From Campylobacterales bacterium (GTDB lineage Bacteria > Campylobacterota > Campylobacteria > Campylobacterales > QNZT01), in contig JAMONX010000121.1 of the NCBI GenBank assembly GCA_027066435.1, positions 4,120-68,119 on the forward strand: DNA of 64,000 nucleotides. The letters run 5' to 3'. Position 1 is the stretch's first letter, and the number at the start of each line of letters is the position of its first letter. Shown here in pieces: positions 1-64,000 of this stretch. The position numbers were made by a program, and so were the translations under genes. The notes under the pieces are model-generated. The model saw only the letters and a program-made list of their open reading frames with translations. It was not told where the DNA came from and searched no databases.

Positions 1-912
1 ATGGACATAGAGTATCTATCTATAAACTCTAATAAAAACTGCTATAAAAATATTGCAGAGACTTTTTTTGTTGTAATGAAAGAGTTTATCAAAAATGTAA
101 GGAAATATGATCATACCTCTTTACACGGTACAGCCAATCACTACATAATGATAGCTCCTTTTATTATATTTATTTCAAAAATATTTGGAAAAACTGTAAG
201 CCTTAGAAAGTTCGCTGGAAATTTTGATGAAATTTATGAAAAATCTGACCCAATAAAAAAGTTTTTAATCAGATATGTACTAAAAAATGCAAATCAAAGT
301 TTTTTTGAAACTAAATACCTAGTAGAGTATTTTAAAAAATTCAATCCAAATACATTTTGGTTCCCAAATGTTAGAAGAAAAGTAGATGGATTAGCTCCTA
401 AGAGTGAGTTTAATAAAAAATTTGTCTATATCAGCCACTTAAAAGATGAAAAAGGAACGCAGGAGCTTTTAGAAGCTTGTAAAAAACTAGATGATAGTTT
501 TGATGTAAAGATTTACGGTCCTATACATGAAGATAAATATACAAAAGAGTATGTTGCTGGATTTAACACAAGTTATGAAGGATCTCTTAGCCCAATAGAG
601 GTGATAGAAAAATTAAAAGAGGCAGATGTTTTAGTGCTTCCAAGCCACAGAGAGGGCTATCCTGGTATCGTGATAGAAGCCTATTCGGCGGGACGACCAG
701 TTTTAGTGACCAATTTACCTGCAATTGCGGAGATAGTAGAAGAGGGTAAAACTGGAGTATTAGTAGATGTTAGAAATGTAGACGCACTTGTGGAAGGGTT
801 TTCTAAGTTTAACAAAGAGAACTATCCACAAATGTCACAAAATGCTTTTAAAGCATTTGAGAATTTTAACTCAATGGAGCAGACAAAAATCTTTTTGGAG
901 AGAATCAGCTAG
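1..912 (+). CDS. Glycosyltransferase, GT-B fold GT4/GT1-type (possibly truncated by the window edge)
   Basis: The C-terminal half carries the GT4-like signature REGYPGIVIEAYSAGRPVLVTNLPAIAEIVEEGKTGVLV. The ORF starts at base 1. Confidence 0.7.
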   Translation: MDIEYLSINSNKNCYKNIAETFFVVMKEFIKNVRKYDHTSLHGTANHYIMIAPFIIFISKIFGKTVSLRKFAGNFDEIYEKSDPIKKFLIRYVLKNANQSFFETKYLVEYFKKFNPNTFWFPNVRRKVDGLAPKSEFNKKFVYISHLKDEKGTQELLEACKKLDDSFDVKIYGPIHEDKYTKEYVAGFNTSYEGSLSPIEVIEKLKEADVLVLPSHREGYPGIVIEAYSAGRPVLVTNLPAIAEIVEEGKTGVLVDVRNVDALVEGFSKFNKENYPQMSQNAFKAFENFNSMEQTKIFLERIS

Positions 913-2712
913 TTACTGATCTTTTAAAACATCTGTGATTGCTGCTCCAAATAATATATTTCCATTTGCATTTGGATGAGTATTATCGCCTATTGACCAA
1001 AGTTGTTCGGTATCCACGCTTGGTGAAACATCTAAGGTTTTTGCAAAAAAGTCAAAAAACATCCAGCCATTTTTAGCTGCCATTATTTTCCCTTTTTCTC
1101 TGTACCCCATAAGTTTTCGCTCTGTAGTCCTTTCGACACCATCGTCATCGTATAGGTTTGGAACACCGCTAGTAGCAATACCAATTTTTACGGTATGGTC
1201 AATGCCATCAGTAACTTGATTAATTACAGTTTTGACATTGTTTTCCCACTTGGTAATTCGTTTAATAACACATATTTTAACAACATCAGTTGGTATATCT
1301 TTTGTCAAAGTTATTATATTTAAGTTTGAGTCTTGCGAAACTATGCCAACAGCAATATTTCTAATATCATTATTATATGTTCCCATTACCACAACATCCC
1401 CTGCTTTTACATTTGTAGGGCTTGCCAACTGGATTTGGTTTGAAGAGGCAATTGAAAAGCTTACTGCATCCTTGACAATCCATGTGTTAGTACCTATTTC
1501 ATTCTGTTTCTCTCTTGCCCATGTAAGTGCATCATTTGTGCTTGACTCCAATATAAAAAGATCTGGCTTAAATGCTATGATTTGCTCTGTTGTTCTAGGA
1601 TTTGGATTTCTACCATTGTAAGGTGTTGTCGGATCAAAATCTTCTGCTTTAGCACCAGAGATTCCTGCGTTTTGAAAATAGTACATATGGTTTGTGATAA
1701 AATTTAAGATAAACTCTTCACTTCCACCATCTTTAATTTTAAGTGTAAAATTGTGATCTTTATAACCAAGACCTCCCCATGTCATAACTGCACGCTCATC
1801 GGTTTGTCTAAAATCTAATGATTGATCTGGTATAGGAGGAATTCTATCGTTATATTTTTCGCCACAAGGACTTTCAAGTGGAGACTCTATGCTTTGTGAG
1901 ATATGATCGACGGTAGATTTTACTGGTTTGATAGTTTCAGCATAATCAAATGTTATAGTAAAGTTATCACTTGGTGCATTTTTAAAAACAATAAAATGAT
2001 GTATTTTTTTGCCAACCTCTTTTCTTATAATTAGCCAACCATTGTTGGTAACAGAGTCTCCGCATCTTGCTGTATTAATGAACCCTGCACCATATCCTTG
2101 AACATTATGATTAAAAGTATGTGCACGACCAAGATCAAACAGTAGTGTAGAGCCGTTACCGTTAATAGAAACACTTCCCCTTTGTATATCTTCACCTTTT
2201 GTAGAGAAAGTTCCTTTACTCACACCATCAATAATCATCTCTACAGTTGCACCAGCGTTTCCTCTCTCTTTTGCAAATGCAATGCTAATCTTATCACCTT
2301 TAATACTTCCTTTGATTTCAGTACCTGCACCAGTGTATTTATAGAGTTTCCCTTTGTAGCTCATAGCATCGTTAATAACTTCTCCGTTAGTTGGTATTAT
2401 AGTTGTAGCTACTTCATCTCTAAAGTATTTTTCAACTTCTCCAAGATATGCTTCTTCACCTAGATATCCTTGTCCCCAAGTAATAGAACTGCCTGCTATA
2501 GTAATTCTGTTATATTTATAGTCAGCTGTTTCTCCGGTGATAGGTTCTGTGTTTGGAGTGTCATTTTTATCTGGATTAATATTTGTTTCTGGTGTTGTAT
2601 TTGTATCTGGTGCAACAGTGTTCCCACTACCACATCCTTGCAGGGTCAACATCGATACTATTATGCCTAAAATAAAAATATATTGTTTTATGATTGATGA
2701 AATTTGCTTCAT
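913..2712 (-). CDS. SGNH/GDSL-type hydrolase lipoprotein with large insertions (paralogue A)
   Basis: Signal peptide with lipobox MLTLQGC. SGNH blocks are readable: I IAGSSITWG, II QNAGISG, III ILESSTNDA, V GDNTHPNANG. Alignable over its full length with the ORF at 2864-4657. Confidence 0.6.
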   Translation of the reverse strand: MKQISSIIKQYIFILGIIVSMLTLQGCGSGNTVAPDTNTTPETNINPDKNDTPNTEPITGETADYKYNRITIAGSSITWGQGYLGEEAYLGEVEKYFRDEVATTIIPTNGEVINDAMSYKGKLYKYTGAGTEIKGSIKGDKISIAFAKERGNAGATVEMIIDGVSKGTFSTKGEDIQRGSVSINGNGSTLLFDLGRAHTFNHNVQGYGAGFINTARCGDSVTNNGWLIIRKEVGKKIHHFIVFKNAPSDNFTITFDYAETIKPVKSTVDHISQSIESPLESPCGEKYNDRIPPIPDQSLDFRQTDERAVMTWGGLGYKDHNFTLKIKDGGSEEFILNFITNHMYYFQNAGISGAKAEDFDPTTPYNGRNPNPRTTEQIIAFKPDLFILESSTNDALTWAREKQNEIGTNTWIVKDAVSFSIASSNQIQLASPTNVKAGDVVVMGTYNNDIRNIAVGIVSQDSNLNIITLTKDIPTDVVKICVIKRITKWENNVKTVINQVTDGIDHTVKIGIATSGVPNLYDDDGVERTTERKLMGYREKGKIMAAKNGWMFFDFFAKTLDVSPSVDTEQLWSIGDNTHPNANGNILFGAAITDVLKDQ

Positions 2713-2863
2713 GAGAATTAGATACCTTTTTATTTAAATTGAATTATTATATCAAAGAAATAAATTATCTTTCTAATTAAGCATATTTATTTATAATAAT
2801 TAAGGATATTTAATAATATATATTTTTATGTTACTTTTTGTGACAAAAAATAACATAAAACTT

Positions 2864-4657
2864 TTATCTTCCAAAGAGTTCTTCTGTTATTGCTTCACCA
2901 AAAAGAGTTCTTCCTGTATCATTTAGATGTGTATTGTCACCAAGTGACCAACGCTCTTGAGCAGGCATAGTGTTTGTTTCTCGAATCCCACCATTAAAAT
3001 CATATGTTTTTTGATAAAAATCTATAAATTTTGCATTTAACTTAATTGCTAATAGTTCACCTTTTTCTTTATAACCTGCCAATTTTCTATCAGTTAGATT
3101 TGGTACACCACTAGTTCCAATGCCTACAAACAGAGGTGAGCCAACACCTTGTTTTACTTTATTTACTACAGCTTCAACATTGTCTTCCCATTTTTGGATT
3201 CTTTTGATTTGGCATCTTAAGTTGTAGTCATTTACATTTATTTTATCTAAAAATTTTACTATTTTTGTTTGTGCATCCCAGTTTTCAATGACTCGCACAG
3301 CAACATCATCAATATTATCAATATAACCACCTATGATTAATACATCCCCTTTTTCTGGAGTTTTATCAGTTGCTGTAAATTTTACACTGTTTGGATTAAT
3401 TATACATTCATCTGTTAATCGTATAATCCACTCATTTGTAGTTGGCAGGTTGGCTCTATAGTTTGCATCGTTGGTTGCTGATTCTAAGATAAATATATTT
3501 GGTGCAAAGTCGATAATTTGTTTTGTAGTGGTAAGCCCGCTTGTCGCTAAAAAGTCAGATGCCTTAAATCCACCTATGCCTGCATTTTGTACATAGTGCA
3601 TACGATTGGTTACAAAATTTATAAAAAACTCAGGTGTTGTTCCGCTAGCTTTGTCATCAATCTCTTTTATTGTAAAAGTAAAGTTTTTTAATCCATTGTC
3701 ATCAAACTTCCAAGTTTTTATAGCTCGTCTATCGGTCTCTCTAAAATCAAGCCCCGATGCAATATCTTGAGGATTTGAAACATCATATGTAACTCCTCCA
3801 TCTCCAAAAGGAGACTCTGTACCAGAACCTATAAATTGAGTTAAATTGCCAATCGTTGATTTACCTGTCTTGATGCTCTCCCCATATTTAAACGAGGCAC
3901 TGATAGTAGAATTATTTGTCGGTGGAGTTTCAAAAAGAATAAAATGATGTACTTCATTGTTGGAAACTTTTCTAATTATCATCCACTCTTCACCCTCTCC
4001 AAACTCTGGAGTAATATTATCTGCACCATTTAGCTCATCATTTATATGTCCGTTTGTTGAAGCTCCGTTCAATCTAATTACATGATTAAAGGTAAATGCC
4101 TCACCTAAATCAAAAAGTGTGTTTGTGCCATTTCCTGTAAAGTTTTTATTACCGGTATGTACAGATACAGCTGTATCATAAGTAGAAAATGTTTCCTGTA
4201 TTACACCGTCAACAGAAAACTCTATCATAGCAGCACCTCTGTTTCCACGCTCTTTTGCATAAGCCAAAGAAATTTCATCACCGGTTAATGTACCGGTGAT
4301 TGTAGTACCTATGCCACTATATTTATAGAGTTCTTCTTTGTAACACAATGGCTCATCAGTGATTATTTCTAAATTATTATTGCTTAAGCCAAATCCCGGT
4401 CTTAGCGTGGTAGCTTTTTCTTCTCTTAGGTACTCTTCTACTTTTCCTACATAAGACTCTGCACCTAGATAAGAGTTTTCACCATTGGTAATTGAACTTC
4501 CAGCAATTGAGATACGGATATTTTTTAGCTGGGAAATTTCAGTAATTTGAGCCTCCGTTCCTGGTGTTCCACCACCACATCCTTGCAGAAACATCATTGA
4601 TATTCCTGCACCTAAGATGAAAATATATTGTTTTATGCTAAATGAAATCTGTTTCAT
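2864..4657 (-). CDS. SGNH/GDSL-type hydrolase lipoprotein with large insertions (paralogue B)
   Basis: Lipobox MFLQGC. Blocks: IAGSSITNG, QNAGIGG, ILESATNDA, GDNTHLNDTG. The N-terminus is nearly identical to paralogue A (MKQIS..IKQYIFILG). Confidence 0.6.
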   Translation of the reverse strand: MKQISFSIKQYIFILGAGISMMFLQGCGGGTPGTEAQITEISQLKNIRISIAGSSITNGENSYLGAESYVGKVEEYLREEKATTLRPGFGLSNNNLEIITDEPLCYKEELYKYSGIGTTITGTLTGDEISLAYAKERGNRGAAMIEFSVDGVIQETFSTYDTAVSVHTGNKNFTGNGTNTLFDLGEAFTFNHVIRLNGASTNGHINDELNGADNITPEFGEGEEWMIIRKVSNNEVHHFILFETPPTNNSTISASFKYGESIKTGKSTIGNLTQFIGSGTESPFGDGGVTYDVSNPQDIASGLDFRETDRRAIKTWKFDDNGLKNFTFTIKEIDDKASGTTPEFFINFVTNRMHYVQNAGIGGFKASDFLATSGLTTTKQIIDFAPNIFILESATNDANYRANLPTTNEWIIRLTDECIINPNSVKFTATDKTPEKGDVLIIGGYIDNIDDVAVRVIENWDAQTKIVKFLDKINVNDYNLRCQIKRIQKWEDNVEAVVNKVKQGVGSPLFVGIGTSGVPNLTDRKLAGYKEKGELLAIKLNAKFIDFYQKTYDFNGGIRETNTMPAQERWSLGDNTHLNDTGRTLFGEAITEELFGR

Positions 4658-4711
4658 AAGATTATAAGCTCCTTGATTATACTAATTAGATGATTTTAGC
4701 ATAAAATTATG

Positions 4712-6001
4712 TTATTTTACTTTTTCCTTTGATATTGCATCTAAATATTTAAAAAGAGATTGACTTGATTCTTCCATTTTTGTAAAATTATCGATAAGTG
4801 TTTCTCCTTTTTCCTTTGTTAATCCATTCTCTGATACTTCTTGGAGATTTTTATTTGAGTACTGATGTAGTAGTTTGTATTGTGCTTGCAACTCTTTAAA
4901 ATAGTGTAGTTTTCCAAACATCTTTTTTCCTTCATTTTCCAACCATTCCCCAAGTTTACAATTTTGAATGTCTGCTTCAGACATTGGACTGTCACTTAAT
5001 ATCTCTCTATAGACTTTTGATTTATAAGATATATTATCTGCTTTAAATGATGAAGTAATATTTGAAAGTTCAAGAATATGTGATAGTTGGGCTGTTTCTT
5101 GTGACATTTCATTTAGTTTTACTAACGCAGATTGAAACTCTGATACAGTATCACTAGATTCAATTGTGATAGCGTTTATCTCTTCGGAGTTTGTTTGTAT
5201 CTGATTTGTCTCTTGTTGTAAGGTTTGTATTGTGATAGAGATTTCTGAAGTTGCTTTTTGTGTTCGCTCTGCTAGGTTTCGTACTTCATCAGCAACAACT
5301 GCAAATCCTCTGCCATGTTCTCCCGCCCTTGCTGCTTCTATAGCTGCATTTAGTGCTAGTAGATTGGTTTGATCTGCTATATCTTTGATAAGGTTTACAA
5401 CTGATGTAATTTCATTTGATCTTTGTGTGAGTGAACTTATAGCTTCTGTAACATTAGCGATAAGATCACTTAGATTATGAATCTTTTCAGAGAGTTTCAT
5501 TGTTTGCTCTAGGCTATTGTTTGATTCATTTGCTGTGGTATCTGCAATATTGCTAATTTCTTTCATATGTACTACAGCATTGTATGTATCATTTTTCATT
5601 GTATTTATTCCGCTCTCTATGCCACCACCAATATGGGCAAACTTTTCTCTTAAATCTCCTCTGATTTTTTCCTTGTTTGCTTCATTGATACCATTTACAC
5701 CTTTTGCTACTTCAGCACAATTTAATTTAAATCTACCTTTAAGCCCTGCTTGACGGAGATATCTGTGGTCATTTCCAAGAGATGCTTCTTTTATCCCTGT
5801 TGCAGACTCTCTCATAAGTGCTTCAGTTTGATCTAGCATGTTGTTTATATTCCAAGCAATTTTTTCTAGTGGATCTCCTTTTGGGATTCCCGTGATTCTT
5901 GACTCTAGTTTACCTTGGGATGCGTCAAAAGTTACACTCTCAATTTGTGAAACTAAAACTGATTTTGTCTTACTTCTGGATTTTTGCAATAAACTCATCA
6001 T
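4712..6001 (-). CDS. Soluble methyl-accepting chemotaxis protein with a C-terminal CZB-like domain (TlpD-like)
   Basis: MCP signalling hairpin [38 protein letters not shown]. No TM segment. C-terminal CZB core [13 protein letters not shown] Shine-Dalgarno lies 6 nt upstream of the ATG, inside the 3' end of the PAS gene. Confidence 0.8.
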
Positions 6002-6476
6002 AAGAAACTCCTTTTTCTTTTAATGTATTTGTGAGATGTTCCATAGATGCTTCCATTCCACTACTCTTTTCTATCCTTAGCATCTGGTCATAAAGTGGTA
6101 TTATCACATCTAGTGCAACTCTACTAGGTTTTCTTCTCACCGAATAGTAACCTATGATATTTTTATTAACATCATATGATGGTGTTACATTTGCACTAAC
6201 CCAATAAAACCCACCATCGTTCGATAAATTTTTTACATAAGCAAATATCTCTTTCCCGTTTTGAACCCTTTCCCATAAGAGTTTAAATATTGCCTTTGGC
6301 ATGTCGGGATGCCTTACTATGCTGTGAGGCTTTCCTAAAAGTTCCTCTTCACTCATAACTGCCATATCCATAAATATTTCATTGCAGTAAGTAAGTTTTC
6401 CTTTTGTGTCTGTTTTTGAAATGATAAAATCTTCATCTTTCATAACTCTTTCATGACTATTTGGTACTATACTCAA
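5970..6476 (-). CDS. Stand-alone PAS domain protein (Aer/CetB-like sensor)
   Basis: PAS motifs [32 protein letters not shown] and [12 protein letters not shown]. It overlaps the downstream MCP gene by 32 nt in a different frame. Confidence 0.75.
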
Positions 6477-6549
6477 ACTAACCTCCTTAAATTGATTTTC
6501 TGCTACAATATCGGCTAGTTAGGAATTTATTTTAGGTTGTGGGGTAAAA

Positions 6550-7515
6550 ATGTTGATAGATGGACAAGGTAGGTGTGTAAATTATCTACGAGTCTCAGTA
6601 ACAGAGAGATGTAATTTTAGGTGTCTATATTGTATGCCCGATAAACCTTTTTCTTGGGTTCCAAGAGAAGAGTTGCTTAGTTTTGAAGAACTTTTTTTAT
6701 TTGTTAAAGCAGCGATTGATGAGGGAATTACGAAGATTAGGATTACTGGTGGGGAACCGCTTTTGAGGTATGATTTGGATTCGTTTATAGAGATGATTTC
6801 AACTCATAAGAGTGATATTGATTTGGCTTTGACGACAAATGGTTATCTTTTGCCAAATGTTGCACAAAGATTAAAAGATGCAGGATTAAAAAGGCTTAAT
6901 ATTTCGTTAGATTCTCTAAAACCAGAAGTTGCACAAAAAATTGCACAAAAAGATGTTTTAGAAGATGTATTAGAAGGCATAGATAAGGCTTTGGAAGTTG
7001 GACTTGGAGTAAAGATAAATATGGTTCCTTTAAAAGGGATAAATGATAAAGAAATAGTTGATATTTTAGATTTTTGTAAAGAGAGAAATATAGAAGTTCG
7101 TTTTATAGAGTATATGGAAAATGCAAAAGCCTCTGATAATCTCAAAGGACTTTTAGGTAAAGAGATACTTCAGCTTATAAAAGAGAAGTATATCATCAAA
7201 AAAGTAGGGCGAGAGGGTAGTAGTCCATCTTTTTCTTATCTTTTAGAAGATGGATATAAGTTTGGTCTGATTGATCCTCATAAACATGATTTTTGCCAAA
7301 CTTGTAATCGTATCAGACTCACTGCTGAAGGACATCTCATCCCTTGTCTATATTTTGATGAAGCGATGAGTATCAAAGAAGCGGTTAAAAACAGTGATGT
7401 TTCAAAAGCTGTAGAGATTTTAAAAGAGGTACTTCAAGATAGACCAAAAGAGAACCGTTGGGGTCATGAAAGTAGTGAGGTTTCAAGTCGTGCATTTTAT
7501 GAGACGGGTGGCTAG
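6550..7515 (+). CDS. moaA: GTP 3',8-cyclase (molybdenum cofactor biosynthesis protein A)
   Basis: Radical-SAM motif [16 protein letters not shown], and the C-terminal cluster motif [19 protein letters not shown]. Confidence 0.9.
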
Positions 7516-8246
7516 TGATTCCTCTTGTTGAGAGTTTTTACTCCTTTCAAGGAGAGGGTAGGTTTGTTGGAACTCCATCTATCTTCATCAGACTTGGTGG
7601 ATGCAATCTAGGATGTGCTGGGTTTGGAGTGAAAATTGATACACTCATAGGATGCGACTCTTTAAAAGCAGTTAATCAAGAATATTTTAGCCACACTTGG
7701 AAAAAGATAGATAATCTTATACCAATAATCAACGATTATTTAAAAGAGTTAGATTTTAAACCAGATATTGTTATCACAGGTGGTGAGCCATTGCTTCATT
7801 ATCAAAATCCTATACTTCTAGATGCATTAAAAGAGTCTGTTTTAAAAGGGCATAGAGTTACATTTGAGACAAATGCGACGATTGAAATCGATTTTTTAAG
7901 ATTTCCTATTTATAAAAAGATAGTATTTGCTATGAGCGTAAAACTTGAAAATAGTGGTGAACCAAAATCTAAACGGATTAATACAGATGCAATATCTGCC
8001 ATAGTTTCAAACACAAAAGAGTCATTTTTTAAATTTGTACTTAGTGAAAATGATGTTAACACAAAAGAGATAAAAGAGATTACAAAAGAGTATCCTAACA
8101 CTTCTATTTACTGTATGCCTTTGGGAAGCAGAGCTAGTGAATTAAGAAAGAGTGATAAGGCAGTTGCTAATTTTTGTATTCAAAATGGTTATAATTTTGT
8201 AGATAGGATGCATATAAGATTATGGGATAATGAGGAGGGAAGATGA
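7515..8246 (+). CDS. queE: 7-carboxy-7-deazaguanine synthase (radical SAM), atypical Cys spacing
   Basis: QueE-type N-terminus ESFYSFQGEGRFVGTPSIFIRLGGCNLGC...CDS, then GGEPLL. Its start overlaps the moaA stop, and queD follows. Confidence 0.75.
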   Translation: MIPLVESFYSFQGEGRFVGTPSIFIRLGGCNLGCAGFGVKIDTLIGCDSLKAVNQEYFSHTWKKIDNLIPIINDYLKELDFKPDIVITGGEPLLHYQNPILLDALKESVLKGHRVTFETNATIEIDFLRFPIYKKIVFAMSVKLENSGEPKSKRINTDAISAIVSNTKESFFKFVLSENDVNTKEIKEITKEYPNTSIYCMPLGSRASELRKSDKAVANFCIQNGYNFVDRMHIRLWDNEEGR

Positions 8247-8824
8247 TAATAAGAAAATTATTTAAATTTGAAAATGCTCATGTTGTGAGAGGATGTTCAA
8301 GTCAGAGATGCAAATATAGTATTCATGGACATTCATATAAGGTTGAGGTTTTGTTTGAGTCAAATTATCTTGATAATGGTCAGATGGTTTATGATTTTGG
8401 ATTGATGAAATTAACTATAAAAGAGTTAATTGATTCATTTGACCATTCGACGGCAATTTGGGATAAAGATGATAGGGACTATATCGGTTCAATTAAAAAA
8501 CATAGTTTAAGATGGGTAAGTTTACCAGTTTCGCCCTCAGCTGAGCAGTTTGTGCGAGTTATATTTTTGATGGTTGATAAATTACTTTTGCAGACAAAAA
8601 TGGTAAATGGTGAGAAAAATGTAAGTTTGCATAGTGTTATTGTACACGAAACTGATACAGGATATGCACAAGGTTTTAGAGAAGATGCATACAGTAAACT
8701 TATGGGTAAAATAGATTTAAAAGATATTGTTTTTTCCAAACAAGTCAAAGAGGAGTGGAGTGATTTTCATATGTGGGATAAATTATTAGAAGATAAAATA
8801 TTTGTGAATCCTCCATTAAATTAA
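8243..8824 (+). CDS. queD: 6-carboxy-5,6,7,8-tetrahydropterin synthase (PTPS family)
   Basis: PTPS/QueD motifs FKFENAHVV, CKYSIHGHSYKVEV and VHETDTGYA. 4-nt overlap with queE. Confidence 0.8.
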   Translation: MIIRKLFKFENAHVVRGCSSQRCKYSIHGHSYKVEVLFESNYLDNGQMVYDFGLMKLTIKELIDSFDHSTAIWDKDDRDYIGSIKKHSLRWVSLPVSPSAEQFVRVIFLMVDKLLLQTKMVNGEKNVSLHSVIVHETDTGYAQGFREDAYSKLMGKIDLKDIVFSKQVKEEWSDFHMWDKLLEDKIFVNPPLN

Positions 8825-8909
8825 ATTAATTAAATTATAATTCAACTTGTTTTAATTATTAAGATGTAGAATATACTTACAATATAAAATTTTAAAGGAG
8901 TAAGATTAA

Positions 8910-9653
8910 ATGAAAAAAACTTTTATTTATTCATTGGTGTTAGCGGCGTTTTTAGTAGGGTGTGGTGATAAGGAAGGTAACGGTGTAATAGATGCGGCTA
9001 AAGAAGCAGCAACGAGTGCAGTGGATGCAACTAAAGAAGCTGCTGGTAATGCGGTAGAGGCTACAAAAGAAGTTGCAAAAGAAGCAGCAAGTGGAGCAGT
9101 AGAAGCAGTCAAAGAGGGTAAAGATATAGCAACAGCAGCAAAAGATGCAGTAGTAGATACAGCAAACGGAGCAGTAGAAGCTACAAAAGAAGCGGCAGGA
9201 AGTGTTGTTGATAGTGCAAAAGATGCGGGAAGTAGTGTTGTTGATGGTGCAAAAGAAGCAACTACAAGTGCAGTAGATACAGCGAGCAATGCAGTAAGCA
9301 CTACGGTTAGCACAGCAGTTGGTGCAGTAGCTGCAACGACAGGAGCAGTAACAGAAGCTACTGAGACAGTAACTGAAAAAGTGAGTGCTTCAGTAGCATC
9401 TGGCGATGCGGTAGCTGGAAAGTTAAAGTTTGCAAAATGTGCTGGATGCCATGGTTCAAATGGTGAGAAAAAAGCATTAAATACAAGTGCTGCAATTACA
9501 GGATGGGATGTAGCTAAAACTATAGAAGCATTAAATGGTTACAAAGATGGATCTTATGGCGGTGCTATGAAGGGTGTTATGAAAGGTCAAGTTGCAACTA
9601 TGAGTGAAGCAGATGTTGCAAATTTGGCAGCATATATCAATACTTTACAGTAA
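8910..9653 (+). CDS. Lipoprotein class I c-type cytochrome with a long Ala/Lys/Glu-repeat tether
   Basis: Lipobox FLVGC. About 140 aa of roughly 11-residue repeats (AVDATKEAAGN, AVEATKEAAGS, VVDSAKDAGSS...). C-terminal heme motif CAGCHG, with Met-rich GAMKGVMKG as candidate axial ligand. Confidence 0.75.
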   Translation: MKKTFIYSLVLAAFLVGCGDKEGNGVIDAAKEAATSAVDATKEAAGNAVEATKEVAKEAASGAVEAVKEGKDIATAAKDAVVDTANGAVEATKEAAGSVVDSAKDAGSSVVDGAKEATTSAVDTASNAVSTTVSTAVGAVAATTGAVTEATETVTEKVSASVASGDAVAGKLKFAKCAGCHGSNGEKKALNTSAAITGWDVAKTIEALNGYKDGSYGGAMKGVMKGQVATMSEADVANLAAYINTLQ

Positions 9654-9665
9654 ATCTTTTTATAG

Positions 9666-9694
9666 CTAAGAGAGGAGAATTTTTTCTCTCTTAG
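9666..9694 (+). terminator. Hairpin downstream of the cytochrome c gene
   Basis: Perfect 9-bp inverted repeat CTAAGAGAG / CTCTCTTAG with an 11-nt loop. T-rich sequence follows, though not immediately. Confidence 0.45.
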
Positions 9695-9840
9695 TCATCT
9701 CTACTCTCTCTTTTTTAAAAAATTGTATCTTTTTGTATCTTTTATGGAAAAATAATTTTTTTAGTTTAAATAATTTTACACTTATTATATCTTTTATCTA
9801 GTTTGCCGACTTACTTGTATCAAAAATAAGGAGTTGATGT

Positions 9841-11178
9841 ATGAGTGTGCAAAGTGATAAGTTTCAAGACCTGCTAAAATGGGATATCTATAAAAGTAGT
9901 GATAACTTTAAGAGTTATGTTATTGAAAATAGATTAGAAGAGGATGAACAAAGGGTTTTGATAACAGCTTATGGTGAGTTAGAAAAGTATCATAAATCAC
10001 AAGATATAACACTCTCAGATGCATCTGCTATCGATAAAGCTATGGAGATAAAAAATCGATATAGTAAGAGGGAAAAATTTGTGTTAAATATAACTAATGA
10101 AGATTCAAGTACTGAGAGTTCAAATAGAGAGTTTGAAACATTAGAATTTAGAGGAAATACAATGGAGTATTTCAAAATCTGGATTGTAAATATATTTCTT
10201 TCAATTGTTACACTCGGTATCTACTCAGCTTGGGCAAAAGTGAGAACAAATAGATATTTTTATGCTAACACTTTTTATCAAAATTCCTCTTTTGAATATA
10301 CAGCAGATCCTTTAAATATCTTGAAAGGAAGAGCTATTATCGTTGCTTTTTATGGACTTTTTATCTTTTCAGCTCAAGTATTGTTAAATCCTATAATTGC
10401 TGGAGGGATCTTTCTTCTATTTATTTTGGCTCTTCCTTGGTTTATTAACCGTGCAATAAAGTTTAAATTAAAATATGTAAAGCACCGTAGTATAAATTTT
10501 CGTTATGATGAAAATGCACCATCATTTTATAAGTTTTTCTTGTTGCATATGGTGATTAATATAGTTACTATTGGCTTAGCTTATCCATACAGTTTAAACA
10601 AATTTAAAAAACTTCTTATCGATAATAGTAAGTTTGGTAATAGTGAATTTCAGTATGCTGGCGAAACAAAAAATATGTATAAACAATTTTTTAAAGTTTT
10701 AGGTTCTTATATTGGATATATTTTAGCTCCAATGTTCGTACTTGGCTTGGTATCATATTTTTTAATACCACAGGGTATGGGGCTGGCGTCTAATCCTAGT
10801 TTGTTTGTGATACTAGCAGCTGGTGCAGCGATAGCATCTTATATCTTTTTTATCATTGTAGGTTTTGCGATAAAAGGGTTTTATGATGCATATATAACAA
10901 ACTATGTCTGGTCAAATACAACAATAAAAGAGAATAGTTTTCAAAGTACACTAAAGCCATTAGCTCTTGCTTGGATATATATCTCAAATATTTTTGCTAT
11001 CATCTTTTCACTTGGTCTTTTAACTCCATGGGCAAAAATTAGAGTTGCAAAATACAAATGTGAAAACTTTGCAATAGCTGCAACAGATATCTCTAGCTTT
11101 ATAGCAACCCAGCAGGAAAATCAAAGTGCTTTAGGTGAAGAGACAGGAGATTTTTTTGATATAGATATAGGAATATAA
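9841..11178 (+). CDS. DUF898 (YjgN-like) multi-pass membrane protein with a cytoplasmic N-terminal extension
   Basis: DUF898-type motif EYFKIWIVNIFLSIVTLGIYSAWAKVRTNRYFYANT, with a repeat near the C-terminus (LGLLTPWAKIRVAKY). AAGGAG Shine-Dalgarno upstream. Confidence 0.7.
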   Translation: MSVQSDKFQDLLKWDIYKSSDNFKSYVIENRLEEDEQRVLITAYGELEKYHKSQDITLSDASAIDKAMEIKNRYSKREKFVLNITNEDSSTESSNREFETLEFRGNTMEYFKIWIVNIFLSIVTLGIYSAWAKVRTNRYFYANTFYQNSSFEYTADPLNILKGRAIIVAFYGLFIFSAQVLLNPIIAGGIFLLFILALPWFINRAIKFKLKYVKHRSINFRYDENAPSFYKFFLLHMVINIVTIGLAYPYSLNKFKKLLIDNSKFGNSEFQYAGETKNMYKQFFKVLGSYIGYILAPMFVLGLVSYFLIPQGMGLASNPSLFVILAAGAAIASYIFFIIVGFAIKGFYDAYITNYVWSNTTIKENSFQSTLKPLALAWIYISNIFAIIFSLGLLTPWAKIRVAKYKCENFAIAATDISSFIATQQENQSALGEETGDFFDIDIGI

Positions 11179-11179
11179 A

Positions 11180-12169
11180 ATGACAATATTTGCACAATAT
11201 TTTGATGGTAAAACCTCAGATAAAAAAGAGGTAACAGTCAAGTTTTTAGAAAATTATATTGTGCAAGTAGAAGGGGAAGGGGTAAACTTTCAAACTTCTT
11301 TTGATGAGATTACTTTTTCATCAAGAGTAGGGAATATACCTCGTATTCTTACATTTTCTAATGGTAGTGTAGCTCATAGCGATGAAAATGATAAAATAGA
11401 CCTCGTTTTAAAAGAACTAAAAAAGAGTAGCTCTTTGGCTTATATCTTTGAAAGTAAGATGAGGTATGTTATCCTCTGTGTAATATTTCTTTTCTTAAGC
11501 GTTGGATTTTTTCTTACAATTGGTTCTGATATGGCAGCAAAATCTATTGCTAAAATAATTCCCCAATCTATTGAAGATAAAATCTCTCACAGTACTTTAA
11601 AGACATTGGATAAATATCTTTTAGAGCCTAGTACACTCTCACAAGAGAGAAAAGATGAGTTTAACAAACTCTTTGCAAAACTAAATAACAATGACTCAAA
11701 ATATCATCTACATTTTCGCCGAGGCATCGGAGCAAATGCCTTTGCTTTGCCTTCTGGTGATATCGTTTTAACTGATGAACTTGTAGAGATAAGTGATGGT
11801 GATAATGATATGGTTTATGGAGTGTTAGCTCATGAGAGAGGACATGTTGAACATAAACATTCGATGCAATTACTTGTAAAAGCTTCTATTGTAAGTGCGG
11901 TTATCACATATTTTACAGGAGATGTCTCCTCTTTAGTAGCAACACTAAGCACATCTGCTATAAATGCAACTTATTCAAGAGATTTTGAGAGAGAAGCAGA
12001 TGAATATGCAAAGATAAAGATGAATCAAGAGGGTATCTCACCAAAGCATTTAGCGGATTTTTTTATTAAGATGAGTGAAGATGGTGGTGGTGAGTCAAAT
12101 GAAACTAAAAGCTTTTTTGATTCACATCCACCAAGTAAGGAGCGGATTGATTATCTATTGGCTCCTTAG
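11180..12169 (+). CDS. M48-family zinc metallopeptidase, membrane-anchored
   Basis: HExxH (AHERGHVEHKH), downstream EREADEYA, one central TM segment. It starts 1 nt after the DUF898 stop. Confidence 0.8.
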   Translation: MTIFAQYFDGKTSDKKEVTVKFLENYIVQVEGEGVNFQTSFDEITFSSRVGNIPRILTFSNGSVAHSDENDKIDLVLKELKKSSSLAYIFESKMRYVILCVIFLFLSVGFFLTIGSDMAAKSIAKIIPQSIEDKISHSTLKTLDKYLLEPSTLSQERKDEFNKLFAKLNNNDSKYHLHFRRGIGANAFALPSGDIVLTDELVEISDGDNDMVYGVLAHERGHVEHKHSMQLLVKASIVSAVITYFTGDVSSLVATLSTSAINATYSRDFEREADEYAKIKMNQEGISPKHLADFFIKMSEDGGGESNETKSFFDSHPPSKERIDYLLAP

Positions 12170-12235
12170 CCACTCCCCGATTTCTTCATTATTTTCATAT
12201 ATAATTGGTGAAAATAACTAATCAAGGAGTGCACT

Positions 12236-12901
12236 ATGCGAAAAGTAGTAATATTTAGTTCTTTAGCTCTTTTGCTGTTTTCATCTTCTCTTTATGGAGA
12301 TAGATTTGAACACAAACATGTAAAAAAACCTCACCATGTTGTTCATAGTAATACTATACGAAATGAACATCGTTATACTAGACCAAGTATAAGAGGAAAA
12401 CACTATACAAAAAAATCACATCTTCGTAAACCTCACCACTATGTAGCTAATCATCGCCGTCTTGGACATAGGGTAAATCATCTTCATAGAGATGCATTTT
12501 ACTTCTCTCTTAGAGGGCTTGATTATCACTATATGGATGGTGCATTTTATAGACCATATCGTAATGGATATAGAGTTGTAAGAGCCCCTGTTGGAGCATT
12601 TATCTATGATTTACCTCGTGGATTTATTAAGATTTATGTTGGTAGTCACCCATATTATAGATATGAAGATACATATTATGAGGGATATAGAGATGGATAT
12701 CGTGTTGTCGGTGAACCGATAGAGTATGTGCGGGATATTCCACGATATAGATACAATAGAGGAGATGTAGTATCAACTCTTCCAAGAGGTGCAATAGAGG
12801 TTATAATAGATGGTACACACTATTATGAGTTTGGAGATATTTATTTTTCACTCTCTCTTCGTAATGGTATGCGTGTTTATACGGTGGTTAATGTTTTTTA
12901 G
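12236..12901 (+). CDS. Secreted basic His-rich / Tyr-Arg-repeat protein, function unknown
   Basis: Signal peptide MRKVVIFSSLALLLFSSSLYG. His-rich block (KKPHHVVH, RKPHHYVANHRRLGHRVNHLHR). Repeated YR..GYRVV motifs. Confidence 0.5.
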   Translation: MRKVVIFSSLALLLFSSSLYGDRFEHKHVKKPHHVVHSNTIRNEHRYTRPSIRGKHYTKKSHLRKPHHYVANHRRLGHRVNHLHRDAFYFSLRGLDYHYMDGAFYRPYRNGYRVVRAPVGAFIYDLPRGFIKIYVGSHPYYRYEDTYYEGYRDGYRVVGEPIEYVRDIPRYRYNRGDVVSTLPRGAIEVIIDGTHYYEFGDIYFSLSLRNGMRVYTVVNVF

Positions 12902-13471
12902 AAGATCAATATTTGGAAAATTGTTTATCATTTCATCATATGTTTTAAATTTTTCCAATGCTTCTATGACGACCTTTAATGGCTCTGCATAAATTTCTGG
13001 TAAATTAAATTCGCCTTTTTCTAGCTCAAAAGCTAATCTTTCAACAGGCGGATTAAATTTTGCATCTACGCCTTTTTTGTTTCCTCTTGCATCTACTCTA
13101 TACCAACCAAAATCTTTTAGATAAATTGCATTTAACCCATGAAGGCAATAGATATCTTTTTTGTACTCTGAGCAACTTAATCTCTGATAACAAAATCCAG
13201 TAGGGATATGATTGGCTCTTAGCAGAGCGGCCAATAGATGACTTTTTGCATAGCACCAACCAGTTTTGTATCTTAATACTTTACTCGCTTTACATGTAGT
13301 AATATTATCTTTATAGTCTCCAGAGTGGTTGATATTGTCTCTTACATACTCAAAACAGTTTTTTGCTATCTCTTTATCTGTTTTACAGTTAGCTGATAAA
13401 GTCTTAGCTAATTTTTGTATTTCTTGATTTGAGTAGTCAATGATTTCTGTCTCTTTTAAAAAAGTTGTCAT
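12848..13471 (-). CDS. Transglutaminase-like cysteine peptidase superfamily protein
   Basis: Core GWCYAKSHLLAALLRANHIPTGFCY (Cys), HGLNAIYL (His) and WYRVDARGN (Asp). Its 3' end overlaps the convergent ORF by 54 nt. Confidence 0.7.
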   Translation of the reverse strand: MTTFLKETEIIDYSNQEIQKLAKTLSANCKTDKEIAKNCFEYVRDNINHSGDYKDNITTCKASKVLRYKTGWCYAKSHLLAALLRANHIPTGFCYQRLSCSEYKKDIYCLHGLNAIYLKDFGWYRVDARGNKKGVDAKFNPPVERLAFELEKGEFNLPEIYAEPLKVVIEALEKFKTYDEMINNFPNIDLLKNINHRINTHTITKRE

Positions 13472-13485
13472 TTTATGATTATATC

Positions 13486-14808
13486 CTAAACCTTAATTTT
13501 TTTCCACTCTCCCTTATCAAAAGCTCTCCAAAGGAAAAATGCTTTTACAAATGTATCGCTTATCATCGCAAGATAGATTAAAAGTACAGATTCAAAATAG
13601 TATGCAAGTAAAAATGCAGGGATAATTCGCACTAGCCAAAGCGATGTTAGATTGATTTTGAGTGTTCTTTTTGTATCTCCTGCACCTCTTAAAGCTCCAC
13701 TTAAAACAAAATTGAAAGCTAGAGGGATTTGTGAAAAGCCAACGATTTGTAGATACAAACTAGCCTCTTTTATGGTTTGTGGGTCGTTGGTAAAAAGCCA
13801 TACAATAGGTTCAGGGGTAAATATCATAAAAAGTCCAAGTACAAACATAAAACTTGTTGTATATTTAAGAACCAGCATCACATCATCCCTTGCAAGGTCT
13901 GGATTTTTAGCTCCTAGTCCTTGTCCCATTAATGTCATAGCAGCTATGGTAAAGCCAATTCCTGGCATAAATGCTAAGCCTTCTATTCGTAGTCCTATTT
14001 GATATCCAGCTAAAGTTTCGGTTCCAAAGTGTGCGATGATAACAGTAAAAAGCATAAATGAACCAAAAGTAAGAGTTCTCTCAAATGATGCAGGGATGCC
14101 AACTTTTAAAGCTCTTGATACTATACTTTTTGAGTAATACCACATCGGTATAAAAGGAGTTTTTTTAGATATATATAAAAAGATATATACTAAAAGTTCC
14201 AATATATTTACGATGACAGTTGCAATCGCAGCCCCTTCAACCCCTAACATTGGAAATCCTAAATTTCCATAAATCAGAATCCAATTTAAAAATATATTTA
14301 TAAAAATCGATACAAGTTTGATATAAAAAGGTGTTTTAGTGTCTCCAGCTGAATTTAGTGCGGTTACAAAAACCATTTTGACAAATATAAACGGTAACAT
14401 AATTGTTAGCATCGTAACATATGAACTACCTAGTTCTATCACTTCAATTGCCGTACCAAACCAAACAAAAACCATAGGGGATAAAAGATACCAAAGAAGA
14501 GTTACAGGAATACTAAGATAAAAAGCAAATCTTATAAGCGAACTAAGCCCCAAAGATGCTCTTTTCATTCGTCTAGCTCCCACAAAACGAGATAAAATAG
14601 CACTTGTACCCACATGAAGAAGTGTCAATATCGCAAAAACAAACATCAAACTTTGAAGTCCCAAGCCAACAGCGGCGATTGCAAAGGCAGATATACGACC
14701 TACCATAATCAAATCAGTTATAATTTGTAGCATATCAAGAAGAGAATTTAGAGCGGCAGGAACGGCGAGAGAGAGGATTTTTTTGTGTTTTGTGTTAAAT
14801 ATTGTCAT
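13486..14808 (-). CDS. MATE family efflux transporter
   Basis: About 12 TM helices. MATE-like N-terminus LSLAVPAALNSLLDMLQIITDLIMVGR and internal repeat ALKVGIPASFE. Confidence 0.8.
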   Translation of the reverse strand: MTIFNTKHKKILSLAVPAALNSLLDMLQIITDLIMVGRISAFAIAAVGLGLQSLMFVFAILTLLHVGTSAILSRFVGARRMKRASLGLSSLIRFAFYLSIPVTLLWYLLSPMVFVWFGTAIEVIELGSSYVTMLTIMLPFIFVKMVFVTALNSAGDTKTPFYIKLVSIFINIFLNWILIYGNLGFPMLGVEGAAIATVIVNILELLVYIFLYISKKTPFIPMWYYSKSIVSRALKVGIPASFERTLTFGSFMLFTVIIAHFGTETLAGYQIGLRIEGLAFMPGIGFTIAAMTLMGQGLGAKNPDLARDDVMLVLKYTTSFMFVLGLFMIFTPEPIVWLFTNDPQTIKEASLYLQIVGFSQIPLAFNFVLSGALRGAGDTKRTLKINLTSLWLVRIIPAFLLAYYFESVLLIYLAMISDTFVKAFFLWRAFDKGEWKKIKV

Positions 14809-14856
14809 GTTTTGGTATTATGCCCAAAACTAAATGTAAAAAGGTAAAAAGTTAGA

Positions 14857-15414
14857 ATGAGTGTAAAAGAAGAGTTATTAAAAAGATCTGGTTCAAAGTG
14901 TGAGCTTTGTGGGAAAGATAGTGATTTAAATGTATATGAAGTAGAGCCAAGTGATGGAAGTTGTGAACAATCTATTTTGCTTTGTAATACTTGCCAAGAA
15001 CAGATTGAAGATAGTTCAAAAATAGATGAAAAACATTGGAATTGTTTAAATGATAGTATGTGGAGTGAGGTACCAGCTGTGCAAGTGATGGCATATAGGA
15101 TGCTAAAAAAGATGCAAAAACAAGATTTGCTTGATATGCTCTATCTTGAAGATGATGTTAAGAAGTGGGCAGACGCAGCTAAGAGTGATGGTGATGAAAA
15201 ACAATTTTCAACAGTAGACTTAAATGGTGCAAAACTCCAAGCTGGTGATACTGTAACTATCATCAAAGATTTAGAAGTAAAAGGTGCAGGATTTACTGCT
15301 AAAAGAGGAACAGCTGTAAGAAATATCGCTCTTACAGATAATCCAGAGCAGATTGAAGGCCGAGTAAATGGCACTCGTATTGTACTTCTTACTAAATTTT
15401 TGAAGAAAGCTTAA
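14857..15414 (+). CDS. phnA: PhnA family zinc-ribbon protein
   Basis: N-terminal CELCG...CNTC zinc ribbon. Conserved C-terminal domain [30 protein letters not shown]...[17 protein letters not shown]. Confidence 0.8.
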
Positions 15415-15415
15415 A

Positions 15416-16675
15416 ATGTCATTTAAAACACTTGGACTATCAGACAAACTTCTTAAAGCCATATCAGATGAGGGGTATAACAAACCAACTCCAATTCAAA
15501 AACAAGCCATTCCAATAATCCTTCAAAAAAGAGATGTTTTAGCAGGAGCTCAAACAGGAACTGGAAAAACAGCAGGATTTACTCTGCCCTTGCTTCAGAT
15601 GCTAGATGATGGACCACCTCCCAAAGGAAAACGACAAGTAAGAGCATTGATACTTACTCCAACAAGAGAATTAGCTGCACAAGTTGCCCAAAGTGTAGAA
15701 ACTTATGGGAAATATCTTCCATTTAAATCTACTGTAATTTTTGGAGGAGTTGGGGTAAATCCTCAGATATCTACTCTTAGAAAAGGGGTTGATATAGTCA
15801 TAGCGACTCCTGGAAGATTGCTAGACCTGATAGAGCAAAAAGCTCTTAATCTTTCACAAGTTGAGTGTTTGATTTTGGATGAAGCGGATAGGATGCTTGA
15901 TATGGGGTTTATCAGAGATATCAGAAAGATACTTGCATTTTTACCTAAAAGAAGACAAAACTTACTATTTTCTGCGACGTTTTCAAAAGAGATTAAAAAG
16001 TTAGCAGACACTCTTTTAAATAATCCAGCTCTCATTGAGGTAGCAAGGGCAAACAAAACAGCAGAACAAATCAAACAAATTGTCTACCCCGTCGATAAAA
16101 AACGAAAAAGAGAGCTTATCTCTTATCTCATCGGCTCAAATAATTGGAAACAAGTTTTAGTTTTCACAAGAACAAAACATGGTGCAAATCGTCTATGTGA
16201 ACAACTAGGAAAAGATGGACTAAGCTCCGCTGCAATTCACGGTAACAAAAGCCAAGGAGCAAGAACAAGAGCATTGGCTAATTTTAAAGAAGGTTCAGTA
16301 AGAGTTTTAGTAGCAACTGATATCGCAGCAAGAGGTATAGATATCGAAGAGTTACCTCATGTGATAAATTTTGAGTTACCAAATGTTGCTGAAGATTATG
16401 TACATCGAATCGGGAGAACAGGACGAGCTGGAAGTATTGGAGAAGCTATATCTTTAGTTTGTATAGATGAAGATGAACTTTTACAAAATATTGAAAAACT
16501 TACAAAGTATAAAATTCCAAAAGTAAAAATTAAGGGGTTTGAGCCAGATAAAACAATAAAAGCAGAGCCGATTCAAAAACAAGGTGGACGTTCTCGTAAA
16601 GGTGGTGGTCAAAGTAGTAGAGAACATAAGCCTCAAAGAAGACAAAGTTCTAATACATCAAGGAGGCGAAGTTAG
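15416..16675 (+). CDS. rhlE: DEAD-box ATP-dependent RNA helicase
   Basis: Q-motif [30 protein letters not shown], and a basic C-terminal tail. Confidence 0.9.
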
Positions 16676-16683
16676 AATTTGAC

Positions 16684-16710
16684 TTGACAATTATAAAAAA
16701 AGATTATAAT
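16684..16710 (+). promoter_or_regulatory. Sigma70-like promoter candidate for the multiheme cytochrome gene
   Basis: TTGACA (16684-16689), 15-nt spacer, TATAAT (16705-16710), about 30 nt upstream of the ATG at 16739. The spacer is shorter than optimal. Confidence 0.35.
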
Positions 16711-16738
16711 ATAACGCAATATATAGTTAAGGGAATAC

Positions 16739-17785
16739 ATGAAATATCTATTAATTGTGATAGTAGTCATTACTATTTTTACTACAGAAGGTAAAGCTAA
16801 AGTAGCTTATAAGCATACAATGCAAGATTCTCAAGACTGTAAAAAATGCCATGATATGGCAAAGAATAAAAAATATATTCATATGCCAGTTAGAGTTAAC
16901 TCTTGCTCTTCTTGTCATAATGTTTTTGTTAAAACGAAAAAATTACTTAGAATGACAGATATAGTTAAAAAGTGCGTGATGTGTCATCCCAAAAAGCGTA
17001 CTTTAATCGAAAAAGGTAAAAATATTCATCCTCCTGTGAAGAGAGATTGTACAAATTGCCATGATCCACACGCTGGGAATAGAAAGTTTAGATTAAAAGC
17101 TGATAAGAGAAAAAATCTTTGTCTGATGTGTCATACAAAAAAGAAAAAATGGTTAAAAAATGCAACTGCAAAACATGGTGCGATATATCGAAAAAATGGT
17201 GGATGCATAGCTTGTCATGATCCTCACAGCACAGGCAGAAAGAAGATGCTAAAAAAGAGTGTAAATAAGCTTTGTCTCTCTTGTCATAACAAAACACTTA
17301 AAAGAGATGAAGATGGGGTAAAGCTTTTAAATATTGCTAAACATTTAAGAGATAACAAAAAATGGCATAAACCAATAAAATCAGGAAATTGTGTTAGTTG
17401 TCACAATCCTCACGGTTCTAAAAATCATAGAATGCTTCATGAGCCGTTTCCAACAAAAAGTGTTGTAAAATTTGATCCAAAAAAATATATCTGTTTTAAA
17501 TGTCACGAGAGTACAAAAATTACAGAAAAATCAACCACAACTGATACAAACTTTAGAAGAGATAAGAAAAATCTTCACACGATACATGTACAAAAATTCT
17601 CAATTGCTTGTGGCACTTGTCATGATTTTCATGCATCTAAAAAGGGTGTGCCTCTCATCAAGGAAAAAACAACTTATAGTGGCACAGAGTTTAAACTCAG
17701 ATATATAAAAACACCAAATGGAGGTTCATGTAATCCAATTTGCCATAATAAGAGAGAGTATAATAATAGGTTTCAACCAAAATAG
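16739..17785 (+). CDS. Periplasmic multiheme c-type cytochrome (10 CxxCH plus one CxxxCH)
   Basis: Signal peptide. Heme motifs: CKKCH, CSSCH, CVMCH, CTNCH, CLMCH, CIACH, CLSCH, CVSCH, CFKCH, CGTCH, plus C-terminal CNPICH. Recurrent C..CH.PH pattern; very Lys-rich. Confidence 0.85.
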   Translation: MKYLLIVIVVITIFTTEGKAKVAYKHTMQDSQDCKKCHDMAKNKKYIHMPVRVNSCSSCHNVFVKTKKLLRMTDIVKKCVMCHPKKRTLIEKGKNIHPPVKRDCTNCHDPHAGNRKFRLKADKRKNLCLMCHTKKKKWLKNATAKHGAIYRKNGGCIACHDPHSTGRKKMLKKSVNKLCLSCHNKTLKRDEDGVKLLNIAKHLRDNKKWHKPIKSGNCVSCHNPHGSKNHRMLHEPFPTKSVVKFDPKKYICFKCHESTKITEKSTTTDTNFRRDKKNLHTIHVQKFSIACGTCHDFHASKKGVPLIKEKTTYSGTEFKLRYIKTPNGGSCNPICHNKREYNNRFQPK

Positions 17786-17792
17786 ATAACAA

Positions 17793-18158
17793 TTAAAAAT
17801 TGTTGTCTAATCCATTGTCGATAGGACCCATATCAAGATAGCCTTCTGGACCATTATGGCAATCATAACAACTAACTTCGTCATTTATTTTGTATTCTAC
17901 GAAACCATCTCTATGTCTAAATGTTATTGGTGTTTTGATTCTTGAAAGGATGCTCCCACCATAGTCATCACCATGACAATGTCTGCATCCAGCTTCTCTA
18001 TAGTCATCTCTTACGAACCACCAATGACCATCAACCCACTTTTGACCAATAGTATGTTGTTCGCCATAAGTATAATTTATATCAGCAGGAGCTGTTGTAG
18101 TTGTTCCACAACCTAAAAATATAAAAGGGATAAAAAATATAAATATTAAGTTTTTCAT
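17793..18158 (-). CDS. Small diheme c-type cytochrome lipoprotein
   Basis: Lipobox IFLGC. Heme motifs CRHCH and CYDCH. Convergent with the multiheme gene, 7 nt apart. Confidence 0.7.
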   Translation of the reverse strand: MKNLIFIFFIPFIFLGCGTTTTAPADINYTYGEQHTIGQKWVDGHWWFVRDDYREAGCRHCHGDDYGGSILSRIKTPITFRHRDGFVEYKINDEVSCYDCHNGPEGYLDMGPIDNGLDNNF

Positions 18159-18228
18159 AAACCATTCTCCAAAGTCTTTTTATAAGAACATTTTACCAAA
18201 AAACTTTAATTTTTGCTATAATGCCCGC

Positions 18229-19887
18229 ATGATAGAGCAAGAATCGATAGAAAATCTCAAAAATAGGCTTGATGTTGTTGATGTTGTTGGCGGATATGTA
18301 GAGCTTAGAAAAGCTGGTGCAAATTTTAAGGCAAATTGTCCTTTTCATGGGGAAAATACACCATCATTTGTAGTTAGTCCTGCCAAGCAGATTTATCACT
18401 GTTTTGGATGTGGGGTTGGTGGAGATGCTATAAAATTTGTTATGGAGTATGAGAAGTTAAATTATCCAGAAGCTATCGAAAAACTTGCAAGTAGTTATAA
18501 TGTTCATCTGAGATATACAAAAGATGATAGAGAAGGAGATAGATATGATAAAAAGATTATTGAAAATCTAAATCTATTTTTTAGGAAAAACTTTAATTAT
18601 AACGAAGGTGCAAAAGCATATTTGAAAGAGAGAGGGATTTATGAATCAACTATCGAAAAGTTTGAGATAGGATATGCCCCTGAATCTTTTAAGACTTTAG
18701 ATCAGATGCGAAAAGAGTCCGTAAGTTTCACTGAATCAAAAGATTTGGGTCTTGTTGCGGTTGGAGAAAATGGAAAACCATATGCTAGATTTTCTCAAAG
18801 AATCACCTTTCCTATATTTACTCCAAATGGAAAAATTGTAGGCTTTGGAGGAAGAACTATCACAGAACACCCTGCAAAGTATATAAATTCACCTCAAAGC
18901 AAAGTTTTTGACAAATCAAAACTTCTTTATGGTTATCACAAAGCCAAAACAACGATATATCAAAAAGGTGAAGTGATAGTTACAGAAGGATATCTTGATG
19001 TTATTATGCTTCATCAAGCTGGATTTACAAATGCCGTAGCATCTTTGGGTACGGCTCTTACAACCTATCATATACCGATACTAGCTCGTGGGAATCCCAA
19101 AGTTATACTTGCATATGATGGTGACAAAGCGGGAAAAGAGGCTGCTTTTAAAGCAAGTTGCTTATTAAGTGCAAAAGGCATAAGTGGAGGAGTTGTTATA
19201 TTTGCATCTGGTTTAGACCCTGCTGATATGGTAAAAAATCATCAAAGCGAAGAGTTAAACAGACTTTTTCATAACCCTAAACCTTTGATTGAGTATGCTC
19301 TTGAGTATATTATCTCTAAATATGAGGTTAAAGATCCTATCCAAAAAGAGGAAGCACTAAAAGATGCAATAAACTATCTTCAAACACTTTCAGCAGTTTT
19401 GCAAGAGGAGTATAAAATATATTTAGGAGCAATTTTAGGAGTAGATGCTAGATTTATAGGGATAAACAGACAACATCCGTTGGACTCTACACCAGATGCA
19501 TCCAGACAAAAAGAGGAGATATCAGAACTTATCATGATAAAGACTTTTCTCTCAAAACCTCATATGATAGATACACTTTTAGATACAGTTGGAGAGGATA
19601 TCTTTCAAAGACATAGAAGAGAATTTTCACTGCTCTTAAGCGAACAGCTTAATGACCCTTTGCTTATTGGTATCAAGATAAGAGATGATTTAAGAGAGCT
19701 TAGTGATGATGAACTTAAAAATCAACTTCGAGTTTTTTTAATCAGACACAATAAAGAGGAGCTTGTAAAAGTAAGACAAAAAAGAGATATTTCTTTTGAG
19801 AAAAAGAGTTTTTACCTTCGAAAGATTAAAGAGAGTATTCAACAATTAGAGAGGGGGAATTTAGTTCCTTATGAAGTCTATAAATAA
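18229..19887 (+). CDS. dnaG: DNA primase
   Basis: Zinc ribbon CPFHGENTPSF...CFGCG. TOPRIM region VTEGYLDV ... AYDGDKAGKEAA. Confidence 0.9.
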   Translation: MIEQESIENLKNRLDVVDVVGGYVELRKAGANFKANCPFHGENTPSFVVSPAKQIYHCFGCGVGGDAIKFVMEYEKLNYPEAIEKLASSYNVHLRYTKDDREGDRYDKKIIENLNLFFRKNFNYNEGAKAYLKERGIYESTIEKFEIGYAPESFKTLDQMRKESVSFTESKDLGLVAVGENGKPYARFSQRITFPIFTPNGKIVGFGGRTITEHPAKYINSPQSKVFDKSKLLYGYHKAKTTIYQKGEVIVTEGYLDVIMLHQAGFTNAVASLGTALTTYHIPILARGNPKVILAYDGDKAGKEAAFKASCLLSAKGISGGVVIFASGLDPADMVKNHQSEELNRLFHNPKPLIEYALEYIISKYEVKDPIQKEEALKDAINYLQTLSAVLQEEYKIYLGAILGVDARFIGINRQHPLDSTPDASRQKEEISELIMIKTFLSKPHMIDTLLDTVGEDIFQRHRREFSLLLSEQLNDPLLIGIKIRDDLRELSDDELKNQLRVFLIRHNKEELVKVRQKRDISFEKKSFYLRKIKESIQQLERGNLVPYEVYK

Positions 19888-19931
19888 AAAAAGCTAAAAT
19901 AGTAAAAATTTTAAAAACGAGGGAAACAAAG

Positions 19932-20918
19932 ATGAAAGCATTGGCACTATTTAGTGGTGGACTTGACAGTATGCTTGCTATGAAGACGATTAGTGATATG
20001 GGGATAGAGGTAGTTGCACTTCATATGAATACAGGTTTTGGTGGTAGTAAAGATAAGAGTGATGTTATGAAAAGAAGAGCAAAAATAGCTGGAGCTGAAT
20101 TTGTTATTGTAGATGTAAGAGAAGAGTTTATTCAAAAGATTCTTTTTGATCCAAAACATGGATATGGGAAGTATTTTAATCCTTGTATAGATTGTCATGG
20201 TTATATGTTTAGGATAGCAAAAGCACTTATGCCAAAATATGAGGCACAATTTATCATAACAGGTGAGGTTTTAGGGCAAAGACCGATGAGCCAAAGAGCA
20301 GAAGCTATTGCTACAGTCACCCAGCTTGCTGAAGATGATGAAGGATTGATTCTTCGTCCTATGTGTGCAAAACATATGAAACCTACAAAGCCAGAGATAG
20401 AGGGTTGGGTTGATAGAGAAAAGCTTTATGATATAGAGGGAAGAAGTCGTGAAGTGCAACTTGGTTTGGCTAAAAAGTTTGGTTGGGAAGATTATCAAAG
20501 TCCTGGTGGTGGGTGTCTTTTGACAGAGGCCTATTTTAGTAAAAAGGTTGAAGAGTTTGTTGAGCATGATAGGCTTGAAGTGAGTGATATTGCTGTTTTA
20601 AAGCATGGAAGACATTTTAGATTGCCAGATGGTGCAAAACTTGTCATAGGCAGGGATAAAGAGGACAATGAAGCGATAGGAAAAGTCCAAAGTCCAAAGT
20701 ATTATTTTGGTGAAGCACAAGATATATCTGGTCCGTTGTCGCTTTTGTCTAAAACTGCTAGTGAAGATGATAAAAAATTAGCGGCTAAACTTATTTTGAC
20801 ATATACAAAACTTCCTAGCGATAAAGATGGTGAAGTAAAGTTGGGTGAAGAGCTTATAGTCGCATCTGCATTTGAAAATAAAGAGGCAACTAGAGAGTTT
20901 TTTGTTTCGGTTGATTAG
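19932..20918 (+). CDS. PP-loop ATP pyrophosphatase (ThiI/MnmA-like thiolation superfamily), exact function uncertain
   Basis: PP-loop ALFSGGLDSMLA. CIDCHGYMF and ITGEVLGQRPMSQ resemble the ThiI C-terminal domain. No THUMP domain. Confidence 0.6.
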   Translation: MKALALFSGGLDSMLAMKTISDMGIEVVALHMNTGFGGSKDKSDVMKRRAKIAGAEFVIVDVREEFIQKILFDPKHGYGKYFNPCIDCHGYMFRIAKALMPKYEAQFIITGEVLGQRPMSQRAEAIATVTQLAEDDEGLILRPMCAKHMKPTKPEIEGWVDREKLYDIEGRSREVQLGLAKKFGWEDYQSPGGGCLLTEAYFSKKVEEFVEHDRLEVSDIAVLKHGRHFRLPDGAKLVIGRDKEDNEAIGKVQSPKYYFGEAQDISGPLSLLSKTASEDDKKLAAKLILTYTKLPSDKDGEVKLGEELIVASAFENKEATREFFVSVD

Positions 20919-21454
20919 ATGTTTTCAAAAACATCTTTGATACTAATCTCTTCATCTAAGCAGTTAATTTTCATCAACTCTTCTATGTAGAAGCCTTTGA
21001 CATAATAATATTTTTCATTATTTAGTTCATATTTGTCAATGATTTTTAAAGTGGTATCTACTATAAAATACTCTTTTATTCCAAATCTTTCATAAAGCTC
21101 TTTTTTGACTCCTTTATCTTTATGTGCGGTAGAGTTTGATAACACTTCAAAAATTGCACAAGGTATTGGATTTTCACAAAAGAGCATTACATCTGGTTGT
21201 ACTACATTGATATTTCCAGCACGAGAGAGTTTTAGATCAAATGGAGCTACTCTTGGGATGCAGGTGCTATTTTTATCTTTTGCAATATTTTTTAAGATAA
21301 AAAATATATTGCCAACTGTATCTTGATGAGTTGCACTTGCACCTGCCATCATAAATATTTCTCCATTTATCAACTCTACCCGTTCGCTTGTGCTTTTGTC
21401 GATATCTAAGTAGTCTTGGTAGTTATAATTATCTAGTTTTAGTGCTTCATCCAT
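20915..21454 (-). CDS. Uma2 (DUF820) family PD-(D/E)xK endonuclease-like protein
   Basis: Uma2 pattern ELINGEIFMMAGASATHQ ... VQPDVMLFC ... FEVLSNST..KDKGVKKELYERFGIKEYFIVD. Confidence 0.7.
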   Translation of the reverse strand: MDEALKLDNYNYQDYLDIDKSTSERVELINGEIFMMAGASATHQDTVGNIFFILKNIAKDKNSTCIPRVAPFDLKLSRAGNINVVQPDVMLFCENPIPCAIFEVLSNSTAHKDKGVKKELYERFGIKEYFIVDTTLKIIDKYELNNEKYYYVKGFYIEELMKINCLDEEISIKDVFENI

Positions 21455-21542
21455 TGTTTATCTCCTGCTTCTTTCATTTTAGCATGTTTCTTGTTTAGTT
21501 TTTTTTTAATTTGACGATATATTTGTACTTAATAAAATAGAG

Positions 21543-23981
21543 GTGAGGATTTTGCATATAATTGTTGTTTTATTGCTGATTTTTTCTTCTGTTTGGTCTA
21601 TTGAAATTGATAGGGATTTACTTAAAGAGGAGATTAGGAATAGCCCTAAGAATGTTGCTTTAAAAATAGTATTGGCTCGTACTTATATCAGTCAAAGTGA
21701 TTTTGATGAAGTTAAAAAATTGCTTAGCGAAGTGTTAGGGATTGAAAAAGATAATCAAAATGCTTTGTCGTTGATAGAAGATATAAAAAAGATTAAATCA
21801 TTTACAAGTGATAAAAAAGATAAAAAGATATCAGATTCAAAAAAGTTAATTTTACATAGTGATAAGCTTTTTAAAAACAGGCAATATAAACAAATCCTTC
21901 AGATGCATAAGGTGCTTAAAAGAAATAGTATTTTATTTGATAGACGGATTGATTTAAATGCTATATGGAGTAGCATCTATACAAAAGATTACAGTAGGGC
22001 ATTTAAAATCATAAAAAAATCTTCACTCTCTAAAGAGGAAAAATATTACCTCAAAATAAAAACTCATCAAGCAAAAGGTGAATATCAACTATCTGAAAAT
22101 CTTTATAAAGAGGCTCTAAAAGATAGAGATAGTGAAAATCTTGTAGTTGGTTTGTATGAACTATATATTAAACAGCATAAGTATAAAGCAGCAAGAGAAC
22201 TTGTTAGTTCATATAAAAATGTAGCATTAGAAAAAATATCACCACTGCCTAAAGTTAAAGAAAATGTTAAACCAAAGAGTGAATTTGAGATCACAAAAGG
22301 GCAGTTTTTTAAACTAAAAGATGGTGGGCAAAAAGATAAAGCATTTGAATTACTCTCAAAATATGTTAAAAAAGATTCAAAAAATGAAGAAGCAGTATTA
22401 CTTTTAGCAAATCATCTATATTGGGATGGAAAGATAGAAGAGAGTTTTAGAGTATTAAAGCCATTCATAGGAAAAACTAACAATAAAGAGATAGTAGCTA
22501 GATACTCTGATATTCTTTTACAAAAAGCAGTAAAAGAGCATAAAGCAAAGAACTATGATAAAGCATTAAAACAATATATAGACCATTATAAAATAAACCA
22601 AGATGCAAAGACAGCTAAAGAGATAGCTGAGATATATTTTATGAAAGAGGAGTTTAAAGAGTCTCTATCATATTATAAAACTTATCTAAACTCAAATACA
22701 AAAGATTACAAGATTAGGTTTCGATATGCTGAGGCATTGCAGATGCAAAAGAGCTATTTGGAGGCTCAAAAGGAGTACAAAAAGGTACTTGGAGTAAATA
22801 GTGAGCTTTATACACTATCACTCTATCGATACTCAAATATGCTTATGTCTCAAAAAGATGAACGAAAATGGAATAAATCAAGAAGGGCATTGGAGTATCT
22901 TAAAAAAGAGTTACAAAAAGAGGAGAAAAGCAAAAATAGAGACTCACTTTTAAGATATACAGAAATTGCACTAAAAAAAGTAAGCAAACCTATGCCAAAA
23001 CCTGGAAAATTTAAAGATATTATGCTTTTACCTGGTCAGAAAAAAATTATAAAAAAGGGGACTATTTTTGAAGGTTCTAAGATGGAGGCTAGGGATATAA
23101 CTTCAGTCAAATCTATGTTTGGTCAGAGAGGAGTTGTAGAAAAAAGAGTTGCACAAAAAGATATAGAGTTTAATTTTCATATGTTAGAAGATAGTAGTAT
23201 TGATAACTTATCTCTTGGAATTCGTCTTAATAATATTGCAAAGTTTAAAGATGCACTGCTCTCTTTGGAGAGTAAAAAGTCAAGAGTTAAAACTGGTGAG
23301 TTAGAGCATACATTTGATAGTTTTTATACACATTTTGATATGCAGAATTTTTCTATTGGTGTTGGGATTGATAAATTTGAAAAGTTTGAAGATTTAAATA
23401 TAGAGCTTTTATATAACAGAGCATTTGTAGGGCATCAGATGACTTTTGGATTTTCTTATCAAAATGCAGCTTTTGTAAATTCTCTAGCTTACATGATAGA
23501 ACATAGGATAAATACGGTGCAATTTTCTCTCTATGATGCCATACTGCTTAGAAACTTAAAAGAGGCAGAGGTTAGTTTGGAGTTAAATATTTTTGATGAT
23601 GAAAATATAAATGTAAACAGTTGGTTAAATTATCCGATATATACAATGATGTATAGAGATTTTGAAAACTCTTTTTCATTGTCTGGGAGTTATCTTTTTA
23701 ATTCAAAAACAGACTTGGGTTATTTCCCAGCTAGGTTTTTTGATGGTAACTATATAAATATGAGACCTACTATTAACCTTGGAAAGATTGGTAAGATTGG
23801 TGGTTTTGGTGGTATGGGATACTCTATAAGAGAGAAAAATTTTTTATATAACTATGGGCTTTATGCCCAGTTTTTAGTATTTGGATTGTTTGATATAAAT
23901 ATAGATTGTCGTCACTATCAAAGTGGATACAGTCCTGATGGTGCAAATGAGTGTTATGCCAAAGCGGCTTATAAATGGTAG
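21543..23981 (+). CDS. TPR-repeat outer-membrane polysaccharide export scaffold/porin (PgaA/BcsC/PelB-like)
   Basis: Signal peptide. About 450 aa of TPR-like helical repeats. Beta-rich C-terminal ~290 aa ending ...AKAAYKW (aromatic terminus typical of OM barrels). First gene of the EPS operon. The start codon (GTG 21543 or TTG 21552) is uncertain. Confidence 0.6.
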   Translation: MRILHIIVVLLLIFSSVWSIEIDRDLLKEEIRNSPKNVALKIVLARTYISQSDFDEVKKLLSEVLGIEKDNQNALSLIEDIKKIKSFTSDKKDKKISDSKKLILHSDKLFKNRQYKQILQMHKVLKRNSILFDRRIDLNAIWSSIYTKDYSRAFKIIKKSSLSKEEKYYLKIKTHQAKGEYQLSENLYKEALKDRDSENLVVGLYELYIKQHKYKAARELVSSYKNVALEKISPLPKVKENVKPKSEFEITKGQFFKLKDGGQKDKAFELLSKYVKKDSKNEEAVLLLANHLYWDGKIEESFRVLKPFIGKTNNKEIVARYSDILLQKAVKEHKAKNYDKALKQYIDHYKINQDAKTAKEIAEIYFMKEEFKESLSYYKTYLNSNTKDYKIRFRYAEALQMQKSYLEAQKEYKKVLGVNSELYTLSLYRYSNMLMSQKDERKWNKSRRALEYLKKELQKEEKSKNRDSLLRYTEIALKKVSKPMPKPGKFKDIMLLPGQKKIIKKGTIFEGSKMEARDITSVKSMFGQRGVVEKRVAQKDIEFNFHMLEDSSIDNLSLGIRLNNIAKFKDALLSLESKKSRVKTGELEHTFDSFYTHFDMQNFSIGVGIDKFEKFEDLNIELLYNRAFVGHQMTFGFSYQNAAFVNSLAYMIEHRINTVQFSLYDAILLRNLKEAEVSLELNIFDDENINVNSWLNYPIYTMMYRDFENSFSLSGSYLFNSKTDLGYFPARFFDGNYINMRPTINLGKIGKIGGFGGMGYSIREKNFLYNYGLYAQFLVFGLFDINIDCRHYQSGYSPDGANECYAKAAYKW

Positions 23982-25270
23982 AGGATAAAATAGGAATGAA
24001 TGATAAAGTTATATCACTTAAATCGCAAGAGAATAGTACTCTTATAAAAGTGGCACTTGAACAAAACAAAGAGCAAAAGATGCTTTTTCTTTCGCATAAA
24101 GAGTCCTCTTTTGTTACTAATTCGTTTAAAGAGATAAATGACAACAACCAAAAGTTATCATACAGTTATCCCTATATAAGATTTATCTTTTTAAAAGATA
24201 GTTGGAGTATTCTAGATGCCTCTTATGGTAAAACTTTTTTCATAAATGAAGTACAAAAGATGATGAAAGAGGAAGATTTTGATACTCTCTATCTTCATAG
24301 AGGTGATACTTTCTTTGAAGGTAGCACAAAGAGAGATATCCAGAGAGTCATATCTGATATCATTGAAATCTCCAGGTATTACCATAAAAGAGTCATCTTT
24401 TCTTTCAATGAAAAAACTGCACTTGGAAAAATTATTGATGATGTTGTATCGGTTGAGGTAGATTTAGAGTTAGAGGCATTTAAAGATAGCGATGGAGTAT
24501 ATAAAAGTCGTATCATAAGATGTAAAAAAGAGCATACAAATATCGTACTTTTTTCAGATAAAAAAGAGGTGCTAGATTTTCACAAATATATATTTAAAAA
24601 AGATCCAAATATCAATTTTTTGTATATTGAGAAGCTAGATGTAAATAGTAAAACAGTTTTAGCTAATTCAGATATTATTATTTTTAACCTAGATAATATC
24701 GACCTTAAAGATCAGCTTTTACGATTTATTGATAAGCAGAGGTTAAAGACAAAGTTTCTATTTTTGAGTGATGAAAAAGTGATTCGAAAACGAGATAAGA
24801 TTCGTAAGCTTGAAAAGGGTATTTTTCAGGTTTATGAGAAATACTTTGACTTGCTTGAATATATTCATACTATTGAAAAAATTATAGGTAGAAATTTTTA
24901 CTCGGAAGTGTTAAAACAGGTAAATATAGTACCTACAAATAAATATTTTAAGCAGATAGAAGAGTTTGAAAATGTTGTTTATAATTTTAGAAATTATCAT
25001 ATCTATTTTAGTATTGTTGCCATTAAGTACGAAGATGAGAGTGCAGTAGATAAAGAGCTTGTAGAGAGTTGTATCAGGGAGTTAGATATGGTATATCATG
25101 ATGAGATAAATAAAAAATTACTTTTTTTACTTGTAGATATTTTTCCGTCAAATGGTTTCTCTTTGGTAAGTGAACGATTAAGAGAGCAAAAAGTCTCTAT
25201 TGTAAAAAAAGAAGCTTTTTGTGCTGATGAATTTATACACTTAATGGGAAAAAAGATAGAGTATGTTTAA
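23975..25270 (+). CDS. Cytoplasmic protein of unknown function; candidate regulatory subunit (receiver-like plus possibly degenerate GGDEF-like C-terminus)
   Basis: No TM segment or signal peptide. Overlaps both neighbours. The C-terminal segment FSIVAIKYED...CIRELDMVYHDEINKKLLFLLVD can be laid over the GGDEF core (RxxD present, GGDEF absent). This is a by-eye assignment only. Confidence 0.35.
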   Translation: MVEDKIGMNDKVISLKSQENSTLIKVALEQNKEQKMLFLSHKESSFVTNSFKEINDNNQKLSYSYPYIRFIFLKDSWSILDASYGKTFFINEVQKMMKEEDFDTLYLHRGDTFFEGSTKRDIQRVISDIIEISRYYHKRVIFSFNEKTALGKIIDDVVSVEVDLELEAFKDSDGVYKSRIIRCKKEHTNIVLFSDKKEVLDFHKYIFKKDPNINFLYIEKLDVNSKTVLANSDIIIFNLDNIDLKDQLLRFIDKQRLKTKFLFLSDEKVIRKRDKIRKLEKGIFQVYEKYFDLLEYIHTIEKIIGRNFYSEVLKQVNIVPTNKYFKQIEEFENVVYNFRNYHIYFSIVAIKYEDESAVDKELVESCIRELDMVYHDEINKKLLFLLVDIFPSNGFSLVSERLREQKVSIVKKEAFCADEFIHLMGKKIEYV

Positions 25271-26561
25271 GATACTGTTTTTAGTCATACTTCTTTTAGC
25301 TCTCTCATATTTAAGTCTCTATCAGTTGGAAAATCTTTATAGATATGAAGATTCTTTTGTTCAAGCTGGTGTGATTTTTATACTTATTTTTTCGTTGATT
25401 GTTATAGCTCGTTATTTTATTTTACTTCTTCTTTCAATGCTTAATCTTTTTAGACACGCAAGAGATAAGAGAGTTCCTTCTAAAGAACATAATATAATGG
25501 TATCTGTTATCGTTCCTTGCTATGATGAAGAGAAGGTAATCAAAGCATCTTTGGAGAGTTTAAAAAATCAAACATACACAAACTTTGAGATTATTGTTGT
25601 AGATGATGGAAGTAGTGATAACACTCATTTAGTTGCTAAAAATATGGAGTTTATTGATGGTAAAAGACGACTTATTGCATTGACTAAAAAAAATGGTGGT
25701 AAAGCAGAGGCATTAAACTTTGGAATAGAACAGGCAAAAGGTGAATTAATTCTTGCTGTAGATGCAGACTCTAAACTTTCACCAGATGCGATAGAGTTGA
25801 TGGTGGGTTATTTTGATGACCCAAAAGTTGGAGCAGTTGCAGGTTCGGTTTATGTTACCAATCAAAACACACTTTGGACAAAACTCCAAGCTTTAGAGTA
25901 TATTCAGGGGTTAAATTTAGTTAGAAATGGTCAGGCATATCTAAAGCTTGTAAATATTATTCCCGGACCCATTGGAATGTTTAGAAAATCAGCAATTATT
26001 GAAGCGGGTGGTTATCAGTATGACACCTATGCTGAGGATTGTGATTTGACTCTAAATCTTATCAATAATCATTACAAGATAGATTATGAGATAGATGCAG
26101 TCTCTTATACAGAGGCTCCTGAAGATTTGATGGATTTGTTAAAACAGCGATATAGATGGACTAGAGGGATTTTACAATCTATCTTAAAACATAAAGATAA
26201 ACTTTGGAAATTTCATAAGAATTTTGCGATGAGCATGGTTGTATGGTATATGTTATTTGAGGCTATTTTGTGGCCTGTTGCATCTATATTTGCCAATATC
26301 TTTATCATATTTTTAGCTATAAGTTCAGGGCAGAGTGAGATGCTCATCTACTGGTGGATTATATTTACCGTACTTGATGTTGCTGCTAGTTTATATTGTG
26401 TTAGTGTAACAAAAGAGCGGATGGGACTTGTTGTTTATGCCTTGTATTATAGGATGTTTTTTATCAATATTATAAATATAGCTAAAGTAATGGCATCTGT
26501 AGAAGAATTTTTTGGGATTAAAATGAACTGGGGTAAATTAGAGAGAAAAGGGAGGATATAA
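25263..26561 (+). CDS. Processive family 2 glycosyltransferase (PgaC/IcaA/NodC-like polysaccharide synthase)
   Basis: VIVPCYDEE, VDDGSSDNT, AVDADS and QRYRWTRG motifs. Two N-terminal and several C-terminal TM helices. Confidence 0.85.
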   Translation: MFKILFLVILLLALSYLSLYQLENLYRYEDSFVQAGVIFILIFSLIVIARYFILLLLSMLNLFRHARDKRVPSKEHNIMVSVIVPCYDEEKVIKASLESLKNQTYTNFEIIVVDDGSSDNTHLVAKNMEFIDGKRRLIALTKKNGGKAEALNFGIEQAKGELILAVDADSKLSPDAIELMVGYFDDPKVGAVAGSVYVTNQNTLWTKLQALEYIQGLNLVRNGQAYLKLVNIIPGPIGMFRKSAIIEAGGYQYDTYAEDCDLTLNLINNHYKIDYEIDAVSYTEAPEDLMDLLKQRYRWTRGILQSILKHKDKLWKFHKNFAMSMVVWYMLFEAILWPVASIFANIFIIFLAISSGQSEMLIYWWIIFTVLDVAASLYCVSVTKERMGLVVYALYYRMFFINIINIAKVMASVEEFFGIKMNWGKLERKGRI

Positions 26562-26755
26562 TGCCATTTGATATATTAAAAGTGCTTTCATATACTGTTG
26601 TAGTTATTACAGTATTAACTATGATTTTTGGAGTGTTGGCATATAATTTTTATAAAATTAGAGAGAGAAAAAGGGCAAAAAATAGTGCCTCTTTAGATGG
26701 TGCATTAGAACAAGTGAGAGATAAATATTTATATTTTCAAGAGAAGGAGTTATGA
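26561..26755 (+). CDS. 64-aa single-TM protein, positional analogue of PgaD/IcaD
   Basis: GGAGG Shine-Dalgarno 5 nt upstream. The ATG overlaps the GT2 stop codon, and its own stop overlaps the next start. One TM helix (YTVVVITVLTMIFGVLAYNFY) plus a basic tail. Confidence 0.6.
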   Translation: MPFDILKVLSYTVVVITVLTMIFGVLAYNFYKIRERKRAKNSASLDGALEQVRDKYLYFQEKEL

Positions 26756-28581
26756 TGATAGCAGTAAAGCAAAGAAAAAAAGATAACTATGGCTTAAAAA
26801 TGTTACTTTATATAATAGGGCTTTTTCTTATTATGGCTGCAATGTTTTATAAAATTGGACAAAATGAACCGTTAGCACCAAGCTTTGCAATGGCTCCTGT
26901 AACAGATAAGCCGATATATATTTTAAAATCATATGCAACTGCGGTAACTTATCAAAAAAATGGACTTCATCAAAGTCAATATAGCCAAAAGTTAGAAAAA
27001 TTTAATTCATATATCGCATCTATAGGGTATAAAACAGAGTATATCCAAGAGGATGGGGTTAAATCTCTTTCAATTGGAGATATACTTTTTATACCTGATG
27101 CTATAGCTTTGAGTTTAGATGCAAAAGAGCAAATTAAAATGTTTGTTAAAAGTGGTGGAAATATCTTTTTTAATTTTACAGCAGGTTTTAGTGATGCAAA
27201 AGGTAGATATTTAGGAGATGGTTTTGTAAATGAGATAACAGGATTAAAGATAAGTAAAGATAAAAAATTTATTAACTTCAAAGAGTCCATTTTTCTCACC
27301 CAAAGAGTTCTTTCACCGTTGAATAATACAAATAGTGGTATTTTACTAGATGCACCAACATATGATTTAATCCCAATTTATATCACACCTCAGAGTTTAA
27401 AACCAGATATATTTATGACAACTTATGATCAAATCAATCCGCCTCTTGCTAAAGATAAAAGTAGTGATTTTTTGCAAGAAGAGTCAGGGGCTTTTTGGCA
27501 TGGATATTATGGTGAAGGAAAGTGGTTTTATATAAATCTTCCTAGCTATATTTTTTATGACTCTTCGGAGCAACAAAATGATTATAAGCAGATAAGTCAT
27601 GCGATTATTAACTTTTTATCAACAGATGTAATAATCCAAAAATATCCTTATATCGATAGATCGAGTATAGTATTTGTTTCTGAAGATACTGAGTTTAAAT
27701 TTGAAAATTTTAAGAAGTTTAGTGATTTAGCAAGAAAATATGAAATACCTGTAACTGCATTTATAGTTTCAAGTTTGGCAGAGAAAAAAGAACATTATGA
27801 CATGATGCGTGAAATATCTAAAAATCCTTTTGTAGAGTTTGGCTCACACAGTCACAATCATAAAAAGATTGTAGATACCAATGAATCATATATCAAACAA
27901 GAGACAAGTAATACAAAAACTATACTAGACCATTTTGCGTCTAGTCCAATTATGGGATTTAGACCTCCTCGTGAAGAGTTAGATGCGACTATGAAGAGAA
28001 ACCTTAGTGAGAGTGGATTTAAGTATATATTGGGTAAAAGTCAAAATTATCTCTATCCAAGATATAGTGAGAGTGAAAATGAACTTTTGATAATTCCTAG
28101 ACATGGCACAGATGATTATAGTTATCTTATCAATTTAGATTGGGATCAAGATGAGATAGTTACTCAAATAAAAAAAGAGACAGAGTTTGTTACAGGACTA
28201 GATGGGATATTCTCACTAAGCATACATACCCATCTTTTTGCCTATAATAGCAATATAGATATAGTTGAGAAGTATTTTCAGTACTTAAAACGGAGCCCAA
28301 CACTAAAGCCGTTAAATGGTCGCTCTATTGCTCTAAGAGTAGCACAAAACAGAAATATCTATATAGATTATAGTAAAACGGGAGATACAATCGCTCTAAA
28401 TATTGAAAATAGAAGTAGCATTGGAGTTAATGATTTTCATCTAAAGCTATTTAAAAATCCAAACATAAAGATTAGTTCTATAAGTTCTAATCAAGCAAAA
28501 ATAAGTGAGGATTCTATCATAAATATAAAATATCTTGAACCAACAAGTAAAATAACACTTTTTATAGAGTTAGAAAATTGA
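26752..28581 (+). CDS. Membrane-anchored polysaccharide deacetylase (CE4/NodB domain) with an unassigned N-terminal periplasmic domain
   Basis: N-terminal TM anchor. CE4 motifs VFVSEDTE, GSHSHNH and FRPPREE in the C-terminal half. Residues ~50-290 match no motif I recognise. Confidence 0.75.
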   Translation: MMIAVKQRKKDNYGLKMLLYIIGLFLIMAAMFYKIGQNEPLAPSFAMAPVTDKPIYILKSYATAVTYQKNGLHQSQYSQKLEKFNSYIASIGYKTEYIQEDGVKSLSIGDILFIPDAIALSLDAKEQIKMFVKSGGNIFFNFTAGFSDAKGRYLGDGFVNEITGLKISKDKKFINFKESIFLTQRVLSPLNNTNSGILLDAPTYDLIPIYITPQSLKPDIFMTTYDQINPPLAKDKSSDFLQEESGAFWHGYYGEGKWFYINLPSYIFYDSSEQQNDYKQISHAIINFLSTDVIIQKYPYIDRSSIVFVSEDTEFKFENFKKFSDLARKYEIPVTAFIVSSLAEKKEHYDMMREISKNPFVEFGSHSHNHKKIVDTNESYIKQETSNTKTILDHFASSPIMGFRPPREELDATMKRNLSESGFKYILGKSQNYLYPRYSESENELLIIPRHGTDDYSYLINLDWDQDEIVTQIKKETEFVTGLDGIFSLSIHTHLFAYNSNIDIVEKYFQYLKRSPTLKPLNGRSIALRVAQNRNIYIDYSKTGDTIALNIENRSSIGVNDFHLKLFKNPNIKISSISSNQAKISEDSIINIKYLEPTSKITLFIELEN

Positions 28582-28582
28582 T

Positions 28583-29710
28583 ATGAAAGTTTTCTGGCTT
28601 GTTCTCTCTATCTTTATTATTCATCTAGATGCACAGAGTATCAAAATAGATAGAGATAAAGAGGTTCAAGATTATTATCAAAACTGGAAACAAAACTATC
28701 TTATAAAAGAGAAAAACAGTTTATATCGCATAGCAACTGATAAAAAAGATAAACAAAAAACAGTCTCTGAAGGGCAGGGATATGGGATGCTCATAACTGC
28801 CTTGATGACAAAAAATGACAAAGATTCACAAAAAGTATTTGATGGTTTGTGGAGATTTTCAAGAGATCATCAAAGCTCACTCTCCAAAAACTTAATGTCT
28901 TGGGAAGTTCCTGAAAAAAAAGGAGCAAACAGCAGTGCCTTTGATGGAGATGCAGATATCGCTTATGCTTTGATATTAGCTCACTATTTTTGGGGAAGCA
29001 AAGGAGAAATTGACTATAAAAAAGAGGCAAACAGAGTCTTAGATGCAATTTGGAAATATACGATAGGAGATAAAAGTCATCTCCCACTTTTGGGCGATTG
29101 GGTTCACAATAGTAGTGAAAAGTACAATCAATATACAGTCCGCACTTCAGACTTTATGACAGGACACTTTAAAGCTTTTTATAGATTTTCTGGTGATAAA
29201 AAGTGGCTAAAAGTAGTCAAAGCCACTCAAAAAGCTCTTCTTGATGTACAAGATAAAAAAACTGGACTAATTCCTGATTTTATCCGATATGACCATAAAA
29301 AAGGAGAATTTGTAGCTGAAAAAGAGGGCTTTTTAGAACATCATGACGGAGCATATTATTATAATGGGTGTCGAATTCCGTTTCGTCTTGGTGTTGATGT
29401 TTTGATAAACAAAGATGAAGTTTCAAAAAAGATAGTCCAAAAACTCTCACGATGGATAGAAAAAACTAGCCAAAATGACCCACTAAAGATAAAGAGTGGA
29501 TTTGAATTAGACGGTAAAGTTATCGGGGATTATTTCTCTATCGTATTTACTGCCCCTTTTGGAGTTTCAGCACTAGCAACTTCACAAAAAGATTTTGCAA
29601 CAAAAATATATGATGTTGTGAAAAATCGCCACGAAAACTATTATGAAGATAGTGTCGCACTACTTAGTTTGTTAGCGATGACTGGAAATTTTATAGATCC
29701 AACTAAATAG
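28583..29710 (+). CDS. Secreted glycoside hydrolase family 8 (endoglucanase/chitosanase-type)
   Basis: Signal peptide. GH8 signatures TVSEGQGYGMLI and SAFDGDADIAYALILA. Confidence 0.8.
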   Translation: MKVFWLVLSIFIIHLDAQSIKIDRDKEVQDYYQNWKQNYLIKEKNSLYRIATDKKDKQKTVSEGQGYGMLITALMTKNDKDSQKVFDGLWRFSRDHQSSLSKNLMSWEVPEKKGANSSAFDGDADIAYALILAHYFWGSKGEIDYKKEANRVLDAIWKYTIGDKSHLPLLGDWVHNSSEKYNQYTVRTSDFMTGHFKAFYRFSGDKKWLKVVKATQKALLDVQDKKTGLIPDFIRYDHKKGEFVAEKEGFLEHHDGAYYYNGCRIPFRLGVDVLINKDEVSKKIVQKLSRWIEKTSQNDPLKIKSGFELDGKVIGDYFSIVFTAPFGVSALATSQKDFATKIYDVVKNRHENYYEDSVALLSLLAMTGNFIDPTK

Positions 29711-29717
29711 AAAACTA

Positions 29718-30029
29718 CTAATCCTCTTTAAGTGATTGGTTCTCTAATCTTTGTTTTATCCATGAAGGATTTTTTCTACAATCCAAAACAGCATAAATGT
29801 AAATTATATTGCTTTTGATTTTATAATAGATTGAAAAAGGAAATCGTTTTGACAAAAGCCTATGATATGTTGAAATCTTTATATGAATACCAGCATAAAT
29901 ATGAAGAGATTCAATATCAGACATAATTGAGTCTAAAAAATAGTTTCCAAGTCCCTCTTTTTGGCTTTGATAAAAATAAATACCATGGGCAATGTCATCT
30001 TCTGCTTCATCTAAAATTTTAATTTGCAT
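29718..30029 (-). CDS. Type II toxin, ParE/RelE superfamily
   Basis: About 100 aa. ParE-like ends (ILDEAEDDI ... IYIYAVLDCRKNP). Overlaps the upstream antitoxin gene by 11 nt. Confidence 0.7.
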   Translation of the reverse strand: MQIKILDEAEDDIAHGIYFYQSQKEGLGNYFLDSIMSDIESLHIYAGIHIKISTYHRLLSKRFPFSIYYKIKSNIIYIYAVLDCRKNPSWIKQRLENQSLKED

Positions 30030-30276
30030 TTAGAATTTTTTGAAGCCTTTTTTTTACTAAAGAGAGATCACTAAAATTTGATTCTCCATTTTTTACTTTT
30101 AGCTCTCTTTCATTTAAGAGCTCAATATGCCATTTAGGTGAAATTTTGTTTTTATTGGCATTGTTAGATAACTCTTGCCATAACTCTTCCATTAACATAA
30201 ACTTTTCTTCAATTCCAATTTGATCTAATTTTAACGATGTTTGCATAATAGTTTTTCCATGTTTTACTTTGTTCAA
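30019..30276 (-). CDS. Putative addiction-module antitoxin
   Basis: 85 aa. The pattern EEKFMLMEELWQELS...W..ELL.ERELKVKNGES is typical of the 'addiction module component' antitoxin family. Immediately upstream of the toxin. Confidence 0.6.
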   Translation of the reverse strand: MNKVKHGKTIMQTSLKLDQIGIEEKFMLMEELWQELSNNANKNKISPKWHIELLNERELKVKNGESNFSDLSLVKKRLQKILNAN

Positions 30277-30314
30277 TTATATCATGTTTTGAAACTTTTT
30301 TATATTTTAAAAAT

Positions 30315-31301
30315 TCAAAAAAGCAAAATAGAAAGATTAAAATAACGCTCATATGCCCACAAGGATGCAATCATAGCAGTCAATGTTGAAAATCCATACA
30401 ATATAAAATACCTATAAAATCTAGTAGCTCTTGTCATAAACAGAAGAGGTACAACCACAACAATAATAGCAATTTGTCCAATCTCAACCCCAAGATTAAA
30501 TCCAAGTAGTGACCTTACTAATTCCGATGAATTTAGCATCATCTCGTTAAGGATATTTGCAAACCCAAAACCGTGAATGAGTCCAAATCCAAAAGCAAGT
30601 AACCAAATCTTTGTTTTTATCCATGCAAATATATTGTTAAGGGCTGTAAAAAGAACAGAGAGTGCGATAGTAATTTCGACAAATTGTGAATTTAGAGTGA
30701 TGATATTTAACACACTTAGTGCTAGTGTTATGGAGTGGGCGATACTAAAAGCTGTAGCAATTTTAAGAACATTTATCAGTGAAGTTTTAAGTGAGTTTTG
30801 TGGAAAAATTTCCCTCTTTTTATAGTATATTACAGAGGGTATAAGAAGCATAAGCAAAAACAAAATATGATCAAACCCAATCCAAATATGCCAAATTCCC
30901 TCAAATAAAAAGTTCATAAATGATTCAAATGCGGTAGCTTGTTGGAGCTTGATTGATATTTCATTTGTAAAAGATGAGAGAATCATAGGTTTTGAATTGT
31001 TCTGTTCATTTATAGAAAAAAATGCTTTTTGTCCTTTATCTACATCAAAAAAGAGGTTATAAAAAACCTTTGTCTCTTTTTTTGGAATTGGACAAGTTAA
31101 GTCGATATGAAGTTTGATGTATGATTGATGCACACGGCGATAAACTTCAAAATCTGTAAGTGAATTTTTGCACAATTTTTCATCAAAGGAAATTTTTAGA
31201 TGAGGTAGAACAAACTTTACAATCTCCTCTTTTTTAGCTCTTATCTCCTTCCATGAGATGATACCGTTCTCATTTGCATCTAGAGTTATAAATCTATCCA
31301 A
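30315..31301 (-). CDS. HupE/UreJ_2-type membrane protein with an N-terminal EF-hand-containing domain (probably extends upstream to ~31430)
   Basis: HupE/UreJ_2 motif GIWHIWIGFDHILFLLMLLIP plus about 6 TM helices. EF-hand loop DANENGIISWKE. The called TTG start lies downstream of an in-frame signal-peptide-like stretch. Confidence 0.7.
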   Translation of the reverse strand: MDRFITLDANENGIISWKEIRAKKEEIVKFVLPHLKISFDEKLCKNSLTDFEVYRRVHQSYIKLHIDLTCPIPKKETKVFYNLFFDVDKGQKAFFSINEQNNSKPMILSSFTNEISIKLQQATAFESFMNFLFEGIWHIWIGFDHILFLLMLLIPSVIYYKKREIFPQNSLKTSLINVLKIATAFSIAHSITLALSVLNIITLNSQFVEITIALSVLFTALNNIFAWIKTKIWLLAFGFGLIHGFGFANILNEMMLNSSELVRSLLGFNLGVEIGQIAIIVVVVPLLFMTRATRFYRYFILYGFSTLTAMIASLWAYERYFNLSILLF

Positions 31302-31499
31302 ATTATCAGACTCAAAATCAAGAATGACTCTTGGATTTGTATCATTTAAATCAAGTGAGATATAGTTTTCCTTAAGAATATCTGCATTTAAAGAGAGTGT
31401 AAAAAGTATAATATATATTATTATTTTAATGACATATCCTGATAATTTGATTTTCTATATTATAAGCATATTGTGTTAAAATACCCTTCTTAAAAAAAA

Positions 31500-31575
31500 G
31501 GGGCCTTAGCTCAGCTGGGAGAGCGCTTCGCTGGCAGCGAAGAGGTCAGCGGTTCGATCCCGCTAGGCTCCACCA
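31500..31575 (+). tRNA. tRNA-Ala (anticodon GGC), CCA encoded
   Basis: Cloverleaf readable: acceptor GGGGCCT/AGGCTCC with G3:U70, D-arm GCTC/GAGC, anticodon stem CTTCG/CGAAG with loop CTGGCAG, T-arm AGCGG-TTCGATC-CCGCT, then ACCA. Confidence 0.95.
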
Positions 31576-31611
31576 AAAAGATAGTTTATTTTGACTTTAA
31601 TATAAAAATAG

Positions 31612-31640
31612 TTGACTATCATCAATTTTTAGAATATAAT
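31612..31640 (+). promoter_or_regulatory. Near-consensus sigma70 promoter for the TonB-dependent receptor/apbE unit
   Basis: TTGACT (31612-31617), 17-nt spacer, TATAAT (31635-31640). AAGG Shine-Dalgarno and the ATG at 31687 follow. Confidence 0.5.
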
Positions 31641-31686
31641 TTTTTGATACAATTTATTGATAAATAATAACTTAAGGCAAATACAA

Positions 31687-33522
31687 ATGAAAATAATTAA
31701 ACTATCAATTATCCTAAGCTTGACTTTATCAACTCAAATTTTTGCTTCGAGTGTTGATCTTGATAAGGTTACGGTTACTACTCCAACAAAGTTTTCACAA
31801 GCACTTCAAGATACAACGGCAAATGTAAATGTTATAACTATAGATGAGTTAGAGGAGAGAAGATTTAAAACAGTTACAAAAGCATTAAGTTCTATCTCTG
31901 GATTAAATCTTTCAAGACAGGGTGGACTTGGTCAAAGTAGCTCTTTAAAGCTTAGGGGATTTGATTCAAAAAGGGTTTTGGTGTTGATAGATGGTGTAAG
32001 ATATAACAATCCAACAGGCAGAAGTGGGGCTGAATTTTCTAATCTTTTGATCGGAAATATTGAAAAGATAGAAGTTATAAAAGGTCCACAATCTGGTATT
32101 TGGGGTGCAGATGCAAGTGCCGGGGTTATAAATATCATCACAAAAAAATCAACTAAACATGGATTAAATGCTTCGATGCATGCTGAGTATGGAAGTTTCA
32201 ATACTCAAACTTATGGGTTAAATACAAATTATGCTCATGATAAATTTGATATCGCCTTAAATGCTTTGAGAGTTAAAACTGATGGTTTTTCAGCCCTTGT
32301 TCCTGAAGGTAAAGATGTAAAAGATTATGAAGATGATGGTTATGAAAATAACTCAGCAGATATCAAAGTGGGAGTTAATGTAACTAAACAAGATAGAGTA
32401 GAGGCTTTTTACAATATCATCGATTCAACAAGTGAATTTGACAATAGAAATCCAGATGATGCAAATTCTTCTGTTGATTCAAAGCAGTATTTTTATGGAT
32501 TAAGTTATGTTAGAACTGAGGGTGAAAATCAGACAAAGATTTATGCAAACCGCTCAAATTTTGAGAGATATTATAACAATAACCCAAAAAGAGATTATAG
32601 TGGATATGTAGATGAGATAGGATTAAATAGTAGAGTTGAGTATATGAAGGATTCTCAATTAAGTGCTGGAATTGACCATAAAAAGTTTAAATTGACAAAT
32701 AAAGCTAAAAAAGATTATAAAAATGAGGGTATATTTATATCTAACTCAAATAAGACTCCAGGGTTTAGGTCGGGGACAACAATATTTAGTCAATCTATAA
32801 GATATGATAAGTTTGAACACTTTGACAATAAGTTTACTTATAAGTTAGGATTAAAACATTTTCATGAAAAGATTGAAGGTTTTTGGGCTTCTGTAAACTA
32901 TGCAACTGCATATAATATTCCTACACTTTATCAGCTTTATAGCCATGTTGGAAATGAAGATTTAAATCCTGAGGAGACAAAAGGGTATGACATAACACTA
33001 AATTATAAAGGTTTTGAAGTTACCTATTTTGATAATGAAGTTAAAAACTTGATGGAGTATGTCATAGAAAATCCAAGAACATTTGAGGGAAAATTTTATA
33101 ATATTGATGGAAAGAGTAACTTAAGTGGAGTGGAAGCTTCTTATCAAGGAGATATGGAAGACATAGAGTTAATTTACAGCATAAATTATACTTACCTAAA
33201 GGCAGAAGACAACGATGGAGATAAACTTCTAAGACGACCAAAAAATAGCGTAAATCTTTCATTGGATTATTATGGGCTTTTAAATACTCATATTGGTACT
33301 TTGATTCAGTATGTTGGAGAGAGAGATGATAAAAAGAGTAGAAATATTATAAAGTTGGATAGTTATACCGTTGTGGATTTGATAGCCAACTATGATATAA
33401 GTAAACAACTTGGAATCTATGGAAAGATTGATAATGTTTTTGATGAAAAATATGAAGAGATTACGGGTTATGCGACAAGTGCTAGAGCGTTTTATGTAGG
33501 CTTTAGATATAAGATTAAATAA
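31687..33522 (+). CDS. TonB-dependent outer-membrane receptor (BtuB/CirA size class), substrate unknown
   Basis: Signal peptide MKIIKLSIILSLTLSTQIFA. Plug-domain motifs VNVITIDELEERRFKTV, LRGFDSKRVLVLIDGVRYN and IEVIKGPQSGIWGADASAGVINIITK. The ORF track begins at 31657, but the promoter and Shine-Dalgarno favour 31687. Confidence 0.85.
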   Translation: MKIIKLSIILSLTLSTQIFASSVDLDKVTVTTPTKFSQALQDTTANVNVITIDELEERRFKTVTKALSSISGLNLSRQGGLGQSSSLKLRGFDSKRVLVLIDGVRYNNPTGRSGAEFSNLLIGNIEKIEVIKGPQSGIWGADASAGVINIITKKSTKHGLNASMHAEYGSFNTQTYGLNTNYAHDKFDIALNALRVKTDGFSALVPEGKDVKDYEDDGYENNSADIKVGVNVTKQDRVEAFYNIIDSTSEFDNRNPDDANSSVDSKQYFYGLSYVRTEGENQTKIYANRSNFERYYNNNPKRDYSGYVDEIGLNSRVEYMKDSQLSAGIDHKKFKLTNKAKKDYKNEGIFISNSNKTPGFRSGTTIFSQSIRYDKFEHFDNKFTYKLGLKHFHEKIEGFWASVNYATAYNIPTLYQLYSHVGNEDLNPEETKGYDITLNYKGFEVTYFDNEVKNLMEYVIENPRTFEGKFYNIDGKSNLSGVEASYQGDMEDIELIYSINYTYLKAEDNDGDKLLRRPKNSVNLSLDYYGLLNTHIGTLIQYVGERDDKKSRNIIKLDSYTVVDLIANYDISKQLGIYGKIDNVFDEKYEEITGYATSARAFYVGFRYKIK

Positions 33523-33553
33523 TTTTCTTATAGGAGTATTCCTGCTTTGTACC

Positions 33554-34450
33554 TTGAATGCATCTGAAAATGTAGTCTCACGAACACAACTCTTGATGGG
33601 TACATATGTTACTCTCACTCTTGCATCTAGAGAGTCAGATGAAATTATAGATGGATTTAATCTTATAAGAGATATAGAGATGTCCCTCTCTAGCTACAAC
33701 CAAAATGCAAAAGTTTATAAGTTAAACAAAACCAAACAAGTGGAGTATGACGATTATCTTTTAGATGCAATAAAAAGTAGTTTATCACTATACGAACAGA
33801 CAGACGGATATTTTGATATCACGATTGGCTCTTTAACAAGGGAGCTTTATCATTTTGGGGAAGAAGAGAGAGTTCCTTTAGATAGAGAGAGAAGAGATGC
33901 TTATCTTGATATAGATGGTATTTCAGTAGATGAAAAAAATATCACATTAGAGCCAAATATCACAATCGATTTAGGAGGCATAGGGAAAGGTTATGCCGTT
34001 GATAAAGTGGCGGAGTATTTTAAATCAAAAGGCATAAATATAGGCAAAATCGCACTAAGTGGTGATATCAGATGCATAAACCCTTCTACTGTTTTTATCG
34101 ATTCTCCATTTGGAGATAAACCTATAATGAAATTACAAACCTTGCATCCAGATACTTCTATATCCACAAGTGGCACATATCGTCGTTTTGTTAAAGATAG
34201 ATCACATCATCATCTTATAAACCCTAAAACTAAAAAGCAGAGCCAAGATTTTATTTCAGTCACACTTATAACCTTGGCAAACAATACATTGATAGATGGT
34301 TTTGCAACTGCCATCGGCACAATGGATGAACTAGATGCATTGAAACTTTTGACAAAGCATCCTGAGATTGGATTTATTTTGGTGAAGTCAAATAAAAATA
34401 TAATTTATGGGAATTTGGATGGGTTGGTTATTACCCTTTCCTTGCAATAG
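33554..34450 (+). CDS. apbE: FAD:protein FMN transferase (ApbE family); the true start is probably upstream (~33509)
   Basis: ApbE motifs R...LMGT, FDITIG and DLGGIGKGYAVDK. The in-frame upstream sequence encodes a signal-peptide-like RLNNFLIGVFLLCTLNA with no ATG/GTG/TTG. Confidence 0.8.
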   Translation: MNASENVVSRTQLLMGTYVTLTLASRESDEIIDGFNLIRDIEMSLSSYNQNAKVYKLNKTKQVEYDDYLLDAIKSSLSLYEQTDGYFDITIGSLTRELYHFGEEERVPLDRERRDAYLDIDGISVDEKNITLEPNITIDLGGIGKGYAVDKVAEYFKSKGINIGKIALSGDIRCINPSTVFIDSPFGDKPIMKLQTLHPDTSISTSGTYRRFVKDRSHHHLINPKTKKQSQDFISVTLITLANNTLIDGFATAIGTMDELDALKLLTKHPEIGFILVKSNKNIIYGNLDGLVITLSLQ

Positions 34451-34838
34451 TATAAATTAACCAAGCAAATCCTAAAACCATCGCAAAAAGAGCCAAAAGA
34501 TGTATCCATACAAATATTTGAAATTCCAAAGAGATGAAATAGTGGCTAACATTTTCTAATAGTATAGTAAGATAAAGCATCACTATAAACTTTAAAACCT
34601 TTTTTTTGTCAATACTCTCTACAAAAAGTAAAAAGTGACTTAAGACAAAAGCTAAAACTGAAATTGCAAATAGATGAGGTACTGCAACCTCTAAGACTCC
34701 TTCTAAACTTTTAGTAAGTGCAGCTTCTCTAAAGCTTCCTTGAAGAATAAAAAGCCACAAGCCACTTGCAAGTAGTAAAGATGCAAAGACCAAAGTATAT
34801 TTGATAGTTATGGTGTAGAGTCTGCTACTTTGTATCAT
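34431..34838 (-). CDS. Small 4-TM membrane protein with four intramembrane His (candidate heme-b ligands)
   Basis: 135 aa, four hydrophobic helices. Its only His residues (PHLF, LSHF, VSHY, WIHL) all lie in helices. 4-nt overlap with the upstream gene. Confidence 0.5.
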   Translation of the reverse strand: MIQSSRLYTITIKYTLVFASLLLASGLWLFILQGSFREAALTKSLEGVLEVAVPHLFAISVLAFVLSHFLLFVESIDKKKVLKFIVMLYLTILLENVSHYFISLEFQIFVWIHLLALFAMVLGFAWLIYTIARKG

Positions 34839-35308
34839 AGTTTATAGATCAAGTAGAGAGTTTTAAAGCTAAGTATAAGAGCCATTAAGTGCCAAATTAT
34901 AAACAATACAACCCAAGCTATCACAGCAAACTCACCTATAAAATAGCCGGCAATTAAAAAAATAGGAGCCAAAAGTGCGGTTAAAAATAGCCCGTGAAAG
35001 ATAAATCTAGGTAACTGTTTATCTTCAGATACTCTTACGCAGATGGAAGTTAGTATGAGAAGAAGTAGCATTGAAAAAAATAGATTTATATGAATTGTCA
35101 AAAGAAGAGATTCTATCAGTATCGGTTCTATAAATGACTCTTCATCTCCCAAAATTGTAGAAATAGCTTTTGAAAATGTTAGACCAATTTGCAGGTGATG
35201 AAGCACTAAATCCAAAACTAGAAAAAGTATAATAAATAGCAAGAGACCATATAAGAGAGAGCTTAAAAACTTATTGTTTTTAAGCTCTCTTGTTGCTAAA
35301 AATTTCAT
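34835..35308 (-). CDS. Small 4-TM membrane protein with five intramembrane His (candidate heme-b ligands)
   Basis: 157 aa, four helices. His residues at LVLHHL, TIHIN, IFHGL and IWHLM. 4-nt overlaps on both sides. Confidence 0.5.
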   Translation of the reverse strand: MKFLATRELKNNKFLSSLLYGLLLFIILFLVLDLVLHHLQIGLTFSKAISTILGDEESFIEPILIESLLLTIHINLFFSMLLLLILTSICVRVSEDKQLPRFIFHGLFLTALLAPIFLIAGYFIGEFAVIAWVVLFIIWHLMALILSFKTLYLIYKL

Positions 35309-35811
35309 TTTAACTTTGTGTTGTAGAGAGCGATTGCCAATCTTGCACCATCTGTTAAGCTTTTGGCTGAAAGTGTTGCTCCGCTAATTGTAGGTATATC
35401 TTTTCCAATAGAAAAACTATTAGAGATATTTTTATCGTCAAACTGTCCCATCCAGATATCTTTTGGGATATACTCTTTTGGTTCTAAAAATGCTAAAATC
35501 TCTATAAATTTCATTTTTCCATCTTCTATGAAGTATAAAACTGTAGCTTTTTTGGTTCTCACTTTTTGGCTGATTAAGATTGCAAAACCTACTATTTTAT
35601 CTTCTTTTGTTACTTGATAGTATCTGTAAAGTTTAGATTTTACAGGAAGTTTTGCCATCTTTTTTATAGAAGATAGTTCCTCTTTTGAGAGGATAATTTT
35701 ATCTCTTTTTATATTCACATCAGATGCATAATTTTCTTTGATAATTGATATCACATCGGGTTTTGCCCAAATTGTTGTTAAGGTTAAAATTAATAGGAGT
35801 ATCCACTTCAT
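35305..35811 (-). CDS. Secreted FMN-binding domain protein (FMN_bind; predicted ApbE substrate)
   Basis: Signal peptide MKWILLLILTLTTIWA. C-terminal flavinylation motif DIPTISGATLSAKSLTDGARLA (the SGAT motif, as in NqrC/RnfG/NosR). Confidence 0.75.
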   Translation of the reverse strand: MKWILLLILTLTTIWAKPDVISIIKENYASDVNIKRDKIILSKEELSSIKKMAKLPVKSKLYRYYQVTKEDKIVGFAILISQKVRTKKATVLYFIEDGKMKFIEILAFLEPKEYIPKDIWMGQFDDKNISNSFSIGKDIPTISGATLSAKSLTDGARLAIALYNTKLK

Positions 35812-35820
35812 GTATATGCC

Positions 35821-37092
35821 TTAAAAAAGAAATCCAAGAGACAAAGATGCTGTGTTTACTTTATCGCTTTTATTTTTATCATCTTTTATCTGATAATCTG
35901 CTTTTAATACTGTTTGGTCAGTTGGGAAAAAGTTAGCTCCAAAGTTTATTATATTTGTAGCTTCTTTACTTCCTCCATTTGCTAACTTTTCTCTGGTGTT
36001 GTAGTTTTCATATTGGGCAAAAATCAATGTCTTAAAATCACTACCTATCAAAGTACCCACATCATAAGATGCAGTAACATAATATCCACTTGCTTTTTCA
36101 CTCGCATCTTCAGCATATTTTTCAGCTCCATCTAGCATTGATATAGTATAGAGTCCTTTTAAACTCAAACCTTGATAGTTATAAACAGCATGAACTTCAA
36201 ATATAGTCATAGTCGTTCCTGCAATATCATCTTTTTGATTTGAGCCATCTCCTACATACAAAGAGCCTCCAGTGAGTAAGCCATTGATTCCTCTATAATC
36301 AAGCCTGCCAACAAATGCTGGTTTAAATGGTGCTTTATTTGCTGAACCTAGGCGACCATCTCTTATCCATTTTTCTTTACCGCCTTTAGTGCTGGTGTTG
36401 TTTATATTTAGTGCATTTATGATACCCGTTGTATATTCAATCCCAGTATCTGCTATATCGCCATATACAAGCACTCCATTTTCATGCCAAGTGCTAGGGA
36501 TTAATAATTTTTCGATTGTTGGTCTTTGTACGGTTGGAAAAAGTGTAGGCTCATGTCGTAGGTTTGTGATACCCATAGGAACTAAGAGATTTCCTACTCT
36601 GATATTTGCTGATTTGTGTAGTAAAAAATCAAGATACATAAACTCTATAAGTATTTTTCCTGATACGGCACTCTCGCTATTACCATCTAATTTTACACTC
36701 TGTGAGCCTCCGTGTTCAAACTCTATTTCCGTGTTCAAAATCACTGTATCAGAAAATTTATATCCAAAATAGGGGATAAATCTATAAACATCAACAAAAG
36801 AACGGCTACCTTCAGTCTTTGCCCAAAACATTTCGCCATAACCACCGATAGAGAGAGGTGACTGGCTATAATAAACCTTAGAAGCAGCAGCGCCTAAGCC
36901 ATTGTGTGCTTTTGAATCATCGACTTTTGTAAATGAACCAGTTGATATATCGAGTAGCTCTTCAGCTAATATATCTGATTGTGTTTTGAGTAAGTCTATC
37001 TCAGTTTGTAGTTTTTCTATATCTGTTTGAGCTGTTAGTGAAGTTGTTACCAAAGCAGAAGAGAGTATAAGTGCTAAGTTTTTATTTATCAT
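35821..37092 (-). CDS. Outer-membrane porin with an N-terminal coiled coil
   Basis: Signal peptide MINKNLALILSSALVTTSLTAQT. Coiled coil DIEKLQTEIDLLKTQSDILAEELLD. Alternating beta-strand pattern with C-terminal ...SLSLGFLF. The ORF track starts at 37128 (TTG); an AAGGA Shine-Dalgarno favours the ATG at 37092. Confidence 0.7.
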   Translation of the reverse strand: MINKNLALILSSALVTTSLTAQTDIEKLQTEIDLLKTQSDILAEELLDISTGSFTKVDDSKAHNGLGAAASKVYYSQSPLSIGGYGEMFWAKTEGSRSFVDVYRFIPYFGYKFSDTVILNTEIEFEHGGSQSVKLDGNSESAVSGKILIEFMYLDFLLHKSANIRVGNLLVPMGITNLRHEPTLFPTVQRPTIEKLLIPSTWHENGVLVYGDIADTGIEYTTGIINALNINNTSTKGGKEKWIRDGRLGSANKAPFKPAFVGRLDYRGINGLLTGGSLYVGDGSNQKDDIAGTTMTIFEVHAVYNYQGLSLKGLYTISMLDGAEKYAEDASEKASGYYVTASYDVGTLIGSDFKTLIFAQYENYNTREKLANGGSKEATNIINFGANFFPTDQTVLKADYQIKDDKNKSDKVNTASLSLGFLF

Positions 37093-37111
37093 TATTTTTT
37101 CCTTTTTTGTT

Positions 37112-37128
37112 TTGATATTCATTATCAA
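37112..37128. promoter_or_regulatory. Inverted repeat TTGATA-N5-TATCAA (Fur-box-like) upstream of the porin operon
   Basis: On the minus strand, GATAATGAATATCAAAACA matches the 19-bp Fur consensus GATAATGATAATCATTATC at 13/19. The core is a 6+5+6 palindrome. Confidence 0.3.
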
Positions 37129-37170
37129 TTATGCAATTTAACAAAAGTTTACTTAAATAACAGCGAAACT

Positions 37171-37189
37171 GATAAGCATTATCATTTTG
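37171..37189. promoter_or_regulatory. Fur-box-like sequence in the porin/nosZ divergent intergenic region
   Basis: GATAAGCATTATCATTTTG matches GATAATGATAATCATTATC at 14/19 positions (counted by hand). Confidence 0.35.
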
Positions 37190-37196
37190 TGACAAT

Positions 37197-37239
37197 ATTG
37201 ACCTATGTCAATTACATATATTCAATTTTTAACTATAAT
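37197..37239 (+). promoter_or_regulatory. Class II Crp/Fnr-type activator site plus -10 box for nosZ
   Basis: Perfect palindrome ATTGAC-CTAT-GTCAAT (37197-37212). TATAAT at 37234-37239. The palindrome centre is 29.5 nt upstream of the -10 start, about -41.5 if the TSS is 7 nt past the -10. AAGGAG Shine-Dalgarno at 37265-37270. Confidence 0.55.
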
Positions 37240-37276
37240 TATAAGTGCAGGATATTATTTTTATAAGGAGGCTTTT

Positions 37277-39871
37277 ATGAAGTCGTTAGCAAGTAAGCTA
37301 GTAGCGGTTGCCTTGGGTATTACAGTGAGTGCATCTGTTGCTTTAGCTGATTCAGCACTTGAAAAGGTGATGAAAGAGCGGGGCTTGAGTGAGATAGATC
37401 TTTTAGCAGCAGCTAAAACCTATACGCCAACTGGTATGCATGACAAGTATGTTGTGTTTAGTTCTGGTGGTCAATCAGGGCAGGTTATTGTGTATGGTGT
37501 TCCATCTATGCGGATTATCAAGTACATTGCAGTTTTTACACCTGAACCTTGGCAGGGATATGGATATGATGAGGATTCTAAAAAAGTTCTTAGACAAGGA
37601 AATATCAGAGGAAAAGAGATAAATTGGGGAGATACTCATCACCCAGCACTCTCTGAAGTAGATGGAAAGTATGATGGAAAATGGCTTTTTATCAATGATA
37701 AAGCGAATCCAAGAATCGCAGTTATCGATTTGCATGATTTTGAAACAAAGCAGATAGTTGTAAATCCAGTTTTTAAATCAGAACACGGTGGAGCCTTTGT
37801 AACTCCAAATACCGACTATATTTTAGAAGCCGCACAATATGCAGCTCCACTTGATAATAATTATCATCCAATAGAGGAGTATAAAGAGAGTTATCGTGGT
37901 GGTGTGACTTTTTGGAAATTTAATAAAGATACAGGAAGAATTGAGGAAAAAAACTCTTTTACTCTTGAGATGCCTCCATATATGCAAGATATTACCGATG
38001 CAGGTAAAGGTGCAAGTGATGGCTGGGGGTTTACTAACTCGTTTAATGCTGAGATGTACACAGGTGGGATAGAGAAGGGGCTTCCTCCTTTTGAAGCTGG
38101 TATGAGTAGATTTGATACAGATTTTTTGCATGTTTACAATTGGAAAATATTGGCAAAATTAGCAGAAGATCCAAAAAATGTAAAAATCATTAATGATCAT
38201 AGAGTAATTCCTATGAGTGTTGCAGTTGCGAATAACGCACTATTTTTGATTCCTGAGCCAAAGTCTCCACATGGTGTTGATGTTTCTCCAGATGGTAAAT
38301 ATATCACCGTTTGTGGAAAACTCGATACTCACGCTTCAGTTTATAGTTGGGAAAAGATTCAAAAGTTAATCAAAGACAAAGATTATGCGGGAAAAGATCC
38401 TTACGGTATACCAATTTTGGATATGAAAAAAGCACTGCACGGTCAGGTAGAGCTAGGGCTTGGGCCATTACATAATCAATACTCGCCAGTTGATGGAGAG
38501 ATATATACATCTTTATATGTTGATTCTCAAGTAGTTAAGTGGAATTATAAAGACTTAAAAGTGCTTGATAAAGTCAATGTTCATTATAACATTGGTCATC
38601 TTGCTGGTATGGAAGGAAAATCAGCAGATCCTCAAGGGGACTTTGTGATTGCTCTTAATAAGCTTGCAATTGATAGATTTACCAATGTAGGACCTTTGCA
38701 TCCTCAAAATCATCAGTTGATTGATATCAAGGGTAAAAAGATGCAACTTCTTTATGATATGCCTCTTCCTTTGGGTGAGCCACATCAAGCTGTCTCTATA
38801 AGAGCTAGTAAATTGCATCCAGCTGTAAGATATAAGATGGGTACGGATTCAAAAACTGGTAAAATTCATCCAGGTAAAACACTTGCGGGTGAAGAGAGAA
38901 TTGAGCGAGATGGTAAAAATGTGACGGTTTATGCAACATTTGTAAGAAGCCATATCAATCCTGAAAGATTTACGGTGAATAAGGGTGATACAGTAACAAT
39001 TCACATGACAAATCTTGAGCGTGCAGAGGATGAGACACATGGATTTACAGTAAGCCAACACGGCATTCATGCTTCACTAGAACCAGGTGAGACTGCAACT
39101 GTTAAATTTGTAGCAGATCTTGAGGGTGTATTTCCATACTATTGTACGGAATTTTGTTCAGCACTTCATCTTGAGATGATGGGTTATATGATGGTCAAAG
39201 ATCCAGACAAAAAGTATACAAGTGCTAAAAAACTTAAAATGAAAACAATGTCACCAGAGCAACTCAAACAAGAATATGATAAAACAGTTGGTGTAAATAA
39301 AGCCACTGATGATGTTATTCAGAGTGTTGTAAAATTCTTAAAAGATAACAAATTTGGTGATTATCCAGCAGTTGCTGCACTTGTAACAGATGCACTTGAT
39401 CAATATGGGAAAATTCCTGCACAGAAAAAGCTCTCCGACGATGCTGTAGCAGCAGGTGATATGGATAAAGCTATTCTTTATGAGGGTATGATTTGGCAGT
39501 ATATGGTAAAAACCGCAGATGCTGGAATTAGAGCTAAAGATATGCTTGTTAGAAAACTTGCAACCAAACAGAGTTCTGCTGCAATTGCAGGAGAAAGAGC
39601 TTTCAACGAAGGTGGATGTTCAGGTTGTCATGTTATCGGAAAAGTTAGTTCTGGTCCTGATTTGACTGGTGTTTTAAGTAGGCATGAAAATGGTGAAGAT
39701 TGGGTTTCTAAGTTTATCAAGCATCCTGAAAAAATGTATGATGACCCATATGTTAAGGCTATGATTGATCACTTTAATCTTAAAATGCCTAATCAAAGTA
39801 TGAGTGACCAAGAGGTTAAAGATATTATCGAGTATATGAAGTGGATTGACGAAAACGCCAATTTGTTTTAA
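37277..39871 (+). CDS. nosZ: Nitrous-oxide reductase, clade II with C-terminal cytochrome c domain (cNosZ)
   Basis: Sec-type signal MKSLASKLVAVALGITVSASVALA (no twin-Arg). CuA motif YYCTEFCSALHLEMMGYM. C-terminal heme motif CSGCHV. The ORF track start at 37205 lies inside the regulatory palindrome; the ATG at 37277 has a strong Shine-Dalgarno. Confidence 0.92.
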   Translation: MKSLASKLVAVALGITVSASVALADSALEKVMKERGLSEIDLLAAAKTYTPTGMHDKYVVFSSGGQSGQVIVYGVPSMRIIKYIAVFTPEPWQGYGYDEDSKKVLRQGNIRGKEINWGDTHHPALSEVDGKYDGKWLFINDKANPRIAVIDLHDFETKQIVVNPVFKSEHGGAFVTPNTDYILEAAQYAAPLDNNYHPIEEYKESYRGGVTFWKFNKDTGRIEEKNSFTLEMPPYMQDITDAGKGASDGWGFTNSFNAEMYTGGIEKGLPPFEAGMSRFDTDFLHVYNWKILAKLAEDPKNVKIINDHRVIPMSVAVANNALFLIPEPKSPHGVDVSPDGKYITVCGKLDTHASVYSWEKIQKLIKDKDYAGKDPYGIPILDMKKALHGQVELGLGPLHNQYSPVDGEIYTSLYVDSQVVKWNYKDLKVLDKVNVHYNIGHLAGMEGKSADPQGDFVIALNKLAIDRFTNVGPLHPQNHQLIDIKGKKMQLLYDMPLPLGEPHQAVSIRASKLHPAVRYKMGTDSKTGKIHPGKTLAGEERIERDGKNVTVYATFVRSHINPERFTVNKGDTVTIHMTNLERAEDETHGFTVSQHGIHASLEPGETATVKFVADLEGVFPYYCTEFCSALHLEMMGYMMVKDPDKKYTSAKKLKMKTMSPEQLKQEYDKTVGVNKATDDVIQSVVKFLKDNKFGDYPAVAALVTDALDQYGKIPAQKKLSDDAVAAGDMDKAILYEGMIWQYMVKTADAGIRAKDMLVRKLATKQSSAAIAGERAFNEGGCSGCHVIGKVSSGPDLTGVLSRHENGEDWVSKFIKHPEKMYDDPYVKAMIDHFNLKMPNQSMSDQEVKDIIEYMKWIDENANLF

Positions 39872-39880
39872 AACGCTTAT

Positions 39881-39905
39881 CTAAAGGGGTTATTTCTCCC
39901 TTTAG
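39881..39905 (+). terminator. Hairpin just after nosZ (terminator/attenuator candidate inside the nos cluster)
   Basis: CTAAAGGG - 9-nt loop - CCCTTTAG, 10 nt after the nosZ stop, followed by AT-rich sequence. Confidence 0.45.
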
Positions 39906-39977
39906 ATTAATTTAAAATTATTTGATCTGATTTGACATAGTCAGATGATATTAGATAAATTTTTTAGGGGATGGGAT

Positions 39978-40757
39978 ATGAATTCATCTATGATAAAATC
40001 AAAGATTTTTGCCATTTTGGCTTTGGGGATATTTTTATACGGTTTTGTAGTACCAACAGTTGGTTTTCACGGGGCGGTGGATAAAATTGCTCAAGGTAAA
40101 GAAGATACGCTTTCACCTATAACATTTTCGATGTGGAATTTTTACAATCAAGATAGGTATTTTAGTCACTCTATGCCTAAAGAGGCAAAGGGAGATTTAC
40201 AAAAGATGATAGATGAGACTGCTGAAATTGGTGTAGCATCTGCTCCTATTTGGTCAGTTTCTCTTGAAGCTCCAAACTATCCAAAAGAGGCATTTCCTGA
40301 AGGAATTCCTGTGTTTTTTCATTTTGATGGATTTAGTGGAGAAGTTCATGAGATGAATACAATCAACCACTACATAGGTATGGATCCGATGGAGAGAGGT
40401 GGTCCATATGAAAGATTGTTAGCTCCTTATGCTTTGGTTTTTACAGCATTTTTAATGTTCTTGTTTATTATTTACAATAAAAAGATTTTTTCACTTTTTA
40501 TGCTTATACCTGCCTTTTTGCCACTTATATTTATAGGGCTTTACTCTTATTGGCTCTATTGGTTTGGACACAATATGCATGATTATGGTGCATTTAAAAT
40601 CAAACCATTTATGCCGACTGTTTTTGGAGATGGAAAGGTGGCACAATTTGTTACACACTCTTATCCTGGACTTGGGTTTTGGTTACTACTGGCGATTAGT
40701 CTTCTTTCACTTTTGGCGATTATATCAAGGTCAAAAGCACTTAAAGCTCAGTACTAA
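39978..40757 (+). CDS. nosB: NosB, clade II-specific membrane protein
   Basis: Position directly after nosZ. About 4 TM helices with a periplasmic loop. Matches the Wolinella-type gene order. The ORF track starts at 39945; an AGGGGA Shine-Dalgarno favours the ATG at 39978. Confidence 0.7.
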   Translation: MNSSMIKSKIFAILALGIFLYGFVVPTVGFHGAVDKIAQGKEDTLSPITFSMWNFYNQDRYFSHSMPKEAKGDLQKMIDETAEIGVASAPIWSVSLEAPNYPKEAFPEGIPVFFHFDGFSGEVHEMNTINHYIGMDPMERGGPYERLLAPYALVFTAFLMFLFIIYNKKIFSLFMLIPAFLPLIFIGLYSYWLYWFGHNMHDYGAFKIKPFMPTVFGDGKVAQFVTHSYPGLGFWLLLAISLLSLLAIISRSKALKAQY

Positions 40758-40760
40758 AAC

Positions 40761-41966
40761 ATGCGACTTTTTATCATATTAGCACTATGTTTTGCTTTAG
40801 GTAGTGCTAATAGTTTGCAAGATGTTATTGATAAAGCGGAAGAAAATTCGATTATCAATCTTCCCAAAGGTCTTTATAAAGGCAATATTGAGATAAAAAA
40901 GCCATTAACGATTATAGGTCATCCTGATGGTTCTACGATTTATGGTGATGGAGAGGGGACTGTCATAAAAATCTCAAGCTCTTTTGTAACACTTAAAAAT
41001 CTCACCATTAGACATAGTGGCGAGATGCACTATAGTTTGGATTCAGCGATTAGAGTTATTGAGTCAAAATATATTGAGATTATAGATTGTGATATTGATG
41101 ATTCTCTTTTTGGAATAGACCTTCAAAATGTCTCAAATTCTAAAATTATAGGAAATAAAATAAAATCTAAAGATTTTGATTTAGGTCTTCGAGGTGATGG
41201 AATTAGAGTTTGGTATAGCAATGATAATATAATCAAAAAAAATCATCTTAGCTACTCTCGTGATATGGTAATTTGGTATAGTCATGGTAATTTGATTGAA
41301 GAGAATTTTGCAGAGTATGGTAGATACTCTTTGCATTTTATGTATACAGGTGCAAATATAGTTAAAAATAATACTTTTGAACACAACTCTGTGGGGATAT
41401 TTTTTATGTACTCTCGTGATACGATTGCTACTGGTAATGTCATAAAAAATTCACTAGGAGCTACAGGCATGGGAATTGGGCTTAAAGAGGTTTCTAACTT
41501 TATTGTAAAGGATAATACGGTGATTTATTGTGCAAAGGGGTTTTATATCGACTGGTCGCCCTTTGAGCCTGATATGAGAAATATCATAGAAGAGAACAAT
41601 ATACTTTATAATGCTACGGGAATGCATTTTCACGCACTTAGCGTCCATAATGATATCAAGAAAAATAATTTTGTAGGCAATATGGAAAATGTAGTCAATG
41701 ACTCAAAAAAAACTCAAATATCTAAAAATAGTTGGGATGAAAACTATTGGGATGACTATCAGGGGTTTGATAGAGATAAAGATGGCTTTGGAGATACTCC
41801 CTACCATAGTTTTGCCTATGCAGATAAGATGTGGCTTTACAATCCTAATGTGAAATTTTTCTATGGTTCTCCTGTAATAGCTATTATAGATTTTTTAGCA
41901 AAATTGGCACCATTTTCACAACCAGTACTTTTGTTGAGTGACCAAAATCCAAGGATGAAACGATGA
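40761..41966 (+). CDS. nosD: NosD, periplasmic beta-helix accessory protein
   Basis: Signal peptide. Repeated parallel beta-helix units (I.N..I.....GI.L). Confidence 0.85.
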   Translation: MRLFIILALCFALGSANSLQDVIDKAEENSIINLPKGLYKGNIEIKKPLTIIGHPDGSTIYGDGEGTVIKISSSFVTLKNLTIRHSGEMHYSLDSAIRVIESKYIEIIDCDIDDSLFGIDLQNVSNSKIIGNKIKSKDFDLGLRGDGIRVWYSNDNIIKKNHLSYSRDMVIWYSHGNLIEENFAEYGRYSLHFMYTGANIVKNNTFEHNSVGIFFMYSRDTIATGNVIKNSLGATGMGIGLKEVSNFIVKDNTVIYCAKGFYIDWSPFEPDMRNIIEENNILYNATGMHFHALSVHNDIKKNNFVGNMENVVNDSKKTQISKNSWDENYWDDYQGFDRDKDGFGDTPYHSFAYADKMWLYNPNVKFFYGSPVIAIIDFLAKLAPFSQPVLLLSDQNPRMKR

Positions 41967-42751
41967 GAGAAGAGATAGGTGAGAGAAGAGATTTTATAAA
42001 ACAACTTTCAGCACTTGGGATATTGGGTGCTGTTGTTGCAACGGGAATTGGTGGTACTGTTTATCTTGGTGCAGACAATAGAGCTCTTTTGCGTCCTCCA
42101 GCTGCTGTGGATGAAGAGAATTTTTTAGCACTTTGTGTCAAGTGTGGTCAATGCCTGCAAGTGTGTCCATATGACTCTATTATATTGGCAGATGTGGATG
42201 AAGGAGCTGGAGTAGGAACACCATTTATAGATGCATTAAGAAGAGGATGTTATCTATGTCCACTTCTTCCATGTGTACTTGCTTGTCCTAGTGGTGCACT
42301 TGATCATCATGTTGAAGATATTAAAAAATTAGAGATGGGGATTGCAATTACTCCTAAAATTAACTCTTGCATCGCATTAGAAAATAAAACTGTAACAAAA
42401 AAGATGATAAATCGTGTATATGACAATACCAAAACGCTAACAAAGAGTGAACTTAAACACCATAAATTGGAGGAGTTTCCAAATAAATCTGATAAAAGAG
42501 AACTTGAAGAGGAAGTTCTTAAAAAATTAGATACTTTTGAAGGAAAAGCTTGTACTCTTTGTGCAGATATGTGTCCTTTGCCAAATTCAAATGAAGCGAT
42601 TATTATGGTAGCTGATGAAAAAAGTGGTGGCAAAAAGCCTAAAATTTTAGAAGCTTGTGTTGGGTGCGGGGTTTGTGTGGAAGTGTGTCCCGCATCTGTA
42701 TTGGCTATCAAGCCAAGGCTAAAATATAGTGATTATTATGAGAAAGGGTAG
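41963..42751 (+). CDS. nosG: NosG, NapG-like periplasmic poly-ferredoxin
   Basis: Tat-like RRDFIKQLSALG. Several Cys clusters (CVKCGQCLQVCP, CYLCPLLPCVLACP, CTLCADMCP, CVGCGVCVEVCP). Confidence 0.8.
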   Translation: MREEIGERRDFIKQLSALGILGAVVATGIGGTVYLGADNRALLRPPAAVDEENFLALCVKCGQCLQVCPYDSIILADVDEGAGVGTPFIDALRRGCYLCPLLPCVLACPSGALDHHVEDIKKLEMGIAITPKINSCIALENKTVTKKMINRVYDNTKTLTKSELKHHKLEEFPNKSDKRELEEEVLKKLDTFEGKACTLCADMCPLPNSNEAIIMVADEKSGGKKPKILEACVGCGVCVEVCPASVLAIKPRLKYSDYYEKG

Positions 42752-42754
42752 GAA

Positions 42755-43372
42755 GTGAAAAAATATATTTATATGATTGTAATTACAGGTTTATTGATTG
42801 GTTGTGGTGATAAACCAGATGAGCCTACAGTTGATTTGAAAGAGGCTGATATTACACAAATCAAGATAACTCAAGGTCAAAAAAGAGTTGAGCAAGTTGA
42901 AGTAACTCCTAAAGAGGCAATTGAAAAAGATGAAAAAGGGTTTTATTATGCTTATAATGAGGATGCCAAAAAGGAGAATTTGGAGGATACAACCCACACA
43001 AGAATAGATGCACAAGCACATGTTAAAAATAGAGTAATTGATGGTAAAATTGCTGTTGTTGAAAAAGGTACAACCTTTGATAATCCATATGAATATGTGA
43101 GGCTCGATCTTCTAAAAACCGCACTTAGCAAAAATTTCATAGTTAAATGTTCCTCTTGTCACGATAACTATGCAAATGGCATCATTGGACCTTCACTTCT
43201 TAGAAAAGATGGTAATTATATCTATGGACAACTTATCAAGTATAGAAATGACCCTACAAAAAATGTATTAATGAGGGATTTGGTAAATAATATGACAGAA
43301 GCAGAGCTTAAAAAAATTGCAGATGAAATTGCACTATTTAATAAAGAAATTAGAGCACTAAAGGGTAAATAA
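42755..43372 (+). CDS. nosC1: NosC1, monoheme c-type cytochrome lipoprotein
   Basis: Lipobox LLIGC. Single CSSCHD motif. Its position matches Wolinella nosC1. Confidence 0.75.
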   Translation: MKKYIYMIVITGLLIGCGDKPDEPTVDLKEADITQIKITQGQKRVEQVEVTPKEAIEKDEKGFYYAYNEDAKKENLEDTTHTRIDAQAHVKNRVIDGKIAVVEKGTTFDNPYEYVRLDLLKTALSKNFIVKCSSCHDNYANGIIGPSLLRKDGNYIYGQLIKYRNDPTKNVLMRDLVNNMTEAELKKIADEIALFNKEIRALKGK

Positions 43373-43887
43373 TGATAAGACATATATTAGCACTATTGGC
43401 ATTTGTAGCAACATTAGCTACATTTTGGTATCTGTATCAAGTTGATAAAGAGGTGGATGCTATAGGCAAAGTCAATGAGATTTTTAGAAAATCAGATATG
43501 CTTGTAGAGATGGGTAAAAAGAGTGCAAGTTCGGGTGTTATGACGGCAATTGAACCAAAAGATATTACACCTACTATAAAAGAGGAAGAGGATAAGCTAA
43601 AAGCCTTAAGAGATAAAGCTGGAAATATAGGTGGATTTGAGGTAAGTACTCTTTATAGAACTAAGTGTGCATCTTGTCATGGTGTTAATGGAAATGGGGG
43701 CATAGGAGCAAAGATAATTGGATTAACATATGAAGAGATTAGCAAAAAATTAAGTAATTTTAAAACGGGTGTTGAGAAAAATTATATTATGTACGGACTT
43801 CTTCAAAACTTAAATGATGAAGAGTTAGACTCTTTGGCAAAAGAGATATCAGAGTTCGCAAATCTTGCTAAGGCATCTAAAAAATAG
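43372..43887 (+). CDS. nosC2: NosC2, membrane-anchored monoheme c-type cytochrome
   Basis: N-terminal TM helix. Single CASCHG motif. The start overlaps the nosC1 stop. Confidence 0.75.
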   Translation: MIRHILALLAFVATLATFWYLYQVDKEVDAIGKVNEIFRKSDMLVEMGKKSASSGVMTAIEPKDITPTIKEEEDKLKALRDKAGNIGGFEVSTLYRTKCASCHGVNGNGGIGAKIIGLTYEEISKKLSNFKTGVEKNYIMYGLLQNLNDEELDSLAKEISEFANLAKASKK

Positions 43888-43896
43888 GGAATTATC

Positions 43897-44811
43897 ATGT
43901 TTATAGATAAATATAATTTAGGTAGAAAAGAGTTGGTTGAAATGCCACTTAAAAGTACATTTTTCATCAAAAATGCCAAAGGAAAGATTAAACCTAGTTG
44001 GCGTTTTTGGAAATGGTTTTCTGTTATATCAATTCATCTGCTCTTTTTTCTATCGTTTTTTATAGATATTCAAATTCTCGAAGGTACACTCAGTGCATCT
44101 AGGTTTTTGGGTTTTCACATGATAGATCCTTTTGCAACTATGGAAGTTTTTGTAACACAGTATAAACTTGGTATCAATTTGATTATAGGTACTGCAACTA
44201 TTGTAGTTCTCTATCTACTTATAGGTGGACGGACATATTGTGGTTGGGTTTGTCCATATAGTATATTAGCAGATATTGCAGAGGCGATACATCATAAATT
44301 AGTAGGCTTGGGGGTCATTAAAAAGAGAGTTTATAGCCACAAAATTAAATACTTTTTTTGGATAGTTTTTTTAGCACTCGCTGCAGGAATGGGATATCTC
44401 GTTTTTGAGAGTATCAATATCGTAGGAATTTTAAGTCGTGCGATTGTCTATGGGTGGAGTATGGCACTTATTTGGGTATTTATTGTTTTTATTTTTGATG
44501 TTTTTTTCGCTTCAAGGGCTTGGTGTACTTATATATGCCCTGTTGGGACAACTTATGGGATGATTGGATGGGTAGGAGCTACAAAGATTGAGTGGAATGA
44601 CAACTGTGACCACTGCATGGCATGTCACGGAGTATGTCCAGAACCGCATGTTCTCGAACTGACTAAAGCTAGATACGATAAAGTAAGAGAAGAAAAGGGT
44701 GTAAAAAAAGCACATATTGTTAGTGGAGATTGTACGATGTGCGGACGATGTATTGATGTGTGCCACTCTGATGCACTCGGATATAATTTTAGATTAGGAA
44801 ATCTTCTGTGA
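43897..44811 (+). CDS. nosH: NosH, NapH-like membrane Fe-S quinol dehydrogenase subunit
   Basis: TM helices with CGWVCPY and WCTYICPVGT. C-terminal clusters CDHCMACHGVCPE and CTMCGRCIDVCHS. Confidence 0.8.
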   Translation: MFIDKYNLGRKELVEMPLKSTFFIKNAKGKIKPSWRFWKWFSVISIHLLFFLSFFIDIQILEGTLSASRFLGFHMIDPFATMEVFVTQYKLGINLIIGTATIVVLYLLIGGRTYCGWVCPYSILADIAEAIHHKLVGLGVIKKRVYSHKIKYFFWIVFLALAAGMGYLVFESINIVGILSRAIVYGWSMALIWVFIVFIFDVFFASRAWCTYICPVGTTYGMIGWVGATKIEWNDNCDHCMACHGVCPEPHVLELTKARYDKVREEKGVKKAHIVSGDCTMCGRCIDVCHSDALGYNFRLGNLL

Positions 44812-45446
44812 TACAACTACAAAATGTAACAAAAAAGTTTTTTAAAGATAAGTCGCTTGATAATGTTAGTATCACTTTTAACAAAGGTGATAGAGTAGCT
44901 ATCATGGGACCAAATGGTGCAGGAAAAACAACACTAGTTCGAGTGATTCTTGGATATTATCATATTGGTAGTGGAGAAGTTAGGGTAGATGGATATGATC
45001 CAATTAAAGAGAGAGTTGAGGTAGTGCGAAATATTGGTTTTATTCCACAGTTGCCACCACCGATAAAACTTAGTTGTAAAGAGTTGATAGAGTATGTTTC
45101 AAAGAGTAGTGGATGCACTCAAAAATCAATTATAGATAATGCAGATAAAATGGGATTAGATATCCAAAAACAGATGAATAAATCTTTTTTCAAACTCTCA
45201 GGAGGGATGAAACAAAAGTTACTTATCTCAATAGCAGTTTCAAAAAAGAGTGATATTTTGATATTTGATGAACCTACTGCAAATCTTGACCCAAAAGGAC
45301 GAGAGAGTTTTTATAAACTTTTAGAAGTTATCAAAGAGGATAAAATCTTACTTTTTATCACTCACCGTTTAGATGAAATTGAGCATTTGGTTAATCGGGT
45401 TGTTTATATGGATTTAGGGAAGGTAGTTAGTGATGAGAAATTATAA
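44808..45446 (+). CDS. nosF: NosF, ABC transporter ATPase
   Basis: Walker A GPNGAGKTT, signature LSGGMKQK, Walker B ILIFDEP. Confidence 0.85.
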   Translation: MIQLQNVTKKFFKDKSLDNVSITFNKGDRVAIMGPNGAGKTTLVRVILGYYHIGSGEVRVDGYDPIKERVEVVRNIGFIPQLPPPIKLSCKELIEYVSKSSGCTQKSIIDNADKMGLDIQKQMNKSFFKLSGGMKQKLLISIAVSKKSDILIFDEPTANLDPKGRESFYKLLEVIKEDKILLFITHRLDEIEHLVNRVVYMDLGKVVSDEKL

Positions 45447-45888
45447 GATATGGCTTGTCTTTATTGTTTTACTCTCTTTTTTTGGATGTGAGAAAAAGAT
45501 TGATTTAAATCCTCACAAGATGCACTGGGATAGAGATATGTGTCAAAGATGCAAGATGGTTGTGAGTGAGAGAAATCATGCTGCTCAAATAATTAATCCA
45601 ATTACTGGAAAAACTTACTATTTTGATGATATAGGTTGTGTGGTTCTTTGGCTTAAGGAGAATGAAATAAAGTGGGCTGATAAAGCAATTATATGGGTAA
45701 CTGATTATAAAACTGGAAAATGGATTAATGCAAAAGAGGCAAAGTGGAGTACAACAAGTATTACACCGATGGCATTTGGTTTTGTTGCATATAAAGAGGG
45801 AAGCGAGCCAAAAGATGTTGAAATTATAGATTTTAATGAGATGTCAAAAAGAGCTATCGTCTTAGAATCAAAAAGGATAGATGGATGA
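45430..45888 (+). CDS. nosL: NosL-family copper chaperone lipoprotein (copy 1, between nosF and nosY)
   Basis: Lipobox SFFGC. NosL motifs DMCQRCKMVV...AAQ and YYFDDIGC. Confidence 0.7.
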   Translation: MMRNYKIWLVFIVLLSFFGCEKKIDLNPHKMHWDRDMCQRCKMVVSERNHAAQIINPITGKTYYFDDIGCVVLWLKENEIKWADKAIIWVTDYKTGKWINAKEAKWSTTSITPMAFGFVAYKEGSEPKDVEIIDFNEMSKRAIVLESKRIDG

Positions 45889-46712
45889 ATACATTGTGGT
45901 TAGTTGCCCGTTTAGATATCAAAGAGTCTATTCGTGCAAAATGGTTTTTTGTTTATAGTATTGTTTTTGGTGGACTTATAGCTCTTTTTTTTCTTACGGG
46001 TGTTACACAATCTGTTGTGATGGGTTTTAGTGGTCTTAGCCGTCTACTTTTAGTTTATATTCAAGTGACTATAGTGATACTTCCAATTTTTATCTTGATT
46101 ACGACAGTTAGGTCAATTTCTGGTGATAGAGAGAGTCATATATTGGAGTATATGCTTTCGTTTCCAGTTTCATTAAAGAGTTATTATTGGGGAAAACTTT
46201 TGGGTCGGTTTGTGACAGTTTTCTTTCCCGTGTTTGTAGCTATGATTATTGGGGTGATTTGGGGTGTGATAAAGGGTGCATCTGTTCCATGGGAGATGTT
46301 ACTGTTATATACAGCGATGCTTTTTGCATTGTCATCGGTTTTTTTAGGAATTGCTTTTTTTATATCTACTTTTGTGAAGTCTCAAGATATTGCTTTAGGG
46401 GTTGCATTTTTTGTTTGGATTGTTTTATTGGCATTTATTGATATTGTTTTGATTGGTGTTATGATGCAAGGTAATGTAGATGAGAGAATAATTATCTTTA
46501 GTGCTTTGGCAAATCCACTAGAGACTTTTAGGATTGGTGCTATTTCACTTTTTGATCCAGAACTTACTGTAATTGGGCCTACTGCTTATCATATTTTGGA
46601 TGTTTTTGGAAAAAATTTGTTTATGCTTTTTTCTATCATTTATCCTATAGCTTTGGGAATATTTTTTTCTGTTTTGGGGTATAATTTATTTAAAAGAAGA
46701 GATCTATTATAA
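45885..46712 (+). CDS. nosY: NosY, ABC-2 type permease
   Basis: Six TM helices. Its position follows nosF, with overlapping start/stop codons. Confidence 0.8.
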   Translation: MNTLWLVARLDIKESIRAKWFFVYSIVFGGLIALFFLTGVTQSVVMGFSGLSRLLLVYIQVTIVILPIFILITTVRSISGDRESHILEYMLSFPVSLKSYYWGKLLGRFVTVFFPVFVAMIIGVIWGVIKGASVPWEMLLLYTAMLFALSSVFLGIAFFISTFVKSQDIALGVAFFVWIVLLAFIDIVLIGVMMQGNVDERIIIFSALANPLETFRIGAISLFDPELTVIGPTAYHILDVFGKNLFMLFSIIYPIALGIFFSVLGYNLFKRRDLL

Positions 46713-46715
46713 AGG

Positions 46716-47195
46716 ATGGTAATGAAGAGAATTTTTATAATTTTAGTTGGAATTTTATTTTCGATTAGTTTGCAAGCTGATGGTTTGGTTGCTGATAAAG
46801 ATGAGAGAGATTTGATGTGCAGTTTAAAACCATATGAAAATCCAAGATGGATAAGTGAAATAGAGCTTAGTAATGAAAAAAAACTACATTTTGTATCGGT
46901 TAAATGTATGATGCTTTTTTATTATAAAAATGCTAAATGGGATGATTTGGGTCTACATGGCGTGAAAAATCCGATAAAAAAACTTAAAGTTCAAGATTAT
47001 GATAGTTCAAAAGTTGTTGATGCTAAAAAAGCTTTTTATGTATATGGTGGTCATATCATGGGACCAAAAGGTGATGATTTAGTTCCATTTGAAACTGAAA
47101 AAGATGCTATAAATTTTATGAAAAAAAATGGAGGACATAAAATACTTACTTGGAAAGATTTTAAGCTTAATCTTTTTGACCTATTAAATTTATAG
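46716..47195 (+). CDS. NosL-like periplasmic protein (copy 2, no lipobox Cys)
   Basis: Signal peptide. NosL-like C-terminal half VQDYDSSKVVDAKKAFYVYGGHIMGPKGDDLVPFETEKDAINFMKKNGG. Confidence 0.6.
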   Translation: MVMKRIFIILVGILFSISLQADGLVADKDERDLMCSLKPYENPRWISEIELSNEKKLHFVSVKCMMLFYYKNAKWDDLGLHGVKNPIKKLKVQDYDSSKVVDAKKAFYVYGGHIMGPKGDDLVPFETEKDAINFMKKNGGHKILTWKDFKLNLFDLLNL

Positions 47196-47251
47196 ATGTT
47201 AATTAAAACTCGATATCATATGAAAAGTATTTTACTAAAAGGAATTTAAAT

Positions 47252-47518
47252 ATGGAAAAATCTAAAAAACCAGGATTATCAAGACTTGTATATACAATAC
47301 TGTTTTTAATCGTAGGTAGGCTTGTCTCAATAGTAGTTTGTTTTGCTGCTATAATTCAATTTATATATAGCTTTGTATTTGCAGAGCCAAATAAGAAAAT
47401 CTTAGACTTTACAAGCTCTTTAGCTGAGTTTGCAAAGCAGATAGTCTCATATGTTGGGCAAAATAGTGAAAAAAAACCTTGGCCTTTAGGTGAAGAGTGG
47501 CCAAAAGCTAGTAAGTAG
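47252..47518 (+). CDS. Small 2-TM protein, DUF4389-like
   Basis: 88 aa. Pattern SRLVYTILFLIVGRLVSIVVCFAAIIQFIYSF...KKPWPLGEEWP. Confidence 0.45.
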   Translation: MEKSKKPGLSRLVYTILFLIVGRLVSIVVCFAAIIQFIYSFVFAEPNKKILDFTSSLAEFAKQIVSYVGQNSEKKPWPLGEEWPKASK

Positions 47519-48227
47519 ATTGAAAAGATCTGTTTATTAGTGAAGAAGAGAGCAGGGTGTTTCTTTGTGTTAGAAGAGAGGAAGCACTGAAAAGCTCCTC
47601 TTCACTTGGCTCGTTTAATCCTAGTAAATCGTTAAATATATTAAGGTAAGAAGATACTTGATTATCTTCACTGTTAAATAGTAAACGGTTTAGTTGGACA
47701 GATAGAGTGCCTAACTTTTCTGTTTCTTCAGGAGTTAGTTTTTCTCCTAAGAGTGTATTAAACCCATCTGAAAATGATGCCAAGTTTAAACTATTTTCAT
47801 TTCCAAAAAGTTGGCTTACTGAACGCTGTGTTAGATAATCTCCAAATTCATTTGTGATATTTTCTATCTGTTCTTTGCTTGCATCACTAAGATTTAAATT
47901 TTTATAAACCTTTTCAAAATCAATTATCTCTAACTGTGATGAATTGCTTGGATTTAAAATATCTAATGAAGCTCTTATATCTTCTAGCTCTTTTAATTGA
48001 TTTGCATCTAAATCATTTGGTATACCAAAAATCCCATTTAGCATAGTGTCTATTTGCGAAATTTGAAATAGATTTTTAGACTCATCTGAAAATGAAACGG
48101 TATCAATCGCACCATTTTTTATAGACTCTGCGATTTGAGAAAGCTGTTTTTGTGAAGAAGTTTGGTTTATATAACCACTATTTACAATATTTGTTATACT
48201 GTCTGTAAACATACTCAATTTAACCAC
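47508..48227 (-). CDS. Acidic Ser/Asn/Leu-rich protein without signal peptide, function unknown
   Basis: Long ORF with no Cys or Trp and four loosely repeated L.x.E/Q..E.L segments. No recognisable domain. Confidence 0.4.
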   Translation of the reverse strand: MVKLSMFTDSITNIVNSGYINQTSSQKQLSQIAESIKNGAIDTVSFSDESKNLFQISQIDTMLNGIFGIPNDLDANQLKELEDIRASLDILNPSNSSQLEIIDFEKVYKNLNLSDASKEQIENITNEFGDYLTQRSVSQLFGNENSLNLASFSDGFNTLLGEKLTPEETEKLGTLSVQLNRLLFNSEDNQVSSYLNIFNDLLGLNEPSEEELFSASSLLTQRNTLLSSSLINRSFQSTY

Positions 48228-48319
48228 TTCCTTAATTTATAATAATAAAATTATAACACATCAAGATTTAAAGCCTTGTTGATATAAAATTCGTCTTATA
48301 TTAAATATAAGGATTTTTC

Positions 48320-48460
48320 ATGAGTAACGCAGTAAAGTTTATAATCACCGCTCTTTTAATTGTTGTTGGAATTTTAGCATACAAAACATACCAAGAGGGT
48401 GGATTTGACAATGCGACTGGTGTAAATGTACCTGTCGAGGCAGATGTTGAAGCTCATTAG
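48320..48460 (+). CDS. 46-aa single-TM small protein (below the ORF-track cutoff)
   Basis: AAGGA Shine-Dalgarno 6 nt upstream of the ATG. Sequence MSNAVKFIITALLIVVGILAYKTYQEGGFDNATGVNVPVEADVEAH. Lies in an otherwise empty gap. Confidence 0.4.
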   Translation: MSNAVKFIITALLIVVGILAYKTYQEGGFDNATGVNVPVEADVEAH

Positions 48461-48464
48461 TTCT

Positions 48465-49187
48465 TCAAACTTTAATAGTCAGTGTCATTTCATAAATCCA
48501 CTGTTGAAGAGGAAGTAGATCTTCATAGATTTTAAAAGCTTCATCAACTAAATCTTCTTTAAATAGTATATCGTTTGGTGGTGTCTCTTTGTAGGCATAC
48601 ATCGAGTTATAGAGAGTCAATTCTATATGACTCATGTCTTCATCAAACTCTTTTGGAACTCTTTTGTATTTTGGGATTGGTAAACTATAGCCTTTTGCCT
48701 TGATAGAATTTAAGATGCAAAAAAGGTTTTCTCTATGTTTATCGTTTTTGATATAGTCACGATATGCTGTTAAAGTCTCTTTTGAAAATCCACGAATTCC
48801 CACCGCAAAAAATAGTTCATCAGGTGAAAAGTGCATATAGAAACTTGAACTTTGCATCCGTTTTCCCACACCTTGCCAAAATATAATGCCTATTTTACTT
48901 TTTATGGGAGTTTTATCTTTTGAAAATCTGATATCACGATAGATGCGAAAAAGTGAACCATTGACTTTTGGTTTTGCTTTGATGGTAGGAACGAGAGCTT
49001 GTAGATGTTCGCCCATCTCTACAACAAATAAGAGACTTGGCTCTTTGATAAGTCGTTCATATTCGCTTCTATTGGCTTCAAACCACTCTTTTGTGTTGTT
49101 GTTTCTGATTTTGGTTAGAAAGTTTATGCTATCTTTTGGAAAACCTATAAAATTTTTAATCTTTAAATCTTTCATAAATAAAGTCAA
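48465..49187 (-). CDS. DUF2461 (TIGR02453) family protein
   Basis: Motifs NNTKEWFEANRSEYE and LFRIYRDIRFSKDKTPIKSKIG. The likely start is the ATG at 49175. Confidence 0.7.
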   Translation of the reverse strand: MTLFMKDLKIKNFIGFPKDSINFLTKIRNNNTKEWFEANRSEYERLIKEPSLLFVVEMGEHLQALVPTIKAKPKVNGSLFRIYRDIRFSKDKTPIKSKIGIIFWQGVGKRMQSSSFYMHFSPDELFFAVGIRGFSKETLTAYRDYIKNDKHRENLFCILNSIKAKGYSLPIPKYKRVPKEFDEDMSHIELTLYNSMYAYKETPPNDILFKEDLVDEAFKIYEDLLPLQQWIYEMTLTIKV

Positions 49188-49424
49188 AATCTATTTTTGA
49201 TACCATTTTGTAGGTGTAGTTAGGTAAATATCTTTCTTTCAAAGCACCCATCTTGTTTCCTTGATTTTGTTTGAAAATATTATAACATAAATCATAAATA
49301 TGTTATATTTCATTTAGTATCATTTTAGGTGCTTGATATCAGCTATACATATTATTATTCAAAATATCTTGCCAATATTTTAACTCTTGCAAACAGTTCT
49401 CGTGGTTTCCCCCTCAATCTTTAA

Positions 49425-49664
49425 TGCCAAAGTAGATATCCAATCCTCATCAAGTTGAAGGGGGCTTTATTTGCTTTTAAATCACCTCTTTCAAATGGTA
49501 TGATTTTAGCAGATGAAGTTTGGCTTGGTAAAACTTTAGATGCAGGAGTTTATAGGAAATTACAAAAAGAGGGTATAATCAATCTCTTTAATCAAAAAAA
49601 CAGCATGATTATAATTATGCTTCAAGGCTTCAAGAAGAGTTACTTAAAAACAGATATGACTTAG
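49425..49664 (+). pseudogene. Fragment of an SNF2/DEAD-like helicase (motif I region only)
   Basis: The frame reads ..RYQILIKLKGALFAFKSPLSNGMILADEVWLGKTLDAGV, which is the YQ...ILADEVGLGKT N-terminal helicase signature. It then runs out after ~45 more codons and has no upstream or downstream remainder. Confidence 0.55.
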
Positions 49665-49846
49665 TGGTATAGTAGTTCTAGCCATTTCTTCTTTTCCTTT
49701 AGGGATATTTTGAAATTAAAACAAATGCCCCTAAAAGTATCCCTTAAATTCTTGGAGAGTATTGAATTTGATTAGATTAACTTATAGTGTAAATCGGCTA
49801 TAAAGCCCTAAAGTTTAGGAATTTGTTTCAGTAAGTTGTTGTAGTT

Positions 49847-50227
49847 TGGTGGAACAGAGGGGGATCGAACCCCTGTCCAAAAATAGGTTTCATAATGATA
49901 TCTACATGCTTAGCGGCGATGTGGGAAATTTTAGTAAAGTAAAAACCCATCGCCCACCAGCTAACTTTACCTAAGCCCTAATTCTCGACAACATGCTCGG
50001 GCGGACACGATGTTAAAGTTACTTTTGTTTTATATGAAGCTATGCCAACCCTAAGTAACCAAGAGCGACTGACATAACTGACCGGCTTTAAGCTCTTACG
50101 CCGCTAATGCGTGCGCAGGTCTATAATCTGTATTGTTTGCGTTTAAATTAACGAGATAGTTTTAAGTCTTTCAAAGACTACATGCAATCAAGACCAACCT
50201 ACTCCTGTCGAAAGCCAAGTCTGTCCC
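49847..50227 (-). ncRNA. ssrA: tmRNA (ssrA)
   Basis: 5' GGGACAGACUUGGCUUUCGACAGG pairs with 3' ...CUGUUCCACCA (G3:U70). T-arm GGGGUUCGAUCCCC. Tag reading frame GCA AAC AAU ACA GAU UAU AGA CCU GCG CAC GCA UUA GCG GCG UAA gives ANNTDYRPAHALAA (50096-50140). Confidence 0.9.
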
Positions 50228-50261
50228 ATTGCTTAGAATATAGCACATATTATGCCATTTG

Positions 50262-51206
50262 TCAAGCTGGACAAGTTTCTTTATCTTTTAAAGACTCAAT
50301 AATATCATCAAGAACAGCTTGTGCACTGTCATGAGGTACTTGGCAAGTACCTGCGGCCATATGTCCACCACCGTTGTAATTTAGCATCAAGTCGCCTATG
50401 TTTGCTTTTGAGGATCTGTTTATGATTGACTTTCCAACTGCAAAAACTGTGTTTTGTTTTTTAAATCCCCATATTTGGTGTATAGATATATTTGTTTGCG
50501 GGTAGAGAGTGTAAAGCATAAATCTATTTCCAGGATAAATTATCTCCTCATCTCTTAAATCTAGTACAACAACATTATCATAAATTGTTGAACACTTTTT
50601 GAGTTGATAGATAAAATCTTCTTCATATTTGTGATATAACTCTACTCTCTCTTTTACATCTTCAAGCTCCATGATTTCATTTATAGTGTGGTCTTTACAT
50701 GCATCTATCAAGTTCATCATAAGAGCATAGTTTGAGATTCTAAAATCTCTAAATCTACCAAGACCAGTTCTTGAATCCATCAAAAAGCTTAGTAAGTCCC
50801 ACCCTTTTGGATTAAGGATATTTTCTCTTGAAAACTTTGCAGCATCTGCTTTGTTTGCAGCTTCCATCATTGGTATAAATATCTTTGGAAACTTAGACTC
50901 ACCACCATAATATTGATAAACAACTTCAGCAGCAGAAGGAGCATCTGGTAAAATTATATGATTTTTCTTTATCTCTTTGTTTCTAACAGTTTCACTCAAG
51001 TGATGATCAAATGCAATCGCAACTCCATCAACATATGGGAGATTTGTAGTGATGTCGTTTTCAGTAACTTCTATAATCCCATCTTGCATATCTTTAGGAT
51101 GCACAAACTTAACATCATCAATCATATCAAGATGTTTTAAAAGTACAGCACAGACCAAACCGTCCATATCACTTCTTGTTATTAACCTATATTTTTTCTT
51201 TTCCAT
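50262..51206 (-). CDS. DHH family phosphoesterase
   Basis: Motifs TRSDMDGLVCAVLL, AFDHHLS and GGGHMAAG (DHH/DHHA1). Confidence 0.75.
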   Translation of the reverse strand: MEKKKYRLITRSDMDGLVCAVLLKHLDMIDDVKFVHPKDMQDGIIEVTENDITTNLPYVDGVAIAFDHHLSETVRNKEIKKNHIILPDAPSAAEVVYQYYGGESKFPKIFIPMMEAANKADAAKFSRENILNPKGWDLLSFLMDSRTGLGRFRDFRISNYALMMNLIDACKDHTINEIMELEDVKERVELYHKYEEDFIYQLKKCSTIYDNVVVLDLRDEEIIYPGNRFMLYTLYPQTNISIHQIWGFKKQNTVFAVGKSIINRSSKANIGDLMLNYNGGGHMAAGTCQVPHDSAQAVLDDIIESLKDKETCPA

Positions 51207-51271
51207 ATATCATCCTTTTTATAAAATCTATAATGATATATCGTCAAGTTCTATGATTAAGTTAAAAAAAT

Positions 51272-52012
51272 TTAGGAGTTTATCTCCTCTTTTATGATTT
51301 TTGCTTCTTCTTGTATCTTTTTTATCTTTTCGTCAAATGCAAGACTATCATCTAACATGATAGAAACAAAGGCACTGCCTACTATTACTCCATCTACATC
51401 TTTAGCTTTGTTTTTTGCAGTTTTTGCATTTACTCCAAATCCAATATATATATCGGTGTCGGTTGTATTTCTTATATCAGCTATAATGCGAGATAAATTC
51501 TCCTCTTTACCGCTTCCTGTTATGCCTGCATATGCTACAAGATAGACAAACTTTTGAGAATTTTGAAGGATTTTTTCTACTCTTGAAAGAGAGTCTGTTG
51601 GCGCTACAAAGTCTATGAGAGCAAGGGAGTTTTCTGAAAACTTCTCTTTGTATTTTAAACTCTCTTCAAATGGAAGATCTGGGATTATGAAGCCACTTAT
51701 CCCTATATCTTTTGCTTCTTGTAAAATTGTCTCTATCCCTCTTTTGTAAAAGGGGTTAAAGTATCCCATCCATAGTGTGTCAATTTCGGGGGCGATTTTT
51801 GCTGAAACTTCCAAAAGTTGAGCCATTGTAAATCCACCTTGGAGTGATTTTAGATTTGCTTCTTCTATTATCGGACCATCAGCCACTGGGTCTGAAAAAG
51901 GGATACCAAGTTCTAGCGTATCGACTCCCGCCTCTTTTAGTGCAAGGGCAACATCTTCTGTAAAGTCGATATCAGGATAGCCAGTTGTGATATATGCGAC
52001 AAGTTTTTTCAA
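51272..52012 (-). CDS. trpA: Tryptophan synthase alpha chain
   Basis: LVAYITTGYP, ELGIPFSDPVADGPIIEEA and GFGV...VDGVIVGSA. TTG start at 52012 preceded by AGGAG. The longer ORF in the track (to 52288) runs across the promoter and into divergent panB. Confidence 0.85.
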   Translation of the reverse strand: MKKLVAYITTGYPDIDFTEDVALALKEAGVDTLELGIPFSDPVADGPIIEEANLKSLQGGFTMAQLLEVSAKIAPEIDTLWMGYFNPFYKRGIETILQEAKDIGISGFIIPDLPFEESLKYKEKFSENSLALIDFVAPTDSLSRVEKILQNSQKFVYLVAYAGITGSGKEENLSRIIADIRNTTDTDIYIGFGVNAKTAKNKAKDVDGVIVGSAFVSIMLDDSLAFDEKIKKIQEEAKIIKEEINS

Positions 52013-52034
52013 ATTAAATGCTCCTAAAATTGCA

Positions 52035-52043
52035 ATTATATCA
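52035..52043 (-). promoter_or_regulatory. Extended -10 box (TGATATAAT) upstream of trpA
   Basis: The minus strand reads TTTGATATAAT 23 nt upstream of the TTG start, with AGGAG between them. Confidence 0.35.
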
Positions 52044-52082
52044 AATTTTAGGTAAAATTGCTCTAGTTTCATATCGGGGGAG

Positions 52083-52898
52083 ATGATGAGTATACATACG
52101 CAAAAAACTAAAAAAAAGGTAACAGTTAGCACTATAAGAGGGATGAAGTCTGTTGAGCCTATCACAATGGTAACAGCATACGATACACTTTTTTCAAAAC
52201 TTTTTAATGATAGTGTTGAGATAATTTTAGTAGGGGATTCACTAAATATGAGTTTTAGTGGAAAACAAGATACACTTTCTGCAAACATGGAGCTTATGAT
52301 TTACCATACAAGAGCCGTTTGCAACGGAGCAGATACTCCTTTGATTGTGTTTGATATGCCATTTGGTTCATATACAACTAAAGATAGAGCTTTGAAAAAT
52401 GCTACTAGAATTTATCGTGAAACTGATGCTCAGGCTGTAAAGATTGAGGGCGGAAAAGAGCGGGCAAAGATTATAAAAACTTTGACAAAAAACTCTATCG
52501 CGGTTATGGGTCATATAGGTTTAATGCCTCAATTTGTAAGAAGTGAAGGTGGTTATAAAGTCAAAGGAAAAGATGAAAAAAATATCCAAAAACTTGTCCA
52601 AGATGCAAAAGCGATAGAGAAAGCTGGAGCATTTGCAATAGTAGTGGAGGGTGTAAAATGTGAAGCTGCAAAAGCTATAACTGAAGCGGTATCTATCCCT
52701 ACTATTGGTATTGGTGCTGGGATTGATGTAGATGGTCAAGTGTTAGTTTGGAGTGATATGTTTGGATTTTTTGAGGATTTTAAACCTAAGTTTGTTAAAC
52801 AGTACCTTGATGGAGGAAAACTTATACGAGATGCACTTGGAGTTTATGTGGATGAGGTAAAGAACAAAAAATTTCCAAGTAGTGAGTTTACTTACTGA
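52083..52898 (+). CDS. panB: 3-methyl-2-oxobutanoate hydroxymethyltransferase
   Basis: [19 protein letters not shown] and VKIEGG motifs. Confidence 0.9.
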
Positions 52899-53911
52899 TG
52901 GAGAGAATTGTTGAGGTAGAAAAGATTTCATTTGATGAAGAACAAGATGAGATTACACTTCGTCCTTCTTGTTGGGATGAGTATATTGGACAAAAACAGA
53001 TAAAAAAAAATCTTAGAGTTTTTATAGAAGCTGCGAAAAAAAGAGATGAGAGTTTAGATCATGTTCTATTTTTTGGACCTCCAGGGCTTGGAAAAACAAC
53101 TTTAGCAAATTTGATATCAACCGAAATGAATACAAATATCAAAACAACAGCTGCACCGATGATAGAAAAGAGTGGCGATTTGGCTGCAATTTTAACAAAC
53201 TTGGATGAAGGTGATATTCTTTTTATCGATGAGATACATAGACTTTCACCTGCGATTGAAGAGATACTCTATCCTGCTATGGAAGATTTTCGTCTTGATA
53301 TCATCATAGGAAGCGGTCCTGCTGCTCAAACTATAAAGCTTGATTTGCCTCGTTTTACTCTTATTGGTGCTACTACAAGAGCTGGTATGATAAGCTCTCC
53401 TCTTAGAGATAGGTTTGGGATGCATTTTCGTTTGAATTTTTACTCTTGTGATGAGTTAGCAGAAATTATAAAAAGAGCTTCAGTAAAATTAAACTGCATA
53501 TCAGGTGAAGAAGCTTCTTTTGAAACATCGAGACGAAGTAGAGGGACCCCTAGAATTGCATTAAGACTTTTGAAACGAATAAGAGATTATGCAGAGGTTG
53601 AAAATGAACCAAAGATTGTACTTGAGAGGGCAAAATATGCACTTGATGAACTTGGTGTTGATGTAGAGGGTTTTGATGAATTAGATAAACGGTTTTTGGA
53701 ACTTTTGATACAAGCCAAAGGGCGACCGATGGGACTTGGTACGATTGCTGCAACTCTTAGTGAAGATGAGGGAACAATTGAAGATGTGGTTGAGCCTTAT
53801 TTGATTGCAAATGGGTATATTGAAAAAACCGCTCGTGGACGTATAGCTACAAATAAGAGTTATGAACACTTTAGACTAACGCCAAAAGATAAATCGTCGC
53901 TATTTGATTAA
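52898..53911 (+). CDS. ruvB: Holliday junction branch migration helicase RuvB
   Basis: [28 protein letters not shown] and [15 protein letters not shown]. Confidence 0.95.
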
Positions 53912-54753
53912 ACTGCTATTGCTAATTTACTTTTAGAATTCTCTTTATCTCTTGGTTTTACTCTCTCTTCAATGATGATTTCACCTTTCATAAAAAGTGT
54001 GGCTTTTGCTTTTATTATTACTTTGCCATCGGCTACATTACAAATAATTTCACTTCTTCTATTTGATATTTGAACAGCTTTTAACTCATTTTTATTTAAA
54101 ACTTTTGACCAGTAGGGTGCTAATTGTGAACAGAGTGAATTTATAATCAAATCTTCATCAACTCCAAGCTTTGGAGCAAAATACCTAAAGACAAAATCAT
54201 TATTATCTCCTCTTGCTGCTATGCAAATCCCTCTTAAATCTAAGCTTCTTAAAACTTCAATTTTTGGTTTTAATTTTTTAATAGTCTCTTCATTTTCAAA
54301 GATAAGTATATAGTCTTTATCCTTGAGTATTTTTAAGGGATCAATTCCCATAGCTAAACTAAAAATAGGATTACTTTGAGTATATAAAGTTGGCATATTG
54401 CTATTAAAACTTGAAGAGATATAGTCACCTTCTTTTGAAATCTCTATATCGTTGCCGAGGGATCTTAAAGTGATATTTTTTTGTTTGGTATCTAAATAGT
54501 TAAAGATAACATATGCACTTGCAACTGCTGCATGTTCATAGAGTGTTATCTCATTTTCTGGTGTAAACCATCTGATTTCATACAGTGAGGACTCTTTTTT
54601 TACAATAAAGGCTGTTTTACTAAGATTGATTTGAAAAGCTATGTTTTGCATCAACGATTCATCTATCCAATCTTTTAATGGGCAAACAGCAGAGGTACTT
54701 CCACTAAACATTTTATCTGCAAATGCATCTATTTGAAAAATATCAATTTTCAC
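53908..54753 (-). CDS. PhzF family isomerase-like protein
   Basis: N-terminus [22 protein letters not shown] ... NLSKTAFIV is typical of PhzF/YddE. Confidence 0.7.
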
Positions 54754-54840
54754 TTAAAACCCTAAATTTTTTTTAATTTTTTATAGTTTAGCTAAGAAAA
54801 GTTTTAGTTTTTATTAAATATATTTAATTTATTAAAAATC

Positions 54841-55275
54841 TTAAGGATTCGACCAAAAAAACTCAATCCACTCTTTAGCCTCTTTTATTTTAAAGTCAGG
54901 AGTAAAAATATCATTTTCTTTATAAAATATAACTCCAGTTTTAAAAACTGTTTGTGGGAATCTCTTTTTTAAAACTTTTACGATTTCTCTCAAGCTTTCA
55001 CCGCTATCAACTATATCGTCAACAATAAGAACTTTTTTATACTTAGATAGGTTTGGGATGTTAAAAAGTGATACATTATCTAATTTTTGTGTATTATCGT
55101 AATGCACTGAATTTAGGGTCAAAAGTTCTCTTAGCTTATACTTTTCCGCTAAAAAGTGACCGAGTGTTACTCCTCCTCTAGCGATTGCTAAGATGATATC
55201 AGGTTCATAACTTTTTGTCTGTTGATACAGATTTTCAATATCTTGGACAAACTCTTTGTAGTCGTAATAGTACAT
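54841..55275 (-). CDS. Purine phosphoribosyltransferase family protein
   Basis: PRPP-binding loop VLIVDDIVDSGESL. 144 aa. Confidence 0.7.
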   Translation of the reverse strand: MYYYDYKEFVQDIENLYQQTKSYEPDIILAIARGGVTLGHFLAEKYKLRELLTLNSVHYDNTQKLDNVSLFNIPNLSKYKKVLIVDDIVDSGESLREIVKVLKKRFPQTVFKTGVIFYKENDIFTPDFKIKEAKEWIEFFWSNP

Positions 55276-56298
55276 TTATATCACAATCCTTGAAATTTTT
55301 GGGGATAATCTTGTTAAAACATCATAAGAGATAGTGTTAAAATGTTTTGCGATGTAAGTAGCATTGTTAAAAAGAGATATCTTTTGTTTATCTGATTCTA
55401 TTTCGCATAAATCCATTGAGACTCTTCCTAGAAACTCTTTTTTATAACTTGTTTGTAGTTTACTTTTACCATCATGTCTGAAAAAACCATCAGCATAGCC
55501 GATATCATAAGTTGAAACAATCATCTTTTTTTGTACTTCAAATTCTCCACCATATCCGATTCTTTGACCTTTTTGTAAAACTCTTGTGGCGATTTTCTCA
55601 GCCCATAAAGAGAGGACAGGTTTTAAATCTGCTACTTTAAAACACTTTGGCATTTGCATGTAACCGTAAGTCGCAATTCCACATCTTGCAAAGTTATCGT
55701 CGTAAGATTTTATTCTAAATACTGTTGCACTGTTGGCACTATGAAAACAAGGCATATTAAAGCCGTATTTATCTGTTAGTTCTAAAACTTTTTTCTTTAC
55801 ACTTTTCCAGATTTTCATCTGCCAAAATAGTTCAGATGAGAGTTCATCTGCTGAGCGAAAATGAGTCATTACTCCATCTAAAATCAAATTCTTTTCTTTA
55901 ATTTCTTCATATGCTTTTTCAATATCACAAATATCTATGCCATTTCTATGCATCCCAGTATCTATTTTTAAGTGAACACTACAATTTGCATCCATGCTAG
56001 AAATATCTGAAAGGTTATTTATGACAAATGAAAATTTTTGATTTGGTTTTGTCTGCTTTTTGGGTGAAAGAATAATGATATGTTCAAAATAAGAGTCTAT
56101 CTCTTTTGCTTCATCAACATTTCTAACAATTGCTCTTTTTATACCAAACTCACAAGAGAGTTTAGCCATCTCTAAAAGCCCATGTCCGTAAGCATTATCT
56201 TTTAAAACAACAGATAATTTTTCACATGAACCAAGATGATGGCTTAAAACTTTTAAATTGTGAAAATAGTTCTTTTTGTTTATCTCTATAAAAGACAC
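55276..56298 (-). CDS. alr: Alanine racemase
   Basis: PLP-Lys motif VVLKDNAYGHG. C-terminal GRVSMD. Its stop abuts the next start. Confidence 0.85.
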   Translation of the reverse strand: MSFIEINKKNYFHNLKVLSHHLGSCEKLSVVLKDNAYGHGLLEMAKLSCEFGIKRAIVRNVDEAKEIDSYFEHIIILSPKKQTKPNQKFSFVINNLSDISSMDANCSVHLKIDTGMHRNGIDICDIEKAYEEIKEKNLILDGVMTHFRSADELSSELFWQMKIWKSVKKKVLELTDKYGFNMPCFHSANSATVFRIKSYDDNFARCGIATYGYMQMPKCFKVADLKPVLSLWAEKIATRVLQKGQRIGYGGEFEVQKKMIVSTYDIGYADGFFRHDGKSKLQTSYKKEFLGRVSMDLCEIESDKQKISLFNNATYIAKHFNTISYDVLTRLSPKISRIVI

Positions 56299-56302
56299 AT
56301 TC

Positions 56303-56530
56303 TCACTTCATATCTCTTGCTTCAAATAGTAAGCCTCTTATTTTTCTAGCTTGATAATCAAGCTTAAAAAAGTTTGCATAAACCTCTTGTGCATCTAGTG
56401 TTTGTGAAGAAGAAAAATCAAATTGTCCATTTTCACTTTTTTTGATATTTGCATCTAAAAAATCATAAAAATCATTTCTTATTTTCTCATACTTTTGCAT
56501 CTCTTTTCGTGTATCATCTATACTTGTCAT
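56303..56530 (-). CDS. 75-aa hypothetical protein
   Basis: Compact ORF between the SulP gene and alr on the same strand. No recognisable motif. Confidence 0.4.
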   Translation of the reverse strand: MTSIDDTRKEMQKYEKIRNDFYDFLDANIKKSENGQFDFSSSQTLDAQEVYANFFKLDYQARKIRGLLFEARDMK

Positions 56531-56545
56531 TATTTTCCTTTTAAC

Positions 56546-58126
56546 TTAAATATTTGCTGCAACTTTATATGTTGGGTCATCTTCACTAAAGGTGCAAAAA
56601 GGTCCAGCCTCTTTTAGAAGATTTTTACAATCTTTACTTATGTGTCTGATAGTTAGTGTTTTACCGCTATCTTTGTATTTCTTTGTGATAGCATCTATCG
56701 CTTCTACTCCTGATATATCCATAACTCTTGTACCTTTAAAGTCCAAAATAACTTTTTTAGGGTCATTCTCAACATCAAACTGTTCATTAAAAGATGTAAC
56801 CGAACCAAAGAAAAGAGGACCATTTATCTCATAAACTTTTGTTCCATTATCTTGCATAATTCCCCTTGATCGTATTTTAGCATGTTGCCATGCAAAAACC
56901 AATGCAGATATAATAATCCCAGAAATAACAGCAATTGCTAAGTCAAAAAGTACGGTGATGATAGTTACAAGAACCAAAACAAATGCATCTGCTTTTGGCA
57001 TATATTTTATACGATTAACACTAGAAAACTCAAAAGTACCGATACTCACCATAAACATGATACCTATAAGCACAGCAATAGGAATGACTCCTATAAGATC
57101 ACTCAAACTTACTACAAACAAAATTAAAAGCACAGAGGCAGTAAAAGAGGAGATTCGACCAAGTCCACCAGATGTAAAGTTTATGATACTCTGCCCAATC
57201 ATAGCACACCCAGCCATGCCACCAAAAAATCCACTTGTAGCATTTCCGCATCCTAAAGCGATACACTCTTTGTTTCCATTACCTCTAGTGCCACTCATCT
57301 CATCTAAAACCGAAAGTGTTAAAAGTGACTCTATAAGCCCTACAAGTGCGACTAAAATAGCATATGGAAGGATTATTTTTAAACTCTCCCATGAGAGAAG
57401 TGAAAGTTCAGGCATAACAAATGTTGGAAAAGCTCCCTCTATATCTGCTAAGTCTGAAACAGTTTTGGTGTCAAGATTTCCAAAATAAACTATAATTGTA
57501 AGAAATACAATGGCTGCTAAACCAGAGGGAATAACTTTTGTAATTTTTGGCATATAGTACATAATAGCCATTGTGATAACGGTGATAATATACATCCAAT
57601 AGTTTTCATTGAAACTATGTATCAGTATATCGCTCCAACTCTCCAATGTGTCATAGTCACTGGATTTAAAAAACTTCAGTTGTGCAAGAGCAATAACAAT
57701 TGCAAGACCATTTACAAACCCAAACATAGCAGGTTGAGGAACAAGACGGATAAATTTACCAAGCTTGAAAAGTCCAACCATTATTTGAAAAGCACCAGCG
57801 ATTATAGTTGTCATTAAAATATAGTGCAGTATCACAATAGACAATGCCTCGCCTGAAAGATGAGGATTTAGTTTAGCGACTGCCAGCCCAAGTCCCACAA
57901 ATACAACAGCGACCGCACCAGTTGCCCCACTTATCATACCAGGCTTTCCACCAAATAGTGATGTTATAAGACCAAGTATAAAAGCTGCATACATTCCAAC
58001 AAGGGGACTAACCCCTGCAATAAAACTAAAAGCAATAGCTTCAGGAACAAGAGCAACAGCAACAACCATGCCCGAAAGCAGTCCATTTTTTATATTGAAT
58101 TTTTCGTAGTTTTTAAGATTTATCAA
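56546..58126 (-). CDS. SulP family anion transporter with a C-terminal STAS domain
   Basis: About 11 TM helices. SulP-like segment (PQPAMFGFVNGLAIVI). C-terminal STAS-like VILDFKGTRVMDISGVEAID. Confidence 0.8.
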   Translation of the reverse strand: MINLKNYEKFNIKNGLLSGMVVAVALVPEAIAFSFIAGVSPLVGMYAAFILGLITSLFGGKPGMISGATGAVAVVFVGLGLAVAKLNPHLSGEALSIVILHYILMTTIIAGAFQIMVGLFKLGKFIRLVPQPAMFGFVNGLAIVIALAQLKFFKSSDYDTLESWSDILIHSFNENYWMYIITVITMAIMYYMPKITKVIPSGLAAIVFLTIIVYFGNLDTKTVSDLADIEGAFPTFVMPELSLLSWESLKIILPYAILVALVGLIESLLTLSVLDEMSGTRGNGNKECIALGCGNATSGFFGGMAGCAMIGQSIINFTSGGLGRISSFTASVLLILFVVSLSDLIGVIPIAVLIGIMFMVSIGTFEFSSVNRIKYMPKADAFVLVLVTIITVLFDLAIAVISGIIISALVFAWQHAKIRSRGIMQDNGTKVYEINGPLFFGSVTSFNEQFDVENDPKKVILDFKGTRVMDISGVEAIDAITKKYKDSGKTLTIRHISKDCKNLLKEAGPFCTFSEDDPTYKVAANI

Positions 58127-58206
58127 GTTTTGCCTTATTTTATGTATAATTCTAAATAATTAAAGTCGCAGATTATACTGAAATAACAATATAAAGAATA
58201 TAAAAT

Positions 58207-59277
58207 ATGGATATATTAGAGATACTTTATGCAAGAGAGTTTAAAAAAGTAGCATACAATGTTAGAAAAGTAACGCTATGTAATAAAAAAACTCTGCTTT
58301 TAGGGCCTAAAGGGAGTGGTAAAAGTACGCTTATATTTGACTATTTGAGTCATAAACGAAAGGAAAGTTATTTATATATCGATTTTGATGATTTTAGGTT
58401 AAAAGATAAAAATATAGAAAATTCTTTAGAAAACTTTTTAAATAAACATCGTATCTCTTGTCTAGTTTTAGAAAATTTTGATTTTTCATTTCAAATACCT
58501 TTGATTGATGAGATACTAATCTCTACAAATAAAAAATACTCAATAGATGGATTTGATATAGTGACACTCTTTCCTCTTGATTTTGAAGAGTTTATCTCAT
58601 TTGACAAAAGAGAGTTAAATCTTGAAGCAATTTTTAGCTCATATACAATTCAAGGAACTTTTCCAGCGATGCAAAAAGAGCAAAAGGATGACTTTATAGC
58701 TCTATATCAAAACTTTTTAAAAAGATTTGTAAAGAGTGAGTTAGAGATGCAGATGTTAAAGCTATTCTCTTCACATCAAGGTAAAAGAGTCTCTGTGCAT
58801 GGACTGTTTCTTCTGTTTAAAGAGAGTCAAAAAATCTCTAAAGATACATTTTACAGTTTTGCTAAAAAACTTCAAGATGAGTATGTCCTTTTTTTGGTAG
58901 AAAAATATAACTCTAAAAAGAGTTCAAAAAAGCTCTATTTGATAGATTTTTCATTTCGCAGTGTTCTTAGTTTTGAGAAAGATTTTATTAAGAGATTTGA
59001 AAATATTGTTTTTTTAGAGCTTTTAAAGAGAGAGAAGAAGTTTTATTATACAGATGCAATAGATTTTTATATACCAGATGAGAGTAGGGCGATTATAACA
59101 ATTCCTTTTTTGCCTCAAAACTTAATAGAGCGTAAATTGCAAAGATTATCTGAACATTTTGTTTCACTTGATGTGAAAAATGTTCAGATAGTTACGATGC
59201 AAGAAGCAAAACAGTATGAACAAAACGGTATCTCTTATGAGTTATTACCCTTTTGGAGTTTTGCCATTTCTATTTGA
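58207..59277 (+). CDS. P-loop ATPase (AAA_14/DUF4143-like)
   Basis: Walker A LLLGPKGSGKST, Walker B-like CLVLENFD. The size and layout resemble the widespread 'ATP-binding protein' family. Confidence 0.55.
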   Translation: MDILEILYAREFKKVAYNVRKVTLCNKKTLLLGPKGSGKSTLIFDYLSHKRKESYLYIDFDDFRLKDKNIENSLENFLNKHRISCLVLENFDFSFQIPLIDEILISTNKKYSIDGFDIVTLFPLDFEEFISFDKRELNLEAIFSSYTIQGTFPAMQKEQKDDFIALYQNFLKRFVKSELEMQMLKLFSSHQGKRVSVHGLFLLFKESQKISKDTFYSFAKKLQDEYVLFLVEKYNSKKSSKKLYLIDFSFRSVLSFEKDFIKRFENIVFLELLKREKKFYYTDAIDFYIPDESRAIITIPFLPQNLIERKLQRLSEHFVSLDVKNVQIVTMQEAKQYEQNGISYELLPFWSFAISI

Positions 59278-60067
59278 TTACCTTGTCAAGCATAACATTT
59301 AGACTGTAAATAAGTACGCCATTATCACCATTTGCAACAAATAAAAGTCCTTCATCTTTGTTAAGAGATAATCCTTTTACACCACCTTGAACTTCAAAGT
59401 TTACAATCATATTTGGTTGAGTTATAGTTGTAATATCTAATAGATTTATACCAGTTTCACCAGCTGCAACAAGTGCTTTTGTGTCATTATCTGCTAAAAC
59501 GATATCATAAGCATTTGATTTGTCAAATGTATGTGAAAGTGTTGGAGATGCTGGATTTGAAATATCGTAAATCTCTAATCCATCTCTGCCTTTTGGTCTA
59601 AATTCATAATTTTTATCTTTTGTTGTTGTAAACTTTTGTATTTCTTGTTTTGTTGTCACTGATTCTTTTACGGGGCTTGAGAGGTTGGAAATATTGATAA
59701 TATTTATAAATCCTTGTTCATTTTCAACATAAAGCTTACTTTCATCTTCACTCAATGATAAACTCTTAGCATTTATTCCGTCTATTACCCCTATGAGTTC
59801 TGATGAGATGCTATCTTCATAGCCAATTTTCACGATTTCTACACCATCTTCCCCTTTTGCAACAAATAGAGCATCTTTTGATAGTGTGATAGCTTCTGCA
59901 CTTCCTGAGAGCTTGATAGTTTTTACTTTCCCATCTTTATCTGTTACTAAAGCTTGTTTTTTATCATCAGATTTAGTTTCTGCTTTTGCTTGTGGGTCAC
60001 TTGCACTGCTTCCTCCGCATCCTATTAAAAATATACTTACTAAAATTGAACTTATTATTTTTTTCAT
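59270..60067 (-). CDS. Lipoprotein with LVIVD-type beta-propeller repeats
   Basis: Lipobox FLIGC. Recurrent G(V/L)EI(V/Y)(K/D)I..., GINLLDIT and GVLIYSL repeats. Confidence 0.55.
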   Translation of the reverse strand: MKKIISSILVSIFLIGCGGSSASDPQAKAETKSDDKKQALVTDKDGKVKTIKLSGSAEAITLSKDALFVAKGEDGVEIVKIGYEDSISSELIGVIDGINAKSLSLSEDESKLYVENEQGFINIINISNLSSPVKESVTTKQEIQKFTTTKDKNYEFRPKGRDGLEIYDISNPASPTLSHTFDKSNAYDIVLADNDTKALVAAGETGINLLDITTITQPNMIVNFEVQGGVKGLSLNKDEGLLFVANGDNGVLIYSLNVMLDKVIK

Positions 60068-60170
60068 AATTTTATCTCCTTTAGAAGCAAATCGGATTTA
60101 AATAATTTTGATTTAAACAAAAGAAGAATTAGATATGATAAATCATAAAAATGAGTAAAAAAGGAACATA

Positions 60171-60707
60171 ATGACACTCTGCGGTATTGATGAAGCAGGA
60201 AGAGGATGTTTGGCAGGTCCCCTAGTGGTGGCGGGTGTAATACTCTCTAATGAGATAGATGGATTGACTGATTCTAAAAAGCTTAGTGAAAAAAAACGAG
60301 AACTTTTATATGAACAGATAGTGCAAAATGCTAAATATGAAATTGTTTTTACAGATAATGAGACAATTGATAAGATTGGTCTTTCTCTCTCTTTAAAAAA
60401 TTCTCTTATTAAAATCATAGAAGTTTTAAAACCACAACATACTATATTTGATGGAAATACAACATTTGGCGTTTTAGGAATTGAAGCTATCATCAAAGCA
60501 GACCAAAGTGTTGCAGAGGTAAGTGCCGCTAGCATCTTAGCAAAAGTGAGCCGAGATCGTTATATAGTTGAACAAGCTTCTTTATATCCTATTTATCAGT
60601 TTGAAAAACATAAAGGATACGGTACGAAGATTCATAGAGAGCTTATAAAAGAGCATGGATATTGTCCACTTCATAGGCGGTCTTTTAAGATAAAGAGTAT
60701 CAAATAA
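60171..60707 (+). CDS. rnhB: Ribonuclease HII
   Basis: CGIDEAGRGCLAGPLVVAGV, DSKKLS and ASILAKV.RD motifs. Confidence 0.9.
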   Translation: MTLCGIDEAGRGCLAGPLVVAGVILSNEIDGLTDSKKLSEKKRELLYEQIVQNAKYEIVFTDNETIDKIGLSLSLKNSLIKIIEVLKPQHTIFDGNTTFGVLGIEAIIKADQSVAEVSAASILAKVSRDRYIVEQASLYPIYQFEKHKGYGTKIHRELIKEHGYCPLHRRSFKIKSIK

Positions 60708-61038
60708 GCCAATTATCCAAATCAAATATATCTTCAGTTACTGCTATACTTTTCCAACCAGTAGAATCTAGATGCATCAACTTCCCTCCAAAATACCCCA
60801 CAACATACTGCTCTTTATATATGGCAAAACATCCTACAGATATAGACGCAAAAATCTCAGATGCATTTTTAGGAGTTTTTAGATTCTCAAAATCACTTAA
60901 GTGTATAGCCCTAAGAGCATCTAGTAAAAACTCATTGTCCTTTAATGCACTGCTTATTGTGTAGTACATAGGATATGATATAGGTGGGTCTTCTATAAGT
61001 TCTGTTATGTAAATTCGCTCTTTTTTCTTATTATTCAT
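60700..61038 (-). CDS. 112-aa hypothetical protein
   Basis: ORF with a plausible start. No recognisable motif. Confidence 0.35.
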   Translation of the reverse strand: MNNKKKERIYITELIEDPPISYPMYYTISSALKDNEFLLDALRAIHLSDFENLKTPKNASEIFASISVGCFAIYKEQYVVGYFGGKLMHLDSTGWKSIAVTEDIFDLDNWLI

Positions 61039-61094
61039 AAGGAGAGTTTACAGGAAATATTTTTTAAACTCTTTTTTTATTTCAAATTGAAATA

Positions 61095-61496
61095 TTAACT
61101 ATCTATTGACTCCATAAGTACCTCAATGATATCTGTCATAGTAAGGATTCCATAAATCTCATTATCATCAATTACTAGGAGTCTTTTTATGCTACTGTTT
61201 ACCATCATCTTTGCGGCATATTTGACATCTAGTTTTCTTGAAACTGAAATTGTGGGAGAGATCATTATGTCATAGGCATTTAAGAGGTCTATATCTCCAT
61301 CTTCTGCTATTATTGATTGTAAGATATTTTTATAAGTTAAAAGTCCATAGGCGCCATTTTGGCTATTTTTTTCAACAATAACTGATTTAACATTTTTTTC
61401 TTGCAGTGTCTTTAGGACTTTTCTTATAGTCGCTGTTTGTGTTACGATTATAAGTCTCTCTTTGGGTGTCATAACATCTTGTACTAATTTTTTCAT
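61095..61496 (-). CDS. CBS-pair domain protein
   Basis: 133 aa. Two CBS-like repeats (VMTPKERLIIV...VKSVIV; MISPTISV...IKRLLVIDDNEIYGILTMTDII). Confidence 0.7.
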   Translation of the reverse strand: MKKLVQDVMTPKERLIIVTQTATIRKVLKTLQEKNVKSVIVEKNSQNGAYGLLTYKNILQSIIAEDGDIDLLNAYDIMISPTISVSRKLDVKYAAKMMVNSSIKRLLVIDDNEIYGILTMTDIIEVLMESIDS

Positions 61497-61513
61497 AATA
61501 TTTTCTCCTTAAA

Positions 61514-61864
61514 TTATAAAATATGTTTGATATCTTGTTCAAATTTATGTAGTTCATCATTGTTTAGACCAGCGACATGGCTTAGGGGCATTGTAAATGC
61601 CAATGAGCTGTTATCATGGTCATCAAGATTTAATTGAACTCTTAATGCTTTCATCACTTGCATCGAGAGTCTTCTTGGGAGGATAAAAAGAAGTATTGAG
61701 ACATTCTCTTCTAGTGTTAAACCAAAAAAGACTTTTTTCTCTTTAAGTCCTATATTGCTTCCATGTATAATTGTAGCAGCACCAGCCCCTGCTTCTTTGG
61801 CGATGCCAATGGCTTTCTCTTCATCTTTATTTGCAATTATTGCAACTAGTGCGACAAATTTCAT
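61514..61864 (-). CDS. P-II-like signal transduction protein
   Basis: 116 aa. PII-like beta-alpha-beta start [35 protein letters not shown]. 4-nt overlap with the upstream DUF1538 gene. Confidence 0.5.
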
Positions 61865-63381
61865 GATTTCTCCTTTGTTGTTTTTTGATTGATTTGTGCA
61901 AATATTCCATAACCCATAACACTGATAATAGGAAACAGAGATGCAAATGCAATCAAACCAAAACCATCGATGAGTGGATCTCTTCCTTCTATGTTTTGAG
62001 CAAGTCCAAGTCCAAGGGCTGCGACTAAAGGTACAGTAACAGTTGATGTTGTAACGCCACCACTGTCGTAAGCTATAGGGACAATATGTTTTGGTGTAAA
62101 CTGTGTTAAGATAATTACTGCAATATATCCTACAATTATATAATAGTGTATAGGATCTCCCGCAACAAGACGATAAGCCCCTAATGCAATGCCAACTGCT
62201 ACACCAATTGCTACAGCTACTCTTAGATTGGTTTGCTTTATATTTCCATCGCTTATCTCTTCTGCTTTTATGGCGATTGCAAGAAGGGAAGGTTCCGCCA
62301 TGGTGGTTGAAAAGCCTATCAAAAAAGCAAAAAGATATATTAGTAGATTGTTTTGCATCGTTGTTAATTGAAAAGCGATACTCTCTCCGATAGGGAAAAG
62401 CCCCATCTCAAGACCTACTATAAAAGCATATAATCCAAATATTACCATAACAATACCTGTAATAATTTTATGCAAGTGAGCAACAGGTTTTTTGATAATA
62501 ATATATTGAAAAAAGAAAATCACTATAAGAATTGGAGCTATATCTCTGATGACACTTACCAACTCAAGCAGAGTATCAAGAAAATTAAAATTGTAAGTTG
62601 CTATAACGGCTTGTACACTCTCAACTGTAGTTGTTACATCTGCATCTGCTATTGCATAAACTATGATTCCATAAATTTGTACAAAAATCATAGGAGTTAA
62701 AGAGGCAAATGCAATCAAGCCAAATCCATCAATAACAGGATTTCTTCCTTTGATACTAGACGCTAATCCAATTCCAAGAGCTGCAACTAGCGGAACTGTA
62801 ACAGTTGAGGTTGTAACTCCTCCACTATCATAAGCAAGTCCTATAATCTCTTTTGGTGCAAAAAATGTTATAGCAACTACCAAAATATACCCTGCAACGA
62901 TATAGTAATGAATAGGATGTCCTAGCAAAATTCTAAGAGTGCCTAGAGCAATAGCAAAACCAACCGAAAGTGCGACTGTCATTCGTAAATAAAAAGAATC
63001 TATCCTTCCATCACTTATAGCTGCAGCCTTATCTGCAATAGCTATGAGAGCTGGTTCAGCAACTGTGGTAGAAAAGCCTATCAAAAAAGCAAAAAGAAGC
63101 AACCAAAACAGCGATCCTTTTTTAGCAAAATCAGTAGCAAGCCCTTCACCTATTGGAAAGATACCAAGCTCTAACCCTCTTATAAAAAGAGCTAACCCAA
63201 TAGCAACTATAAAAAGACCAATGATGATAGAAGTTAAATTTTCAGGAACTGCTCCAATGATAGCAATTTGAAAAAAAGCAACCACGAGGATAATAGGAAC
63301 AAGGTCTTTAAAGGAGTTTTTAAGATCATTTGCAAATATTTTCAAGCTTTCGTTCATCCCGTTATTGTACTTGATTATCAC
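61861..63381 (-). CDS. DUF1538-type membrane protein, internally duplicated
   Basis: Two homologous halves share [55 protein letters not shown] and [12 protein letters not shown]. About 12 TM helices. Confidence 0.65.
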
Positions 63382-63439
63382 TTTTATTTTAATTATCTTA
63401 ATAATTTCATCTAAACCAATATTTTGTTACAATATCCTT

Positions 63440-63547
63440 ATGGAACTAAAAAAACTACCGATAGGCATACAAACATTCAAAGATATTCAAGATGATAACT
63501 ATGTTTATGTAGATGAAATAGAAATGGTGCTTCAAACGATAGAGTGA
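63440..63547 (+). pseudogene. 35-codon N-terminal remnant of an AAA-ATPase/PD-(D/E)xK (DUF1703-like) gene
   Basis: MELKKLPIGIQTFKDIQDDNYVYVDE matches the characteristic N-terminus (KKLPIGIQ.F..I...NY.YVDKT) of that ~500-aa family. It stops after 35 codons. Confidence 0.45.
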
Positions 63548-63557
63548 GCTTTCTTTA

Positions 63558-64000
63558 ATGTATGGAGCAATTCTAAAAAATCCTACTATTAGACGGTTAT
63601 CTATTGTCCAATTTATTGCCTATTTTGGGGCTTGGTTCTCAAATGTTGCTATTTATACTATGATCTTGGAGTTTGGGGTTAGTCCTATTGTCAATGCTCT
63701 GGTAGTTGCTATGTATTCACTTCCTGCGATATTGTTAGCACCTATGAGTGGAGCTATAGTTGATAAGTTGCCATTTAAGAGGTTTATGATTGCTCTTCTT
63801 TGTGTTGAGCTTGTTATGACGCTGATGTTTCTTTTGATTATAGATATCTCTGATGTTTGGCTTTTGATGTTGTTTATATTTATTAGGATGAGTGCGGCTT
63901 CACTTTTTTTTACAGCGGAGATGTCACTTTTGCCTCAAATTGTAAGTGGAAAAGATTTAAGACTTGCAAATGAACTTCACTCAATTATCTGGTCGGTATG
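63558..64000 (+). CDS. MFS transporter (3'-truncated by the window end)
   Basis: The ATG at 63558 opens a frame to the window edge: MYGAILKNPTIRRLSIVQFIAYFGAWFSNVAIYTMILEF...PMSGAIVDKLPFKRFM (MFS_3/EntS-like N-terminus). Confidence 0.65.
   Translation, partial: MYGAILKNPTIRRLSIVQFIAYFGAWFSNVAIYTMILEFGVSPIVNALVVAMYSLPAILLAPMSGAIVDKLPFKRFMIALLCVELVMTLMFLLIIDISDVWLLMLFIFIRMSAASLFFTAEMSLLPQIVSGKDLRLANELHSIIWSV

Follow-up and report, generated by a model that had tools for sequence, protein, structure and literature searches.

The closest described systems were compared with a six-gene region at positions 21543-29710 of a 64,000-nt window (the whole stretch of DNA analysed). In the E. coli type II cellulose secretion system (Bcs; BcsRQABZC-EFG), the cytosolic BcsE has three domains, NTPase-like, REC* and GGDEF*, the last two of which bear RxxD motifs (PMC8892547), the I-sites being R306ATD and R415TGD (PMC8892547, PMC11470070), and BcsF is a single-pass peptide of ~63 aa with a cytosolic tail (PMC11470070). 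The region resembles Bcs in its predicted counterparts of both, in a TPR exporter with an outer-membrane domain and in a periplasmic GH8 hydrolase. It differs from Bcs in a 432-aa, PilZ-less GT2 synthase of the hexosamine group in place of BcsA, in the presence of a CE4 deacetylase, in a GH8 of chitosanase type, in having no BcsB, BcsQ, BcsR or BcsG, and in a BcsE-like protein that is 90 aa shorter than BcsE and without sequence-level similarity to it. With PgaABCD and IcaADBC it shares the size and layout of the GT2, a small membrane peptide encoded next after it, and a periplasmic CE4 coupled to a hydrolase. It departs from PgaABCD in encoding the hydrolase as an independent GH8 where PgaB carries a GH153 domain, a deacetylase enlarged by a membrane anchor, an alpha/beta N-domain and a beta-sandwich, and a separate, putative cytosolic sensor; the PNAG system senses c-di-GMP at the PgaC-PgaD interface. 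PgaB both deacetylates the polymer and hydrolyses its deacetylated form (PMC5933820).

Likeness to B. subtilis ydaJKLMN is by analogy of published gene content only (EPS synthesis genes with a c-di-GMP receptor and a putative glycosyl hydrolase); the yda polymer is undefined, with lectin data suggesting alpha-Gal/GalNAc residues (PMC13274460). YdaK is described as membrane-bound, whereas the BcsE-like protein here is predicted to be soluble, and yda has no porin. Listeria PssZ is GH126, not GH8 (PMC7479077). The nearest GT2 relatives found were uncharacterised fused GH18-CE4-GT2 proteins (~1100 aa, on Bacillus mycoides and Sphingomonas plasmids), which also combine hydrolase, CE4 and GT2 activities, there in one polypeptide rather than in separate genes and with GH18 where the region has GH8; next to them, no genes for a porin, a sensor or a small peptide are annotated. 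Human NDST1 and Aspergillus Agd3 pack a non-catalytic alpha/beta N-domain on a metal-dependent deacetylase barrel and use it at the substrate cleft (PMC10864358). The deacetylase of the region shares fold and domain order alone with these enzymes, having no sulfotransferase domain and differing in substrate and organism.

Gene order and conservation of the locus

The ORF list of the window and its translations were the basis for the region. Six ORFs, all on the (+) strand, encode proteins of 812, 431, 432, 64, 609 and 375 aa, and their junctions in gene order are overlaps of 7, 8, 1 and 4 nt and a gap of 1 nt. A preliminary description of this DNA had reported six coupled same-strand ORFs; its coordinates and junctions were reproduced, and the motifs named in it (DDGSSD, DAD, QRYRWTRG, HSHNH, FRPPREE, SEGQGYGM, DGDADIAYAL and the C-terminal AAYKW) were all present in the translations. 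TPR, GT2, CE4 and GH8 assignments were confirmed with Pfam and NCBIfam. Promoter-like and terminator-like matches inside the region showed no enrichment over shuffles, and the six genes are presumed to be co-transcribed.

Synteny of the whole gene set extended to relatives in which the 431-aa protein is 44% identical, and the set was found again in over 40 genomes, belonging to Campylobacterota and, in a few cases, to Gammaproteobacteria. Synteny in Campylobacterota, a check proposed in the preliminary description, was examined: the core genes recurred in 48 genome loci and reached a second phylum. Of the 34 loci with enough sequence, 33 had a gene of the 431-aa family upstream of the GT2 gene and at most 5.2 kb away from it; the genes are thus co-conserved. 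The six-gene arrangement is far beyond chance, and the six genes very probably form an EPS secretion operon. The earlier reading, in which this synthase-dependent EPS operon matches the standard form of neither pga nor bcs loci, held, given the co-conservation and the position of the GT2 outside PgaC (see below). The system would be a separate family or variant among synthase-dependent EPS systems, a machine conserved in sulfur-vent bacteria and, as far as could be found, undescribed. In a second layout (type B) the sensor gene stands first and a ~330-aa protein replaces GH8; because type B loci are entirely without GH8, this enzyme is not a core part.

Predicted synthase, exporter and polymer-modifying enzymes

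The 432-aa protein (25263..26561, (+)) was identified as a membrane-embedded processive GT2 synthase by Pfam GT2 families and the motifs DDGSSD, DAD and QRYRW. Its best NCBIfam model was PgaC_IcaA (TIGR03937; 202 bits against a cut-off of 422.3), ahead of NodC (134 bits) and CelA (62 bits against a cut-off of 699), and it was 35% identical to E. coli PgaC over 277 aa. By profile score it is nearest to the models of hexosamine-polymer synthases. PilZ and BcsB families gave no match in any of the six proteins (Pfam, NCBIfam). On a small NJ tree the GT2 family formed its own clade (bootstrap 90), sister to the fused GH18-CE4-GT2 proteins (bootstrap 98; 33-34% identity) and apart from E. coli PgaC, Ralstonia PgaC and an IcaA-like GT; BcsA was the outgroup and NfrB the most distant hexosamine synthase (18.8% identity). 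A canonical PgaC was rejected on its score below the cut-off and its separate clade, and a BcsA-type synthase on the CelA score and the missing PilZ. Size and membrane layout are those of PgaC/IcaA, as originally described, and the phylogenetic placement suggested at that time gave no grouping with PgaC.

The 812-aa protein (21543..23981, (+)) is a secreted TPR protein (TPR families in Pfam) with a signal-like N-terminus (MRILHIIVVLLLIFSSVWS) and a beta-rich C-terminal domain. Its family profile was aligned to E. coli BcsC (hhalign 91%, E 1e-6, 543 columns) and had no profile match to PgaA (E. coli, Ralstonia) or NfrA, with PgaA similar in layout and nearly equal in length (812 vs 807 aa). The C-terminal domain alone matched no known barrel. 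Beta-type amphipathic periodicity was found in 82% of its windows vs 39% in the TPR part, 17% of its residues are aromatic, and the terminal W812 is invariant in the family. The protein is a putative periplasmic scaffold and outer-membrane export porin, the C-terminal domain of which would form the barrel. From the outer-membrane export scaffold like PgaA/BcsC of the preliminary description, the likeness to BcsC was retained, through the TPR part only; the likeness to PgaA is one of length and layout, and the barrel had no match.

The 609-aa protein (26752..28581, (+)) is a membrane-anchored periplasmic deacetylase (Pfam CE4 at 318-425, with a weak GH42M match). Its AF2 model (pLDDT 88.5, pTM 0.86) was laid out as a TM segment (13-36), an alpha/beta N-domain (55-290), a CE4 barrel (294-535) and a beta-sandwich (536-609), and was matched by Foldseek to CE4 enzymes, to human NDST1 over 562 columns and to GH42. 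The CE4 half and the anchor had been recognised previously; the ~250 aa then left unassigned are predicted from model and Foldseek to fold as an alpha/beta domain resembling domain B of GH42 and the N-domain of NDST1, which is non-catalytic. D312, H366-S-x-x-H370, R404-P-P, D454-D455, W464, H492 and H494 are invariant in 44 homologues, and the CE4 metal triad (Asp, His, His) and the catalytic base and acid were all found in five motifs. Conservation of these catalytic and metal residues argues for an active deacetylase. No PgaB model was among the NCBIfam matches, and the PgaB architecture (CE4 with a C-terminal GH153) was rejected, the C-terminus being a beta-sandwich of ~75 aa and the hydrolase a separate GH8. 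Motif 1 has a Glu (E311, in at least 90% of homologues) instead of the usual first Asp.

The 375-aa protein (28583..29710, (+)) is a secreted (periplasmic) GH8 hydrolase (Pfam GH8). The GH8 with SEGQGYGM and DGDADIAYAL noted earlier was borne out and was further narrowed to the chitosanase subfamily: the family profile matched the solved chitosanases 7cju, 5xd0 and 1v5c (355 bits, E about 1e-105, ~380 residues) far ahead of CelA (E 1e-45) and BcsZ (3qxf, E 6e-6). The BcsZ model (PRK11097) scored 64.5 bits against a cut-off of 299, and a BcsZ-type GH8 was rejected on these values. E63 of SEGQGYGM, E252 and D255 are invariant. By sequence comparison the enzyme is of chitosanase type; the depositor names of its closest solved relatives include both 'glucanase' and 'chitosanase', so its substrate may also be a glucan.

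The candidate c-di-GMP sensor and the 64-aa membrane peptide

The 431-aa protein (23975..25270, (+)) had been called a cytoplasmic protein of unknown function; the cytosolic location stood, and the AF2 model (pLDDT 83.5) and Foldseek now suggest a BcsE-like protein. In the model, degenerate NTPase-like (~11-185), REC (~188-305) and GGDEF (~310-431) domains follow one another. The best four Foldseek PDB matches were E. coli BcsE chains of the Bcs macrocomplex (E 2e-13 to 8e-12, 475-485 columns), followed by PleD, DgcR and KaiC. TM-scores were low (about 0.27), which means that the similarity is one of domain order and local fold and not a rigid superposition. As modelled, the protein has the tripartite architecture of BcsE, at fold level only. 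It matched no Pfam or NCBIfam family, including BcsE and the GIL domain, its family profile found nothing among PDB sequences, and hhalign against BcsE (probability 0.2%) gave no sequence-level link. The family is small (26 clusters and 85 representatives among 1.84 billion proteins), and none of the 85 representatives has the length of BcsE.

Two RxxD motifs were located in the translation. RELD (R368-D371; 25076..25087, (+)) is the candidate primary I-site: it stands five residues before the degenerate turn at the GGDEF position (EINKK) and, in the AF2 model, directly precedes the first strand of the beta-hairpin 372-376/381-387, which is the canonical I-site position. RKRD (R271-D274; 24785..24796, (+)) lies in the REC-like domain and is a candidate second I-site. 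Among 127 family members, R368 was conserved in all and D371 in 126, R271 in 125 and D274 in 123, with variable x positions in both motifs. The positions of R368xxD371 and R271xxD274 agree with those of R415TGD and R306ATD of BcsE, in a register taken from the non-significant hhalign alignment, which places R271xxD274 on R306ATD. Two RxxD motifs, near-totally conserved at I-site positions, are hard to explain without dinucleotide binding, and c-di-GMP would be bound at both. No GGDEF protein or diguanylate cyclase was found in the window; ORFs containing GGDEF were present in related contigs. Genes for BcsQ and BcsR, the partners of BcsE, were absent from the gene calls of the inspected loci. 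From the model, the protein is a putative BcsE-like c-di-GMP sensor and activator, and control of output by c-di-GMP through it is likely, which adds a regulatory input missed in the preliminary description.

The 64-aa single-pass membrane peptide (26561..26755, (+)) has an N-terminal TM, a basic juxtamembrane stretch and a conserved C-terminal YLFFE-like motif; F23, G24, Y28, Y31, K32, R34 and F59 are conserved. Its gene directly followed the GT2 gene in every locus covering that position, in agreement with the PgaD/IcaD position assigned to it earlier. Likeness to those proteins was not recovered: PgaD and IcaD are both longer (137 aa in E. coli PgaD), PgaD has two TM segments, and the family HMM scored 1.5 bits against E. 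coli PgaD, with no detectable link to PgaD or IcaD. A PgaD/IcaD-type partner was therefore rejected. The HMM score against BcsF (2.0 bits) was equalled by 86 of 1000 shuffles and was not significant; the peptide is BcsF-like in size and predicted topology, without a sequence link, and may be a partner of the synthase or of the sensor.

Proposed mechanism, alternative polymers and a frequent neighbour

The best explanation overall, which we consider probable, is one conserved operon of a separate synthase-dependent EPS family working as follows. The inner-membrane GT2 would polymerise UDP-HexNAc, most likely UDP-GlcNAc, and translocate the chain. Once in the periplasm, the chain would lose part of its N-acetyl groups to the membrane-anchored CE4 enzyme, whose substrate cleft would be extended by the alpha/beta N-domain, and the periplasmic GH8 would cut deacetylated beta-1,4 sites for polymer trimming or periplasm clearing. 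The TPR/beta-barrel protein would guide the polymer across the outer membrane. Output would be gated by c-di-GMP bound at the two RxxD sites of the BcsE-like protein, which is probably held at the membrane beside the synthase; the 64-aa peptide, through its cytosolic tail, may be its anchor in the way that BcsF is for BcsE.

The best prediction is still a hexosamine polymer with part of its N-acetyl groups removed, as proposed before. The linkage of the polymer had been called not inferable from sequence; a chitosanase-type GH8 narrows the likely linkage to beta-1,4, and the GH8 type and the intact CE4 site together favour a beta-1,4-linked GlcNAc/GlcN chain over PNAG. The product is tentatively taken to be such a chitin/chitosan-like chain, in sugar as in linkage. 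A divergent PNAG system of pga/ica type, with a beta-1,6-GlcNAc GT2, the CE4 in the role of the PgaB N-domain and GH8 replacing the PgaB GH153, is unlikely. The top NCBIfam model of the GT2 is that of enzymes making beta-1,6 PNAG, its GT domain, size and membrane layout resemble PgaC, the small membrane peptide comes after the synthase in the manner of PgaD and IcaD, and a TPR porin with a CE4 enzyme is pga logic; however, the GT2 scored less than half of the equivalog cut-off and lies in a clade separate from PgaC/IcaA-like sequences, neither PgaA nor PgaD is matched by the family profiles, and NCBIfam gave no PgaB model for the 609-aa protein. The GH8 is closest to chitosanases, and we know of no GH8 activity (cellulase, xylanase, chitosanase, licheninase) that acts on beta-1,6 linkages.

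Sister GT2s fused to GH18, a chitinase family, and the conserved CE4 residues, which argue for an active deacetylase, also weigh against a cellulose-like or mixed-linkage beta-glucan, made by a Bcs derivative whose CE4 would take off O-acetyl groups or serve only as a binding module. The BcsE-like fold, the TPR similarity to BcsC, a GH8 of the BcsZ family and the depositor name 'glucanase' speak for this product; it is nevertheless very improbable, since the GT2 has no PilZ, prefers PgaC_IcaA to CelA and has BcsA as outgroup, BcsB is absent and the BcsZ model is far under its cut-off. Rather improbable, too, is another N-acetylhexosamine chain (poly-ManNAc as for E. coli NfrB or Listeria Pss) or a heteropolymer, with the 431-aa protein as a scaffold or a sensor of another nucleotide. 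The GT2 sequence does not reveal the sugar donor, degenerate GGDEF/REC folds have several roles and the window is without a diguanylate cyclase, but among the hexosamine synthases of the tree NfrB stands furthest away, both RxxD motifs are conserved and GGDEF ORFs occur in related contigs. A wider form of the beta-1,4 reading is doubtful: a dedicated system secreting a partly de-N-acetylated beta-1,4-GlcNAc polymer, with its genes also underlying the sheaths and matrix, heat-resistant and 'chitin- or cellulose-like', described from filamentous vent Campylobacterota including Sulfurovum, and with the BcsE/BcsF module as an exchangeable cassette. If true, the BcsE/BcsF c-di-GMP 'activation-by-proxy' module would be exchangeable and wired to a non-cellulose, PilZ-less synthase.

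A HupE_UreJ_2 membrane protein resembling metal transporters (Pfam PF13795, E 1e-45) is encoded at 30315..31301 on the (-) strand. It may have an accessory role, its membership being uncertain; HupE/UreJ-like genes are frequent neighbours: of 32 loci, 19 had one at most 3 kb from the cluster, and their placement took three different forms across two phyla.

Gene order and conservation of the cluster

The six plus-strand reading frames of the ORF listing encode a secreted TPR protein (812 aa; 21543-23981), a BcsE-like protein (431 aa; 23975-25270), a GT2 synthase (432 aa; 25263-26561), a small membrane peptide (64 aa; 26561-26755), a CE4 deacetylase (609 aa; 26752-28581) and a GH8 hydrolase (375 aa; 28583-29710). 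They reproduced the frames and junctions of the preliminary description, with overlaps of 7, 8, 1 and 4 nt followed by a 1-nt gap; every motif quoted there was found in the translations, and its TPR, GT2, CE4 and GH8 assignments agreed with Pfam and NCBIfam. G+C content was ~30% over the cluster vs 30-36% elsewhere in the window. Promoter-like and terminator-like matches were not enriched over shuffles; the top promoter-like match was at 21511-21538, with 5 nt separating its end from the start codon. No c-di-GMP riboswitch or other RNA element was detected near or upstream of the operon at Rfam gathering thresholds, and no GGDEF gene was found within the 64-kb window. The literature was searched for this operon and no description was found.

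The same six genes were present in the same order on contigs whose homologue of the 431-aa protein was 44-55% identical. Genomes were scanned with the 609-aa protein as query, yielding 48 loci. The majority were Campylobacterota MAGs (Campylobacterales, Sulfurospirillum, Nautiliaceae, Sulfuricurvum, Sulfurimonadaceae and Nitratifractor), and the Gammaproteobacteria were Marinobacterium jannaschii DSM 6295, Pontibacterium sinense, Pontibacterium MAGs and one Methylococcales MAG. Sample and isolate names pointed to hydrothermal-vent, sulfidic-cave and marine-biofilm sources. ORFs of all loci were sorted into families by phmmer, which resolved two layouts: type A, that of the window (porin, sensor, GT2, peptide, CE4, GH8), and type B (sensor, longer porin of ~1100 aa, GT2, peptide, CE4 and a conserved secreted ~330-aa protein replacing GH8).

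In 33 of the 34 loci with sufficient sequence, a sensor gene preceded the GT2 gene on the same strand by at most 5.2 kb. From this linkage and the recurring layouts it follows that a five-gene core has been co-inherited across two phyla, contrary to the possibility, raised in the preliminary description, that the genes are not co-conserved. Flanking genes varied from locus to locus, and a co-conserved core amid changing flanks is strong evidence for a functional unit. The sole exception among the 34 (locus L026, 5698-11815) carried a 926-aa porin, GT2, peptide and CE4, and the 5.7 kb preceding them contained no BcsE-like gene; loci L023 and L027 probably share this minority layout.

Synthase, putative BcsE-like sensor and small peptide

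The top NCBIfam model for the GT2 synthase, PgaC_IcaA, gave 202 bits and stayed below half of its 422-bit cut-off; NodC gave 134 and CelA 62 bits. No PilZ domain was found by Pfam. Identity to E. coli PgaC was 35%, over the 277-aa GT domain only. A neighbour-joining tree (402 columns, 200 bootstraps) was built with two PgaCs, an IcaA-like GT, NodC, HasA, BcsA and NfrB. The preliminary description had allowed that the synthase might cluster firmly with canonical PgaC; instead, the window GT2 family was monophyletic (bootstrap 90) and apart from both the PgaC/IcaA-like clade (100) and the NodC/HasA clade (100). The tree is small and distance-based, and all it shows is that the GT2 lacks a firm grouping with PgaC. 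The sister group (98) was the GT2 domain of ~1100-aa proteins, uncharacterised glycosyltransferases from plasmids of Bacillus mycoides (L057, 4781-8131) and Sphingomonas (L058, 4850-8152). A Pfam scan of the B. mycoides protein identified it as a single-polypeptide GH18-CE4-GT2 fusion.

The 431-aa protein, previously listed as of unknown function, indeed had no Pfam or NCBIfam match; its fold and RxxD motifs are nevertheless BcsE-like. The family is very small: a set of 5.8 billion proteins yielded 26 clusters, and one of 1.84 billion yielded 85 representatives, of which the complete ones are all ~400-490 aa. An AlphaFold model (24 homologues as input; pLDDT 83.5) comprised three alpha/beta domains: residues ~11-185, without a P-loop motif; ~188-305, REC-like with five strands and five helices and with Asn at the phospho-acceptor Asp position; and ~310-431, small and GGDEF-like. 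The top four Foldseek matches in the PDB were BcsE chains of the E. coli cellulose macrocomplex (9fp0_E, 9fnn_U, 9fo7_E and 9fnn_E; E 2e-13 to 8e-12, 475-485 columns), with PleD, DgcR and KaiC ranking below. TM-scores were low (~0.27), which fits free inter-domain orientation but limits the match to domain order and local fold.

BcsE consists of three domains: an ATPase-like N-domain that lacks catalytic competence, and degenerate versions of REC (REC*) and GGDEF (GGDEF*). It binds an intercalated c-di-GMP dimer through one RxxD I-site on each of the latter two, R306ATD and R415TGD, respectively (PMC8892547, PMC11470070). The 431-aa protein carries RKRD 271-274 in its REC-like domain and RELD 368-371 five residues ahead of the EINKK turn that stands in for GGDEF. 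In the model, RELD directly precedes hairpin strands 372-376 and 381-387, which is where an I-site canonically lies. Across 127 members of both layouts, R271 was conserved in 125, D274 in 123, R368 in all 127 and D371 in 126, and the x positions of both motifs varied freely. Profile searches against PDB sequences were negative for BcsE, and hhalign against E. coli BcsE was not significant (probability 0.2%), although in that alignment R271xxD274 was paired with R306ATD. With sequence-level homology thus rejected, the link to BcsE is drawn solely from fold and motif register, and "BcsE-like" denotes architecture and probable mechanism, not membership of the BcsE sequence family. The protein is probably BcsE-like in mechanism and a putative c-di-GMP sensor. 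The first reading of the cluster is extended chiefly by this protein, by the chitosanase-type character of GH8 and by the existence of a second layout.

The gene for the 64-aa peptide followed the GT2 gene in all loci covering that position, and the peptide had no Pfam or NCBIfam match. Its N-terminal part forms a TM helix adjoined by a basic juxtamembrane stretch, and its C-terminus carries a conserved aromatic motif (consensus YLFFE); by the positive-inside rule, the basic stretch places the C-terminus in the cytosol. E. coli BcsF has 63 aa and one TM helix, and extends the sheet of the BcsE N-domain by a beta-strand from its cytosolic tail (PMC11470070). The likeness to the peptide is confined to size and predicted topology: the family HMM gave BcsF 2.0 bits, a score reached by 86 of 1000 segment-shuffled BcsF sequences. 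The earlier placement of the peptide in the PgaD/IcaD position holds as far as it follows GT2, but not in similarity to PgaD (1.5 bits with the family HMM). By analogy the peptide is possibly a BcsF-like anchor, and its position after the synthase would fit a PgaD/IcaD-like partner role too.

Deacetylase, hydrolase and probable porin

Pfam and NCBIfam placed the CE4 domain at residues 318-425 of the 609-aa protein, whose family is broader (174 clusters). The AlphaFold model (pLDDT 88.5, pTM 0.86) comprised a TM anchor (13-36), an alpha/beta domain (55-290), a CE4 barrel (294-535) and a beta-sandwich (536-609); the basic N-terminus before the anchor places the body of the protein in the periplasm. 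Foldseek matches were CE4 enzymes (3rxz, HP0310 3qbu and 1z7a), GH42 enzymes and human NDST1 (562 columns). Given the Pfam GH42M match of the protein, the GH42 matches are presumably to non-catalytic domains. NDST1 has a non-catalytic Rossmann-like N-domain next to its deacetylase, and a like N-domain extends the substrate cleft of the fungal EPS deacetylase Agd3 (PMC10864358). In 44 homologues, E311 was present in at least 90% and D312, H366-S-x-x-H370, R404-P-P, D454-D455...W464 and H492/H494 were invariant; judged by these conserved CE4 residues, the protein looks like an active deacetylase.

On the BcsZ model the GH8 protein scored 64.5 bits vs a cut-off of 299. A profile of 14 family members was used for the structure search and matched 7cju, 5xd0 and 1v5c (deposited as 'chitosanase' and/or 'glucanase') over full length (E ~1e-105, 355 bits), CelA at E 1e-45 and BcsZ (3qxf) at E 6e-6. 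E63 of SEGQGYGM and the acidic E252 and D255 were invariant in the family, and the ChoK chitosanase has its catalytic base in the segment aligning with E252/D255. The GH8 is predicted to be of the chitosanase type. Such an enzyme requires a deacetylated beta-1,4 hexosamine, so GH8 fits downstream of CE4. PgaB couples deacetylation to hydrolysis of the deacetylated polymer (PMC5933820), a pairing paralleled by the CE4-then-GH8 logic of the cluster.

The GH8 gene was absent from type B loci. In its place, a secreted protein of ~320-350 aa was encoded at L006 (11905-12918), L031-L033, L036-L039, L041, L042, L045, L047, L048 and L050 (alignment A4), with invariant NPEFNE-like and FQEMR motifs. It had no similarity to the GH8 family, PDB sequences or Pfam, apart from a weak Spherulin4 (GH135-related) match in one member (E 0.047), which is treated as a lead only. 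It may be a new hydrolase family.

The 812-aa protein has a signal peptide and TPR repeats and is likely a porin by prediction. Its family profile aligned with E. coli BcsC (91%, E 1e-6) and with neither PgaA nor NfrA. A profile of the C-terminal ~290 residues matched nothing in the C-termini of BcsC, PgaA (two species) or NfrA, which traces the BcsC match to the TPR part. The likeness to BcsC, part of the export scaffold proposed earlier, is thus upheld in the TPR part. The C-terminal region is similar in size to the PgaA barrel. Beta-type amphipathic periodicity occurred in 82% of its windows vs 39% in the TPR part, its composition is 17% aromatic and 7% glycine, and the protein terminates in an invariant Trp. 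In the type B porin of M. jannaschii (1141 aa; L033, 5074-8499), the TPR region and the C-terminal domain are separated by an additional domain, the NTF2-like Cds6_C (Pfam E 1e-10).

Proposed system and genomic neighbourhood

The best-supported reading is a c-di-GMP-gated, synthase-dependent HexNAc system, in which the synthase would polymerise a HexNAc chain, the CE4 step would partly deacetylate it, and the deacetylated chain would be trimmed and then exported. The polymer is most likely beta-1,4 GlcNAc/GlcN, as we infer from two features: a GH8 of the chitosanase type, and the fusion to GH18 seen in the GT2 sister clade. The view that the cluster is neither a standard pga nor a standard bcs locus was sustained, as defining features of each were looked for and not found. 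The synthase type and the CE4-plus-hydrolase processing are Pga-like; the sensor, possibly the anchor, the GH8 family and the TPR part of the porin are Bcs-like. B. subtilis ydaJKLMN is an analogy by published gene content only, and its polymer is still undefined (PMC13274460); Listeria PssZ is GH126, not GH8 (PMC7479077). Well-characterised synthase-dependent EPS families are few, those surveyed being cellulose, PNAG, alginate and Pel (PMC7112194, PMC9384988). The cluster is real and conserved, and is another such family with unexpectedly recombined parts.

Until now, a BcsE-like sensor with dual I-sites was seen as characteristic of cellulose systems of the E. coli type, within the Beta- and Gammaproteobacteria. 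Here a putative one stands beside a hexosamine-type synthase, in Campylobacterota and a few marine Gammaproteobacteria, a pairing that informs BcsE evolution and c-di-GMP sensing by PilZ-less synthases. CE4 and chitosanase-type GH8 predict a secreted chitosan-like polymer, which would be an unusual bacterial matrix material. As a speculation, the uncharacterised polymer of the sheaths in vent Sulfurovum mats could plausibly be this material. Type B loci were present in Nitratifractor, which belongs with Sulfurovum to the family Sulfurovaceae. The cultured type B carriers M. jannaschii DSM 6295 and P. sinense allow direct testing.

Downstream of the cluster, 30315-31301 (-) encodes a HupE_UreJ_2 membrane protein with an HxxxGxDH-type motif and an EF-hand-like DANENGIISWKE loop. 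Such a gene was also present at L002-L006, L009, L012, L014-L020, L022, L025, L028, L029, L031, L035, L038, L041, L045, L047, L052 and L053, and lay at most 3 kb from the cluster in 19/32 loci. In type A and in Methylococcales it lay downstream in convergent orientation; in Pontibacterium it preceded the cluster and shared its strand. The family HMM gave no additional members among more divergent HupE-like neighbours. Its recurrence near the cluster suggests that the two are functionally linked; supplying metal to CE4 is one possible role. The window ORF (328 aa) lacks the signal peptide present in homologues; a signal-like sequence lies in frame upstream, without an ATG, GTG or TTG start.

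Between the GH8 and HupE-like genes, an addiction-module pair (29718-30276, -) encodes an 85-aa Unstab_antitox antitoxin and a 103-aa partner. It looks like a recent insertion, since the two flanking genes abut or overlap in relatives (e.g., L003, L009). A Uma2-family putative restriction endonuclease gene (20915-21454, -) lies between a ThiI-like gene and the operon; it was absent at this position in L003/L004, and L002 has different small genes there, which points to a variable insertion spot directly upstream of the operon. The HupE-like gene is separated from a TonB-dependent receptor gene by a tRNA gene (31500-31572, +), and a tmRNA gene (120 bits; 49847-50227, -) was identified farther downstream.

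Follow-up and report, generated by a model that had tools for sequence, protein, structure and literature searches.

A conserved ApbE-linked flavoprotein module of Campylobacterota and Aquificota, with paired four-helix membrane proteins and an outer-membrane channel, and its likely role in periplasmic iron reduction

The window considered here is a 64,000-nucleotide stretch of DNA from a Campylobacterales bacterium, in which two convergent transcription units lie upstream of the gene for cNosZ (from 37205, plus strand). The plus-strand unit is preceded by a tRNA-Ala gene (31500-31575), directly upstream of the promoter TTGACT-17-TATAAT (31612..31640). As had been predicted, this promoter is near-consensus: it matches 11/12 positions and is the best of the region, while promoter-like sites overall (34 found, 29.8 expected) are not above chance. 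It is followed by genes for a TonB-dependent receptor (TBDR; 31657-33522; Pfam Plug 1.2e-24, barrel 7.1e-35) and an ApbE FAD:protein FMN transferase (33509..34450, first canonical start 33554; Pfam ApbE 2.8e-54). On the minus strand, an operon opens with the gene for a porin-like outer-membrane beta-barrel channel (35821-37128) and continues with those for a 168-aa secreted RnfG-like FMN-binding protein (35305-35811), the predicted substrate of ApbE, and for two four-transmembrane (4-TM) proteins of 157 aa (TM157; 34835-35308) and 135 aa (TM135; 34431-34838). All of these genes were confirmed at the positions first proposed for them, and direct reading of the sequence showed both of the expected ATGA-type overlaps in the minus-strand unit, AAAATGAAA and CTATGATAC. 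The apbE gene converges on this operon and overlaps its 3' end by 20 nt; the operon and nosZ are transcribed divergently and have a short intergenic region in common.

The porin, the FMN protein, the two 4-TM proteins and ApbE form a genuine conserved unit that is uncharacterised and previously undescribed. The first four of these genes are syntenic in 12 of 13 Campylobacterota loci (species representatives), the thirteenth (L015) having the TM pair alone. The arrangement also reaches a second phylum. In the Aquificota Aquifex aeolicus and Sulfurihydrogenibium azorense, the module is a single operon that includes apbE, in the order apbE-porin-(di-haem c)-FMN_bind-aq_1264, with both TM proteins fused into one 8-TM protein. 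Natural fusions of TM-N with TM-C (P0065, aq_1264) and of a TM protein with ApbE (P0081) link these parts further. The synteny and the fusions thus uphold the original prediction of an uncharacterised module, whose hosts are vent and hot-spring bacteria. A convergent or adjacent apbE is present in L005, L011, L013, L014, L019 and L026; in about one third of the informative Campylobacterota loci (L001, L002, L009, L016 and L018), the gene is non-adjacent.

The porin gene is an invariant member of the operon. Its likelier start is the ATG at 37092, which an AAGGA Shine-Dalgarno sequence precedes, and its product carries a signal peptide and an N-terminal coiled coil. Along its whole length, the protein is a homologue of those encoded by the 436-aa Aquifex (E 1e-60) and 456-aa S. 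azorense operon genes, and 4 of 13 family members have weak matches to Porin_O_P (1.4e-6) or Porin_4. Conservation in the porin alignment (A4) is unusually strong; it comprises SIGGYGE, an alternating N-x-E-x-E-x-E strand, an HEP...R...E...TW loop and a terminal F.

Upstream of this gene lies the top Fur-box match of the whole window (16/19, 37165-37183). It forms part of a distal Fur-type box (37165..37189; 16/19 and 15/19, core TGATAAG-C-ATTATCA) whose score was reached by none of 1000 dinucleotide shuffles, and which overlaps the -10 of the predicted porin-operon promoter (TTGACA-16-CAAAAT, 37184..37211, minus strand; 10/12 positions, a consensus match only). A proximal Fur-box-like site (37108..37132; 14/19 and 13/19) adjoins the porin ribosome-binding site. 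Fur-type boxes matching 14-17/19 positions are found upstream of the porin gene in 12/13 orthologous loci, with dinucleotide-shuffle p <0.05 in 10 of the 13 and <=0.004 in 6; L016 has no such box, and the L013 match is 14/19 only, near the start codon. The enterobacterial consensus revealed no Fur-like box in the operons of the Aquificota. The boxes are of the Fur type, TGATAAT-n-ATTATCA with G2/C14, not of the PerR type. Iron control had been proposed from Fur-like sequences at the TBDR promoter. Those sequences match only 11-12/19 positions, no more than background (a score of 12 occurs at 275 sites in the window); the idea of iron control thus stands through the porin promoter and falls at the position claimed.

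With Pfam FMN_bind, the FMN protein reaches 21.1 bits, slightly below the cut-off of 22.0, and its L016 orthologue clears the cut-off with 27.1 bits. Further, a profile built from its family matches RnfG (9eri_G, 1.9e-8) along the domain, flavinylation site included. The SGAT motif noted earlier is present at residues 143-146, and [ST]G[AS]T is kept in 14/14 aligned orthologues; ApbE is predicted to attach its flavin at Thr146, within ISGATLSA. The homologous RnfG and NqrC proteins share this site, but in the FMN protein a cleavable signal peptide takes the place of their membrane anchor, and the module contains no further subunits of Rnf or Nqr. When translated from its first canonical start, ApbE lacks a signal peptide. 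An in-frame extension upstream of that start, beginning at ATA 33509, encodes MRLNNFLIGVFLLCTLNA followed by SE, and this ATA is the probable start of ApbE, which would give it a signal peptide.

A redox role for the module is supported by di-haem c lipoproteins inserted between the porin and FMN genes, which take two independent forms. One, Aq_1262, is a lipoprotein with two CxxCH motifs that occupies this place in Aquifex and in L019/L020; the second, seen in L016, is a CCP_MauG di-haem peroxidase (3.9e-41) whose gene is translationally coupled between the two. Such insertions would also fit a general module for periplasmic electron supply, with peroxidase-like di-haem cytochromes c as partners in oxidative-stress defence or another periplasmic reduction and not in iron uptake, as would the gene for a periplasmic MsrAB-thioredoxin beside the TM pair of L015. 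We consider this reading unlikely, given that most loci, including that of the window, have no such haem enzyme in the operon, that the regulatory boxes are Fur-type and not PerR-type, and that a highly conserved, dedicated outer-membrane channel is a poor fit for H2O2.

The operon encodes no membrane protein besides the two 4-TM proteins. These are paralogs from the uncharacterised Pfam family Aq_1264_TM (PF27139), as read for TM157 from the precomputed Pfam annotation of its homologues (alignment A1) and for TM135 from the identical protein P0011. They are the equivalents of the N- and C-terminal halves, respectively, of the fused aq_1264 protein: TM157 aligns to residues 1-88 of the S. azorense fusion (E 9e-9), and TM135 to residues 201-285 of aq_1264 (E 3e-10). 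An AF2 model of the fused form (pLDDT 90.5, pTM 0.89) has eight TM helices in two 4-helix halves, together with two short periplasmic helices. The charge distribution and the extra fifth TM helix that lies ahead of ApbE in P0081 give an N-in/C-in topology. Pfam and PDB profile searches linked the proteins to no known cytochrome or transporter family, permeases included; the best Foldseek match to a solved fold had E 0.48 and TM <=0.26, and no similarity to cytochrome b was detected in sequence or fold.

All nine histidines of the pair (five in TM157, four in TM135) had been placed in TM helices, a pattern expected of a small b-haem or other metal-ligating wire. Only three or four of them matter. 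H73 of TM157 is invariant in 56/56 sequences, as are H55 and H68 of TM135 in 116/116; H140 of TM157 is invariant in its clade and replaced by Gln in most Aquificota fusions. H55 and H68 lie 13 residues apart in the second TM helix of TM135, in a PH-x12-H motif (PH55-x12-H68) that is present in 57/67 representatives of the Aq_1264_TM family, and H73 and H55 are at equal predicted depth, close to the periplasmic face. TM157 also has an acidic periplasmic loop, G-D/N-E-E-x-F-I-E-P. These residues are proposed to hold one or more cofactors, probably b-type haem, with the reservation that three universally invariant histidines are an odd count for two bis-His haems.

That odd count would be less awkward if the 4-TM proteins were a permease for Fe2+ or another cation, with the invariant histidines as the transport site and the flavoprotein drawing electrons from elsewhere. 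The shared predicted depth of H73, H140/Q and H55, the strong acidity of the loop (G-D-E-E-x-F-I-E-P) and a Fur-type-controlled operon with no other inner-membrane transporter are all compatible with transport. The membrane core, however, has no conserved acidic residue, and with a permease, most loci would offer the flavoprotein no source of electrons. The tight coupling and the fusions that connect these proteins with ApbE and the FMN protein agree with every known flavinylation system, where electrons pass through the membrane partner (PMC8238504), and we regard a permease as rather improbable. Far more doubtful is a haem-handling system, in which haem would be a cargo bound by the 4-TM proteins, as it is by the HRG-type haem permeases with their 4 TM helices, and would be reduced by the flavoprotein. 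Iron regulation and the invariant TM-helix histidines agree with it, and the apbE operon of L017 contains a ferrochelatase gene, but that link is limited to a single operon, haem usually requires a TonB-dependent receptor instead of a porin-sized barrel, and profile searches found no homology to any haem transporter.

The adjacency of nos had been offered as a functional clue, one that comparison with other loci does not sustain: the 13 orthologous Campylobacterota loci and the Aquificota operons all lack a nearby nosZ. The nos cluster of the window is complete and encodes NosG, NosH and cytochromes of the c type (C1/C2), which, as in Wolinella-type clusters, are its electron-input module. Because the cluster has these components of its own, it is unlikely that the module supplies electrons for N2O reduction. 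Taken broadly, service to nos, whether by electron input to NosZ instead of NosR or by copper acquisition for NosZ maturation, is the least probable of the readings considered. Divergence from nosZ across a short intergenic region and the flavinylation of the NosR FMN_bind domain by ApbE (PMC8238504) speak for it; the Fur box, however, lies over the predicted porin -10 and upstream of the predicted nosZ -35. The module resembles the N-terminal part of NosR in having a periplasmic FMN_bind domain, here predicted to be ApbE-flavinylated, next to nos genes, but it has no NapH-like Fe-S membrane domain, occurs elsewhere without nos, and here adjoins a cluster that uses NosGH.

The most likely role of the module is periplasmic iron reduction for uptake. 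In its full form, a Fur-repressed, ApbE-dependent pathway of reductive iron acquisition that spans both membranes and has a novel membrane electron-input subunit, this proposal has in our estimate about an even chance of being correct. Under iron limitation, Fur would be released from the boxes over the operon promoter, and a substrate-specific channel of the trimeric-porin type, with an acidic lining, would admit ferric iron or small ferric complexes to the periplasm. Exported ApbE would attach FMN to Thr146 of the RnfG-like protein. The 4-TM paralogs may form a pseudo-symmetric 8-helix heterodimer (one fused chain in Aquificota) that docks the flavoprotein via conserved periplasmic loops; electrons, with membrane menaquinol as the most likely donor, would reach it via one or more cofactors on the invariant histidines. 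The reduced flavin would convert Fe(III) to Fe(II), for import by a separate transporter such as FeoB. The operon itself encodes no Fe(II) transporter, and feoAB is close by in Aquifex and at the P0081 locus.

Flavinylation systems have repeatedly been tied to assimilatory iron reduction, and close parallels are the PepSY-like/DUF2271 and MsrQ-like clusters for assimilatory iron reductases (Meheust et al. 2021, PMC8238504). These likewise pair ApbE and an exported, flavinylated protein with a small membrane protein that bears histidines and lacks a cytosolic domain, under iron-repressor control and with occasional links to outer-membrane uptake. The Aq_1264_TM subunit is nonetheless unrelated to theirs (no Pfam match to PepSY_TM or Ferric_reduct), the substrate protein is an RnfG-like FMN_bind protein and not DUF2271, and the dedicated porin is an invariant member. 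DUF4405 and FezC, small His-bearing b cytochromes linked to apbE (Huang et al. 2024, PMC10979944), are also helical membrane proteins whose TM histidines are the most conserved residues, and in FezC the haem sites arise when the protein dimerises, much as proposed for the 4-TM pair. They show no detectable sequence relationship to the module proteins, however, and have 6 TM helices and 4 invariant histidines where the module has 2x4 and 3, with haem binding in the latter a prediction. The Listeria EET locus (FmnB, PplA, EetA, EetB, Ndh2) is similar: it joins a transferase of the ApbE type to an FMN_bind protein that is secreted and flavinylated and to a pair of small membrane proteins whose role is unclear, with ferric iron as acceptor. 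The module differs in its diderm host with an outer-membrane channel, in its unrelated membrane proteins, in having neither Ndh2 nor a DMK-synthesis gene, and in a proposed role that is assimilatory (Fur-controlled), not respiratory.

The TBDR, originally counted as a member of the module, is missing from every other module locus and is a lineage-specific neighbour outside the core. It is BtuB-like in size and not an equivalog (TIGR01779, 287 bits against a cut-off of 599.7), and no riboswitch was found at its gene, which probably shares a transcript with apbE, a feature of this genome only. In Sulfurovum, the gene preceding apbE in place of the TBDR encodes a DUF255 thioredoxin-like protein.

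The gene positions of the original prediction agree with the ORF map, and the genes of the minus strand are tightly packed. There, an outer-membrane protein (the porin; 423-435 aa, 35821-37128) is followed by a secreted FMN-binding protein of 168 aa (35305-35811) and by two membrane proteins, TM157 (157 aa, 34835-35308) and TM135 (135 aa, 34431-34838). The ATGA overlaps said to join the last three genes can be read directly from the sequence. On the plus strand, the gene for a TonB-dependent receptor (TBDR; 31657-33522), with Pfam Plug and barrel domains, is followed after 31 nt by apbE (33554-34450 from the first canonical start), whose 3' end overlaps that of the TM135 gene by 20 nt. The nosZ gene (clade II, with a C-terminal cytochrome c domain) starts at 37205 on the plus strand, divergent from the porin operon. 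A tRNA-Ala(GGC) gene (31500-31575) lies between the HupE/UreJ gene and the TBDR promoter, separating the two units; Rfam detected nothing else in this region. The promoter proposed for the plus-strand unit (TTGACT-17-TATAAT, 31612-31640) is the best consensus match of the region, but promoter-like sites overall are not enriched.

A survey that took one genome per GTDB species yielded 13 Campylobacterota loci, all from Sulfurovum, Sulfuricurvum, Campylobacterales and Helicobacteraceae MAGs. Twelve of them preserve the order porin, FMN protein, 157-like protein, 135-like protein, which also occurs in operons of Aquificota; the synteny of the four genes thus extends well beyond the window. In Aquifex, a single strand carries apbE, a porin gene (436 aa), Aq_1262, an FMN_bind gene and aq_1264; the order in Sulfurihydrogenibium azorense is apbE, porin (456 aa), FMN_bind and a fused TM gene. 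The porin and the FMN protein of the window match their Aquifex counterparts with E-values of 1e-60 and 7e-30, respectively. Further, feoAB is found near the module in Aquifex and at the locus of P0081, a homologous database protein. The apbE gene shares the convergent, overlapping arrangement of the window at L005, L011, L013, L014, L019 and L026; it is 2-5 kb away at L017 and L015, and was not found within reach of the locus at L001, L002, L009, L016 and L018. Because the overlap of its 3' end with that of the last TM gene (20-40 nt) is seen again in L011, L019 and L026, which are distant relatives, the tail-to-tail arrangement itself is apparently conserved. The thirteenth Campylobacterota locus, L015, has the TM pair only, without porin or FMN protein. 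There (7143-10051), a Crp-family regulator and a periplasmic MsrA-thioredoxin-MsrB fusion are encoded divergently from the TM paralogs, and apbE lies 5 kb off, behind a DUF255 thioredoxin-like gene. In Sulfurovum, a DUF255 thioredoxin-like gene precedes apbE, and dsbD is near.

Two conspicuous neighbours in the window are not part of this conserved set. The TBDR had been counted as a component of the module, yet no other locus examined contains a homologue of it. Likewise, nosZ is absent from all of the other module loci examined, in Campylobacterota and Aquificota alike. Both are thus local neighbours that stand outside the module. By Pfam, the TBDR is a generic TonB-dependent receptor. Its identification as BtuB was rejected, given a score of 287 bits against the TIGR01779 cut-off of 599.7 and the lack of a riboswitch; Rfam found no cobalamin riboswitch anywhere in 30000-38000, including the stretch before this BtuB-like gene.

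The nos cluster (37205-47195) is complete and of the Campylobacterota type, nosZ-B-D-G-C1-C2-H-F-L-Y-L. After cNosZ, it encodes a 270-aa membrane protein without a Pfam match, NosD, a NosG-like 4Fe-4S protein, a 205-aa protein without a Pfam match, a cytochrome c, a NosH-like protein, and then NosF, NosL, NosY and NosL, so that NosL is encoded twice. In Wolinella-type nos clusters, NosGH and the NosC cytochromes form the electron-input module. The notion that the flavin module feeds electrons to the nos system is disfavoured on two counts: nosZ is not a conserved neighbour, and the nos cluster has NosG, NosH and c-type cytochromes. A role for the module in N2O reduction is therefore unlikely.

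The assignment of the FMN protein as an obvious client of ApbE is supported by its sequence. This protein scores 21.1 bits against Pfam FMN_bind (PF04205), for which the gathering score is 22.0; its orthologue in L016, a Sulfurovum MAG locus, reaches 27.1 bits against the same cut-off. A profile built from 16 orthologues matches RnfG of PDB entry 9eri (9eri_G) over the whole domain (E = 1.9e-8), and this match places ISGATLSA of the window protein opposite the flavinylated ITGSTITS of RnfG. The [S/T]GA[S/T] flavinylation motif is thus present at the position that is modified in RnfG and NqrC, and it is kept as [ST]G[AS]T[LM]SA in all aligned orthologues. It carries a short signal peptide that is cleavable, and it lacks a membrane anchor. 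Judged by its sequence, it is an RnfG homologue and an obvious predicted substrate of ApbE.

The identity of ApbE itself is clear from its profile score (PF02424; 184.9 bits, cut-off 25.6, E = 2.8e-54). Read from the first canonical start (TTG, 33554), the window protein has neither a signal peptide nor a lipobox. An in-frame ATA upstream, at 33509, opens a stretch that encodes a textbook signal peptide, MRLNNFLIGVFLLCTLNA, followed by SE. This extension (region 33497-33556) overlaps the final codons of the TBDR gene, and ATA is a rare start codon. The orthologous ApbEs all begin with ATG, GTG or TTG, and all have a signal peptide.

Scans of TM157 and TM135 against Pfam and NCBIfam gave no match; the models scanned did not include PF27139, “Aq_1264_TM”, which appears as a precomputed Pfam annotation on large-database matches and is strong for TM135 and weak for TM157. 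P0011, a database protein identical to TM135, bears this annotation, and close homologues of TM157 carry it more weakly. Direct alignments relate TM135 to the C-terminal half of aq_1264 (E = 3e-10) and TM157 to the N-terminal half of the S. azorense fusion (E = 9e-9). P0065 (312 aa) is a fusion of a 157-like to a 135-like protein, and a search with it revealed that Aquificota generally have the fused, 8-TM form, as in aq_1264 of Aquifex aeolicus and the proteins of Sulfurihydrogenibium azorense and Hydrogenobacter. In the split form, both paralogs are adjacent wherever gene context is available. Profile-profile comparison of TM157 with TM135, made with shallow alignments, was not significant; it is the common Pfam family and the natural fusions that identify them as predicted paralogs of one uncharacterised family. 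That family is rare: among 1.84 billion cluster representatives, searched exhaustively with an HMM, only 68 relatives were retrieved.

A second natural fusion among these 68 relatives, besides P0065, bears on topology. In P0081 (485 aa; L021 529-1986), a 135-like 4-TM domain is joined through one additional TM helix to a complete ApbE domain. The extra helix would place ApbE in the periplasm, provided that the 4-TM domain is N-in/C-in, and the charge distribution concurs with that topology. In the longer locus, the P0081 gene is preceded by genes encoding 467 and 176 aa, the sizes of a porin and an FMN protein, and feoB is near.

All nine histidines of the TM pair had been presented as potential ligands. 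Three or four of these hold up: H73 of TM157 is invariant among 56 N-half sequences, split and fused; H55 and H68 of TM135 are invariant among 116 C-half sequences; and position 140 of TM157 is His in all Campylobacterota (Gln in most Aquificota). The remaining five are not conserved. H113 of TM135 (34500-34502), where the fourth TM helix begins, is the sole His at its position in the family, being Lys in 103 of the 116 relatives. The signature PH-x12-H occurs in 57 of 67 family representatives, several of which have no further His. A second conserved feature is the periplasmic loop between TM helices 1 and 2, with the consensus G-D/N-E-E-x-F-I-E-P in TM157 and YYLG..E.F..PK in the C-half.

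An AlphaFold2 model of the S. azorense fusion, calculated with 41 homologues, was predicted with high confidence (pLDDT 90.5, pTM 0.89). Its eight TM helices form two equivalent halves, and in each of them the periplasmic loop that joins TM helices 1 and 2 includes a short surface helix. Judged by helix position, H73, H140/Q and H55 are 8-10 residues below the periplasmic surface, with H73 and H55 at matching depth, and H68 is close to the cytoplasmic end. The expectation that the 4-TM proteins would not fall into a well-known unrelated family was upheld: neither by sequence nor by fold did the Aq_1264_TM proteins match DUF4405, cytochrome b561, MsrQ/Ferric_reduct, PepSY_TM or Ni_hydr_CYTB, and no transporter was matched. 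Nothing relevant emerged from scanning 41 fused homologues with Pfam, nor from searching the PDB sequences with a profile. The odd number of invariant histidines and the lack of a fold match keep the haem reading of the TM pair provisional. That the pair is instead a permease is a live alternative.

An alignment of 13 members of the porin family has 52 invariant columns. The conserved features are a coiled coil at the N-terminus, an aromatic residue at the C-terminus and an alternating N-x-E-x-E-x-E strand, whose acidic ladder is expected to point into the lumen and would make the channel cation-selective; a long loop is highly conserved (P-x-G-x5-HEP-x2-F-x-T-x2-R-x3-E-x6-TW). Profile scans found a weak OMP_b-brl match for the window protein (E = 0.01), weak Porin_O_P matches for 4 of the 13 family members (best 1.4e-6) and Porin_4 matches for two. 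Coiled-coil peptides were the only matches of the porin profile in the PDB, and a structure predicted from the single sequence reached a pLDDT of 30.8. The znuA-linked coiled-coil porin of S. azorense and the feo-linked porin of Aquifex were rejected as relatives, having none or marginal similarity. We predict that the porin is a specific channel rather than a general one.

Iron control of the locus had been proposed from Fur-box-like sequences, and this proposal is supported at the porin promoter but not at that of the TBDR. When the entire window was scored against the 19-bp Fur consensus, the top site (16/19, GAAACTGATAAGCATTATC, 37165-37183) fell in the porin/nosZ intergenic region, as did two of the three 15/19 sites; the sites at the TBDR promoter (11-12/19) are background. 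The distal box overlaps the -10 element of a predicted minus-strand promoter (TTGACA 37211-37206, CAAAAT 37189-37184) and lies upstream of the predicted nosZ -35; a second cluster of boxes covers 37108-37132. In 12 of the 13 orthologous loci, the ~250 bp that precede the porin gene contain boxes of 14-17/19 (e.g., TAAAATGATAATCATTATC in L002); the exception is L016, where none was found. Dinucleotide shuffles of each upstream region reached the observed score in <5% of trials for 10 of the 13 regions and in <=0.4% for 6. The cores of the boxes have the 7-1-7 layout of Fur sites (TGATAAT-n-ATTATCA) and are not of the PerR type. The module is thus a predicted member of the Fur regulon, with a putative box at its promoter that is conserved in orthologues. 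In the related MAGs of L001 (1895-8086) and L009, the porin operon is directly downstream of pstSCAB-phoU-phoBR. A link to phosphate was rejected, since this adjacency is absent from the other loci and a Fur-like box of 14-16/19 separates the two units.

At some loci, a gene for a haem protein is inserted into the operon. In L016, a CCP_MauG di-haem cytochrome c peroxidase lipoprotein (7322-8554, E = 3.9e-41) is encoded between the porin and FMN genes, overlapping the latter by 4 nt. The same slot is occupied in Aquifex (L022 7792-9486), L019 (272-1927) and L020 by Aq_1262 (PF27085), a ~560-aa lipoprotein with two CxxCH haem-c motifs (CYVCH and CIACH). Aq_1262 and CCP_MauG have no detectable similarity, and no Aq_1262 homologue was found in the window. 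Such insertions are an argument that the FMN protein, together with its membrane partner, makes up one electron-transfer unit, to which periplasmic haem proteins can be connected. They also make a general supply of electrons to periplasmic haem enzymes a live rival to a role in iron uptake; it is the iron role for which the conserved Fur boxes, and the feo genes near the module in Aquifex and at the P0081 locus, speak.

The best-supported reading is a Fur-repressed pathway of reductive iron acquisition. Iron would enter the periplasm through the porin channel, the ApbE-flavinylated periplasmic protein would act as the reductase, and the Aq_1264_TM heterodimer would pass on electrons from the membrane via one or more cofactors held by histidines. 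We infer the cofactor, the electron donor and the substrate of this pathway; menaquinol is assumed as donor because there is no cytosolic domain. The same logic is found in published flavinylation-linked iron reductase clusters (PMC8238504) and in the DUF4405/FezC cytochromes (PMC10979944), but the module differs from both in its unrelated membrane protein and its obligatory porin. Flavinylation-based extracytosolic electron transfer has five catalogued classes of membrane apparatus, plus DUF4405, and ~4% of apbE genomes are “orphans” (PMC8238504). We suggest tentatively, and with somewhat less than even confidence, that the Aq_1264_TM pair or fusion represents a sixth, structurally unprecedented class of transmembrane electron-transfer protein for ApbE-flavinylated partners, with three invariant histidines holding a cofactor in a pseudo-symmetric 2x4-helix bundle. 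Paired with a dedicated porin selective for cations, it would constitute a complete, Fur-controlled system for reductive iron uptake across both membranes, without TonB or siderophore, common to Aquificota and vent Campylobacterota.

The module would account for some of the apbE “orphans”. Domain-based surveys miss it because the FMN protein is at or below the Pfam cut-off and the membrane partner is unannotated. In the literature searched, no paper dealt with aq_1262, aq_1263, aq_1264 or their Pfam families; the flavinylation surveys and a 2025 ApbE review describe no porin-linked or Aquificota system, and a paper on the Sulfurovum S8 transcriptome has only OprD-type porins. The module would belong to ApbE-dependent extracytosolic electron transfer tied to iron, in a porin-linked form not described before in that literature. 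If confirmed, it would provide a new fold for a membrane redox protein, establish that a porin can be the obligate operon partner of a periplasmic reductase, and reveal a way of acquiring iron, independent of siderophores and TonB, for the dominant chemolithoautotrophs of hydrothermal vents and hot springs. Cultivable models exist in Aquifex aeolicus (aq_1259-aq_1264) and Sulfurihydrogenibium azorense, and the module suggests clear point mutants.

Several other features of the window merit mention. The HupE/UreJ_2 homologue, a metal (Ni/Co-type) transporter (30315-31301, minus strand, 1.3e-45), has an N-terminal extension of ~130 aa that opens with an EF-hand-like loop, DANENGIISWKE, for which Pfam EF-hand_5 gives only E = 0.17. 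A toxin-antitoxin-like pair (29718-30276, minus strand) comprises an 85-aa Unstab_antitox protein (8.4e-9) and an overlapping 103-aa partner without a family match. An exopolysaccharide-type cluster (21543-29710) encodes a TPR protein, a family-2 glycosyltransferase, a polysaccharide deacetylase and a family-8 glycosyl hydrolase. Finally, a tmRNA gene is located at 49847-50227 on the minus strand, with the tag peptide ANNTDYRPAHALAA.
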